A DNA stretch of 36,733 nucleotides from NCBI GenBank assembly GCA_964196045.1, contig CAXMRH010000154.1, forward strand, positions 1 through 36,733, read 5' to 3'. This document shows, piece by piece, positions 1 to 36,733 of the stretch. Each line of letters begins with the position of its first letter. Within the stretch, counting starts at the first letter, position 1. The notes under the pieces were generated by a model. That model was not told the origin of the DNA and did no database searches. It worked only from the letters and a program-made list of their open reading frames with translations. Origin of the DNA: an uncultured Chthoniobacterales bacterium. GTDB lineage: Bacteria; Actinomycetota; Acidimicrobiia; Acidimicrobiales; SHLQ01. The translations under genes and the position numbers were made by a program.

Positions 1-218
1 GAGCACAGGGCGTGCGACCCGTCGCGCCACTCGTCGATCGCTGCCGATCCAGGTGAGCGAGGATGGGGGGAGTTGATTTCCGGCCATGTTCCTTTTTGCG
101 TGAAGAGGCGTCGGTCAGGGCGACCAATTGGACAGTCTGGCGCAGGAGACGCCCGTTCCCGCACCATCTGTGCCGTAATTGGCAGGAATGTTCACCAGGC
201 GAGAGTGGCCCGCCTTCG

Positions 219-659
219 TCAAGCCGGCTCCGTCGATGTATCGATGATCAGCCGAACCAGCGTGCCTTCTTCACCAGTCTCGATGTCGGTCTTGTCGACC
301 AGGCGACGCATCAACGGGAGTCCGAGACCACGCTCGAAGAACAACCGTTCCGGTGATTCGGCGTCTGGTACGGACACGATCGAATCTGGATCGAAGCCTG
401 GACCACGATCTCGAACAGTGACCTCCACGTGGTGACCCTCGGTGAAACAGCGCACCTCGACATGGCTGTCGGTTCCGGCAGCCCTGTGCGCCTCGACGGC
501 GTTCGTTACGGCCTCGGAGACCGCTACACGGAGATCATCGATTCGATCATCACGCGAGTCCGGGTCAATCGAGGCCGCAGCGGCCAACACCACGCGCACC
601 AGAGCGACGTAGTCCGATTTTGCTGGTACTCGAAGGATGACCTCATTGCCTGGATTCAT
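219..659 (-). CDS. anti-sigma factor serine kinase (RsbW/SpoIIAB-like, HATPase_c)
   Basis: 146 aa. Has a VSEAVTNAVEH-type N-box and a DRGPGFD G1-box. The start overlaps the stop of the upstream STAS gene (ATGA at 656-659). Confidence 0.8.
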   Translation of the reverse strand: MNPGNEVILRVPAKSDYVALVRVVLAAAASIDPDSRDDRIDDLRVAVSEAVTNAVEAHRAAGTDSHVEVRCFTEGHHVEVTVRDRGPGFDPDSIVSVPDAESPERLFFERGLGLPLMRRLVDKTDIETGEEGTLVRLIIDTSTEPA

Positions 660-1012
660 GTCGAAGCCCTTGACGCGTCGACGATAGCGGCGTCCACATC
701 GTCAAAGATCTCGAAGAGTCGGTCGACGTCGGCTGCTGCAAGCGTTCGCGAAACCTCGTCTGGTACCAACGACAGGACACACCTACCCCCAGCGGCTAGG
801 CATCTGCGTCTGATGCCGATCAGCACCCCGATACCCGCGGAATCTAGGAACCCAACTTCCTGCAAATCGAGTACGACGCGGCTCCAGCCGTCCTCGACCC
901 ACTTCACCGTTGCAGATCGGAGCGACGAGACACTCGAGAGATCGAGGTCGCCAGAGAGCGAAACGATCATCACTTCACCTCGATCGTCGGCGCGACTGAA
1001 GACCTGCATCAT
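656..1012 (-). CDS. STAS-domain anti-sigma factor antagonist (RsbV/SpoIIAA-like)
   Basis: Internal ATG-ATG at 1012 gives 118 aa. Contains the DLQEVGFLDSAGIGVLI STAS phospho-serine motif. The longer ORF-track version (to 1417) runs into the divergent helicase gene and is not coding-like. Confidence 0.85.
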   Translation of the reverse strand: MMQVFSRADDRGEVMIVSLSGDLDLSSVSSLRSATVKWVEDGWSRVVLDLQEVGFLDSAGIGVLIGIRRRCLAAGGRCVLSLVPDEVSRTLAAADVDRLFEIFDDVDAAIVDASRAST

Positions 1013-1129
1013 GGTCAGGGTAGTTGGATGTTCCCCTTTACAACCGAACCCTGGCGCCAAGTCCTGTATCTCTCCGAAGCCACCACAGACCGTCCATGAC
1101 CTGTCACACAGAGGTGCGATACTGGCTTC

Positions 1130-3505
1130 ATGGCCATCGTGGAGCTCTCCGATTTCGGTGGAGCTGAGCTCGAATCCGACACGATGGACCTTCGCGAGCG
1201 GGCGAATACTGCGTCCTTCGATGGCGACAATTTCGACGAACTCGTCGAGGCGTTGCACGCCGATGGCCGCCTGGCCCACGTCGCGCACCAGCCGTCTCGC
1301 CCGGCTCGATTCGCGACCTCGATCGCACCGATTAGTCCTGGGGTAGAGGCTGCGCTCGGAGGTGAGCGACTCTGGACCCATCAGGCAGAAGCCATCGACC
1401 TCCTGCATGCCGGTCATTCGGTCGTCGTTGCTACAGGGACTGCCTCAGGAAAATCTCGCAGCTATCAGATCCCGATAGCCGAGGCAGCGGCGCGCCGCGG
1501 CAACACGGGCACTGCACTCTTGCTCTTTCCAACCAAGGCGCTCGCACAGGACCAGCTTCGTTCGCTACACCGTCACAAGTTCCCCGAGGTCGTCGCGGGG
1601 ACCTACGACGGAGACTCCACTCTCGAACAACGAACGTGGGTCCGGTCCACCGCGAATGTGGTGCTGACCAACCCAGAAATGGTGCACGCCTCGATTCTTC
1701 CCGGGCACGCGCGGTGGGCCACGTTCCTCGGCCGCCTCGACCATGTCGTCATCGACGAACTTCACGTCTTGCGAGGCGTGTTCGGAACACATGTCTCCCA
1801 TGTGCTTCGGCGCCTCCGGCGACTCTGCCATCACTATGGCTCCGATCCGCAGTTCATCTTCACGTCCGCAACGATCGGCGAACCCGGGACGTTGGCGAGT
1901 CAGCTGTGCGGCGTGCCGGTCACCGAGGTCACGAACGATGGTTCTCCTCGCGGCGAGCGCACCATCGTGATGCTCAACCCTCCGATCCTCGACGAAGCCA
2001 AGGGTCTTCGGACTTCAGCCAACGCAGAATCGGCAAATATCGCTGCCGAGTTGATCAAACGGGGACACCGAACGATCGTCTTTTGCCGAAGCCGGCGAGG
2101 GACCGAGCTCGTGACCGGCGACATTTCCCGTCGCCTTCCAATCGGCCACCAAGACAGCGTTCGTGCCTATCGGGCTGGCTACCTGGCTGCTGAACGCAGA
2201 ACGATCGAGCACGAGTTGTTCGAAGGTTCCTTGCGAGGCGTCGTGGCCACGTCCGCCCTCGAGTTAGGGATCGATGTCGGTGGCCTCGATGCGTGCGTGC
2301 TCAACGGTTTTCCTGGCACCATCGCGTCCATGTGGCAACAGATTGGGCGCGCAGGCCGCGGCCAGCAGCGTTCTGCGGCCGTACTAGTTGCAGGAGACGA
2401 CCAGCTCGACCAGTGGATCATGTCGCACCCGACCGACTTGCTCGAACGTGAACCCGAACGCGCCGTCATCAACCCAACTAACCCCTACATCCTTGGCCCT
2501 CATCTCGCATGCGCGGCATTCGAAAAGCCCATCTCTCACGACGACGATGTGTACTGGGGCCCAAGTCTCGATGATGGAGTCCGCGATCTGGTCGTCGATG
2601 ACCAGATGCTTCTCAAACCGTCTGGCAACGGCACACCTTTGGCGGTCTACGCAGGCCGCGGCCGGCCCTCTCGTGGCATCGGACTTCGCTCCGGCAGTTC
2701 TGACGAACTGCACATCGTTCGCAAAGATGGTTCGATCGTGGGCACGGTCGACTCGTCGAGGGCCTCCGCAGTGGTCCACCCGGGAGCGATCTACCTACAC
2801 CAGGGCAAGCCCTATCGAGTGATCGACCTCGATCTCGACGACCGCTGCGCCACGGTGATCGAGGCCGACGGCGACCAGTACACGCAGGCCCGCGCGAAGG
2901 TCGACGTCTCCGTCGTTCGCGCGGACCAGACGGCCCGCCTGGGAGACGGCAGCACGGGCGTCGGGGTGTATGTCGGAGATGTGGAAGTCGTCAGTCAGGT
3001 CACGGGATATCAGCGGCGCGAGGTGCGAAGCCGACGAATCCTCGCCAACGAAACGCTAGAACTGCCGCCATCAACTCTTCGGACCCGAGCTTTCTGGTAC
3101 GTCATCCCGATCGAACAGATCGAGGCCGCCGGGCTCGACGCACAACAGGTACCAGGCACTCTGCACGCAGCGGAGCATGCTGCGATCGGCATGCTCCCTC
3201 TGTTCACGATCTGTGATCGTTGGGATGTGGGCGGGGTATCGACGCCGTGGCACAGCGGCACGGTCGGACCCACGATTTTCATCTACGACGCGCACCCAGG
3301 TGGGTCTGGGATCGCCGAGCTGGGGTTCGGCGAACGAGATCGTCTTCTCCGGGCGACTCGCGACGCCATGGTGAGCTGCACCTGTACCGACGGATGCCCA
3401 TCATGTGTGCAGTCGCCAAAGTGCGGCAATGGCAACGAACCTCTCGACAAGGCAGGCGCAATCGTGTTGCTCACCCAGATTCTGGGCTTAGACGCACGCC
3501 TCTGA
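1130..3505 (+). CDS. DEAD/DEAH-box (DExH) helicase with C-terminal MrfA-type Zn-binding (DUF1998/MZB) domain
   Basis: 791 aa. Motif I ATGTASGKS, motif II DELH, motif III TSAT, motif VI QQIGRAGRG. C-terminal cluster CTCTDGCPSCVQSPKCGNGNEPLDK. A -10-like GATACT ends 6 nt before ATG 1130. An alternative start is ATG 1181. Confidence 0.9.
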   Translation: MAIVELSDFGGAELESDTMDLRERANTASFDGDNFDELVEALHADGRLAHVAHQPSRPARFATSIAPISPGVEAALGGERLWTHQAEAIDLLHAGHSVVVATGTASGKSRSYQIPIAEAAARRGNTGTALLLFPTKALAQDQLRSLHRHKFPEVVAGTYDGDSTLEQRTWVRSTANVVLTNPEMVHASILPGHARWATFLGRLDHVVIDELHVLRGVFGTHVSHVLRRLRRLCHHYGSDPQFIFTSATIGEPGTLASQLCGVPVTEVTNDGSPRGERTIVMLNPPILDEAKGLRTSANAESANIAAELIKRGHRTIVFCRSRRGTELVTGDISRRLPIGHQDSVRAYRAGYLAAERRTIEHELFEGSLRGVVATSALELGIDVGGLDACVLNGFPGTIASMWQQIGRAGRGQQRSAAVLVAGDDQLDQWIMSHPTDLLEREPERAVINPTNPYILGPHLACAAFEKPISHDDDVYWGPSLDDGVRDLVVDDQMLLKPSGNGTPLAVYAGRGRPSRGIGLRSGSSDELHIVRKDGSIVGTVDSSRASAVVHPGAIYLHQGKPYRVIDLDLDDRCATVIEADGDQYTQARAKVDVSVVRADQTARLGDGSTGVGVYVGDVEVVSQVTGYQRREVRSRRILANETLELPPSTLRTRAFWYVIPIEQIEAAGLDAQQVPGTLHAAEHAAIGMLPLFTICDRWDVGGVSTPWHSGTVGPTIFIYDAHPGGSGIAELGFGERDRLLRATRDAMVSCTCTDGCPSCVQSPKCGNGNEPLDKAGAIVLLTQILGLDARL

Positions 3506-4837
3506 GATCGCCCCGACGAACTCGATCAGCAGTTCCCAGCCCGCGTCGGCCTGTTCAGCCAGGCTGTCGATATTGCCCGGGAAGAACGCACGGCATCCCG
3601 GCGCCGGTTTCTCGCTCGCGAGTTCGCCACCCTTCGGTATGAGGCCGGCAACCGCAATGTCCGTGGACCATACCGGCCTAGCCCAGGTCTCAAGAGACGG
3701 CAGCTGTTCGCTGAGAGGAATGTAGACCACGGGCTTCGGTCGGCCAATCGCCGTTAGGACCACTTCTCGCTCAGTTGCGCCCGGCGCGACCCAGTCGAGT
3801 TGGGCGAGGCGATCGAGCTTCGGAGAGTTCTCGGTAATTCCGCCGGCCTCAACGAACATCGACTTCAGCCCGATGACCGCCGCATCAGTGCCGAAGACGT
3901 TCCAGTCGAATCCGTCGCCCTGCACATCACCCAGCAACAACACGACATCGTCTGAGGTGGTGATGTTCGAGTCAAAAACGTCGTCCTCGAACCAGGTCAG
4001 CGAGAAACCTGAATCGAGGAGTTCCTGTTGCAGCCGCGCTGTCGAGGGGTCTGTCACAGGGTCCGCGACCGCGGAGACCACTACTACCACCCGATCCGCT
4101 GCAACGCCGGCAAGCACGGTTACCGACCGACTGGGATCAGACGTGTTTCCTGCGCCGTCCACCGCCTTCACGGAGTAGGTGACAACCGTGCCGGAGTCGA
4201 TCGTGTCCGTGAAGTTCGCCGAGTCGCCATTGTCGATCTCGGACGTCTCGGGGCCAATCGTCCGAGTCACGACGTAGCGCTCGATGCCCGAGATGTCCGT
4301 GACCGGTTCCCAGTGCAGGGAGACCGCATCCTCCGATTCGACCACTGTGGGCCGAGTTGGTCGTTTCGGCGGGTTCGAGTCGACGCCGACCTGCACGGTG
4401 ACGGGGTCGCTTCCGCCGCTTTTCGCGCCAACCCCGATCGCCACGACTTGGTAGCTGTAAATGTCGCCGTCCGTCAGACCAGAGTCGATGAACGACGAGG
4501 CGTCGACAACGAAACGCTGCGTGGACCCAGCAGGCGAGACGCGGGAGACCTCGTACTCGTCCACACCGTCATCGCGGGACGGGTCCCACGCGAGCTCAAT
4601 GGTGCCGTTCGAGGTGTCGATGACAACCAAGCCGACAGGTGCATTGGGAGCGGGGTCGATCTCGGGCAGAGGTTCCGCGGTGACCGGTGGCGGGTCAGCG
4701 ACCGACGTCTCCGCGGACTCACTTGGAGAAGACCCCGAACAAGCCGCTGCCACGATCGAGACCGCCACGAAGCCGATGAATGGAACCGCGTACCGCCCGC
4801 GCAACACGTGGACTCGATCCTTGCCGGTTTCGACCAT
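3488..4837 (-). CDS. lipoprotein with two fibronectin type III domains and an uncharacterised C-terminal domain
   Basis: Internal ATG at 4837 (MVETGKDRV...) lies 10 nt after the HD-GYP stop. Signal peptide plus lipobox VSIVAAAC|SGS. Two FN3-like segments (LAWDPSRDDGVDEYEVSR; LHWEPVTDISGIERYVVTR). The Arg/Pro-rich extension in the ORF track is an out-of-frame read of the neighbouring gene. Confidence 0.75.
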   Translation of the reverse strand: MVETGKDRVHVLRGRYAVPFIGFVAVSIVAAACSGSSPSESAETSVADPPPVTAEPLPEIDPAPNAPVGLVVIDTSNGTIELAWDPSRDDGVDEYEVSRVSPAGSTQRFVVDASSFIDSGLTDGDIYSYQVVAIGVGAKSGGSDPVTVQVGVDSNPPKRPTRPTVVESEDAVSLHWEPVTDISGIERYVVTRTIGPETSEIDNGDSANFTDTIDSGTVVTYSVKAVDGAGNTSDPSRSVTVLAGVAADRVVVVVSAVADPVTDPSTARLQQELLDSGFSLTWFEDDVFDSNITTSDDVVLLLGDVQGDGFDWNVFGTDAAVIGLKSMFVEAGGITENSPKLDRLAQLDWVAPGATEREVVLTAIGRPKPVVYIPLSEQLPSLETWARPVWSTDIAVAGLIPKGGELASEKPAPGCRAFFPGNIDSLAEQADAGWELLIEFVGAISEACV

Positions 4838-4847
4838 ATTCACTCGC

Positions 4848-6560
4848 CTAGTTCGGAACGGTGACGGTGACGGTGGCCCGATCACAGCGGCCATTCGTGT
4901 CACAAATCTGATAGACGATGATGTCCACGACGCCCGTAACGTCTCGCCTGTAGTAGATGTAGCCGTTGAAAACGCCGTAATCGTCGGCATAGATAGGCGC
5001 AACGATGATCTCAAGAGTGCTTTCATCCATGGGATGGTCGCCTGGCGCGTCGTTTTCGAGCACGAAGATGTTGTTGTGGCCGCCGTTGATGATCGTTTTC
5101 GAGTCGTTGTTTGCGTCGGGATCAAGCGAGGCCGGTGCCGCGGTCGTGGTGGGCGCTGCAGTCGTGGTGGGCGCTGCAGTCGTGGTGGGCGCTGCAGTCG
5201 TGGTGGGCGCTGCAGTCGTGGTGGGCGCTGCAGTCGTGGCCGGAGAGCGTGCTGGCGTCGTGGTCGTGGTCGTGGTCGTGGTCGCGGTCGTGGTCGTGGC
5301 GAGCCCTGACGTCGTTGGGGCTGGCAGTGGCGCCGTGGTGGTGGTTGTAGCAACCGGGGCGAGCGGTGGCGCAACAGAGCCGATGGCCAGATCGTCGACG
5401 ACCACTTCTTCGATCACAGGTCGTGAGTCATCGAACGCGAGAGCTGTTGGAGCATCGACGCTGCCGACGCCGACAAGCGACGCAGCCGATACCGACAGAG
5501 CCGTCGCCGCGGTAGCCATTGTGGAGACGACCGAGGGGCTCGCCGTGGCTACGGAACTCGTCACGCGCAGCATCGTCGGAAGTTCGAGCAACCAACCAAG
5601 GAAGCCTGCGGAATGACGGCCATCATCGAGTCCAACCCGAAAGAAGGCCTTGACCACTGCGGGATCGAATTGTGTCCCGGCGCAGCGATAAAGCTCCTCT
5701 CGCGCCGCACGCGGTGACATCGCCTCCTTGTAACTTCGCTTGGACGTGATGACGTCGTAGGTATCCGCGACCGCCGCGATTCTCCCGCCAAGGCTGATTT
5801 CGGTCGCCTCGAGTTGACCCGGGTATCCGCCGCCGTCCCAACGTTCGTGATGGTGCAGTGAGACGAAACCCCACTCGCCAAGCCAGCCATGGAGAGGCTC
5901 CAGGATTTTCTGCCCCTCTAGGGGATGCTCTTTGAGAATCAGCCACTGCTCTTCCGTCAGCGCTTCCTTGCTGTTGAGAATGTGGGCTGGGACAGTCAGC
6001 TTGCCCACGTCATGGAGCAACACTCCCCAGCGAAGCCGGTTCAGCTCATCTTCGGTCAGGCCCATTTCCTGACCGATGAGCTCGGCGTACGTCCGGACTC
6101 GTTCCGTGTGTCCACGAGTTCGGGGCTCATGCGCACCGAGGGCTGCGACCAGCGCCATTGCTTGCTCAGCGGCCTCCTGGGTGTCCTCACTCAATATCAA
6201 TTGCTCAGGCGTCAGCTTCTTGATGTTTCCGGCTCTTAACGTGACACCGAATCGAGACGGAGCATGGTCGGGGAACACCATCGTCATGTTAAGAAGCGCC
6301 GACATGGGAGCGAGTCTGTTGGCAACACGTTTGGCGCTGTGCGCGGCGACCGACGCAACTACGATCGCTTGCATGATCCAGACCCCCGTACCGGTCCACC
6401 CCTCGGGTCGATAGAAGGCCCAGGCGACGATGCGAACCGCCAACCAGCCAATGACGATCGGCGCGACGAACAAGAGCAGGCGTACCAGCTTGGCGAGCAC
6501 GGGACGCGAGGCCCATGTCGCCACGCTCTCGCTTGCGCCAATAGTAGGTGCGGAAGTCAT
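4848..6560 (-). CDS. membrane HD-GYP domain phosphodiesterase with C-terminal Thr/Pro/Ala repeat linker and cadherin-like domain
   Basis: ATG at 6560 gives 570 aa. Two N-terminal hydrophobic helices. HD-GYP motifs LLHDVGK and HHHERWDGGGYP. A further hydrophobic segment (MATAATALSVSAASLVGVGSV), then T-runs and (AAPTTT)x6. The last ~90 aa carry a VLENDAPGD motif of the bacterial cadherin-like type. Confidence 0.9.
   Translation of the reverse strand: MTSAPTIGASESVATWASRPVLAKLVRLLLFVAPIVIGWLAVRIVAWAFYRPEGWTGTGVWIMQAIVVASVAAHSAKRVANRLAPMSALLNMTMVFPDHAPSRFGVTLRAGNIKKLTPEQLILSEDTQEAAEQAMALVAALGAHEPRTRGHTERVRTYAELIGQEMGLTEDELNRLRWGVLLHDVGKLTVPAHILNSKEALTEEQWLILKEHPLEGQKILEPLHGWLGEWGFVSLHHHERWDGGGYPGQLEATEISLGGRIAAVADTYDVITSKRSYKEAMSPRAAREELYRCAGTQFDPAVVKAFFRVGLDDGRHSAGFLGWLLELPTMLRVTSSVATASPSVVSTMATAATALSVSAASLVGVGSVDAPTALAFDDSRPVIEEVVVDDLAIGSVAPPLAPVATTTTTAPLPAPTTSGLATTTTATTTTTTTTTPARSPATTAAPTTTAAPTTTAAPTTTAAPTTTAAPTTTAAPASLDPDANNDSKTIINGGHNNIFVLENDAPGDHPMDESTLEIIVAPIYADDYGVFNGYIYYRRDVTGVVDIIVYQICDTNGRCDRATVTVTVPN
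5143..5240. repeat. perfect 18-bp tandem repeat (gtcgtggtgggcgctgca) x5 plus a partial copy
   Basis: Read directly: units at 5143, 5161, 5179, 5197 and 5215, all identical. In frame, encoding (AAPTTT)n in the HD-GYP protein. Confidence 0.95.
5257..5298. repeat. hexanucleotide repeat (gtcgtg)x7 with one variant unit
   Basis: Read directly. Encodes the poly-Thr run of the HD-GYP linker. Confidence 0.9.
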
Positions 6561-6612
6561 CACTTCTAATATCGACTCTCGACGCTGAGCTCTTGCTAGG
6601 CCGAACGACCCG

Positions 6613-6981
6613 TCAAGGGTGTTCGATGATGTCTTCCCTTCGCATGTGAACCTCCGCTGAAAGCACTCGTTCGCCCACTCCGATCCACGGCACGCCATCG
6701 ACGGTCCGGGTGACTCTGACCATGACGAATTCTGAATCGAACTCAGTTGAGACATTCAGCTCGCCGGCCACTCTCGACACTGCAGTCGATGCGACTGCTA
6801 TGGCATTCTCGGGCTCGATAGCGGCTGCACGTGCACCTTCTCGCGCGGCATTCTCGAGCCGAATCTGCCAGGTCATCAGTTGTCCGACCCAGAGCAGGCC
6901 GCCAAGACAGATGACGAGCAACGGGAGGACCAGAGCGAACTCAACGGTGGACTGGCCCCGATCCTCCCGGCTTCGCCTCAC
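6613..6981 (-). CDS. TadE-like pseudopilin / pilus assembly protein
   Basis: N-terminal DRGQSTVEFALVLPLLVICLGGLL matches the TadE/Flp-type class III signal. GTG at 6981 overlaps the flp stop (GTGA 6978-6981). The ORF track extends to 7050. Confidence 0.75.
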   Translation of the reverse strand: MRRSREDRGQSTVEFALVLPLLVICLGGLLWVGQLMTWQIRLENAAREGARAAAIEPENAIAVASTAVSRVAGELNVSTEFDSEFVMVRVTRTVDGVPWIGVGERVLSAEVHMRREDIIEHP

Positions 6982-7217
6982 ACCTTTCCGATGATCGAGT
7001 CGACGACCGCGTCGAACAGCTCGCCAATCTTTCCTGTTCCTGATGCCCACGTCACGACGACGAGTGCAATGGTCGCAGCGCCGAGAAGCAGAAGCGCGTA
7101 CTCCGCAGTCGATTGCCCTCGATCGCTGTGGCGATCAACCTGGTGCAGCTTCGAAACGACAGATCGGAAGATCTGTTGCACAGCGCTGCTGACGAGCAAG
7201 GTGGCTTTGGTGTTCAT
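6978..7217 (-). CDS. flp: Flp-family type IVb pilin
   Basis: 79 aa from ATG 7217, preceded by AAGAGGAAA. Processing motif G|QSTAEYALLLLGAATIALVVV (G/xxxxEY followed by a hydrophobic stretch). Confidence 0.8.
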   Translation of the reverse strand: MNTKATLLVSSAVQQIFRSVVSKLHQVDRHSDRGQSTAEYALLLLGAATIALVVVTWASGTGKIGELFDAVVDSIIGKV

Positions 7218-7271
7218 ATGAAATTTCCTCTTCGTTGGAATCGGGCGTAGCGCCGAGATCACCGACCTCAT

Positions 7272-7835
7272 TCAACCGGGCAGACCGGAAAGAGCACCGA
7301 GCAGCAAGGGCACGATGGCCAACAGAATGAAGGCAGGGAGAATGCAGAAAACAAGTGGAAAGAGCAGAGAAACCGTCAGTCGCTGGGCGGCCGCGTCGAG
7401 AGACAACGCCCGCGCCGTTCGAAAGTCACGAACCAAGAGCTCGAGTTGCAGGCTGAGTGCAGCCCCATCGAGCTCCGCCCGTCGAAGCAGGTCGAGGACA
7501 CGCATCATCGAGACAGACTGATCTCGTCGACCAGGGGTAAGAATCGCATCCGACAACGCAGCCCCAAGGGCAAGCCGCTTGGCGACGGTGGCGAAATCGT
7601 CCACGACGGCTCCCAAGTCCCCTCCGATCCTCAACCCTCCAATAGCATCGATTGCGCCACGCGGGGTGCGCCCGGCCGCAACGGCGATCTGCAGCAGGAC
7701 AACTGCGTTGGGCAACGCCTTAATTCGGACCTCCTCGCTCGCTCGTCGAGCCCGTCGACCCATCGACACGCGCCAAAGCGTCTTTACGACGATGAGCACG
7801 GTTAGCGCCATCCCGAGCACAGCCACGACGTTCAT
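7272..7835 (-). CDS. tadC: TadC-like type II secretion system F-family membrane protein
   Basis: ATG 7835 is preceded by GAGGAGG and overlaps the tadB stop (ATGA 7832-7835). N- and C-terminal TM helices flank a soluble T2SSF-like region. The position after tadB fits. Confidence 0.75.
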   Translation of the reverse strand: MNVVAVLGMALTVLIVVKTLWRVSMGRRARRASEEVRIKALPNAVVLLQIAVAAGRTPRGAIDAIGGLRIGGDLGAVVDDFATVAKRLALGAALSDAILTPGRRDQSVSMMRVLDLLRRAELDGAALSLQLELLVRDFRTARALSLDAAAQRLTVSLLFPLVFCILPAFILLAIVPLLLGALSGLPG

Positions 7836-8629
7836 CGAAGCCTCCTCATCAGAACGGACATCCACCACAGGCCCAGAGCATCCAATAGCAAGCCGCCTAC
7901 GACGAGAAGCATGCCGACCGCACCGTCAAGGATCGATGCTCCCCGAACGACAGACGCCACGATCGCGAACACCACAGGAAGAGACACGAGGACACCGGTG
8001 GACATGGTCGCCTGCACGAGTAACAGTCGGCGTCGCGCTGAATGCTGAAGTTCGTCACGTAGCCCCTCACCAACTCCATCGAGCGCTTTCGCCAGCGGGC
8101 CACCATGCGACACGCCCAATGTCAGCGCCGCTGCGAGCAGCCGTTCGGAACTCGTTGTCGCTCTCATCAGCCACGCGTCAAGCGCTGACTCGACTGGGCG
8201 TCCCATTCGAAGTTGTCGAATCACCCCATTCAAGCCCCGCGTCAAAGGAACGGTGTTTGACGAAAGCGCACGAAGCGCCTGCTCGAGCGAGTCTCCCGTC
8301 TGAAGGGATCTCGATACGCGTAGGGCAACCTCCGGAAGACCTGCCTCAGCGGACCGTTCGACTCGTCGGCTTACGTACGGCCCGGTCGCCGTCAGTGTGG
8401 CGATGAAAACACCACCGGCAACCAGCGCGCCAACCAGGCCTCCGATACGTGCCCCAGCGAAGAGCATGGCGACTGCGACGGCGCCAAGGAGCAGAGATGG
8501 AGGCCACACCACAGCGATGCCCAGATCTTCCGCCGTCGATCGGAGGCTCGCGTCGAGCGTGCAATACCGGCGCTGACCTGCGCACTGGGACGTCGCGAGA
8601 GGTTCAACAACTCGAGCTGGGACCTTCAC
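7832..8629 (-). CDS. tadB: TadB-like type II secretion system F-family membrane protein
   Basis: 265 aa. GTG 8629 overlaps the tadA stop (GTGA 8626-8629). TM helices flank a T2SSF-type cytoplasmic domain. Confidence 0.75.
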   Translation of the reverse strand: MKVPARVVEPLATSQCAGQRRYCTLDASLRSTAEDLGIAVVWPPSLLLGAVAVAMLFAGARIGGLVGALVAGGVFIATLTATGPYVSRRVERSAEAGLPEVALRVSRSLQTGDSLEQALRALSSNTVPLTRGLNGVIRQLRMGRPVESALDAWLMRATTSSERLLAAALTLGVSHGGPLAKALDGVGEGLRDELQHSARRRLLLVQATMSTGVLVSLPVVFAIVASVVRGASILDGAVGMLLVVGGLLLDALGLWWMSVLMRRLR

Positions 8630-9828
8630 CGGTCACCACCCAACCTTCCCGAGCCGGCGCTCTCTCCAGGCGGGTGGCCAGGACCGTCCACGGCCGCTGC
8701 CTCCCTCGCGGCCCCGACCACGTGATCGTCGTTGTCGTCGATCTCGAATATCGGCTCAAGGGACCACTCCGCGGTCGGCCGCTCCGGGACTCGGGCGATC
8801 TCGACGACGCGCCGAGCACCAGCATCACCACGACTCATCATCACCACGAGATCGATGCAGTCGGCAAGCTGCTCGCGGATTGCCTGGAGTGGTAGATCTG
8901 CATCGCCCAACAACATCATCGTCTCGATCCTCCGCAGTACTCCCGAAGCAGTGTTCGCGTGCACGGTCGAGAGCGATCCACGATGACCCGTGTTCAAGGC
9001 CTGCACGAGGTCCAACGCCTCCGCCCCACGCATCTCGCCACAGATGATCCGATCTGGGCGCATACGTAGGGCGTTTCGCACGAGCTCTCGAAGGCCGACG
9101 GATCGGATCCCTTCGGTAGCGTTTCTCGTTTCGAGACGAACGATGTGGTTCCCCGGCAAACGAAGCTCGGCCGCATCTTCGATCGTGACGACGCGGGAGT
9201 CCGAGTCGATGAAGGCGACAAGAGCGTTGAGAAGTGTGGTCTTGCCCGACGATGTGCCACCGCCGATGATGATCGTCAGTTGGTCCGCCACGGCCTTCAT
9301 GAGTAGGTGTTTGGCTGCTGGCGCCGCCAGCTCGGACAGATCGATCGACCGGACGGCGAACCTGCGGATCGTCAGGCATGGCCCATCGACAGCCAACGGG
9401 GGGATGATCGCATGCAGTCGAGACCCGTCCTTCAACCGCACATCGACGCTCGGTTCCGTTCGATCGATGCGCCGACCCGCGTTCGAGGCCAATCGCCGAA
9501 CCAGCTGCAGCGTTGTCTCCGGTTCGAGGCTCTGACCCGTACGTTCGAGCCGTCCGCGGCGCTCGACCCAGACGCTTCCGTCGCCGTTCACCATAATTTC
9601 TGTGACAGTTTCGTCGAGCCCGTACTGGTGCAACGGACCGAGTCCGTCGATCCTTGCCTTGACTTCGTCGACCACATCTTCGATCGACGCGGCGGTGGCA
9701 AGCGGTTCGGCCTCGGCGATCAGACTCCGAATGCGACATTCCATATCCACATCGAGAGCAGCCCCCTCGTTCCACAACTCGCGATGCACCCGTTGAACGG
9801 TGCCTGACAGCGCTCGGGGCGAACTCAT
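8626..9828 (-). CDS. tadA: TadA/CpaF-family pilus assembly ATPase
   Basis: ATG 9828 (MSSPRALSG...) overlaps the upstream stop (ATGA). Walker A GGGTSSGKTTLLNAL. MRPDRIICGEMRG and HRGSLSTVHAN boxes typical of VirB11/CpaF ATPases. Confidence 0.9.
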   Translation of the reverse strand: MSSPRALSGTVQRVHRELWNEGAALDVDMECRIRSLIAEAEPLATAASIEDVVDEVKARIDGLGPLHQYGLDETVTEIMVNGDGSVWVERRGRLERTGQSLEPETTLQLVRRLASNAGRRIDRTEPSVDVRLKDGSRLHAIIPPLAVDGPCLTIRRFAVRSIDLSELAAPAAKHLLMKAVADQLTIIIGGGTSSGKTTLLNALVAFIDSDSRVVTIEDAAELRLPGNHIVRLETRNATEGIRSVGLRELVRNALRMRPDRIICGEMRGAEALDLVQALNTGHRGSLSTVHANTASGVLRRIETMMLLGDADLPLQAIREQLADCIDLVVMMSRGDAGARRVVEIARVPERPTAEWSLEPIFEIDDNDDHVVGAAREAAAVDGPGHPPGESAGSGRLGGDR

Positions 9829-10550
9829 AGGAGAACCCCCTCGACCTGCTGGAACGTCGAGGAGGAAGGAGTCGGCATCAGGTCGCGCACGAGGCGTCGC
9901 AAAGGGCGGGGCAGTCGCCCCGTCAACAACCCTGCATCGATCGCCCGGGCAACCCGTGGATCGACCGCCAGCCGGGTCGTCACCGCCCTTCCAACCACCG
10001 CTTCGATGTCGAGAGTCGACAGGGCGCGTCCACCCTCTACGATCTCGACCACGTCGTCTGCAACCACTGGCAGGTGCCGAGCACGACGCAACGCCAGATA
10101 ACACGCTCGAAGGACAAGGGTGGTCCGATCGCTCGACGCCGCAAGTAGCGACACCGGAGAGAACGGGTCGGGATCGAGAACACCGAGGTCACCAAGGACG
10201 ACTCGTCCGTCCTGGAAAGCTCCCACCAACGCATGACACCGTTGTGGCGACACCGGCTGTGTCTTTGATCGCGAACCGGCAGGGAGAATTGTGAGCCCTG
10301 GACGCAACTCGACCTCGAGGTTCGAGAGCGCCTCGACGCCAACATCATCCGTCGCATGTAACCAATCCCACACGCCGCTGGTGGCGCCGGCGTCGAGACC
10401 AAAGATCTCGAGCTGATCGCCGCAGAAGTCGATGAGTGTCACGGCGCGGCCTTTCGACAGGCCAGACGCCATTGCAGCGGCGACCACGGACACGCCGACT
10501 CCGCCCTTCGGAGAAACGAACGTCCAGAACACGATGAACCCCCGACGCAC
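9825..10550 (-). CDS. Ssd/TadZ(CpaE)-like MinD/ParA-fold protein with degenerate P-loop
   Basis: 241 aa with a GTG start. N-terminal FVSPKGGVGVS is a deviant Walker A lacking the second Lys. It is the first gene of the tad operon and is coupled to tadA. Confidence 0.6.
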   Translation of the reverse strand: MRRGFIVFWTFVSPKGGVGVSVVAAAMASGLSKGRAVTLIDFCGDQLEIFGLDAGATSGVWDWLHATDDVGVEALSNLEVELRPGLTILPAGSRSKTQPVSPQRCHALVGAFQDGRVVLGDLGVLDPDPFSPVSLLAASSDRTTLVLRACYLALRRARHLPVVADDVVEIVEGGRALSTLDIEAVVGRAVTTRLAVDPRVARAIDAGLLTGRLPRPLRRLVRDLMPTPSSSTFQQVEGVLL

Positions 10551-10682
10551 ATCGCGTCGCAGATGATGACGGGGGAAGTCAGAGGCCGAGGGCCAAGATC
10601 GGCGGGACGCCAGTCACGCTCGTGTGACCACTCTCGCGCGTGGCTCACGTGTCATGCAATACCGGCGACGTAGTCTGGTTTG

Positions 10683-11492
10683 ATGGGCGAAACCGAGGTG
10701 ACTCCCGCGCGAAGAGCGGCGGCATTCTTCGATCTCGACAAGACGACGATCGCTACCGCGTCGCTGTTTGCGTTCAGCTCGACACTTCGCGAAGCCGGCT
10801 ACATCAACTCCCGGCTGATCATGAGGGCCATCTGGGGGCGATTCGTATTCAACTATCTCGGCGCTGACCACGAACGTATGGAAGACATGCGAAACAACGC
10901 GCTGCGACTCTGCAAGGGCTGGGATCAGCGGCACATCAGTGAACTCGTCACCGATGCATTGGAAGAGGTGCTCGAGCCGATTGTGTACAGCGAAGCCGTG
11001 GACGAGATCGCGGCGCATCGGGCCGCCGGACACATGATCTTCATGGTGTCGGCCTCACCTCAAGAAATCGTTCTTCCACTCTCTCGTTACCTCGGGGCTG
11101 ATGGAGCCGTCGCTACGATCGCGGAGATCGACCGAGCAGGCAAATACACGGGCGGGGTGGAGTTCTACTCCTATGGCCCATACAAGGCCGATGCGATCGA
11201 AGCCCTGGCGCTCGAACATGACCTCGACCTCGATGAGTCGTACGCCTACACCGACTCGATCACCGATCTCCCCATGCTGGAGGCGATTGGGTATCCAATC
11301 GTGGTCAATCCCGACAAAGCTCTCAACAAGATCGCGACCGATCGCGGCTGGGAAGTGCGCTGGTTCTCGAACACCGTGCCGCTGCGCTCACGCGTGAGCG
11401 AACACGCCCGAACTGGGGCGCTCGTTGCAGGTGTGGGAGCACTCGCGGGCGGTGCGAGTTGGTATGTGCGGTCTCGTCGTCGCAGCGCTTGA
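10683..11492 (+). CDS. HAD-IB family hydrolase (SerB-like) with C-terminal hydrophobic tail
   Basis: Motif I FFDLDKTT, later MVSASP and a YTDSITDLPML-type motif IV. TAGTCT lies 6 nt upstream of ATG 10683. A TTG one codon upstream (10680) is the ORF-track start. Confidence 0.8.
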   Translation: MGETEVTPARRAAAFFDLDKTTIATASLFAFSSTLREAGYINSRLIMRAIWGRFVFNYLGADHERMEDMRNNALRLCKGWDQRHISELVTDALEEVLEPIVYSEAVDEIAAHRAAGHMIFMVSASPQEIVLPLSRYLGADGAVATIAEIDRAGKYTGGVEFYSYGPYKADAIEALALEHDLDLDESYAYTDSITDLPMLEAIGYPIVVNPDKALNKIATDRGWEVRWFSNTVPLRSRVSEHARTGALVAGVGALAGGASWYVRSRRRSA

Positions 11493-11508
11493 GGAGTGCA
11501 ATCTGTGT

Positions 11509-12879
11509 CTAACCGGAGACGATTCTGAAGATTCCGCCGGCCCTGCTGAGCACGTAGGGCTCTCCCTGAGCGTCGACACCGAAACTGGTGAGCTCATCGA
11601 TCGCCGGTAGGTCGAGTCGGACCGGTTCGGCGCTCTCGTCGATCCGATAGCCGAATACCTCCCCGGTACAGAAGTCGCCGAACAGATAGGTTCCCTCCAT
11701 TCGAGGAATCTCCGTGCCGCGATACACCTCTCCCCCGGTGACCGAGCATCGACCATTCGTTTGTGCGTAGGCGATGACAGGCTCTACGTGACCCTCGGGC
11801 GCCGTTCCACTGCGATACGGCTCGAGGCCTTCGATCTCGTTCCATCCGAGATTGGCGCCAGCTTGATCCCCGTTGCGAAGAACGTTCACTTCCTCGAAAC
11901 GGTCTTGGCCGACATCGGCAATCCAAAGGTCACCCGTGGGTTGATCGAACGCGAAGCGCCAGGCGTTGCGAACACCCCAAATGAACACCTCGGGAGCGGC
12001 ACCATCTGGGAACGGATTGTCGCTCGGAATGCCATACCCTTCATCGGCCGCGACGTCGATGCGAAGAATCGAGCCCAGGCGTGTGTCGGGATTCTGACCA
12101 TTGTCCCGAGGATCACCTACGCCGCCTCCGTCGCCCAAGCCGATGTACAGGAAGCCATCGGGTCCGAAAGCGAGCTGACCTCCGTTGTGATTTCCCTGAG
12201 GTTGGTCGACTGTGAATAGCACCTCGGCAGACTCCGCATCGGCAATCGGTCCAGCCATGGCGTATCGAGCGATGACGGTGTCTCCGTCGGTGTTGGTGTA
12301 GTCGACGTACAAGGTGTCCCCGTCTGGCGAGAACGTCATGCCGAGGAGACCCTGTTCGTTTCCGAGACTGACGGATCCGCGTAAGTCGAATGTGACATCT
12401 GCCCCACTGGCGGATCCATTCGGGAAACGCACAATTCTGCCCCGCTGCTCCACCACGAAGAGGTCTGTCGAGCCGGGGCGAGCTGTCAATCCAACCGGGC
12501 TGTTCACGCTCCCTACCAATTCGAGCTCGACGGCGATCGAGTCAAGTGGCGTGTGCGGGATCGGCGTCGTCGTGGGCGGCGTCGTCGTGGTTGTCGGCGC
12601 CCCCGTTGTGGTTGTCGGCGCCCCCGTTGTGGTTGTCGGCGCCCCCGTTGTGGTTGTCGTCGCCGAGGAGACGGGGGCGCTCGTGGTCAACGTGCCATCG
12701 ACGAGATTGCGGGCGGGAATCGTCACGGTTTCGTCGTCAGAAACAGCCAACGAAGTGCCCGGATCGGCGCTGGGAGCATCTTCGGAATCGGACGCGCATG
12801 CAGTGGCAATGAGCGCGGACAGTAGCGCTACGCCAAGCCATCCATGCACCCGGTGGAGTGAGTCACGTCGAAACAGCAT
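11509..12879 (-). CDS. PQQ-dependent (soluble) sugar dehydrogenase-family lipoprotein
   Basis: ATG 12879. Signal plus lipobox LSALIATAC|ASD, a Thr/Pro linker, then the beta-propeller signature QPQGNHNGGQLAFGPDGFLYIGLGDGGG. Confidence 0.8.
   Translation of the reverse strand: MLFRRDSLHRVHGWLGVALLSALIATACASDSEDAPSADPGTSLAVSDDETVTIPARNLVDGTLTTSAPVSSATTTTTGAPTTTTGAPTTTTGAPTTTTTPPTTTPIPHTPLDSIAVELELVGSVNSPVGLTARPGSTDLFVVEQRGRIVRFPNGSASGADVTFDLRGSVSLGNEQGLLGMTFSPDGDTLYVDYTNTDGDTVIARYAMAGPIADAESAEVLFTVDQPQGNHNGGQLAFGPDGFLYIGLGDGGGVGDPRDNGQNPDTRLGSILRIDVAADEGYGIPSDNPFPDGAAPEVFIWGVRNAWRFAFDQPTGDLWIADVGQDRFEEVNVLRNGDQAGANLGWNEIEGLEPYRSGTAPEGHVEPVIAYAQTNGRCSVTGGEVYRGTEIPRMEGTYLFGDFCTGEVFGYRIDESAEPVRLDLPAIDELTSFGVDAQGEPYVLSRAGGIFRIVSG
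12590..12664. repeat. 21-bp tandem repeat (gttgtcggcgcccccgttgtg) x3.5
   Basis: Read directly: units at 12590, 12611 and 12632. In frame, encoding (GAPTTTT)n in the dehydrogenase linker. Confidence 0.9.
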
Positions 12880-12904
12880 CGTCCAATCGTACGTCCCGGA
12901 AGGT

Positions 12905-13792
12905 CTACACCTCTCGCCAGGGTCGGGCATTGGCGACAGCCATCGCCCGAAGCTCGGCGAAGTGGTCCGAGACCTCGCCTGCAATCACCTCTCGACGTAG
13001 CAACGGGCTGGCGTCGCTCGCCGGGCGCCAGATCGCGCGGCCGCCCGTGAACCCGGAGCACCCGTTGTCGAATGCCACCTTGAGTTGAGCTCGGTACTGC
13101 TCGAAGGTCACACCCGAGGACAACAAGACCCATGGTTGACAGCATGCGTCGTCGACGGCTGCACAGGCGTCTGCCCACCCAGAAGGATCCGAGGGATCAC
13201 CCGGGAACTCGATCTTCAAGACATCGATCGGTAGATCGGTGAGCTGGCGGACCGTGTCGAGCACAACTGCGGGACGATCGGCATCGTTCATCCCGAATGC
13301 GACGGGTTCCACCAGGAACGCCAGATCGAGGTCGGCGCAGATACCAGCGGTGTCAGAAACGACCTTGCGCTGCTGCTCGGCGTGATCGAGACGTTCCGGT
13401 GCGTAGGGCAGGAGCAGCTTGGCTGCGCTCGCGCCGAACTTCTTTGCGTCGAGCGCCGACCATCCTTCGAGCATGGTCGTCGGTCCTTCCCAAGGATCCT
13501 GCATATACCCCTGCGCCTCAAGCGCGGCCATGAACCCACTCGTGCCCGAGAGTGCCCCGGACTCGATCACGTGAGGAAGGCTGAATTCGGGCTCGAGCAT
13601 CACGCCGCTTGCTTGCTCACCCACGCCACGAATGAGTTCGTCCTTGAACTTCGCGATGTCCGCATCGGTGGCACCGTCAGGGAGCACCGCTTTGAGCGAG
13701 TCACGATGGTCGATTGCCAGAATGGTGAAGACCCCGTCGTTGGTCGCAAGCGTGTCGAGACCGCGCATCTTTCCGGGCGTCATCGCATGCAT
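12905..13792 (-). CDS. class I aldolase of the LacD / tagatose-1,6-bisphosphate aldolase family
   Basis: Colinear with recalled LacD blocks: NDGVFTILAIDHRDSLK, VMLEPEFSLP, IDVLKIEFP (Schiff-base Lys block), PWVLLSSGV...GGRAIW. Start is uncertain: ATG 13792 (1 nt after the upstream stop), ATG 13804 or GTG 13822. Confidence 0.8.
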   Translation of the reverse strand: MHAMTPGKMRGLDTLATNDGVFTILAIDHRDSLKAVLPDGATDADIAKFKDELIRGVGEQASGVMLEPEFSLPHVIESGALSGTSGFMAALEAQGYMQDPWEGPTTMLEGWSALDAKKFGASAAKLLLPYAPERLDHAEQQRKVVSDTAGICADLDLAFLVEPVAFGMNDADRPAVVLDTVRQLTDLPIDVLKIEFPGDPSDPSGWADACAAVDDACCQPWVLLSSGVTFEQYRAQLKVAFDNGCSGFTGGRAIWRPASDASPLLRREVIAGEVSDHFAELRAMAVANARPWREV

Positions 13793-13793
13793 G

Positions 13794-14687
13794 TCAGGCT
13801 CCATCTCCAGCGGGCATGCCACCGGGGTTGTTCAGATTGGGGGTTTGCATGACCGGCTGGGTCCAGGCGCTGAGGTCGCCGTTCTCCCAGTCCTGGTGAA
13901 TCCAGGTGAAGTCCTCGTGGAAACAGGGAGGCGTCACCCGTTCCTTGTCGACCAGTTCACCGGCGAGATAGTTGAGGAAGAACATGTTCGAGCCTGGGCA
14001 GGCCACGCTCGAGTGATATCCCTTGGGCACCAGAGCCGTGTCGCCGTCATGGAGGATGACCGTCTCATCGAACTCGGCCTCGGGGGCCCAATTGCGATGC
14101 ATCGCGAAGCCGGTGCCAGGGTCGAGGCGGAAGAAGTAGGTCTCTTCGAGGTAAGGCGAGCCTTCGATTCCATCGTGGCGATGTGGCGCCCAACCCGACC
14201 AGCACCCGCGAGGCACGTACACCTCGTAGAGAATGAGGCGCTCGGCGTCAACAGGGGGTGCCAGCACGTGATTGACCTGGCGGTGTGATGCCCCGCCCCC
14301 ACGAACCTCACTCTTCATCTGGTTCGGCGTAATGAGGCGGGTCGGATAGATCCCTTCAGCTGGAGCCGACCCAATCGCGAACTCGAAGTCGCTTTCGGCT
14401 ACGACGAGCATCTTGTCGCCAGGAGTCGCGTAGACGATGTGCGGCATCTCTTCGAACACGCTCGTCCGCGAGATCGAGAAGGCGGTGCCACCGGCGGTGA
14501 CAGAGGCGGATCCTGCGAGAGGCACGATGGCAGTTTCTTGACCGGGACGTACATCGTTGTATGTCTCGCCAGCGTCGAGGGACACCACCCGAAAACTGAG
14601 GTACTTCCAGTCCGCGGATTCAGGTGTGACGTTCAAGAGGACGCCGTTGCCACCACTGTTGCGAACCAGGCTGTTTCGTTCTGTCAT
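13794..14687 (-). CDS. IolB/KduI-family cupin isomerase, divergent paralog
   Basis: ATG 14687 lies 2 nt after the SDR stop. RGGGASHRQVNHV, WAPHRHD and YLEETYFFRL parallel the IolB blocks in the second copy at 24207-25121. It carries an extra ~45-aa C-terminal tail. Confidence 0.75.
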   Translation of the reverse strand: MTERNSLVRNSGGNGVLLNVTPESADWKYLSFRVVSLDAGETYNDVRPGQETAIVPLAGSASVTAGGTAFSISRTSVFEEMPHIVYATPGDKMLVVAESDFEFAIGSAPAEGIYPTRLITPNQMKSEVRGGGASHRQVNHVLAPPVDAERLILYEVYVPRGCWSGWAPHRHDGIEGSPYLEETYFFRLDPGTGFAMHRNWAPEAEFDETVILHDGDTALVPKGYHSSVACPGSNMFFLNYLAGELVDKERVTPPCFHEDFTWIHQDWENGDLSAWTQPVMQTPNLNNPGGMPAGDGA

Positions 14688-14689
14688 AT

Positions 14690-15559
14690 CTACTTCTCTT
14701 CCCACGCGAAGTGTTCGGGCACCGGCTGAGCGCGAGGTAGCTGGCCCACCCCCGGAATCGTTTGATCAAAATCGAGGCTCACCCCAGACATCATCCCGGA
14801 CTCTGTCGAAGCGAGGAAGCAGATTCCACGCGCCACTTCCTGCGGTTTGAGCAGGCGGCCGGTGGGTTGTGCTGCCTCAGCAGCCACGAGCCAGTCTTCT
14901 GGAGCGTCGTGGAAGCGCTTCTGCGTCTCATGTTCGGAGGGAGTATCCATCCAGCCGGGGCTGAGCATGTTGACCCGAATGTTGTCGGCCATCAGAGAGA
15001 ACGCAGCATTCTTGACCAGTGTTTCGCCCGCATGTTTCGACGTCGAGTAGGGCCAAAGAACCTCGTCGCCCCCGTGGTGCGCGACGCTCCCGATCAGCAC
15101 CATCGTTCCCATCACACCTTCACGTTTCATAATCTTGGCCAGGCCGGTGATGAAGAGAGCTGGCATCTTGATGTTGACGCCGAGCATGTCGTCCCACATC
15201 GTCGCCGTGGTGTTCCACACCGAACCTCGCCATGTGGCCGCAGCACAGTTCACGAACACGTTCACCACACCGAAGACACGATCGACCTCGTCGATCACAG
15301 CCTGCACACCAACATCGGACCGAAGGTCGGCACTCACAAACACGGCCCGACAGCCGTCGCCATCGAGGGCTGCAGCTGCAGCCTCACCCTTCTCCACGAC
15401 TCGGCCAACGAGCACGAGGCCCACTGCACCGCGCGCCTTCATGAGCTGAGCGGTCGCGTAGCCGAGCCCCTGGGTTCCCCCAGTAATCACGGCGACTTTC
15501 CCAGCGAATGAGGCGTGTCCGAATGGATTCGACGTATCCAGAGTCTGATCCATGCTCAT
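14690..15559 (-). CDS. short-chain dehydrogenase/reductase (SDR)
   Basis: ATG 15559 is preceded by GGGGAGG. Cofactor motif VITGGTQGLG and catalytic YSTSK (YxxxK). Confidence 0.85.
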   Translation of the reverse strand: MSMDQTLDTSNPFGHASFAGKVAVITGGTQGLGYATAQLMKARGAVGLVLVGRVVEKGEAAAAALDGDGCRAVFVSADLRSDVGVQAVIDEVDRVFGVVNVFVNCAAATWRGSVWNTTATMWDDMLGVNIKMPALFITGLAKIMKREGVMGTMVLIGSVAHHGGDEVLWPYSTSKHAGETLVKNAAFSLMADNIRVNMLSPGWMDTPSEHETQKRFHDAPEDWLVAAEAAQPTGRLLKPQEVARGICFLASTESGMMSGVSLDFDQTIPGVGQLPRAQPVPEHFAWEEK

Positions 15560-15635
15560 CCAACCTCCCCAAAATTTGTATGTCTGAACGCGCCAGTCGT
15601 GCACAGACCTACGAATATTCTCAATTGTGCGGACA

Positions 15636-16640
15636 TCATTGGACCTCCGCCACCTTGACGACTCGGCTCTCCTTGAACGACAGTGCCGCTGCCATACCGA
15701 TCGCCAACGGCGCTCGACCGTCGTTTCCAGTCACGGGCATCGTTCCACTCTCCAAGCCGTCGACGAATGCCTGCCATTCGGCCACGTAGCTCGGGATGTA
15801 CCGCTCGAGAAAAAAGTAGGGGATGTTGGTGAGTCGGGTGCCGTCTGGGCCGTGCACCTCGGTCGTGTGACTCCGTGGGTTCTCCGACACCGCCATACCG
15901 CCTGAACCGAATACCTCGACGCGCTGGTCGTAGCCGTATACCGCCTGACGACTGTTGTCGATCGTGGTGATCGCGTCGTTCTCGTGGGTGAGGACGACGA
16001 CGGCAGTGTCGACATCACCGGCTTCACCAATTGCAGGGTCGACACGCACGGCTGCCGTCGCATACACGTCGACAACCTCGCTGCCTGTGATGAATCGAGC
16101 CATGTCGAAGTCGTGAATGGTCATGTCGTTGAAGATGCCGCCCGAGACCTTGATGTACTCAATTGGTGGCGGAGCCGGATCACGACTCGTGATTCGCAAC
16201 ATGTGCACGTCGCCGACCGACCCATCGATCACGGCTTGTCGTACCGCTGCGTGCGCGGCATCAAAGCGGCGGTTGAAGCCGATCTGCAGTGGTACGCCTG
16301 CCGTCTCCACGGCAGCGAGGGCCCGATCGACCTCCGACAGATTCAACGAGATCGGCTTCTCGAGGAAGATTGCCTTGCCCGCCTCGGCAGCAGCGACCAC
16401 GAGGTCCACGTGTGTGTCCGTGCTCGTGCAGATCGCGACCGCGTCGACGTCGCTTGACATCACCTCTTCGGCGCTTCCAGCCAGCTCACAACCGAGATCG
16501 TCGGCGACCGCACGTGCGCCCTCGGTGTACACATCGAAGACGGAATGCAGATCGAGACCGGGCACCTGACGGTCGATGAGTTCGGCGTGCATCTTGCCGA
16601 TTCGACCTGTCCCGAGGACGGCGATGGATGGTTTCGTCAT
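15636..16640 (-). CDS. iolG: inositol 2-dehydrogenase-type Gfo/Idh/MocA oxidoreductase
   Basis: 334 aa. N-terminal IAVLGTGRIGKMHAEL Rossmann motif and the EKP motif (FLEKPISL). The ATG overlaps the upstream stop (ATGA 16637-16640). Confidence 0.75.
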   Translation of the reverse strand: MTKPSIAVLGTGRIGKMHAELIDRQVPGLDLHSVFDVYTEGARAVADDLGCELAGSAEEVMSSDVDAVAICTSTDTHVDLVVAAAEAGKAIFLEKPISLNLSEVDRALAAVETAGVPLQIGFNRRFDAAHAAVRQAVIDGSVGDVHMLRITSRDPAPPPIEYIKVSGGIFNDMTIHDFDMARFITGSEVVDVYATAAVRVDPAIGEAGDVDTAVVVLTHENDAITTIDNSRQAVYGYDQRVEVFGSGGMAVSENPRSHTTEVHGPDGTRLTNIPYFFLERYIPSYVAEWQAFVDGLESGTMPVTGNDGRAPLAIGMAAALSFKESRVVKVAEVQ

Positions 16641-17671
16641 GAGCTTGCTCCTGGCTGGAGGGCGTGGCCGATCCGGGCGGAAGTCCCGGCGGGGTCGGTC
16701 GTGGCAGAAGAGGCGGCGTGGCCGATCCGGGCGGAAGTCCCGGCGAGATATTGCTTCTTAAAACGTTCGATGAGGTCGCGAACCGGCGTTGCTCGGCGTC
16801 CGAGGATTCGATCAGTCCGTGGTGTGGTCAGCGATGTGTCGTACGGGACCGGCGCCGAAAGCATCGACGCTGGATCGGGTGGACCGAATTGCAGGAGATC
16901 GGCATCGAGATCGAAGACGTCGCAGGTGAGTTCCGCCAACTCTCGACGCGTGATCGAATCAGCCCCACAACAGTGGAATACCCCGTCACTGCGGGCTGCT
17001 CCGACGGCGAGCATGATCTCGCCACATTCGAGCGCGAGCGAGGGAGTTGCAACCATGTTTATGTCGTCGGCCTCCCACACGGTGAACGACTCGCCAGCGG
17101 ATAGAGCGTCGACGATGCTCGCGACGAAGTATCCGAATCCGCGGTCCTGGGATCGTGGCGTCGTCGGCCGAGCGAGGTGGAGCCCGTTGACGCCACTCAC
17201 CCTGGCGACAGCTCCACCTGCTTCGAGCGCGACCATTTCCGAGGCCAGCTTGAGGGTGCCGTACAGGTTGATCGGGTTCGGCGGGGTTTCCTCGTTCGCA
17301 CCAGCTTGGGTGCCGTCGAAGACCCAGTCCGTCGAGACCAACACGTAGGCCGCGTCAACGCCGGAACGGGCCGCCCGAACAGTCGAACGGGTCGCGCCCA
17401 CATAGGCCGCCCACGATGCCTCCCGGTCGGCATACATACGGTGCCAGTCGTTCATGATGGCGCAGTGGATCACGACGTCCGGATCGAACTGTTCGATGTT
17501 TTGCCGCACCGATTGGTCGTCGGTCATATCGACCGGAGCCACCTGATACGCCGCGTCGGTCGGTGGTACGAAGGTGTGCGCTGTGGTCAGCGTCTCGTGG
17601 CCAGCGTCGACCGAGGCCCGCACGATGTTCGAACCGACGAAACCTCCTCCACCTGAAATCCAGACCCTCAC
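16637..17671 (-). CDS. RmlD-like NAD(P)-dependent sugar reductase/epimerase
   Basis: GTG 17671 overlaps the upstream stop (GTGA 17668-17671). ISGGGGFVGSNIV glycine motif. STDWVFDG...NLYGTLKLASE (YxxxK) is typical of RmlD_sub_bind proteins. The last ~37 aa are encoded by the repeat segment. Confidence 0.75.
   Translation of the reverse strand: MRVWISGGGGFVGSNIVRASVDAGHETLTTAHTFVPPTDAAYQVAPVDMTDDQSVRQNIEQFDPDVVIHCAIMNDWHRMYADREASWAAYVGATRSTVRAARSGVDAAYVLVSTDWVFDGTQAGANEETPPNPINLYGTLKLASEMVALEAGGAVARVSGVNGLHLARPTTPRSQDRGFGYFVASIVDALSAGESFTVWEADDINMVATPSLALECGEIMLAVGAARSDGVFHCCGADSITRRELAELTCDVFDLDADLLQFGPPDPASMLSAPVPYDTSLTTPRTDRILGRRATPVRDLIERFKKQYLAGTSARIGHAASSATTDPAGTSARIGHALQPGASS
16661..16745. 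repeat. two copies of a 31-bp direct repeat (ggcgtggccgatccgggcggaagtcccggcg), 54-bp period
   Basis: Read directly: copies at 16661-16691 and 16715-16745. Each contains CCGGG-n7-CCCGG. Lies in the last ~110 nt before the iolG start. Confidence 0.9.
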
Positions 17672-19071
17672 GGCGTGCCAGGTGTTTCCACGCGACCGTC
17701 GCGCATTCGGATCGGGTACGTGGTCAGTGCTTCCTTGATCGGCCGGCGGGTTCCTTCGCCGGTGCGGAGATCGAAACGCCCGTTGTGTTTCGGGCACTCG
17801 ATCTCACAGCCAAGGATCGTGCCGGCGGCAAGATCGGCCTCCCCGTGCGTGCAGATCCGATCGACGAGCACCGTGTCGCCGTCCTCGGTGCATGCCAACA
17901 GGCGCTCGCTGCCATCGATGGTGACGGAGCGCGACTGACCCGCGCCAAGATCGCTGGGACCGAGATCAATCCATCCATCGTCGGTGCTTTCGCCCGCCCA
18001 CTCGAATCCCTGCACAATCGACCCTCGAGTGCCAGGGACATCCGGGATGTCGCGTTCGAGTTCCCACCTCGGATCAACATGCTGCCGGCGAAACGCGGTG
18101 ATGATCTCCTTGTAGGCATGGAAGGTATTCGGCGAAGGCTTCGCTAGCTGGCCGTTGATCTCCGCGTGCAGCGCCGGAAGGTTGTAGTAGGGCACGGCGG
18201 GGAACATGTGGTGTTCGACGTGGTAGTTCATGTTCAGATACAGGAAACGGAAGATCGGGTTCATCAGGACGGTCCGCGATGACTGCCGATGGTCGAGGAC
18301 GTCTTCTTTCAGGCCCGCATGCTGGGTGACGCCGAAGAAGACCACGAGCCAGCCGCCGTAGACCGTGGGCAGGCCGATGAGCAAGAGCGGGTAGAAAGAC
18401 GTTGAGGCGATGGCCCAAACGATCGTAGCAAGCCAGATCGCCACGTAGACCCGAGCCTCCCAAGCGATACGTTTGCGATCCTGCTCCGGCACGAGGACGT
18501 CGACGACAGGGTCCTTCCACCCGAACGCGTACTTCACGATCGTCTTGATGAGGGTGCTGCCACCCTGAATGTGGGTGAAGGTCCACGCGAGCCGAGCGAC
18601 CGAAGGCGGCCGTGGAAAAACGATCTCCGCATCGCGACCGACGATGACCGTGTCGGTGTGATGGCGAAAGTGTGACCACCGCCAGAATGTGGCGCTCCTC
18701 CCGAGCAGGAAGCTGGCCGGGTAGTACACGAGATCGTTCAGCCAGGGTGTTCGAAACGCGGTGCCATGTCCGCTTTCGTGCCAACGCGAGTCCGCCGCGC
18801 CGCCGGCAACGGCTCCGTAAGCGACGAACGCAGGCAGCGCCCACCAACTACCCCGAAGACTCCAGGCAAGGACAGCCAGTCCAGCTATGAGACCAACCCA
18901 GATGATCAGATCGACGATTGGACGAACGTCGCGGCGCTCCATGAGCTCGCGCATGCGCGCCGGATCGACCTCTGCCTGAAACCATTTCCCCTCAGCGAGG
19001 CCGCGCTCCGCGGCGCGCGCAGATTCAGGTCCGACCAGGCTGTAGTCACGTGAGGGAAGGGTTGTGGTCAT
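17668..19071 (-). CDS. membrane histidine-box di-iron oxygenase/desaturase-family domain fused to a C-terminal Rieske [2Fe-2S] domain (MocD-MocE-like)
   Basis: 467 aa. TM helices near the N-terminus. His boxes HESGH, HFRHH and HVEHH. C-terminal CTH-x16-CPKH Rieske motif. The ATG overlaps the upstream stop (ATGA 19068-19071). Confidence 0.85.
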   Translation of the reverse strand: MTTTLPSRDYSLVGPESARAAERGLAEGKWFQAEVDPARMRELMERRDVRPIVDLIIWVGLIAGLAVLAWSLRGSWWALPAFVAYGAVAGGAADSRWHESGHGTAFRTPWLNDLVYYPASFLLGRSATFWRWSHFRHHTDTVIVGRDAEIVFPRPPSVARLAWTFTHIQGGSTLIKTIVKYAFGWKDPVVDVLVPEQDRKRIAWEARVYVAIWLATIVWAIASTSFYPLLLIGLPTVYGGWLVVFFGVTQHAGLKEDVLDHRQSSRTVLMNPIFRFLYLNMNYHVEHHMFPAVPYYNLPALHAEINGQLAKPSPNTFHAYKEIITAFRRQHVDPRWELERDIPDVPGTRGSIVQGFEWAGESTDDGWIDLGPSDLGAGQSRSVTIDGSERLLACTEDGDTVLVDRICTHGEADLAAGTILGCEIECPKHNGRFDLRTGEGTRRPIKEALTTYPIRMRDGRVETPGTP

Positions 19072-20027
19072 GGGTGGTACACCTCCGGGATGTTGTGGTC
19101 AGGGACAGGCACAGGCCCGCCCTGGGTGAGCGAGCTCAGCGCGGCTTCAGCAACGAGCTGTGCGGCGAGGGCGTCGAGGGCCGATGGCCCAGTGGCCTCG
19201 GGATCATCGAGCGATGCGACCCATCTCCGATCCTGAATTCGGTACGCGTCGGCAAACCAGCCAAACCAGTCGAGGCCGATGGGAGTGCGGTGATCGCCGT
19301 CAATGCGAAGTCGGGGTCGTTGGGGCGCCGAAGTCGTCACCATGCCGTTGACTGCTGTCGCTTCGACTTCCACCTCGTAGGCATAGGAGTCATCGCTGAA
19401 CTCGATCGTGGCCGTTGCACCTGACGCGAGGCGAAGGACGAGCAGGACGTGTGTCAATCCGCCTGGGCGAGGCATCGAGCGGGCATCCACGTCGACCACG
19501 CGTCCAGCGAGCCAATGGATCGTGTGGATGTCGTGGATCAGAGATTGAACAATGACGACGCCGGGTGGTCTGGCCACCTCATTCGTGTTCCGATGGCTGC
19601 AGCGGAGATAGTGAAGATCACCAAGCGCCGCGAGTTGGTCGGCGAAGGCCACGTGTGCCGGATCAACTTCGCGCATGAACCCGACCTGCACGCGCCGCTG
19701 ACCGATCGACACTTCCTTGTCGATCACCGCGTGCGCACCTGCCAGGTCATCGGACAACGGCTTCTCACACAGGACGCGGCTGCCAGCATCGAGCGCTGTG
19801 ATCGTCAACTCTGCGTGGGTGTTGTCAGGGGACGCGATGATGACGCCATCCCATCCCTCTGCGGCGCATGCGTTCACGTCCGTCGTCACGGGAACGCCAA
19901 GCTTGTCGAGGTCGGGGTGAGGGAAAGGGTCGGCAACGGCAGCTAGCTCTACGCCGGGAATCGCCATCAGCGTCTCCGCGTGGAAGCGGCCCATGCCACC
20001 TGCCCCGATGACGGCAAGCTGTTTCAT
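19068..20027 (-). CDS. Gfo/Idh/MocA-family oxidoreductase (inositol dehydrogenase-like)
   Basis: 319 aa. LAVIGAGGMGRFHAETL and CEKPL motifs. The ATG shares 1 nt with the iolD stop (TGATG at 20025-20029). Confidence 0.8.
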   Translation of the reverse strand: MKQLAVIGAGGMGRFHAETLMAIPGVELAAVADPFPHPDLDKLGVPVTTDVNACAAEGWDGVIIASPDNTHAELTITALDAGSRVLCEKPLSDDLAGAHAVIDKEVSIGQRRVQVGFMREVDPAHVAFADQLAALGDLHYLRCSHRNTNEVARPPGVVIVQSLIHDIHTIHWLAGRVVDVDARSMPRPGGLTHVLLVLRLASGATATIEFSDDSYAYEVEVEATAVNGMVTTSAPQRPRLRIDGDHRTPIGLDWFGWFADAYRIQDRRWVASLDDPEATGPSALDALAAQLVAEAALSSLTQGGPVPVPDHNIPEVYHP

Positions 20028-21883
20028 CAGATGCGCTGCGCTTTCTTACCCTCGATCATCTCGGCCTTTGCGTTGCGGACACCTTCGAGCTCGCTCACCT
20101 CAGGTACTCCGACCTCCCAGAAGGATCCTCCTTCGGTCCAGCTGTAGGCATCGGTCACCAGTGCGATCACGTAGGTGCGATCGGCGGCCTTGGCCCGGCC
20201 GAAAGCTTCCTCGAGTTCGTCGATGGAAGTGACCGTCTCGCTCATGGCACCCATCGCTTCAGCGTGTTTGGCGAAATCAACCGCCACCGGGTTCACCACG
20301 GTCGGGTTGTCCTTGATCAAGTTGTTGTAGGGCTCGCCACCCATGTTCGTCTGCAGACGGTTGATCACGGCGAAGCCACCGTTGTCGCACACGATCACGA
20401 TCATCTTGTGGCCATGAATGACCGAGCTGTAGATATCGCTGTTGAGCATCATCCACGAGCCGTCGCCGGTGAAGACGACAACTTCCTTGTCGGGCTGGGC
20501 CATCGCAGCGCCCCAACCTCCACTCGTTTCGTACCCCATGCAGCTGAAGCCGTACTCACAGTCAAAACTGTTGAGGTGTTTAGCTCGCCAGCCGTTGTTG
20601 ACCTCACCAGGGAACCCACCAGCTGCTGCCAAGGCGAACGTCTTCTCATCGGCGAGCCGATCGATCGCTCCGACGACCTGGGCATACGTCGGCAGGCCGC
20701 TGTCGCTGCGTGCTTCTTTGGCAGCGATCTTGTCGATGTAGGCGTTGTGTTGGGCAACCTCGTTGGCCATGGTCGTTGACCAGTCATCGGGCGCTCGATA
20801 CGACCCAAGGGCGTTACCGAGTTCGCCGAGTGTTTCCTTCGCGTCACCAACGAGTGGCATCGACTGACGTTTCGTCGCATCGAAGCGTGCAGTGTTCAGG
20901 CCAATGATCGACACGTTGTCGTTCTTGAACACGGTCCAGGATCCGGTCGTGAAGTCGAGCAAACGTGTTCCGACAGCGAGCACGACATCGGCCTCGCCCG
21001 CAAGCGCATTCGCTGACGTCCCGCCGGTCACGCCGATGGGTCCGCCATACATCGGGTGGTTCCATTCGACACAGGCCTTGCCAGCCACGGTCTCGACTAC
21101 CGGGATGTTGTGAGCTGTGGCGAACGATGCGAGCTCTTCTTCGGCGAGCGAGTAGTGGACACCGCCGCCTGCGACGATGAGAGGCTTCTCTGCCGCGAGT
21201 AGCGCCTCTGCAGCAGCGGCGAGTTGACGACGGTCGGCCCGAGGTCGAATGATCTCGTGCACCTGTTCGTCGAAGAAGCTGAGCGGGAAGTCCCACGCCT
21301 CCGCGCCCACATCCTGTGGAAGGCCGAGGAACGCCGGACCACAATCTGCCGGGTCGAGCATGGTGTGTATCGCATGCGGCAGTGAGCTGGTGAGTTGCTC
21401 TGGCCGGGTGATCCGATCCCAGTACCGGGTGACAGCTCGAAAGCTGTCGTTCACTGTCTGGGTCGGGTCGCCGAAGTGTTCGACCTGTTGCAGTACCGGG
21501 TCCGGCAGGCGACTCGTGAAGGTATCGCCCGAAATCAGGAGGATCGGCAACCGATTGCTGTGTGCCACACCGGCAGCGGTGACCATGTTGGTCGCGCCTG
21601 GTCCGACCGAACTCGTCGCAACCATGATCTGTCGACGCCGTGTGGCCTTGGCGTAGGCAACACCGGCCAGCGCCATGCCCTCTTCGCTCTGTCCGCGGTA
21701 CGTGGGCAGCTCGTCCTTCGCCCGTTCCAGCGCATGCCCGAGCGACGTCACGTTGCCATGCCCAAAGATCCCGTACACACCGCCAAACAAAGGCGCCACA
21801 GACCCATCCACAAGCACCGATTTCTGGGCAATCAGATAACGAACAATCGCCTGCGAAGTAGTAAGCCGAACGGTCTTGCTCAT
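20027..21883 (-). CDS. iolD: 3D-(3,5/4)-trihydroxycyclohexane-1,2-dione acylhydrolase (ThDP-dependent)
   Basis: 618 aa. Colinear with recalled B. subtilis IolD from the N-terminus (VRLTTSQAIVRYL...IFGHGNV...PDPVLQQVEH...RYWDRITRPEQL). Confidence 0.9.
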   Translation of the reverse strand: MSKTVRLTTSQAIVRYLIAQKSVLVDGSVAPLFGGVYGIFGHGNVTSLGHALERAKDELPTYRGQSEEGMALAGVAYAKATRRRQIMVATSSVGPGATNMVTAAGVAHSNRLPILLISGDTFTSRLPDPVLQQVEHFGDPTQTVNDSFRAVTRYWDRITRPEQLTSSLPHAIHTMLDPADCGPAFLGLPQDVGAEAWDFPLSFFDEQVHEIIRPRADRRQLAAAAEALLAAEKPLIVAGGGVHYSLAEEELASFATAHNIPVVETVAGKACVEWNHPMYGGPIGVTGGTSANALAGEADVVLAVGTRLLDFTTGSWTVFKNDNVSIIGLNTARFDATKRQSMPLVGDAKETLGELGNALGSYRAPDDWSTTMANEVAQHNAYIDKIAAKEARSDSGLPTYAQVVGAIDRLADEKTFALAAAGGFPGEVNNGWRAKHLNSFDCEYGFSCMGYETSGGWGAAMAQPDKEVVVFTGDGSWMMLNSDIYSSVIHGHKMIVIVCDNGGFAVINRLQTNMGGEPYNNLIKDNPTVVNPVAVDFAKHAEAMGAMSETVTSIDELEEAFGRAKAADRTYVIALVTDAYSWTEGGSFWEVGVPEVSELEGVRNAKAEMIEGKKAQRI

Positions 21884-22106
21884 GCGGTGAACCCCCTAGT
21901 TGGAGTGATTGTCAGGGCCAGTGGTGAACCCTTAGCTGAGCGCCGTGGCGCAGCAGGCGGACGGTGTGTATGTCGAGCGAAGCCCCTCACCCGGCAAACG
22001 GCGTCGGGCCGGCAGGCGGTGCGTCGAGCGCAGCCCGACTTTGGTGGAGCGAAGCGGAACCCAGAGGGCGAAGCCGGCGTGACGTCGGACGGAGCGGCGC
22101 AGCTGG

Positions 22107-23279
22107 TCATGGGAGCGTCAGGTTCACGACGTCTTGCCATGTTCCGGTCTCAGTCGACTTGAGAAGCGCAGCTTGCACACTCACGTAGTCGACTGCTTCT
22201 TTGAAGCTTGCGGAGTGCTTCGTTCCGGACGCCACAGCCTTGAGGAACTCGTAGTCCTCGATGGTGATCAGGTCTTCGAACGCGATGCTGTTGGCGTCAC
22301 CGGGGACGAAGTTGCCGTGGTACGGGTAACGGTCGCCGCCGCGTACGGTCGTGTAGCCCCGAGCCTGGTCTTTCAACAAAAACAGCCCCATCTCGTTCAT
22401 CGTTTCGAGGTTCCAGTTCGCTGCGCCCTTCGTGCCGTAGACATCGAATGCGTTCTGGCTCTCGGGACCGATGATCGACCGGCTCGTCTCGAAGGTTCCA
22501 ATCGCGCCATTCTCAAATTCGCAGAAGGCGCCGAAGTAGTCCTCGTTGGTGACGGGCCCAGTGGGATCGCCCGGTTCGCCGCGTTCGTAATGGGTTCCGC
22601 CGGCCTTGGGGAGGGGGCGCTCAGTGATGAAGGTCTTCTGCTGCCCCATCACGCGGGTAATCGGACCGACCAGCATGTGTGCGAGATCCATCGAATGGCT
22701 GAGGATGTCCGTGCTCACGCCGTAACCGGCTTGATCGACCTCGAACCGCCACGAGAGCAATCCCATGGGATCCGAGCCATACATCGAGAAGAAGCGGCCC
22801 CGGTAGTTCGTGATCTCACCCAGCTCACCGTCGGCGATCAGGTTCTTGAGGTATTGCACGAGCGGTGCAAACCGGTAGTTGTAGCCCACGCCTGTGGTCA
22901 CTCTTGCGTCCCGAGCCGCTTTCTCCGCCCGCACTGTCTGATCGGGCTTTCCGCCTACCGGCTTCTCACAGAAGATGTGCTTGCCGGCCTCGGCAGCGGC
23001 CACACAGATCTCTTCGTGCAACATGTTCGGAGCGGTACACGTGACGACATCGATGTCGTCGCGGTCCATGACCTCCCGCCAGTCCGACACGGCTTCTTCG
23101 AAGCCGAAGCTGTGCACTGCTTGGTCGCGGCGCTGCTCCATGTTGTCGGCGCAGATCGCAAGCACGGGGTCGTATTCGCGATCCTCGAAGAGTTGCGGGA
23201 TGCGCGCGTAGCTGCGGCTATGGGCCTGGCCCATCCAGCCGAGGCCGATAACTGCGATCCGAAGTGGTTGACGGTCCAT
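22107..23279 (-). CDS. Gfo/Idh/MocA-family oxidoreductase
   Basis: ATG 23279 is preceded by AAGGAA. LRIAVIGLGWMGQAHSRSY and FCEKPV motifs. 390 aa. Confidence 0.8.
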   Translation of the reverse strand: MDRQPLRIAVIGLGWMGQAHSRSYARIPQLFEDREYDPVLAICADNMEQRRDQAVHSFGFEEAVSDWREVMDRDDIDVVTCTAPNMLHEEICVAAAEAGKHIFCEKPVGGKPDQTVRAEKAARDARVTTGVGYNYRFAPLVQYLKNLIADGELGEITNYRGRFFSMYGSDPMGLLSWRFEVDQAGYGVSTDILSHSMDLAHMLVGPITRVMGQQKTFITERPLPKAGGTHYERGEPGDPTGPVTNEDYFGAFCEFENGAIGTFETSRSIIGPESQNAFDVYGTKGAANWNLETMNEMGLFLLKDQARGYTTVRGGDRYPYHGNFVPGDANSIAFEDLITIEDYEFLKAVASGTKHSASFKEAVDYVSVQAALLKSTETGTWQDVVNLTLP

Positions 23280-23304
23280 TGCGATTTCCTTGATGTCGGG
23301 GGGT

Positions 23305-24210
23305 TCAGAGTTCTTGCGGGTTGAGAAGGTGTGTTGGGCGTTCACCTGCGAGCGCCATGCGAACTTGGTCGAAGGCCATTCGTTCCATGCGAGCGCGTCC
23401 AGCAGTGGTGTTCGATGCGATGTGCGGGGTGACTATCACGTTGTCCATGTGGAGCAACGAGTGGTCGGGGTAGAGCGGCTCGGGGTCGGTCACGTCGAGG
23501 CCTGCCCCCATAAGGTGGCCAGACTCGAGCGCGGCCACGAGGTCGTCCGTGACAACGATGGGACCACGTGCACAGTTGATCAGGACGGATCCTGGCTTCA
23601 TGTTGGCAAACGCTTCAGCATCGATCAGGCCGATGGTCGACGGTGTCGCAGGTGCGTGGATCGAGAGCACGTCGGAGCGCTCGAGGAGTTCATCGATGCC
23701 GACTGAGTCGTCATGTAGGGGGTCGGTGATGATCACGTTCATGCCGATCGCCTCAGCCATGACGGCGACAGCTTGACCTATGCGGCCATACCCGAGGAGC
23801 CCGAGAGTCTGACCTTGTAACTCCATGCTCTGTTGATGACTCACGTAGTCGCCGGTGGCTGCACGAAGACGGTTGGCCGAGGGGACGAGCTCGTGGGTGA
23901 CCGCCATCATGAGCGCAATCGTGTGTTCAGCCGTCGACGTCGTTGGACCCTCTGGTGTATTTGTGACGAGGATGCCTCGCGACGTTGCTGCGTCGACGTC
24001 GACCGCGTCATAGCCAATCCCGATGCGGGCCAAGACTCGGAGATCAGGCAACGAGTCCAGCACGTCGGCCGTATACGGCTCTCCTCCAGCAAGTATCGCG
24101 ACTGCGCTTGCTCGCTCGGAAGGGTCTGGACCAAGTGCCGAGTAACCCTCGGCCTCGTGCTCGGCTCTGAGATGGTCGGGGCACCCGCGCACCCACCACA
24201 ACCGCGTCAT
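23305..24210 (-). CDS. D-isomer-specific 2-hydroxyacid dehydrogenase family protein
   Basis: 301 aa. NAD motif LGLLGYGRIGQAV. Catalytic region NCARG...TPHIAS. The ATG overlaps the iolB stop (ATGA 24207-24210). Confidence 0.85.
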   Translation of the reverse strand: MTRLWWVRGCPDHLRAEHEAEGYSALGPDPSERASAVAILAGGEPYTADVLDSLPDLRVLARIGIGYDAVDVDAATSRGILVTNTPEGPTTSTAEHTIALMMAVTHELVPSANRLRAATGDYVSHQQSMELQGQTLGLLGYGRIGQAVAVMAEAIGMNVIITDPLHDDSVGIDELLERSDVLSIHAPATPSTIGLIDAEAFANMKPGSVLINCARGPIVVTDDLVAALESGHLMGAGLDVTDPEPLYPDHSLLHMDNVIVTPHIASNTTAGRARMERMAFDQVRMALAGERPTHLLNPQEL

Positions 24211-25121
24211 CGCGCGACCCTGCCTTCGGCGGTCATGAGAGGCAAGCGGGCGTCCATCGGTTGACCGGACAGCTCATCCCGGACCCAGTGGTGGGTCGGG
24301 TCATCGCAGAACGCCATGTTGCGCTCGCCGCCGGGTCCGGCAAGGACGTTCAAGTAGTACATGTCGTAGCCCGGCGCTGCGATACACGGGCCGTGATACC
24401 CGCGAGGCACCAGAAAAATGTCGCCGTCGCGCACGACCACGTTCTCGTCGATGATGGGCATCCCTTCGTGGCCAATGCCCGTGTAGGTCCGATGTATACC
24501 GAAGCCAGACGGTGTGTAATCGATCGAACCGGCGGTGCCGATGCGGAAGTAGTAGATCTCTTCGTTGTTCACCTCACATTCGGGTGAATCGTCATGTTTG
24601 TGGGGTGGATACGACGACCAGTTGCCGTCAGGTGTGTAGACCTCGACGCACATCAACTTGTCGGCGCCGGCGAACTGCTCGGGTGAGCAGAAGTTGTTGA
24701 TCTGGCGGCTCGCTTGTCCCCCGCCGCGCAGCTCGACGCTCACGTCTTCTGCTGAGCCGTAGTGCAGTTCGGTGCGATTTGTCGTCCGCGCTGAACACAA
24801 CGCGAGCTCGACGGGTTGATCGCTCGTTGCGTCGATCGTGACCGTCGTGTCGATCGGGACATAGGCCCAATCGGTGACGCGGGCGAAAACGGATCCTCGA
24901 CCCTCGAGCTCAAAACGTGTGCCTTCCGCGCTGACAGCAGAGGACGACCCCGACAATGGCACGACAGCGAACTCGTCGCCCCCGGTCTCGAACGTCCGAG
25001 ACTCTCCGGCTTCGAGTCGAATGGTACGGATGCCGCTGTACGTCCAGCCCGCTGTCTCGGGGTCGAGCACGATCGCATCTGTGCCATCGCTGAGCGTGCC
25101 AGCGGGTTTGTGCAGACTCAT
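24207..25121 (-). CDS. iolB: 5-deoxy-glucuronate isomerase
   Basis: ATG 25121 (MSLHKPAGT...) overlaps the iolC stop (ATGA). Motifs RGGGQASRQINNF, YPPHKHD and NEEIYYFRI. The Arg-rich N-terminal extension in the ORF track is rejected. Confidence 0.85.
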   Translation of the reverse strand: MSLHKPAGTLSDGTDAIVLDPETAGWTYSGIRTIRLEAGESRTFETGGDEFAVVPLSGSSSAVSAEGTRFELEGRGSVFARVTDWAYVPIDTTVTIDATSDQPVELALCSARTTNRTELHYGSAEDVSVELRGGGQASRQINNFCSPEQFAGADKLMCVEVYTPDGNWSSYPPHKHDDSPECEVNNEEIYYFRIGTAGSIDYTPSGFGIHRTYTGIGHEGMPIIDENVVVRDGDIFLVPRGYHGPCIAAPGYDMYYLNVLAGPGGERNMAFCDDPTHHWVRDELSGQPMDARLPLMTAEGRVAR

Positions 25122-26146
25122 GTTGCGCCACGTTCGGCCAGCAGCGACTCGATGTCGGCGATCGTCGGCATGTCGTCGGCACACATGAGTCGCCCAGCGA
25201 CGATGGCGCCGGCAGCGTTGCCCCATTTGATGATTGTCTCTGGGTCCCAGCCGCTCAGCAGCCCGTGGCAGAAGGCACCGCCGAACGCGTCTCCGGATCC
25301 GAGGCCACAAACGACATCGACCCAGTATGGGGGCACCGAGACGCGGTGCCCGTCTGCGGTCGCGATCATGACGCCGTCGGCGCCGAGCTTCATCACGGCC
25401 ATCTCGAGGCCGGCCTCGAGCAAACGGTCCGCGGCAAGGTTCATGTCTCGCGTGCCGACCGCTATCTCGCACTCGTCTTTGTTTCCGATGGCGACCGTGA
25501 AACGATCGAGCATCGGGCGAATCGCTTCTGATGCCTGCTCTGGTGACTGCCAGAACATCGGACGCCAGTCGAGATCGAGCACCGTGTGGCTTTTGCGACC
25601 GCGAAGATCGAGCAGCTCGGTGACGGTGGCCGCCGAACGTTCGTCGGAGAAGCGCGATGCGGGTAGCCAGAAGATCGGCACGTCGCGGACGACGTCGGCA
25701 TCCACATCGCTCGGGTCGATATTTTGGTCTGGCGCGCGTGGTGATCGGTAGAAGATGATCGACGGGTCTTCGGGCGGGTCGAGTTCGGCGAAGGCCAGAG
25801 GAGTCTGGAGCTCCAGGTCGGTTGCGATGAACCGATTATCGACACCGAAGGTGTGCTCGAGCGCGTGCCGGACGTAATCGCCGAACTGGTCATCGCCGAC
25901 CTTGGTCACCAAGGCAACCTTGTGCCCAAGCCGAGCTGCGGCAACAGCAACGTTCGTGGCCGTACCACCGATCGATTTCTGGAAGGTCGTCACGTTTCGC
26001 ATCGGCTCGCCAAGCTGCAGCGCGTAGAGGTCGACGCTCACCCGCCCAATCGTCAGAAGCTCGAGCTCAGTCGGTAACACCTCGACACTCCCGGTCGAGA
26101 TCCCCCGACCGTCCTCATGGTCGCTACGCGAGCTCCGCTCCCCCAT
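25118..26146 (-). CDS. iolC: 5-dehydro-2-deoxygluconokinase (PfkB family)
   Basis: PfkB signatures LLTIGRVSVDLY and GLGSGDAFGGAF. Start is ambiguous. ATG 26146 gives a 22-aa N-terminal tail encoded by repeat copy A. GTG 26080 is preceded by GGGAG at 8 nt and gives a canonical N-terminus. Confidence 0.85.
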   Translation of the reverse strand: MGERSSRSDHEDGRGISTGSVEVLPTELELLTIGRVSVDLYALQLGEPMRNVTTFQKSIGGTATNVAVAAARLGHKVALVTKVGDDQFGDYVRHALEHTFGVDNRFIATDLELQTPLAFAELDPPEDPSIIFYRSPRAPDQNIDPSDVDADVVRDVPIFWLPASRFSDERSAATVTELLDLRGRKSHTVLDLDWRPMFWQSPEQASEAIRPMLDRFTVAIGNKDECEIAVGTRDMNLAADRLLEAGLEMAVMKLGADGVMIATADGHRVSVPPYWVDVVCGLGSGDAFGGAFCHGLLSGWDPETIIKWGNAAGAIVAGRLMCADDMPTIADIESLLAERGAT

Positions 26147-26214
26147 CACTTCTCGACACTCCCGGTCGAGATCCCCCGACCGTCCACATGGTCGCTACGC
26201 GAGCTGCGCTCCCC
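26081..26214. repeat. two tandem copies of a 63-bp element (61/63 identical), 71-bp period
   Basis: Read directly: copy A at 26081-26143 and copy B at 26152-26214. Self-complementary segments: ctcgac-n7-gtcgag and cgacc-n8-ggtcg. Confidence 0.9.
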
Positions 26215-27015
26215 TTTGGAGCTGGTCTCCAAATGCGCGTGAAACGCGGCTAGTTCGTCGTCGGCGATGGGGACGAGAGTTGGGTCGTCAGGGAACGCTC
26301 CGGACTGAACGTCTGCGACGTACTCCGTGTACGCCGCGACTCGTTCGGCCTGAAGTCGGTCTTCTTCGGCTGCGAGGTTTCGGTACTGCTTGGCGTGGCG
26401 GGGGACGTGGCCTCGGTTGGTTCCGAGGATGTCCGTCGAAAACAGATACTGCGCGTCACAGCCAGCGCCCGACCCCATGGAGATCATGTACATCGCCGTG
26501 CGCTCCGAGATCGCTGTCGCCACGGCGGCCGGGACCACTTCGATCTCTGCGGCGAATGCGCCTGCTTCTTCGAGTGCCTTTGTCTGTTCGAAGACCGACA
26601 TGGCACTCGCCGCTGTCTTGCCCACAGCTCGGAATCCACCCGTCCACGTTCGTCGCGCCGGGATCAGACCGACATGGCCAACGACAGGAATTCCCTCGGC
26701 CCGCATACGCGAAATTGTTTCGAGGCTGGCCGCGCTCCACACCGCGTCCGCGCCCAGCTCCATCATTGAGAAACCGGCGCGCAGGTAGTCGTCGGTGGTG
26801 ACATGTACGCCGTACTCCAACCCAGCAACTATGAACGCCGACGGCGCCGCGAGGCGGTAGTCGTCGCTCATGCTTGTGTCTTGCACGGTGATGATGTCGA
26901 TGCCTGCATCACTTGCAGCGATTGCTTCTGCGAGTGAGTCGACGTACACGTCCGTCCGCTGTCGTGAGCCTTTTTCGGCAAGGAGATCCGCCACAGTGGG
27001 ACGCATCGAAGTCAT
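26146..27015 (-). CDS. PanB-family (3-methyl-2-oxobutanoate hydroxymethyltransferase-like) paralog
   Basis: 289 aa. ATG 27015 is preceded by GGAGGAGG. Colinear with recalled E. coli PanB blocks (IPVVGHVGLIPARRTWTGGFRAVGK; LEEAGAFAAEIEVVP; ISMGSGAGCDAQYLFSTDILG; HVPRHAKQY). The N-terminal motifs are diverged. The last ~24 aa come from repeat copy B. Confidence 0.7.
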   Translation of the reverse strand: MTSMRPTVADLLAEKGSRQRTDVYVDSLAEAIAASDAGIDIITVQDTSMSDDYRLAAPSAFIVAGLEYGVHVTTDDYLRAGFSMMELGADAVWSAASLETISRMRAEGIPVVGHVGLIPARRTWTGGFRAVGKTAASAMSVFEQTKALEEAGAFAAEIEVVPAAVATAISERTAMYMISMGSGAGCDAQYLFSTDILGTNRGHVPRHAKQYRNLAAEEDRLQAERVAAYTEYVADVQSGAFPDDPTLVPIADDELAAFHAHLETSSKGERSSRSDHVDGRGISTGSVEK

Positions 27016-27079
27016 GTCGAGCCTCCTCCGGAGGGATTCAGATACCGCCGAACCGGCAGCGGGCTATGAGGCCAGGTGG

Positions 27080-27874
27080 CTACTTGCTAGCGATTGCGTC
27101 GGCCAACTCCTGTTGCAGTTGTTCGAGTTCTGCGCCACCGGCCATGAGCTGGGTGAGCTCGTGTTGGCTGATCTCGTCCTTCGCAAAGTTGCCCATGGAC
27201 TGACCACGATTGAGGATCAAGAAACGGTCGCCTACCGGAAACGCGTGTGCGGGATTGTGCGTAATGAAGATCACGCCGAGACCTCGTTTGGCGGCCTCGA
27301 CGATGTATCGCAGCACCACACCCGACTGCTTCACACCGAGCGCAGAGGTTGGCTCGTCGAGAATCAGCACCTTTGCTCCGAAGTACACGGCGCGCGCAAT
27401 GGCGACCGACTGACGCTCGCCACCGGAAAGTGTTCCCACGGGCTGTTCGGTGTCGCGGATGTCGATGCCCATCTTGAGCATCTCTTCCTTGGCAATCGCC
27501 TTCGCTTTGGCCTTATCGACCCAGCGGGCGGGAAACACACCCTTGGTTGGCTCGGCTCCGAGAAAGAAGTTCCGCCAAACCGACATCAGCGGCACCATGG
27601 CGAGGTCCTGATACACCGCCGCGATGCCACGATCGAGCGCTTCGCGGGGCGAGTTGAACTCCATCTCCTGGCCCTCGAGGCGAAACGCACCTGCGTCGTG
27701 CTGATGAACACCAGCAAGGATCTTGATGAAGGTCGACTTGCCGGCGCCATTGTCGCCGAGCACACAGGTCACTTCGCCTGCGCGCACCTCAGTGGTCACC
27801 CCCTGGAGCGCAATGATGTTGCCGTAGAACTTTCCAATGTTGTCGAGTTCGAGAAGTGGGGTCGAGTCGCTCAT
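27080..27874 (-). CDS. sugar ABC transporter ATP-binding protein (single NBD)
   Basis: 264 aa. Walker [10 protein letters not shown], signature [14 protein letters not shown], Walker B VLILDEPT. The ATG overlaps the permease stop (ATGA 27871-27874). Confidence 0.9.
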
Positions 27875-29949
27875 CGTGATGCCTCCGCTTTGCTACGTAT
27901 GAAGTTGTTTGCAATCACCGCTGCGAGCAGGATCACGCCGAGGAAGGCGAAGCGCCAATCGGAGTTCCATCGCGCTGCGGGGATGCCCTGCTTGGACATC
28001 GCCATAATCATTGCTCCGATCGCTGCGCCAAAGGCCGAGCCGTACCCACCGGTCAGGAAGGTGCCACCGACCACGGCAGCGATGATGTACTCGAACTCGA
28101 GTCCGTTGCCGGTACCGGATTGGATGGTGTTCAGGCGGAAGGCCAGTAGCAATCCGACGAGCCATGCAGCCGCGGAAACGATCATGAAGAGTTGCGTCTT
28201 AGTTCGAGCTGCTGGCACACCGATCTGGCGGGCCGCCTCCTTGTTGCCGCCGACGGCGAAGATCCAGCTTCCGAACTTCGTTCGTCCGAGAACGAACGTG
28301 GCAAGTGCGGTCACCCCAACAAACCAGAGAACCTCGACACGGAACTGCGCCCGGGGGATCTCGGCTGCGATCTCCGCGTCCGTGGTGAACAGCAACTTGA
28401 TGACTAGCCCACCGACGATCCCCACCATGCCCACCAGGCTCAACCTGGTGGCCAAGTTATCAGCGGATGTGTCGCCGAATCTTCGCTGCTCGAAGAAGGC
28501 GCTAACCAGCGCCCAGCACCCAATGACCAGCGCAGATGCGAGAAGCACGCTGAACACTTCTGAGCGGAACTTCTCCACTTCGGATTGACCCCGAACGAAG
28601 AACGCAAGCGCGGTCGTCAGGACTGCCACGGTCGCAAGAGCGACGCTGCGTGTTGCCGGCGAGATTCGCCCACCGCGCACTGCGGCCATAGCGAGGAGCG
28701 TGAGTCCTGCCATCACGAAGGCGGCGAACAAGATTGCTCGGAGGCCCTGCTCGGTGCTCATGAACATGAACGCATACAGGCCAAATGCGGAAGCGATTCC
28801 AACAGCGGCCACCTGACCCATGACTTCGGGGGGAAGGCCATCGACGGCAGCCAAACCAAGCTTTCGAAGCGAGTACCAGGAAGCGCCCAGGCCCACGATA
28901 ATTACCAGTGGCCATTTCGCGAAGCCAACCAGATCGAGGACGGATTCTTGCGACTCGACCCCTAGCTGCCATGCGCACAGAATGCCGACCAAGAAAAGGA
29001 TGACACCACCACCGAGAGTGTTTCGGACGCCCGTGTCGAGCGAGACCGAACCGACGTCATGTCGCTCGTAGCGCCACATGCCCAGGCCGTAGAACCCGAC
29101 GAACCCCGACACTGCAAAGATGACACCCGCAAGCGTGTTTGATCCCACGCCATCGGTCCCGTGCATGATGAAGATTCCAGCGATAGCTCCTGCGAGTCCA
29201 GCGAGAAATGCGTACATTCCCGTGGGGTTGAGTTCTTCTCGACGCTTGAAGCTGAACTCGTAGATCGCCAGCACGAGGAGCAATATGCCACCGAGTAGCA
29301 ACGCGGTGTAGATGCCATCGCGTGCCTCAAATTGATGGTCATTTCGAGTCCACGTGGACCCGAAGATCTTGTTGAAGAAGTCGTATCCGTGGCCCTCATC
29401 GATTCGGCCGACGGTGATGTTGTCAATGATCAACTTCGAAAAGCCGAGCTTGAATCCTCGAAGGATGAAGAACGTCGCGAGTGTCACGATGAAACTCGGA
29501 AGCGCCGTTCGTTCGACCATGAAGCCGTTGAACCAACCAAGCCCGAGGGCGACGACGAACGAGATCGGGATGGCAAGCCAAAGACTCAGCCCGGCTCCAC
29601 CGAGCTCACCAACGTCTTTGACCAGCAGAATCGTGACGATGCCTAGCGCACCAGTCGCTGCGCCCGACGAAAGATCGAATTCACCACCGATCATCAGCAG
29701 CGAAACAGCAACTGCCATGATGCCGAGGGTCGAGGCAACAGCGAGGACTGGCAGAATGCCGCCCGCTTTGCCGAACTCACCTGCCACGGCCCAAAAGAAT
29801 GCCCAGATTGCAACGGCGCCGATGATGGCTCCGATTTCGGGCCGGACGAGGAGGCGTTGAAACACTCCTCGATAGGCAAGGCGTTCATCGCCGTCGCCCG
29901 TAAGACTCGCCGTCATTGCTTCGACAGCAGCCGATGCTTGGTCACTCAT
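27871..29949 (-). CDS. sugar ABC transporter permease (RbsC/BPD_transp_2 type) with a large internal hydrophobic insertion
   Basis: 692 aa. Conserved N-part ([24 protein letters not shown]) and C-part ([12 protein letters not shown]...[22 protein letters not shown]) are separated by ~400 aa instead of the usual ~80. Confidence 0.85.
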
Positions 29950-30048
29950 ACATTTTCCCCCGACATGGTCCTCTGCTCACGAATGATCTGATCGATCACA
30001 CGCTCCCCCGAGAACACACCTAATTTTCCGAACTTGCAAGTTGACCGG

Positions 30049-30080
30049 CGGGCTGGGGTGAATGGATCCACCCCAGCCCG
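30049..30080 (-). terminator. intercistronic stem-loop with a perfect 12-bp stem (cgggctggggtg / caccccagcccg) between the SBP and permease genes
   Basis: Read directly. Lies 42 nt after the SBP stop. No U-tract follows, so it is more likely a partial terminator or mRNA stabiliser than a strong terminator. Confidence 0.45.
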
Positions 30081-30121
30081 ACAGTCGGTACTACTACTAC
30101 TACGTGAGCTGAACTACTCGA

Positions 30122-31159
30122 CTAGCGAGTACCAGCTTCGACGAGCGCCTTGACGCTGCTCGCGTTGTCAGCGGTGATGAAGCCAGGACCCGTGAGGATC
30201 GGCAGGCCGCCACCAGCGGTGTTCGAGTTGGTGACCTCGAGGTACATGAGGATCACTGGCAGGTACCCCTGGAGGTACTGCTGCTGATCAACCGTGAACA
30301 AGATTTCACCGCTCTCGATTGCGTTGAGCAGGTCTGGGGTGACGTCGAAGCCACCAACGGTGAGGTCGCGCCCGAGGGATTCTGCAGCACGCAGACCGGA
30401 CATTGCGATGACCGGACCAACGCCCATGAAGCCGTCGTAGTCAGGATCGGCCGACAGAGCAGCGTTGATAGCTGCTTCCTGTGCGGTCTGATCAGCGTCG
30501 AGATCCATGAACGAGGAAACAACTTCACCGCTGAACGTGTCAGCGAGACCGTCGCAACGCTCGGCGAGAGCGACGTTGTCCTGCTCCTGGATTCCGCAGA
30601 GGATCTTGGTTGCGCCAGCGTCGTTGAAACGAGCGCCTGCACCCTGACCTGCGATGAACTCGGTCTGACCAACGTGGCTGGTCGCACCGATTTCCTGGTA
30701 GTCGTTCACACCGGAGTTGAGGGTGTAGACGGGGATACCAGCAGCGACAGCGTCCTGAAGAACAGGGATCAGCTGATCGGGGCTTGGAAGCGAAGACGCG
30801 ATGCCGTCACTGCCAGCTGCAATAGCCGCTTCGATGTCGGACTGCTGCACGCCAGGATCGTTGTTCGAACCCTGCCATACGAGCTCGACGCCAACGTCTT
30901 CTGCTGCTGCTTCGGCGCCACGCTTGAGGACGGACCAGAACGGGCCATCATCGGAGTGTGTGATCATGTGGAACGTGAGATCTCCACCCTGGGTGACGTC
31001 AACGGTCTCGTCGTCGTCGGTATCTCCAGCGGTGTCATCGTCCGCTGTATCTCCGGACGTGTCTCCGTCATCTGCGGCACTCGTGTCGTCATCGCTACCG
31101 CAAGCTGCGGCGACCATGACGAGGGCTAGCAACATGGCTAGCCAACTCATCTTCTTCAT
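30122..31159 (-). CDS. sugar/cyclitol ABC transporter substrate-binding lipoprotein (PBP type I)
   Basis: 345 aa. Signal plus lipobox LVMVAAAC|GSD, an Asp/Thr-rich linker, then a periplasmic-binding fold. AGGAGGGG lies upstream of the ATG. Confidence 0.85.
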   Translation of the reverse strand: MKKMSWLAMLLALVMVAAACGSDDDTSAADDGDTSGDTADDDTAGDTDDDETVDVTQGGDLTFHMITHSDDGPFWSVLKRGAEAAAEDVGVELVWQGSNNDPGVQQSDIEAAIAAGSDGIASSLPSPDQLIPVLQDAVAAGIPVYTLNSGVNDYQEIGATSHVGQTEFIAGQGAGARFNDAGATKILCGIQEQDNVALAERCDGLADTFSGEVVSSFMDLDADQTAQEAAINAALSADPDYDGFMGVGPVIAMSGLRAAESLGRDLTVGGFDVTPDLLNAIESGEILFTVDQQQYLQGYLPVILMYLEVTNSNTAGGGLPILTGPGFITADNASSVKALVEAGTR

Positions 31160-31234
31160 TGTATTTCCCCTCCTGGTGGGATTTCTTATTGGTGTTCCCG
31201 GAGACGAGATGAACGACTCGCGACATGACGGTGG

Positions 31235-32119
31235 TCATGCGGCAAGTCGAACCTCTAGTCCCCTGAGATAGTCGACGCTCGCTTGAACGTCTTCGATTGG
31301 TCCTTTGCCTTCAGCAGGTTCGTCTCCAGTAATGGCGATGTCCTGTTCGAGGACATACCAGCCGGAATAACCACTGCGTTCTAGAGAGGCTATTACAAGA
31401 TCGATGTCGAGGTTACCTCGCCCCACCGTGGGAAAGATCCCTGACTGCACGGCCTCCATGAGTGAGATCTCGCCATCATTGAGCCGGCGCGCCACCGAAA
31501 GATCGGCGTCTTTGACATGCACGAGACCAACACGGTCGGGATGATCGCGCGCAAAATCGACCGGGTCGTAGCCCCCGACGGCGAAATGCGCCGTATCGAG
31601 CACGAAGCGAATCCGGCTGTTGTCGACGACTCGTTGGATCTCTTCTCGTGTCTCGACGATGGTGCCGACGTGCTCGTGCAGCACCTGGATGAGCCCGTGC
31701 GCCTCGGTGATTTCCTCGATCACGTCGAACATGTACATCGCGTGTGCCCATTCGCTCTCGATGAGCTCTTGGCGAGGGGCCCAGTCCCAGCTCGTCACGG
31801 GAGCGGTGTTGAAGTAGGTGGCGCCAGCCTCACGCAAGAGCGCCGCCATTTCGTTGGCCTGGCGAATGGTCTCCTCTTTCTCCGCTGGGTCGTGCACCAC
31901 GAGGGGCACGAACGCAGCAAGAAGACCCAGCCCGTGTTCGTCGAGAACGGAGCGCAGTTCGGCGGGGCTGGAAGGGAGGTACCCCTCCGAACCGAGCTCC
32001 GTGGCGGGAAAACCCATTTCGGCCATCTCAGAGAGCACACGATCAACCGGGAGCTGAAGGCCCCAGCCGGGCACTTCGCAAATTCCCCACGAGATCGGCG
32101 CAGTCGCCATTCGATCCAT
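31235..32119 (-). CDS. iolE: inosose (2-keto-myo-inositol) dehydratase, xylose-isomerase-like TIM barrel
   Basis: ATG 32119 (MDRMATAPISWGICEVPGWG...) matches the IolE N-terminal pattern WGIAPIGW. 294 aa. The longer ORF-track version would run through the operator region. Confidence 0.75.
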   Translation of the reverse strand: MDRMATAPISWGICEVPGWGLQLPVDRVLSEMAEMGFPATELGSEGYLPSSPAELRSVLDEHGLGLLAAFVPLVVHDPAEKEETIRQANEMAALLREAGATYFNTAPVTSWDWAPRQELIESEWAHAMYMFDVIEEITEAHGLIQVLHEHVGTIVETREEIQRVVDNSRIRFVLDTAHFAVGGYDPVDFARDHPDRVGLVHVKDADLSVARRLNDGEISLMEAVQSGIFPTVGRGNLDIDLVIASLERSGYSGWYVLEQDIAITGDEPAEGKGPIEDVQASVDYLRGLEVRLAA

Positions 32120-32161
32120 GAATCCCAAGTTTCGACGGCCCCCTGTCAGGCTTTGGTCGAT

Positions 32162-32181
32162 TGAGTAGAGCGCTCTACTCA
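32162..32181. promoter_or_regulatory. perfect 20-bp palindrome TGAGTAGAGCGCTCTACTCA, candidate LacI-family operator (O1)
   Basis: Read directly, with a central CG as in LacI/GalR operators. Lies 43 nt upstream of the iolE start, in the divergent region shared with the LacI-family regulator gene. Confidence 0.6.
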
Positions 32182-32304
32182 TCCGTCGCGCCGTAAACGT
32201 AGGCCGCGTTCGGTCGCAGGTCAACCCACAGCCCTTACGAATGGCCGGACTATCACAAGGAATCTCGGAAAATAGGGGTTCCATCTCCAAACGAGATACT
32301 TGCC

Positions 32305-32322
32305 GGATAGAGCGCTCCACCT
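32305..32322. promoter_or_regulatory. second operator-like site (core TAGAGCGCTCCA, 1 mismatch to the O1 core)
   Basis: Read directly. Ends just upstream of a TACAGT -10-like hexamer (32324-32329), which sits 6 nt before the regulator ATG. Confidence 0.45.
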
Positions 32323-32335
32323 CTACAGTGCGGCC

Positions 32336-33343
32336 ATGGGGCAGCCAACGATGGACGACGTGGCGAAGAGAGCCGGTGTCTCGCGCTCCCTTGTGAGTCT
32401 GGTCATGCGCGAATCCCCTCGGGTGAGTGATCAGAGCAGGAAGAACGTGCTCGCCGCGGCTCAGGAGTTGGGCTACCGACCCAACCACTTCGCGCGCAAC
32501 TTAGCGAGTGGGCAGACCCACACCATCGGCATCATGCTGAATGACCTGCACAACCCGTACTTCACCGAGATGGCCGAAGGTGCGGCCGCGGCGGCGACCG
32601 ACGCGAACATGCAAGTCCTCATCACATCTGGGTGGCAGCGTGAGGACGGCGATGGAGCCGCCATCGGAGCTCTCCTCGACCTCAGGACGAGAGGGCTAAT
32701 TCTCGGGGCCGCCCGCGTCGCCCATGGCCTGTTCGACGAAGTCGCAAACGTGGTACCGGTTGTTGCAGTAGCCGTCTTCGATCGCCCGGAACGATTTGAC
32801 ACCGTGTGCAACGACGAGTCGATCGGGGCCGAGTTGGTTGTCGACCACTTGGTCGACCTAGGCCACGAGCGCATCGCTCACATCACTGGTGGCGATTCGC
32901 CGAGCGGTCCAGAGCGACAAACCGGATTCATCGATGCGATGGTCGAGCGCGGACTCGCTCCAATCATTATCGATGGGGCCTTCGAGGAACACGCCGGCCA
33001 CGCCGCCGCGACACAATTGATGGCACTCAGGGAACCACCCACGGCAATCTTCGCCGCGAACGATCTCTGTGCAAGCGGCGTGCTTACCGCGCTTCGCGAT
33101 CTCGGGGTCTCGGTGCCCGACGACGTTTCCGTCGTCGGCTACGACGACACGTTGTTGGCCGGCATTGGCACGATGTCGCTCACGACCGTCCATCAGCCAC
33201 GCCAGCAATTCGGCCGCCGTGCGATGGAACTCCTGCTCGAGCGCATCGATGGTCGTAGTGTCGCGAGCCACGAGCTGATCGAACCACGTCTCGTCACCCG
33301 CTCGTCCACGGGGCCAGCTCCTACCGAAGGAACCATGACATGA
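32336..33343 (+). CDS. LacI-family transcriptional regulator
   Basis: N-terminal [23 protein letters not shown] followed by a periplasmic-binding-like sugar-sensor domain. ATG 32336 was chosen over the ORF-track start at 32300. ATG 32351 is an alternative. Confidence 0.85.
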
Positions 33344-34671
33344 CCCACTTCTTCACTGATGTCTCGACACCGATCACCTACGAGGGTCCAGATTCTGACA
33401 ACCCGCTGGCGTTTCGGTGGTACGACAAGGACCGCGTGGTCATGGGCAAGTCCATGGAAGACCAGCTTCGGATGGCCGTCTGCTACTGGCACTCGTTTGC
33501 CTGGCCAGGCTCAGACATCTTCGGCGCGGGAACGTTCGATCGACCATGGTTTGATCCCACGATCGATCCCATGGACGCGGCCCACATCAAGATGGACGCC
33601 GCGTTCGAGTTCTTCGCCAAACTTGGCACACCGTTCTTCAGCTTCCATGATCGCGACATCGCACCCGAGGGCGAGACCTTCGCACAAAGCTGCGCAAACC
33701 TCGACACGATGATCGACTACGCGGAATCCAAGATGGCCGAGACTGGCGTCAGGCTTCTATGGGGCACCGCGCAGGCCTTCTTCCAGCCGCGATATGCCGC
33801 AGGCGCAGCCACGAACCCAAATCCCGATGTCTTCGCCCATGCCGCCGCGCAAGTGAAGCACTGCCTCGACGCCACGCACCGCCTCGGTGGACAGAACTAT
33901 GTGCTCTGGGGTGGCCGTGAGGGTTACGAGACTCTGCTCAACACGAACATGGCCCGCGAGCTCGACCAACTGGGCCGTTTCCTGAACATGGTCGTCGACC
34001 ATAAGAAGCAGATCGGTTTCGAGGGAACGATCCTGATCGAACCAAAACCTCAGGAACCAACGAAGCACCAGTACGACCACGACTCTGCCACCGTCTACGG
34101 CTTCCTTCGGGACCATGGACTCGAGAACGACATCAAGGTCAACATCGAGGTGAATCACGCAACGCTGGCCGGCCACGATTTCAACCACGAAATCAGACAA
34201 GCCGTGACCAATGGAATCTTCGGGTCCGTCGACGCCAACCGCGGTGACGATCGCCTTGGTTGGGACACCGACCAGTTTCCGAACTCGGTCGAGGAGATGA
34301 GCTTGGGTGTCTACGAGATTCTTCTCGGAGGTGGCTTCACCACCGGCGGCTTCATGTTCGACACAAAACTTCGGCGACAGAGCATGCACCCAACCGATCT
34401 CTTCCATGCCCATATTGGAGCGATGGACACGATGGCCCGAAGCCTCCTCGTCGCATCGGCGCTCCTCGAAGATGGTGAGCTCGCGGCGCTTGTGGACGGG
34501 CGCTACGCTGGCTGGGCAACGGATCGAGGGCAACGGATTCTCGCCGGTGAGGTGAGCCTGGCCGACCTCCACGCGGACGTCTTGGCCAACAACATCGATC
34601 CAACTCCGGTAAGCGGCCAGCAGGAGATGATCGAAAACCTCATCAACCGGACCATCGAACGAGTTCGCTGA
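33340..34671 (+). CDS. xylA: xylose isomerase (class II, long form)
   Basis: 443 aa. Motifs [26 protein letters not shown] and NHATLAGH. The ATG overlaps the regulator stop (ATGA 33340-33343). Confidence 0.9.
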
Positions 34672-34693
34672 CGGTTAAGCCAAGGAGCTGATC

Positions 34694-35536
34694 ATGTTTG
34701 AAGCGGATGTCGATTCCCTCGACGAGCAGATGGAAGCCATCATCGACGAACTCTTGTGCGGCCCAGGAGCCGTTGTCATCCGAGGCGCATTCAGTCCCGA
34801 GGAGGTCGCGACGGCTCGCGACCTCATCATGAAATACTCGGCGCACGAGGACCGCGAGACGCACTTCCAGGGCGCAAACGAGGACCAACTCCACATGCAA
34901 CGTCGGGTCTGGAACCTGTTGAACAAGGGCGAGATCTTCGAAGCGATGATCCAACACCCCGATGTCGTGAAGATCGCTTCGGCCTTTCTCGGCGACAAGT
35001 TCATCTTGGGGTCGATCGCGGCGAACCGCCTGCTGCCAGGAGGACCCGGACAGGAACCCCACATCGACTACCCCTACTGGGACATGTACGAACGAGAAGG
35101 GTTCCCCGCTCGCATCAACTCGAGCTATCCGCTCAACATGCAGCTGACGATCCCTCTCGACCCGTTCAACGAACTGTCTGGCGCGAGCGCGTTTCTCGCT
35201 GGTTCACAGGGTGAGCTGCTCTACCCCGAGAAAGCCGACCGCGACCGCTTCTTCGCTGAATGTGGACGTATGTCGGCAGACCCCGGGGACGCGATCATGT
35301 TCAACGGCATGGTCTGGCACTGTGCGATGCCCAACAACAGCGACCATGAACGCACGGCGATTCTGATCGAGTACTTGGCGAAGTTCGTGACGCCGCTCGA
35401 GGATCTGAAGTCGGGAGTCCGACAAGAGGTGGTGGACAGAGGCACCCCAATGCTTCACCAACTAATGGCGCTCACGTATCCCTATCCCAAGCTCTTCGAC
35501 GAAGCCGAGGCCTTGAACACCATCGGCCGAGACTGA
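34694..35536 (+). CDS. PhyH (phytanoyl-CoA dioxygenase) family Fe(II)/2-oxoglutarate dioxygenase
   Basis: 280 aa. AAGGAG lies 7 nt upstream. Facial-triad-like HIDYPYWD (HxD) and a distal WHCAMPN His. Confidence 0.7.
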   Translation: MFEADVDSLDEQMEAIIDELLCGPGAVVIRGAFSPEEVATARDLIMKYSAHEDRETHFQGANEDQLHMQRRVWNLLNKGEIFEAMIQHPDVVKIASAFLGDKFILGSIAANRLLPGGPGQEPHIDYPYWDMYEREGFPARINSSYPLNMQLTIPLDPFNELSGASAFLAGSQGELLYPEKADRDRFFAECGRMSADPGDAIMFNGMVWHCAMPNNSDHERTAILIEYLAKFVTPLEDLKSGVRQEVVDRGTPMLHQLMALTYPYPKLFDEAEALNTIGRD

Positions 35537-35541
35537 GCTCG

Positions 35542-36570
35542 TCAGCGATCTTCTTCGGGTAGGTCTAGTCCGGACCTGGGACCAAGCCGCTTCTCCGATA
35601 GCTTCCGGCGACGCTCGAACCAGAGACCACCAATCATGATCGAAGCAACGGACACGATCGCTGCGATCAGAAGTGACCGGTCCTCGGTCGTCCCTGGCTC
35701 ATTTGCAGTATCAGCGTCGTCGGCTGCCTCGAGGTCTCCCGTGACGAGCTCCTTCCGTGGCGCCGAAGCGTCACCCACATCAGCAACCACGTCGTCAGCC
35801 TCATCGTTGACCGAGGCCGGTGCATCGGTGTCGAGCACGATCTCGGGCTCGGCCAACTCATCGAAGAAGATCGCTGTCCCAAACACACTCGGGTTCTGGA
35901 ACGAGGTGTCGCTCACGTCGGCTGTCGACCAGCTGAGCTTGGTGTCCCGGTCGCCACCGTCCGAACCGTTCACCTGAATTTGCAGACCGAAACTTGCGCG
36001 ATGTGCGGGTGCTGTCAGACCCGATAGATCGAGCGCGACCTCCACACCCCATCCATCCGCCGTAGCGAAAACGAACCCGCTCACGTTCATCGATGCGGCG
36101 TTGTTTCCGCTGATCGTCAAACTGTTTGGATCATCGTTCTCGATGTCGACTGGAGAGACCGTGATTTGCGCGATTCCTGGGCCGTACGTGGTTACGTTCT
36201 GATCGGCCGAAAAGTTCACGTAGAGCTCGATCGAGTCTTCATTCCAGTAGTTGTCGCCGTGTTCGCCAGCAACGATCGAACTGTCGGCGATCGTCGCAGC
36301 GAAGTACAGCTCCTGGCCATCGGCGGCCACCTGCCACTTCACCTCGCCAGTGTCCGCAGGGTTCGGACCGCCGCTGGTCGATACGAGTGGCACCCCGCTC
36401 CAATCGGAGAGATCGCCATCGATCACGATGCCGCTGGCCTTCGACAACGGCACGAAGATCGATTCGCCAGGTTTACCTTGTGGCACCTCTGCCCCCGCAG
36501 GCTGGGATGTTGCGACAAACCAACCTCCAAGAACTGCTACCAAAACCACAAGCACGAGTCGTTCACGCAT
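35542..36570 (-). CDS. secreted CBM9/DOMON-like carbohydrate-binding protein with C-terminal membrane anchor
   Basis: ATG 36570. Signal peptide LVLVVLVAVLGGWFVATSQPAGA. VIDGDLSDWSGVP...LYFAATIAD...WNEDSIELYVN resembles the CBM9 pattern. Acidic linker, then the TM segment LLIAAIVSVASIMIGGLWF followed by RRRK. Confidence 0.55.
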   Translation of the reverse strand: MRERLVLVVLVAVLGGWFVATSQPAGAEVPQGKPGESIFVPLSKASGIVIDGDLSDWSGVPLVSTSGGPNPADTGEVKWQVAADGQELYFAATIADSSIVAGEHGDNYWNEDSIELYVNFSADQNVTTYGPGIAQITVSPVDIENDDPNSLTISGNNAASMNVSGFVFATADGWGVEVALDLSGLTAPAHRASFGLQIQVNGSDGGDRDTKLSWSTADVSDTSFQNPSVFGTAIFFDELAEPEIVLDTDAPASVNDEADDVVADVGDASAPRKELVTGDLEAADDADTANEPGTTEDRSLLIAAIVSVASIMIGGLWFERRRKLSEKRLGPRSGLDLPEEDR

Positions 36571-36611
36571 GTGTGTCAAACAAGTCCACCTCCTTTCGCT
36601 TCGATGTGTCG

Positions 36612-36733
36612 TCAAGATTTGGCTTGGTTTCGGAGTCTTACATTCCTCTGAGGCCGACGACGCCGATCGGCACGTGCAGCAACGAACACGACAACCACCA
36701 GAGCCCCGAGCACCGCGATAACAGCGATCAGTC
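36612..36733 (-). CDS. partial CDS, 3' end only: C-terminal TM anchor plus Arg-rich stop-transfer tail
   Basis: My own translation of the minus strand entering from the window edge reads LIAVIAVLGALVVVVFVAARADRRRRPQRNVRLRNQAKS*. Not in the ORF track because the start lies outside the window. Confidence 0.35.
   Translation of the reverse strand, partial: LIAVIAVLGALVVVVFVAARADRRRRPQRNVRLRNQAKS

Follow-up and report, generated by a model that had tools for sequence, protein, structure and literature searches.

In the window, which is the whole stretch of 36,733 nucleotides of DNA analysed here, the gene of an HD-GYP protein follows a set of Tad pilus genes, and its product ends in a domain that the initial annotation had described as cadherin-like and had placed outside the cell. 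The locus raises the question whether a cyclic-dinucleotide phosphodiesterase can carry a surface module behind its catalytic domain, and whether such an enzyme is coupled to the neighbouring pilus. The reading that we favour is that of a one-component, receptor-type membrane c-di-GMP phosphodiesterase with a surface Ig domain, to which we assign a probability of roughly 0.6. It builds on the observed domain content, the retention of the hydrophobic segment throughout the family, the exchange of ectodomains and the gene order; the topology, the substrate, the direction of signalling and any connection to the pilus are inferred. The features of the locus on which the following analysis is based are compiled in Table 1.

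Table 1. Features of the HD-GYP protein and of the adjacent genes in the window. KD19, Kyte-Doolittle score, with a classic transmembrane threshold of 1.6.
Feature	Residues	Positions	Strand	Remarks
Whole gene		4848..6560	minus	570 aa and stop; open reading frame and translation; predicted three-pass membrane HD-GYP phosphodiesterase with C-terminal Ig-like ectodomain
TM1	20-48	6417..6503	minus	KD19 up to 2.44; AF2 helix 20-48, pLDDT 80-95
TM2	55-76	6333..6398	minus	KD19 1.40; AF2 helix 55-95, pLDDT 86-95
Juxtamembrane motif PMSALLNMTMVFPDHAPSRF	85-104	6249..6308	minus	Conserved; specific to the family of this HD-GYP protein
HD-GYP domain	117-308	5637..6212	minus	Pfam HD_5; AF2 pLDDT 87-97
Third hydrophobic segment (putative TM3)	337-368	5457..5552	minus	32 uncharged residues; KD19 maximum 1.49
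P-x(2-4)-[LIVM]-A-F motif (PTALAF)	371-376	5433..5450	minus	Conserved; inside acidic 26-aa stretch, net charge -6
Thr/Pro/Ala-rich linker (stalk)	395-479	5124..5378	minus	85 aa; 37 T, 14 P, 22 A; pLDDT <50
C-terminal Big_9 domain	480-570	4851..5123	minus	91 aa; contains VLENDAPGD; Cys pair C553, C559
FN3 protein gene		3488..4837	minus	449 aa; Pfam fn3 E 1.8e-9; exported/lipoprotein-like; downstream of HD-GYP gene
Upstream Tad locus		6613..10550	minus	tadZ-like, tadA, tadB, tadC, flp/DUF4244, tadE-like; Pfam T2SSE, T2SSF (two), DUF4244, TadE
tadA (T2SSE)		8626-10104	minus	Pfam
Two T2SSF genes		7832-8629 and 7272-7868	minus	Pfam
flp (DUF4244)		6978-7271	minus	Pfam
tadE-like (TadE)		6613-7050	minus	Pfam

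According to the listing of open reading frames, the longest possible frame of the HD-GYP gene starts at position 6755 and would overlap tadE. Translation from the ATG at position 6560, the start chosen in the initial annotation, yields the N-terminus MTSAPTIGASE, and since this agrees with the N-termini of homologous proteins (MISGPTTGASE and MTKGPTRGAGE), the gene extent in Table 1 is regarded as correct. The residue map likewise reproduced the annotated domain order of two transmembrane helices, an HD-GYP domain, a third hydrophobic segment, a Thr/Pro/Ala linker and a C-terminal domain with the sequence VLENDAPGD. Residues 1-19 are net neutral, and basic residues are found within TM1 (K24, R27 and R43) and just ahead of it (R19), whereas TM2 is followed by the sequence KRVANR and by a flank with a net charge of +3. 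TM1 and TM2 form a hairpin with a predicted outer loop of six residues; the N-terminus would be cytoplasmic in the proposed topology, and the HD-GYP domain would face the cytoplasm. The juxtamembrane motif behind the hairpin contains seven residues that are invariant in an alignment of 53 sequences (P85, F96, P97, D98, P101, S102 and R103) and is modelled by AF2 with low pLDDT values of 44-46.

The catalytic domain was recognised by the Pfam profiles HD_5 (E 6.7e-33; 114.3 bits, cut-off 27.2) and HD (E 7e-15; 55.7 bits, cut-off 22), and the PmGH structure 4mcw matches residues 117-308 at E 3.9e-30. NCBIfam yielded no specific family; the sole match, to a NosR-type HD-GYP family, remained below threshold (110 bits; cut-off 400). 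The protein contains the pair H183-D184, the c-di-GMP-binding lysine K187 and the sequence HHERWDGGGYP at residues 237-247, and residues H151, H183, D184, K187, H212, H237, H238, G245, Y246, P247 and D266 are invariant across the family in alignments of 24 and 53 sequences. When the eight metal ligands of the trinuclear PmGH site, numbered as in the PmGH structure paper, were aligned, seven were retained (H151, H183, D184, H212, H237, H238 and D266). The position of the first ligand, Glu185 of PmGH, is occupied by R147, with the acidic residue E145 two positions earlier, and because of this replacement the protein may bind two metal ions only, or may have another substrate or activity. The source genome contains at least 13 GGDEF loci, which argues that c-di-GMP is made there. 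Judged by its conserved residues, the HD-GYP domain is most likely catalytically competent and would hydrolyse c-di-GMP.

The last 91 residues, scanned in isolation, matched Big_9 (PF17963) at E 1.9e-5 and with 25.9 bits (cut-off 23.6) over positions 4-89 of the 89 profile positions; neither a Pfam scan of the whole protein nor one of a C-terminal piece of 252 residues listed the domain. A precomputed PF17963 match is present in many homologues. The AF2 model of the C-terminal domain is a seven-strand beta-sandwich (pLDDT 95, pTM 0.84), for which Foldseek returned FrhA, Rib, PKD, SraP and cadherin domains with TM scores of 0.5-0.67 and a best E-value of only 3e-3, and a profile search of the PDB retrieved the chain of an RTX protein (E 5e-5). 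The Ig/cadherin-like fold proposed earlier is upheld by the Big_9 score above the Pfam cut-off, by the beta-sandwich model and by best structural matches among adhesin Ig, Rib, PKD and cadherin domains; the name 'cadherin-like' applies at the level of the clan only. Invariant residues of the domain are D486, N503, D504, Y550, C553 and C559. A search with the domain profile retrieved 66,994 representatives, and the leading proteins are 1,654-7,477 aa long, most of them above 2,000 aa, and contain 11-61 repeats. A homologue search with the C-terminal 95 residues alone retrieved five close orthologues only and added nothing further.

The third hydrophobic segment of the window protein, which comes after the amphipathic stretch SAGFLGWLLELPTMLR, is rich in Ala, Val, Ser and Thr. 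Its KD19 value of 1.49 is below the classic 1.6, the summed Hessa scale amounts to +3.4 kcal/mol, and AF2 modelled residues 325-470 with pLDDT values below 50 and without a helix over residues 344-366. The low hydrophobicity, the positive insertion free energy and the missing helix would fit a segment that does not span the membrane, with the whole C-terminal region including Big_9 remaining in the cytoplasm, yet we consider this arrangement highly improbable. The segment is retained in all 64 family members compared, with a median KD19 of 1.79 and values of at least 1.6 in 55 of them, and it is bordered by an acidic distal flank, the mean net charge being +0.17 before and -2.1 after the segment in the family (0 and -6, respectively, in the window protein). 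Moreover, the Thr/Pro linkers, the CBM2 and C-type lectin modules, the arrays of multiple Big_9, PKD and NHL domains and the invariant Cys pair found in this family are features of exported proteins. The topology given by the initial annotation, with the HD-GYP domain inside and the C-terminal domain outside, is strongly supported at the family level by the conserved segment, its acidic distal flank and the exported-type modules; for the window protein itself it rests on this family argument, because its own segment lies at the low end with regard to KD19 and is modelled with a pLDDT below 50. Past the membrane, the acidic PxxLAF stretch, a Thr/Pro stalk of about 85 residues and one Big_9 domain would be located outside the cell.

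The proline P371 of the PxxLAF motif is invariant in the alignment of 24 sequences and nearly so in that of 53 sequences, and the motif is present in most of the family members compared. Its position 5-10 residues past a signal-peptide-like segment that is rich in Ala, Ser, Thr and Val and has an Arg ahead, together with small residues at positions -1 and -3 in the window protein (TALA before F) and in many relatives, would be compatible with a processed precursor. The third segment would then act as an internal signal sequence that is cut at or near PxxLAF, the stalk and Big_9 would be released in secreted or wall-bound form, and a phosphodiesterase with two or three transmembrane segments would remain. 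Such processing appears improbable, since many members carry Q, E or D at position -3 (PEQLAF, PPQIAF, PEDLAF, PEELAF), residues that type I signal peptidase does not tolerate, and the motif was rejected as a general cleavage site for this enzyme. In addition, the reading frame runs through both parts without a stop codon or restart in each of the 64 homologues compared, which argues that their covalent linkage is under selection.

The linker is encoded by a perfect 18-bp repeat of 5.4 copies at positions 5143-5239, followed by 7.2 copies of GTCGTG at positions 5257-5299, as detected by TRF. Instead of the six AAPTTT units counted in the initial annotation, the linker contains five full units and a partial sixth (AAP). 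In each of four short-read runs the unitigs end between positions 5172 and 5310, no single contig there spans the repeat, and the copy number given is that of the assembly only. This gap in continuity would be compatible with two genes joined artificially across a tandem repeat in a metagenome-assembled genome. Both repeat units are multiples of three, and the reading frame is kept whatever the copy number; the same architecture is encoded by a single open reading frame in more than 50 independent assemblies, including a 3.48-Mb chromosome, contigs above 1 Mb and an isolate genome. On the evidence of these homologues a fusion artefact was rejected, and we attach next to no weight to it. The stalk is probably O-glycosylated, and its length would probably suffice to span the wall.

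A search for homologues of the HD-GYP protein yielded more than 120 at E < 1e-100. More than 100 of them, which belong to Acidimicrobiia and further classes of Actinomycetota, agree in the N-terminal part, the HD-GYP domain and the third segment, whereas the C-terminal module differs and consists of one to seven Big_9 domains, pentapeptide repeats, a C-type lectin, CBM2, or arrays of Big_13, PKD or NHL domains. Among the 120 homologues listed, Big_9 was found in 44, pentapeptide repeats in 20, Lectin_C in three and CBM_2 in one. The family proteins reach a length of about 1,800 aa, as exemplified by the 1,808-aa homologue L009 with seven Big_9 domains in addition to LTD, PKD and NHL; homologue L010 carries a Big_13 array and L018 a CBM_2 domain. 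A paralogue encoded in the same genome as the window protein (contig C158) ends in pentapeptide repeats, and the isolate genome of Acidothermaceae bacterium B102 encodes a CBM2 version. Sequence comparison indicates a large actinomycetotal family in which a constant core, composed of the predicted TM1-TM2 hairpin, the HD-GYP domain and the putative TM3, is combined with an exchanged ectodomain. The initial annotation had called the architecture unusual, which agrees with the sources consulted: a literature search yielded no paper describing an HD-GYP family with interchangeable C-terminal outer domains, and the text of an HD-GYP census mentions no architecture with a C-terminal outer module (10.1101/2021.11.05.467447).

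With respect to the genomic context, the intervals given for the HD-GYP gene are exact, with 52 nt between the tadE stop (6613) and the HD-GYP ATG (6560) and 10 nt between the HD-GYP stop (4848) and the ATG of the FN3 gene (4837), all on the same strand. No terminator-like site was found in the gap between tadE and the HD-GYP gene (6561-6612); the counts of the promoter and terminator scans were at the level of shuffled sequences and are uninformative. Among sequencing runs, the sequence was found in DNA metagenomes only. The Tad gene order of the window is repeated in L003 and L089, and only in these three genomes is the HD-GYP gene adjacent to the Tad locus. Two genes, one of them on the opposite strand, lie between tadE and the HD-GYP gene in L091; the adjacency is absent in L086, and no tad genes were found near any of 19 more distant members within the sequence examined (8-10 kb on each side on long contigs). 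Conservation beside tad loci is confined to the nearest clade of about four genomes, and there is little to support the earlier proposal that the enzyme is coupled to the Tad pilus, because the adjacency was seen only in the window, L003 and L089. The HD-GYP gene is paired with the FN3 gene, whose product has an N-terminal hydrophobic segment ending in AAAC, in five genomes (the window, L003, L086, L089 and L091). The steadier genomic partner is the downstream FN3 gene and not the tad cluster.

In the receptor reading, the ectodomain would bind to, or cluster on, a surface or ligand, and the signal would be relayed via TM3, which probably lies against the hairpin of TM1 and TM2 and against the conserved juxtamembrane motif, so as to alter the phosphodiesterase activity. 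In the clade of the window, the enzyme would form a two-gene unit with the exported FN3 protein beside the Tad pilus locus. To our knowledge, no characterised c-di-GMP enzyme has its sensor on the C-terminal side of the output domain, and the relay mechanism is for this reason speculative. The direction of signalling could also be reversed. The ectodomain would then serve as an adhesin, with the HD-GYP part as its anchor or as a c-di-GMP-responsive presentation switch reminiscent of LapD, or a constitutive enzyme would merely be localised by its ectodomain, for instance at the wall or near pilus sites. The adhesin-type or carbohydrate-binding ectodomains, some of them very large, resemble effectors more than sensors of small ligands, and no relay element of the HAMP or S-helix type is seen on the way from TM3 to the catalytic domain, where AF2 shows a low-confidence amphipathic stretch only. 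Nevertheless, we regard a display or anchoring function as unlikely, since the strict family-wide conservation of the catalytic residues argues that hydrolysis, and not just binding, has been selected, and since receptors usually combine a constant signalling core with a single outer module that varies. A wider extension of the receptor reading can be put forward only tentatively. The cyclic-dinucleotide phosphodiesterases of this family might represent a receptor class of monoderm Actinomycetota that has gone unrecognised, in which a glycosylated, wall-spanning stalk with an exchangeable adhesin, lectin or CBM ectodomain reports contact with surfaces or polymers, and possibly mechanical load on the stalk, via a single C-terminal transmembrane helix directly to the cytoplasmic HD-GYP domain; in the clade of the window the enzyme, the FN3 protein and the Tad pilus could make up one attachment-sensing circuit, by which contact would lead to a lower level of c-di-GMP.

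A comparison with known HD-GYP proteins shows that PmGH (4mcw), PA4781 (4r8z) and V-cGAP3 (5z7c) possess the same catalytic domain, of which the HD pair, the HHExxDGxGYP motif, the lysine and seven of eight metal ligands (by comparison with PmGH) are conserved here. These three proteins are soluble and carry regulatory domains, for example REC or GAF, at the N-terminus, whereas the window protein has a transmembrane hairpin before the HD-GYP domain, a third segment after it and a C-terminal ectodomain. Membrane-bound HD-GYP proteins with the N-terminal sensors dCache, PBPb, CHASE2 or MASE9 are one-component systems that are thought to link signals from outside or from the membrane to c-di-GMP hydrolysis (10.1101/2021.11.05.467447; PMC6205966). 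In these proteins the N-terminal sensor is either periplasmic between two transmembrane helices or a block of 6-8 transmembrane segments, whereas the variable, putatively outer module is C-terminal here, behind a single extra putative transmembrane segment and a Thr/Pro stalk. Streptomyces HdgA was rejected as a relative, as its 6TM(MASE9)-HD-GYP organisation represents a different architecture.

A similar body plan is found in the PknB-type receptor Ser/Thr kinases and the RsgI-type anti-sigma factors, in which an N-terminal cytoplasmic signalling module is followed by one transmembrane segment, a linker and extracellular binding modules at the C-terminus (PASTA, CBM and others) whose type differs among paralogues. 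This likeness is an analogy of design only and not homology; the cytoplasmic module of the window protein is a cyclic-dinucleotide phosphodiesterase instead of a kinase or anti-sigma module, and an N-terminal transmembrane hairpin is added. The repeats of giant RTX and other surface adhesins (Big_9, VCBS and cadherin-like; FrhA, MpIBP, SraP, Rib) have the (V/I)LxND motif in common with the C-terminal domain, which is matched by adhesin Ig-like folds at TM scores of 0.55-0.67. However, tens of tandem copies are present in the secreted adhesins, whereas a single copy terminates a signalling enzyme here, and the CxxxxxC pair that is invariant in the subfamily of the window protein sets it apart from the giant-adhesin repeats.

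Members of the family occur widely among Acidimicrobiia and other Actinomycetota, bacteria that abound in sediments, soils and waters and for the most part have not been cultured. The variety of ectodomains, ranging from cellulose-binding and lectin modules to adhesin repeats, suggests that decisions on biofilm formation or attachment are tuned to specific surfaces or polymers, and the CBM2 version in the isolate Acidothermaceae bacterium B102 makes the receptor idea testable. Enzymes of c-di-GMP metabolism are considered to receive their input through sensor domains at the N-terminus, and no HD-GYP protein with an extracytoplasmic sensor had been characterised according to the HD-GYP census (10.1101/2021.11.05.467447). 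Compared with these enzymes, a swappable surface module that follows the catalytic domain and sits on a stalk spanning the wall would constitute a new wiring plan for second-messenger signalling in Gram-positive bacteria.

The minus-strand open reading frame carrying the HD-GYP domain ends at position 4848 and, in its longest form, would begin at 6755 and overlap the tadE-like gene. Translation from the ATG at 6560 yields the N-terminus MTSAPTIGASE, and since this start agrees with those of homologues (MISGPTTGASE, MTKGPTRGAGE and MDSGPTTGANE), the gene was assigned the boundaries listed in the table. Exactly as claimed in the initial annotation, the genes lie on one strand with gaps of 52 nt between the tadE stop at 6613 and the HD-GYP start and of 10 nt between the HD-GYP stop and the ATG of the FN3 gene at 4837. 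Pfam detected the HD_5 (E-value 6.7e-33) and HD (E-value 7e-15) families, and the HD dyad H183-D184 as well as HHERWDGGGYP (residues 237-247) are intact. Accordingly, the annotated reading frame, domain order and catalytic motifs are borne out by translation, Pfam and homologue starts. Within the linker DNA, a perfect 18-bp unit recurs 5.4 times and a 6-bp unit 7.2 times; of the six AAPTTT units originally counted, five are full and the sixth is only partial. Unitigs from four metagenome runs all end at the two tandem repeats, so that the number of AAPTTT units in the assembly is provisional. Word depth over the 6-bp repeat is also very high, owing to unrelated organisms. Breakage of short-read unitigs at the linker might indicate two genes joined by an assembly artefact, which is effectively excluded because many independent homologues consist of a single open reading frame.

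Coordinates of the features of the HD-GYP gene and its surroundings
Feature	Window position	Residues	Remarks
FN3 gene	3488-4837 (-)		encodes 449 aa; hydrophobic segment at the N-terminus ends in AAAC
HD-GYP gene	4848-6560 (-)		570 aa
GTCGAT, then (G)AGAAG	6561-6585		directly before the start codon
Motif LLNMTLVFPDxAPSRFG	6249-6308	85-104	family-specific, juxtamembrane; between TM2 and HD-GYP
Region of first metal ligand	6212-6100	117-151
Domain aligned with PmGH		117-308
Third hydrophobic segment		337-368	32 uncharged residues
Motif P-x(2-4)-[LIVM]-A-F	5433-5450	371-376	PTALAF; 5-10 residues past third segment, acidic stretch
Thr/Pro/Ala linker		395-479	37 Thr, 14 Pro and 22 Ala of 85
Unitig ends at tandem repeats	5172-5310		four metagenome runs

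A search of 5.8 billion proteins retrieved over 120 homologues with E-values below 1e-100, mostly of 509-813 aa (full range 368-813) and, where the source was named, from Acidimicrobiia, Acidimicrobiales or Actinomycetota. Precomputed Pfam matches showed that the HD-GYP part stays constant and the C-terminus varies: among the 120 listed homologues, the C-terminal module is Big_9 in 44, pentapeptide repeats in 20, a C-type lectin in three and CBM_2 in one, with Cadherin_4 or Cadherin_5 additionally present in a few and no call in the remainder. A one-genome-per-species scan detected 15 loci with a match extending over the N-terminal TM region, in Acidimicrobiales, Thermoleophilia, Gaiellaceae, Frankiales and Acidothermaceae. 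The full reading frames at these loci include proteins of 1,808 aa (seven Big_9 domains plus LTD, PKD and NHL), 1,292 aa (Big_13 arrays) and 815 aa (four Big_9 domains), the CBM_2 version of the isolate Acidothermaceae bacterium B102, and some tails of purely low complexity. Tandem paralogues occur in two genomes (L008:7633-12445 and L011:8027-11968); both copies of one pair carry multiple Big_9 domains, and both copies of the other terminate in an uncharacterised domain with the final residues RIITAC. The window's own genome (3.2 Mb in 326 contigs), whose sequence is present in marine-sediment and marine metagenome runs, contains one paralogue (contig C158:1861-4068) with 43% identity over the constant part, the GYP region HHERVDGGGYP and a pentapeptide-repeat C-terminus with the end C...SCW. 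The alignments define as constant features, from the N-terminus, a GPTxGA start, two TM helices, the invariant juxtamembrane motif, HD-GYP, an amphipathic GxLxWLxELP, a hydrophobic segment, the P-x(2-4)-[LIVM]-A-F motif and a Thr/Pro-rich linker.

When the last 91 residues of the window protein were searched alone, the entire Big_9 model (PF17963) was covered at 25.9 bits, above the cut-off of 23.6; Pfam did not report Big_9 when the whole protein was scanned. AlphaFold, supplied with an alignment of 30 relatives, modelled residues 476-570 as a seven-strand beta-sandwich (pLDDT 95, pTM 0.84). Foldseek against the PDB retrieved Ig-like modules of extracellular proteins at TM-scores of 0.5-0.67 and a best E-value of only 3e-3, including split domains from FrhA (a Vibrio adhesin), domains of the Rib, PKD and SraP types, EC domains from cadherins and protocadherins, and dystroglycan. 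The Ig/cadherin-like fold proposed for the C-terminal domain was thereby corroborated. The sequence profile of the domain matched an RTX protein chain (E 5e-5) and gave 66,994 matches among 1.84 billion representative proteins, the top ones being proteins of 1,654-7,477 aa, mostly above 2,000, with 11-61 repeats. These matches identify the domain as an adhesin-type repeat. D486, N503, D504, Y550, C553 and C559 are invariant in this subfamily, and the conserved CxxxxxC pair would fit an oxidising, extracytoplasmic site.

Basic residues within or just before TM1 (R19, K24, R27 and R43) and a net charge of +3 in the flank after TM2, the two helices being separated by a loop of 6 residues, would place the HD-GYP domain on the cytoplasmic side of the membrane, on which its substrate occurs. 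The KD19 (Kyte-Doolittle) maximum of the third hydrophobic segment is 1.49, similar to TM2 (1.40) and far below TM1 (2.44), and the 26 residues distal to it carry a net charge of -6. Its counterparts in 64 family members have a median of 1.79, and mean net charges are +0.17 ahead of the segment and -2.1 behind it. CBM2, C-type lectin, Big_9/PKD/NHL arrays and Thr/Pro linkers are features of exported proteins, and their position after the third segment is the strongest, comparative argument that the C-terminus lies outside the cell, to which we assign a probability of roughly 0.8. A cytoplasmic C-terminus would agree with the AlphaFold model, which has no helix over residues 344-366 and a pLDDT below 50 over residues 325-470, and with the positive simple Hessa sum of the segment; it is nevertheless very unlikely in view of the exported-type modules and of the 55 of 64 relatives that reach the classic KD19 threshold of 1.6. 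The inside/outside layout of the initial annotation has strong support from family-level comparison; the hydrophobic segment of the window protein itself is weak. The P-x(2-4)-[LIVM]-A-F motif, with P371 invariant in one alignment of 24 sequences and nearly so in another of 53, resembles a site for cleavage or docking. Processing at this motif is nonetheless improbable: the residue at -3 is frequently Q, E or D, which rules out a general signal-peptidase I site.

The HD-GYP domain aligns with that of the structurally characterised phosphodiesterase PmGH (4mcw), and H151, H183, D184, H212, H237, H238 and D266 correspond to seven of the eight PmGH metal ligands. These positions, K187 and the GYP motif are all invariant in the family. 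The position of the first metal ligand, which we take to be Glu185 in PmGH numbering, is occupied by Arg147 (Leu in the family consensus), so the site may be bimetallic; Glu145 is close by. His144, just upstream, is invariant, and the residue after it is Glu or Asp. The likely substrate is c-di-GMP, given the 13 or more GGDEF loci in the genome, and another cyclic dinucleotide is possible.

Upstream on the same strand, Pfam identified T2SSE, two T2SSF, DUF4244 (Flp-type pilin) and TadE, and downstream fn3; the ~200-aa C-terminal region of the FN3 protein has no Pfam match. The order GSDH, HAD, tadZ-like, tadA, tadB, tadC, flp, tadE, HD-GYP, FN3 and a convergent helicase gene is common to the window and the related loci L003 and L089 (69% and 76% constant-part identity to the window protein). 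The 52-nt gap contains no terminator-like site, the scan remaining at background level. In L091 (63%; L091:1024-5842), a JmjC-like gene and an alpha/beta-hydrolase gene on the opposite strand come after flp and tadE and separate the HD-GYP and FN3 pair from them, so that the pair must have its own promoter there. The short element GTCGAT followed by (G)AGAAG, common to the window, L089 and L091, may be either a Shine-Dalgarno-like site placed unusually near the start codon or a regulatory sequence. L086 (54%) retains HD-GYP, FN3 and helicase, with IS fragments and no tad gene in its upstream region. Homologues of tad and FN3 genes are absent near L087, L088, L090 and 16 loci from L001, L002 and L004-L020 (17 loci without L003), over 8-10 kb to either side where contigs are long and, for four loci, over contigs of just 2-9 kb. 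It is thus HD-GYP with FN3 that forms the conserved unit: the two are paired in five genomes, four of which, all of one clade, have a Tad locus alongside, and the pairing is more constant than tad adjacency. The gene, initially described as appended to the Tad operon, adjoins it only in the nearest clade, with no tad gene in the flanks covered of L086 and the 19 distant loci, and the proposed coupling of pilus and c-di-GMP turnover is weakly supported.

The best reading of these sequences is a receptor-type phosphodiesterase, in which the ectodomain, upon contacting a surface, a polymer or a partner, the FN3 protein being a candidate, would alter the oligomeric state or the packing of TM3 against the TM1-TM2 hairpin and the juxtamembrane motif, and thereby change c-di-GMP hydrolysis in the cytoplasm. 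This motif, in which F96, P97, D98, P101, S102 and R103 are invariant and AlphaFold confidence is low, is a candidate for relaying or regulating the signal. An inside-out or anchoring role of the HD-GYP/Ig protein is unlikely. The observation behind the initial annotation is confirmed and its interpretation of the architecture supported. Full-text searches that combined HD-GYP with Tad, with Acidimicrobiia or with Ig-like/surface terms turned up no relevant paper. A census of HD-GYP architectures lists only N-terminal sensors (dCache, PBPb, CHASE2, MASE9-12, REC, GAF and others) and makes no mention of Actinobacteria or of pentapeptide, lectin or Ig-like modules (10.1101/2021.11.05.467447), and HdgA of Streptomyces has the architecture 6TM(MASE9)-HD-GYP (PMC6205966). 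The body plan of the receptor-type phosphodiesterase proposed here would parallel, by analogy and without homology, that of PknB-type kinases and RsgI anti-sigma factors.

Follow-up and report, generated by a model that had tools for sequence, protein, structure and literature searches.

What does an integral-membrane oxygenase fused to a Rieske domain do in the middle of an inositol operon? The gene that raises this question lies in a stretch of 36,733 nucleotides that was analysed as a whole and is referred to here as the window (Table 1). A preliminary description had read it as a 467-aa ORF joining a histidine-box membrane domain to a C-terminal Rieske motif, and the ORF, the motif positions, and Pfam bore this out, with matches above cutoff to FA_desaturase (PF00487; residues 75-314; E 1.4e-38; 133.6 bits against a cutoff of 29.7) and to Rieske (PF00355; residues 372-453; E 7.7e-12; 45.4 bits against a cutoff of 20.3). 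Membrane di-iron enzymes of this superfamily have three histidine boxes (HX3-4H, HX2-3HH, and HX2-3HH), which supply the iron ligands and face the cytoplasm, and cross the membrane with four helices arranged as two hydrophobic hairpins. All eight box histidines of the fused protein are invariant among 67 homologues, as are H251, H261, and H302 of the oxygenase domain and the Rieske ligands C407, H409, C426, and H429, with exactly 16 residues between H409 and C426. Hydropathy peaks around residues 57-66 and 215-240, and the AF2 model (mean pLDDT 87.4; pTM 0.73) predicts long helices at residues 49-71, 78-102, 196-223, and 235-251. The claimed likeness to the FA-desaturase/AlkB/XylM group holds at the superfamily level but no closer: an AlkB/XylM-type monooxygenase was rejected because no PDB chain, AlkB structures included, matched the N-domain at E up to 1, and an AlkB-type identity was rejected because no such NCBIfam match was found at E up to 0.1.

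The Rieske domain superimposes on the Rieske ferredoxin components of dioxygenases (TM 0.86-0.89; rmsd 1.3-1.5 A; Foldseek), and the PDB sequence matches of the fused protein are also dioxygenase ferredoxins (best E 1.5e-16). It ends 14 residues short of the C-terminus, and an alpha subunit of a Rieske non-haem iron oxygenase (VanA, NdmA, or KshA type) was rejected because no catalytic domain follows it and only the Rieske part aligns. The linker between the two domains is variable and gapped in the homologue alignment, contains the only residues with pLDDT <50 in the AF2 model (355-360), and is where split MocD proteins stop. Since both domains are in one protein in all 120 homologue clusters listed, the fusion is not a frameshift artefact.

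Table 1. Features of the fused oxygenase gene and the surrounding operon in the window.
Feature	Position	Strand	Basis or remark
Fused MocD-like/MocE-like oxygenase gene	17668..19071	-	467 aa, ATG start; Pfam FA_desaturase + Rieske
Membrane di-iron oxygenase domain	18130..18849	-	Residues 75-314; Pfam PF00487
Interdomain linker	17974..18039	-	About residues 345-366; poorly conserved
Rieske [2Fe-2S] ferredoxin-type domain	17713..17958	-	Residues 372-453; Pfam PF00355
His box HESGH	18766-18780	-	Residue 98
His box HFRHH	18658-18672	-	Residue 134
His box HVEHH	18208-18222	-	Residue 284
Rieske motif CTH	17845-17853	-	Residue 407
Rieske motif CPKH	17785-17796	-	Residue 426
DeoC/LacD-type aldolase, IolJ-like, distal operon	12905-13822	-	Pfam
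Second IolB/KduI, distal operon	13794-14705	-	Pfam
SDR, distal operon	14690-15604	-	Pfam
Gfo/Idh/MocA, distal operon	15636-16640	-	Pfam
RmlD/NAD-epimerase-like oxidoreductase	16637..17671	-	Pfam RmlD_sub_bind + Epimerase; GTG start
Gfo/Idh/MocA oxidoreductase (IolG-like)	19068..20027	-	Pfam; 4-nt overlap with fusion start
IolD, upstream core iol	20027-21883	-	Pfam
Gfo/Idh/MocA, upstream core iol	22107-23345	-	Pfam
2-Hydroxyacid dehydrogenase	23305-24210	-	Pfam
IolB	24207 to about 25115	-	Pfam
IolC/PfkB	25118-26149	-	Pfam
PanB-like gene (divergent ketopantoate hydroxymethyltransferase paralogue)	26146..27015	-	Pfam Pantoate_transf
CUT2-type ABC transporter + IolE-like gene region	27080..32488	-	Pfam
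ABC ATPase	27080-27874	-	Pfam
ABC permease, double-length	27871-29949	-	Pfam
ABC binding protein	30122-31159	-	Pfam
IolE-like TIM-barrel gene	31235 to about 32130	-	Pfam
LacI-family regulator, divergent	32300..33343	+	Pfam LacI + Peripla_BP_3

The protein had also been described as a fusion of a MocD-like oxygenase with a MocE-like Rieske ferredoxin, and several comparisons agree with this. Using tblastn against plasmids, we found it to be collinear with adjacent Rhizobium and Sinorhizobium genes (about 44% identity, with 97-99% of the protein aligned), which are annotated as "fatty acid desaturase family" and "MocE family 2Fe-2S ferredoxin"; in R. etli CIAT 652, the matching genes are annotated mocD, mocEa, and mocFa. 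As a reference we used locus L083, which has the canonical moc layout (iolE/mocC-like, Gfo/MocA, binding protein, and MocR-type regulator, followed by mocD-mocE-mocF). Alignment of the fused protein with the L083 proteins gives 46% identity over 340 aa for MocD (E 6e-100) and 36% over 97 aa for MocE (E 2e-18). The best NCBIfam match of the C-domain is TIGR02377 (MocE_fam_FeS), at 62.8 bits and thus below the cutoff of 136.15, while MocE of L083 scores 178 bits. Based on these data, we regard the domain architecture and the homology to MocD and MocE as virtually certain, and the sequence comparisons support that the gene is the fused counterpart of the putative rhizobial MocD/MocE rhizopine demethylase. 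To our knowledge, biochemical assays have been reported for neither split nor fused MocD-family proteins, and MocDEF is assigned its demethylase role on genetic grounds. A published account, after Bahar 1998 and Rossbach 1994, describes mocDEF as one of several transcription units needed for catabolism of the rhizopine 3-O-methyl-scyllo-inosamine (PMC10107442).

In a tree of the N-domain (an unrooted-type NJ tree without outgroup or support values), the window protein groups with actinobacterial two-domain proteins in a clade that is sister to the split MocDs rather than inside them; therefore, the substrate, and even the reaction type, could differ from those of MocD. Three architectures correspond to three clades, i.e. 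split MocD, MocE, and MocF in alphaproteobacteria and Cohnella; two-domain fusions in an Actinomycetota clade that includes the window protein; and three-domain fusions of MocD, Rieske, and an FNR-like reductase in Verrucomicrobiota, Acidobacteriota, Planctomycetota, Bacteroidota, and Chloroflexota. The two-domain fusion is no rarity but the standard form in Actinomycetota. Cultured carriers include Nocardioides aquiterrae JCM 11813 and Nocardioides sp. PD653-B2 (loci L015 and L019). The three-domain form, present in 40/40 loci of its clade, comprises uncharacterised proteins of about 760 aa annotated as "NqrF" or "MocE subfamily protein"; in P0123, a relative 46% identical to the fused protein, FAD_binding_6 and NAD_binding_1 follow the Rieske domain. 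Because the three-domain form has these FAD/NAD domains and the split forms carry a Pyr_redox_2 reductase, we suggest that electrons would pass from reductase to Rieske cluster to di-iron centre in every architecture. The window itself had been said to lack aminotransferase and ferredoxin-reductase genes, and we found neither by Pfam among its 30 largest ORFs, nor did tblastn with a rhizobial MocF-like protein or an FNR-like domain return anything significant there. In 29 related loci, too, no reductase gene lies closer than 10 kb.

The gene is tightly embedded in its operon. On the minus strand, the sequence at 19071-19068 reads ATGA, such that the start of the fusion overlaps the stop of the upstream Gfo/Idh/MocA gene, and the sequence at 17671-17668 reads GTGA, such that its stop overlaps the GTG start of the downstream gene. 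These overlaps with oxidoreductase genes, which had been proposed before, are thus present in the sequence. This GTG codes for residue 43 of a mechanical ORF at 16637-17797, one residue ahead of the RmlD/epimerase Pfam match, which starts at residue 44. Identical 4-nt overlaps are called in the relatives L085, L087, and L089, in which a Gfo/Idh/MocA gene also precedes the fusion, and an RmlD-like gene is kept downstream in 10 of 29 actinobacterial-clade loci. The operon as such recurs in relatives of 70-88% identity; its distal gene order (12905..16640) is the same in L085, L088, and L089, and the core iol order (20027..26149) is conserved in the Acidimicrobiia loci L005-L020 and in L085.

The iol functions in the window comprise IolD, two IolB, IolC (PfkB), a DeoC-type aldolase, and IolE-like and IolG-like (Gfo/Idh/MocA) proteins, of which the last two fall below equivalog cutoffs (159 bits for TIGR04379 iolE; 139 bits for the 19068..20027 product against TIGR04380 iolG). 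IolA was not found in the window. The extra oxidoreductases of the operon are three Gfo/Idh/MocA proteins, an SDR, an RmlD-like protein, and a 2-hydroxyacid dehydrogenase. The best PDB relative of the ABC binding protein is 4ru1_A (E 6.7e-56). The binding protein shares only 25% identity with its MocB-like counterpart in L083, which is uninformative on a methyl-inositol ligand. A divergent LacI-family regulator is also found upstream of split mocD operons. Whether the fusion generally lies outside cyclitol contexts has a divided answer: at least two of IolB/C/D/J are nearby in 13/23 actinobacterial-clade loci flanked by 5 kb or more of sequence, supporting an iol context for the window's own clade but not for the family as a whole, as the three-domain clade loci have no iol genes.

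The operon also includes a PanB-like gene. The chemistry of PanB in reverse transfers a hydroxymethyl group to tetrahydrofolate. The PanB-like product does not reach the equivalog/subfamily cutoffs of the curated PanB models (129.2 bits against 272; 107.8 against 207.55); it shares 56% identity with the product encoded behind mocF in L083 and 61% with its R. leguminosarum counterpart. R. etli RHE_PE00443, of the same rhizobial subfamily, does not complement a panB mutant and keeps 5/12 active-site residues (PMC3082293). In a reverse survey, mocD and mocE were present at 22 of the 28 PanB-like loci with enough flank, and purU directly adjoins the PanB-like gene in at least nine loci. This strong linkage to mocDEF, and often to purU, suggests a role in handling the released C1 unit, and the PanB-like protein is probably a functional partner of the fused oxygenase. 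The partner is not obligatory, since the gene is missing from most two-domain loci (present in 0/29 GTDB two-domain loci; also absent in L089).

Our preferred reading, to which we assign a probability of roughly 55% as a whole, substrate included, is that the fused protein is a two-domain monooxygenase that demethylates O-methyl-inositols from plants or algae for catabolism. We base the proposed type of reaction on the genetic model published for MocDEF; the identity of the substrate, that of the electron donor, and the function of the PanB-like protein are inferences as well. In this scheme, an O-methyl-inositol of the pinitol, ononitol, sequoyitol, or bornesitol type would be imported by the ABC transporter of the operon. 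An NAD(P)H-dependent flavoprotein reductase encoded elsewhere would reduce the cytoplasmic Rieske domain, which, tethered by its short flexible linker to the integral-membrane His-box di-iron domain, would pass single electrons to the di-iron centre at the cytoplasmic face. There, O2 would be activated and the methyl C-H hydroxylated; the resulting hemiacetal would collapse to formaldehyde and free inositol. The flanking Gfo/Idh/MocA, RmlD-like, and SDR oxidoreductases would convert the inositol to scyllo-inosose for degradation by IolE/D/B/C/J, and the PanB-like protein would probably deal with the C1 unit, possibly by transfer to tetrahydrofolate. As circumstantial support, R. mesoamericanum shows modest induction of its mocDEF homologues with a root exudate in which pinitol is the main component (PMC5789663). 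Counting against this reading are the lack of a local reductase gene and the placement of the protein in a sister clade to the rhizobial MocDs; in addition, a pinitol-degrading bacterium is said to need no demethylation, in a study that tested only vanB genes (PMC9788770).

Several alternatives concern the substrate. The same chemistry could act on a different cyclitol, with hydroxylation of a C-methyl-inositol (laminitol/mytilitol type, algal) or a deoxy-inositol (quercitol type); in the C-methyl variant, the neighbouring carbon would first be oxidised, and the PanB-like protein would then detach the newly formed hydroxymethyl group, with the PanB reaction running backwards. We consider this unlikely. 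The superfamily does hydroxylate unactivated methyl groups, e.g. AlkB (PMC10113152), removal of a hydroxymethyl group to tetrahydrofolate is what reversal of the PanB reaction amounts to, Acidimicrobiia MAGs of aquatic, marine, or sponge-associated origin supply many of the relatives, and the extra oxidoreductase set of the operon is unusually large; however, the sole genetically defined relative acts on an O-methyl ether, most two-domain loci do without the PanB-like gene, and this gene is compatible with O-demethylation because it accompanies mocDEF in L083. An O-methylated sugar, the product of which would only share downstream oxidoreductases with the iol genes, is a distinctly improbable substrate. 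Methoxy sugars are oxidatively demethylated by P450s (PMC6292453), and the three-domain clade lies beside aldose 1-epimerase, RhaM mutarotase, RhaT transporter, and fucosidase genes instead of iol genes, but that clade is not the window's, in which the kept neighbours are IolD, IolB, IolC, and IolJ, the fused gene sits mid-operon with 4-nt overlaps, and aldose epimerase occurs in 0/29 loci. A true rhizopine demethylase, i.e. opine-type catabolism of 3-O-methyl-scyllo-inosamine in an actinobacterium, would fit the MocD/MocE homology and the PanB-like partner seen in L083, yet we hold it to be the least probable of all. By Pfam, the window has no MocR-type regulator, and it has no aminotransferase or inosamine-deaminating enzyme; its regulator is of the LacI type, which also governs the non-rhizopine mocDEF operons that most Rhizobium and Sinorhizobium strains share; the binding protein is distant from the MocB-like protein of L083; and the hosts are free-living Acidimicrobiia, while rhizopines are made in nodules by only a few rhizobial strains (PMC10107442).

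A fatty-acid or lipid desaturase or hydroxylase placed by chance in a sugar operon is what the Pfam name FA_desaturase, the NCBI product names ("fatty acid desaturase"), and the integral-membrane location would imply, but we find this very hard to reconcile with the data. Curated desaturase/hydroxylase models score the fused protein at about 36 bits with cutoffs of 380-500 (DesB: 35.8 bits against 500), and MocD of L083 has the same weak profile, such that the MocD-type reading stood up to this check for acyl-lipid desaturase membership. The identity to MocD and the translational coupling to cyclitol genes, conserved across the clade, also argue against a lipid enzyme. No acyl-lipid, ACP, CoA, or other lipid-metabolism genes were found in any surveyed context, and other family members lie in sugar clusters. 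Moreover, the superfamily includes enzymes for soluble small molecules, and weak NCBIfam matches to the arginine hydroxylase GntB and to the carotenoid enzymes CrtR and CrtW were obtained.

Legumes, conifers, and many other plants contain methylated inositols, e.g. pinitol and ononitol, as some of their most abundant soluble carbohydrates. We found no characterised bacterial enzyme that demethylates them in the literature, and a recent study sought a pinitol-demethylating enzyme in bacteria and found none (PMC9788770). The fused gene is a variant of a known, biochemically uncharacterised system. It is possible, although we are doubtful, that the two-domain MocD-Rieske protein is the long-missing bacterial methyl-inositol (pinitol/ononitol-type) O-demethylase within a previously unrecognised, phylum-spanning family of membrane di-iron carbohydrate/cyclitol demethylases with three electron-transfer architectures (split, Rieske-fused, and Rieske- and reductase-fused), and that the PanB-like protein, as a new kind of tetrahydrofolate-linked enzyme, traps the C1 unit such that no formaldehyde is set free. 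If so, the MocDEF genetics of the 1990s would be tied to a nutritional trait that is widespread among bacteria of soil and water, and thousands of "fatty acid desaturase" and "NqrF" annotations would be corrected. The split, two-domain, and three-domain forms would then be a natural series for electron delivery to membrane di-iron enzymes, with the self-sufficient three-domain form as an attractive start for biochemistry and biocatalysis. The linkage to PanB-like and PurU genes suggests a new coupling of oxidative demethylation to folate C1 metabolism.

Compared with known systems, VanA/VanB-type O-demethylases also use a Rieske cluster and O2 for O-demethylation, but in them a mononuclear-iron catalytic domain follows an N-terminal Rieske domain, whereas the window protein has a C-terminal ferredoxin-type module that would feed a membrane di-iron site. 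The cytochrome P450 O-demethylase for 6-O-methyl-D-galactose of marine bacteria resembles it in proposed function, with removal of a methyl ether and formaldehyde as by-product (PMC6292453), and carbohydrate O-demethylation by P450 is coupled to formaldehyde detoxification (PMC9400963); this system, a soluble haem P450 with ferredoxin and reductase, is of an unrelated class, and the analogy is functional only. The natural AlkB-AlkG fusion of Fontimonas thermophila likewise combines a membrane His-box di-iron monooxygenase with a fused one-electron iron-sulfur carrier and a separate reductase (PMC10113152), and it hydroxylates a methyl C-H, as by analogy the window enzyme may do. Its carrier is a rubredoxin instead of a Rieske domain, its substrate is a hydrophobic alkane, and the two are related at the superfamily level only. 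The three-domain proteins begin with the two domains of the fused protein, identically ordered (42-47% identity over residues 8-461), but differ in having their own FAD/NAD(P)H reductase domain and in lying in a sugar context (aldose epimerase, fucosidase, RhaM, and RhaT) instead of an iol context. The rhizobial MocDEF systems (S. meliloti L5-30, R. leguminosarum, and the LacI-controlled operons of most Rhizobium and Sinorhizobium) differ in that MocD and MocE are two proteins instead of a single polypeptide, a MocF-type reductase is encoded in the locus, the window has neither a MocR regulator nor an aminotransferase, and its host reads as an Acidimicrobiia-like actinobacterium; yet they share a homologous catalytic domain with all His boxes (46-49% identity), a Rieske ferredoxin homologous to the fused C-domain (36-41% identity), and a setting of Gfo/Idh/MocA, IolE-like, and iol genes, a sugar-type ABC transporter, a LacI regulator, and a PanB-like paralogue.

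Using Pfam, we identified an FA_desaturase domain at residues 75 to 314 (E 1.4e-38) and a Rieske domain at residues 372 to 453 (E 7.7e-12) in the fusion protein, both scoring well above the gathering scores. The motifs HESGH (98), HFRHH (134), HVEHH (284), and CTH(407)-x16-CPKH(426) lie where the preliminary description had located them. Across 67 aligned homologues, there is no variation at any of the eight histidines of the boxes, at the four ligands of the Rieske cluster, or at H251, H261, and H302. The ATG start codon shares ATGA (19071-19068) with the TGA stop codon of the Gfo/Idh/MocA gene upstream, while the TGA stop codon shares GTGA (17671-17668) with a GTG that is positioned one residue ahead of the Pfam match in the downstream RmlD/epimerase-like gene. 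These overlaps with neighboring oxidoreductase genes, also part of the preliminary description, were confirmed on the coding strand, and identical 4-nt overlaps are present in independently called genes of relatives. An alignment-based AlphaFold2 model of the protein has a mean pLDDT of 87.4 and a pTM of 0.73, with disorder confined to linker residues 355 to 360. Based on the motifs, the overlaps, the gene calls in relatives, and the confident model, the fusion is genuine and a sequencing artefact is excluded. A PDB sequence search with the whole fusion returned only Rieske ferredoxins and no solved structure matching the N-domain. The C-domain resembles the Rieske ferredoxins of dioxygenases in sequence as well as fold (Foldseek TM 0.86-0.89); the Foldseek output was dominated by this domain, and the top match to the N-domain was 8xks_K (TMq 0.47), a subunit of the algal Ycf2/Orf2971-FtsHi complex.

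Features discussed in the text, with coordinates in the window or in the locus named
Feature	Sequence	Coordinates	Strand	Remark
Tad/type II secretion-like set	window	7272-10550	-	two T2SSF, T2SSE ATPase, ParA/CbiA-like
PQQ-type glucose/sorbosone dehydrogenase (GSDH)	window	11509-12984	-	directly after operon
IolB/KduI paralogue	window	13794-14705	-	in operon
Fused MocD-MocE-like oxygenase	window	17668-19071	-	ORF, 467 aa
IolB/KduI paralogue	window	24207-25472	-	in operon
PanB-like gene	window	26146-27015	-	Pantoate_transf match
ABC permease	window	27871-29949	-	double length, 692 aa, two BPD_transp_2 matches
PhyH-family Fe(II)/2-oxoglutarate dioxygenase	window	34694-35536	+	beside LacI regulator and TIM-barrel genes
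mocD and mocE in one reading frame	L001	12001-13425
mocD and mocE in one reading frame	L002	12001-13452
mocD and mocE in one reading frame	L083	8989-10437
PanB-like gene with purU	L083	11747-13483
Split mocD, mocE, mocF, PanB-like	L072	10001-13409		Acidimicrobiales MAG; adjoins IolD and IolB
Three-domain form	L092	8001-10292
PanB-like gene	L097, L104, L137, L150, L156	~10001-10800		long metagenome loci

The proposal that this protein is a MocD-MocE-like fusion is supported by several comparisons. In a tblastn search of 72,556 plasmids, the fusion was collinear with two adjacent Rhizobium/Sinorhizobium genes (~44% identity over 97-99% of the length), which are annotated as "fatty acid desaturase family protein" and "MocE family 2Fe-2S type ferredoxin" and for which the depositors of R. 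etli CIAT 652 used the names mocD, mocEa, and mocFa. The gene layout of locus L083, on Rhizobium indicum plasmid pPR12A203, matches that published for the rhizopine locus (PMC10107442), with iolE/mocC-like, Gfo/Idh/MocA, binding protein, and MocR-type PLP-family regulator genes followed by mocD, mocE, mocF, PanB-like, and purU, and with a DegT-type aminotransferase gene nearby. The fusion shares 46% identity with the MocD of this locus (340 aa, E 6e-100) and 36% identity with its MocE (97 aa, E 2e-18). The top NCBIfam match of the C-domain was MocE_fam_FeS at 62.8 bits, which is below the 136-bit cutoff. These models did not place the N-domain with acyl-lipid desaturases, the outcome that the preliminary description had set against its own reading; its NCBIfam matches (DesB, GntB, and CrtR) were weak, at ~36 bits versus cutoffs of 380 to 500, and the MocD of L083 shows the same weak profile. 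More generally, most rhizobia have a LacI-controlled operon that comprises, in this order, mocD-like, mocE-like, Pyr_redox_2 reductase (mocF-like), and PanB-like genes; S. meliloti and R. leguminosarum are among its carriers.

Several rhizobial operons have mocD and mocE in one reading frame, with no more than a stop codon plus 7 to 15 codons between them, so that tblastn reads straight through. We therefore rejected the rhizobial plasmid matches as single fused genes; likewise, several loci linked to a PanB-like gene appeared fused based on a tblastn alignment extending to residue 461, and all were split in the ORF check. Similarity searches can miscall in-frame split genes as fused, and a single stop-codon change could make or break a fusion.

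To survey the family, we used one genome per GTDB species and kept the best 80 of 589 relatives, in which ORF-level analysis and a neighbor-joining tree of the N-domain (no outgroup, no support values) defined three groups. The first comprises split MocD and MocE, usually with a MocF-type reductase (11 loci; Alphaproteobacteria, Cohnella, and one each from Solirubrobacterales, Acidimicrobiales, and Verrucomicrobiia). The second, to which the window belongs, comprises two-domain MocD-Rieske proteins of ~470 aa (29 loci; Acidimicrobiia, Nocardioides, and other Actinomycetota); cultured carriers are Nocardioides aquiterrae JCM 11813 and Nocardioides sp. PD653-B2. The third comprises three-domain MocD-Rieske-FNR-like proteins of ~760 aa (40 loci, L028-L082; Verrucomicrobiota, Acidobacteriota, Planctomycetota, Bacteroidota, and Chloroflexota), and in its representative P0123, FAD_binding_6 and NAD_binding_1 domains lie C-terminal to the Rieske domain. 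Clustered at 90% identity, the three-domain form makes up at least 120 clusters (P0271-P0389 among members), which bear the NCBI name "NqrF," and the form is represented in culture by Oleiharenicola lentus. An exhaustive search of 1.84 billion cluster representatives gave 240 matches at E ≤ 1e-30 and 1,327 at E ≤ 1e-10; this is a distinct, moderately sized family. Some two-domain proteins (P0001, P0004, P0008, and others) carry the JGI name "Na+-transporting NADH:ubiquinone oxidoreductase subunit F." These proteins lack any NqrF-like flavin domain and may have inherited the name from three-domain relatives. Fused proteins are abundant in databases under misleading names, and our literature search found no paper describing them. 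In the tree, the split module of the Acidimicrobiales locus L072 falls among alphaproteobacterial sequences, a placement that suggests its horizontal transfer into the class Acidimicrobiia.

The fusion gene sits within a long co-directional operon in the order IolE-like, CUT2 ABC transporter, PanB-like, IolC, IolB, 2-hydroxyacid dehydrogenase, Gfo/Idh/MocA, IolD, Gfo/Idh/MocA, fusion, RmlD-like, Gfo/Idh/MocA, SDR, second IolB, and DeoC-type aldolase, with a divergent LacI regulator upstream. Relatives at 70-88% identity have this operon too, and it is also present on the complete Acidimicrobiales chromosomes OZ220743.1, OZ252146.1, OZ220491.1, and OZ220709.1. Among 23 loci of the actinobacterial clade with at least 5 kb of flank on both sides, 13 contain at least two of IolB/C/D/J and 17 contain a Gfo/Idh/MocA gene; neighbor clusters C6, C10, C17, C19, C22, C28, and C30 are antisense ORFs of high-GC DNA and were discarded by eye. 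The objection that the fusion might generally occur outside cyclitol contexts therefore fails in its own clade and holds for the three-domain clade, in which none of 17 loci has iol genes. The upstream IolB copy and the PanB-like gene are both present in the window and in the related locus L085 and both missing from the relative L089, as if gained or lost as a unit. The double-length permease (~700-800 aa) is conserved in related iol operons. The GSDH gene occupies the same place in the relatives L085 and L088, and a gene of the PhyH family is again found close to the fusion in L012, L023, L026, and L027, all four from Acidimicrobiia. The Tad/type II secretion-like genes downstream of the operon also have counterparts in L088, and we consider them unrelated to the fusion.

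The tie between the fusion and the PanB-like gene is new and was absent from the preliminary description. The window PanB-like protein scores far below both PanB cutoffs, as does the product of the gene after rhizobial mocF, to which it is related (56-61% identity to rhizobial PanB-like genes). R. etli RHE_PE00443 of this subfamily retains 5 of 12 PanB active-site residues and does not complement a panB mutant (PMC3082293). In a reverse test, metagenome contigs were searched using an alignment built solely from PanB-like proteins; of the 28 loci flanked by at least 3 kb on each side, 22 have mocD and mocE and 20 have mocF, usually in the order LacI (divergent), mocD, mocE, mocF, PanB-like. In at least nine loci (L083, L102, L107, L108, L113, L114, L117, L123, and L139), the PanB-like gene has purU, which encodes formyl-tetrahydrofolate deformylase, as its immediate neighbor; the window has no purU. 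The linkage to mocDEF and purU suggests that a folate-linked route deals with the C1 unit that the oxygenase would set free, and it hints at an unrecognized folate-dependent C1-capture step. The PanB-like gene is not universal in two-domain loci, being present in the window and L085 and absent from L089 and from all 29 GTDB loci. Five long metagenome loci with a PanB-like gene (L097, L104, L137, L150, and L156) have no mocD-like, mocE-like, or iol genes within 10 kb, and the subfamily thus has at least one other context.

A reductase-Rieske-di-iron chain is contained in or adjacent to every architecture except the two-domain form, for which none of the 29 loci has a MocF-like or FNR-like gene within 10 kb. 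In the window, neither Pfam on the 30 largest ORFs nor tblastn with MocF-like and FNR-like queries detected a reductase, in agreement with the preliminary description.

In the published genetic model, as outlined in PMC10107442 and the papers cited there, mocDEF is required for the O-methylated rhizopine. By analogy, the di-iron site would hydroxylate an O-methyl group, and the resulting hemiacetal would then free formaldehyde. Rhizopine itself is a rival substrate for the window protein, given its homology to MocD and MocE; the window lacks a MocR regulator and, as the preliminary description noted, an aminotransferase. Because of these absences and the position of the gene between IolD and downstream oxidoreductases, a neutral methyl-inositol would be the most economical substrate. 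Circumstantial support comes from R. mesoamericanum, whose mocDEF homologues are modestly induced in response to an exudate consisting mainly of pinitol (PMC5789663). The binding protein was of no use as a pointer to the ligand, as it is only 25% identical to the MocB-like protein of L083; among solved structures, it is closest to a CUT2 binding protein that carries no name. C-methyl- or deoxy-inositols are further rivals, as is a lipid, and no lipid-metabolism context was seen in any locus examined. Methyl sugars, also a rival, bring in the three-domain clade, with its recurrent aldose 1-epimerase and TIM-barrel neighbors. One such locus in a complete genome encodes fucosidase, AraC, RhaM, RhaT, the oxygenase, aldose epimerase, Gfo/Idh/MocA, TIM-barrel, sugar-acid dehydratase, and RraA-like proteins. 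The aldose 1-epimerase, RhaM, RhaT, and fucosidase genes suggest methylated or deoxy sugars, and not cyclitols, as substrates of the three-domain form, and the family at large seems to be concerned with carbohydrates as well as cyclitols, not with cyclitols alone. For the window protein, a methyl-inositol remains our preferred candidate; our literature search found no biochemical characterization of MocD, an FA_desaturase-Rieske fusion, or a bacterial methyl-inositol demethylase.

Judged from sequence, the homology is on firm ground, and the survey gives a new and testable view of the whole family, with demethylation as the putative function. MocDEF is the closest known system, and the window protein is clearly homologous to it. 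Unlike in MocDEF, the subunits are fused, no MocF is adjacent, there is no moc-type regulon, and the C-domain scores below the curated MocE cutoff; on these grounds, we file the protein as a fused variant rather than as true MocD/MocE. In architecture, its nearest analogue is the AlkB-rubredoxin fusion that occurs in nature (PMC10113152); for the predicted function, the nearest analogue is the P450 enzyme that demethylates methoxy sugars, together with the partner that detoxifies the formaldehyde (PMC6292453, PMC9400963).
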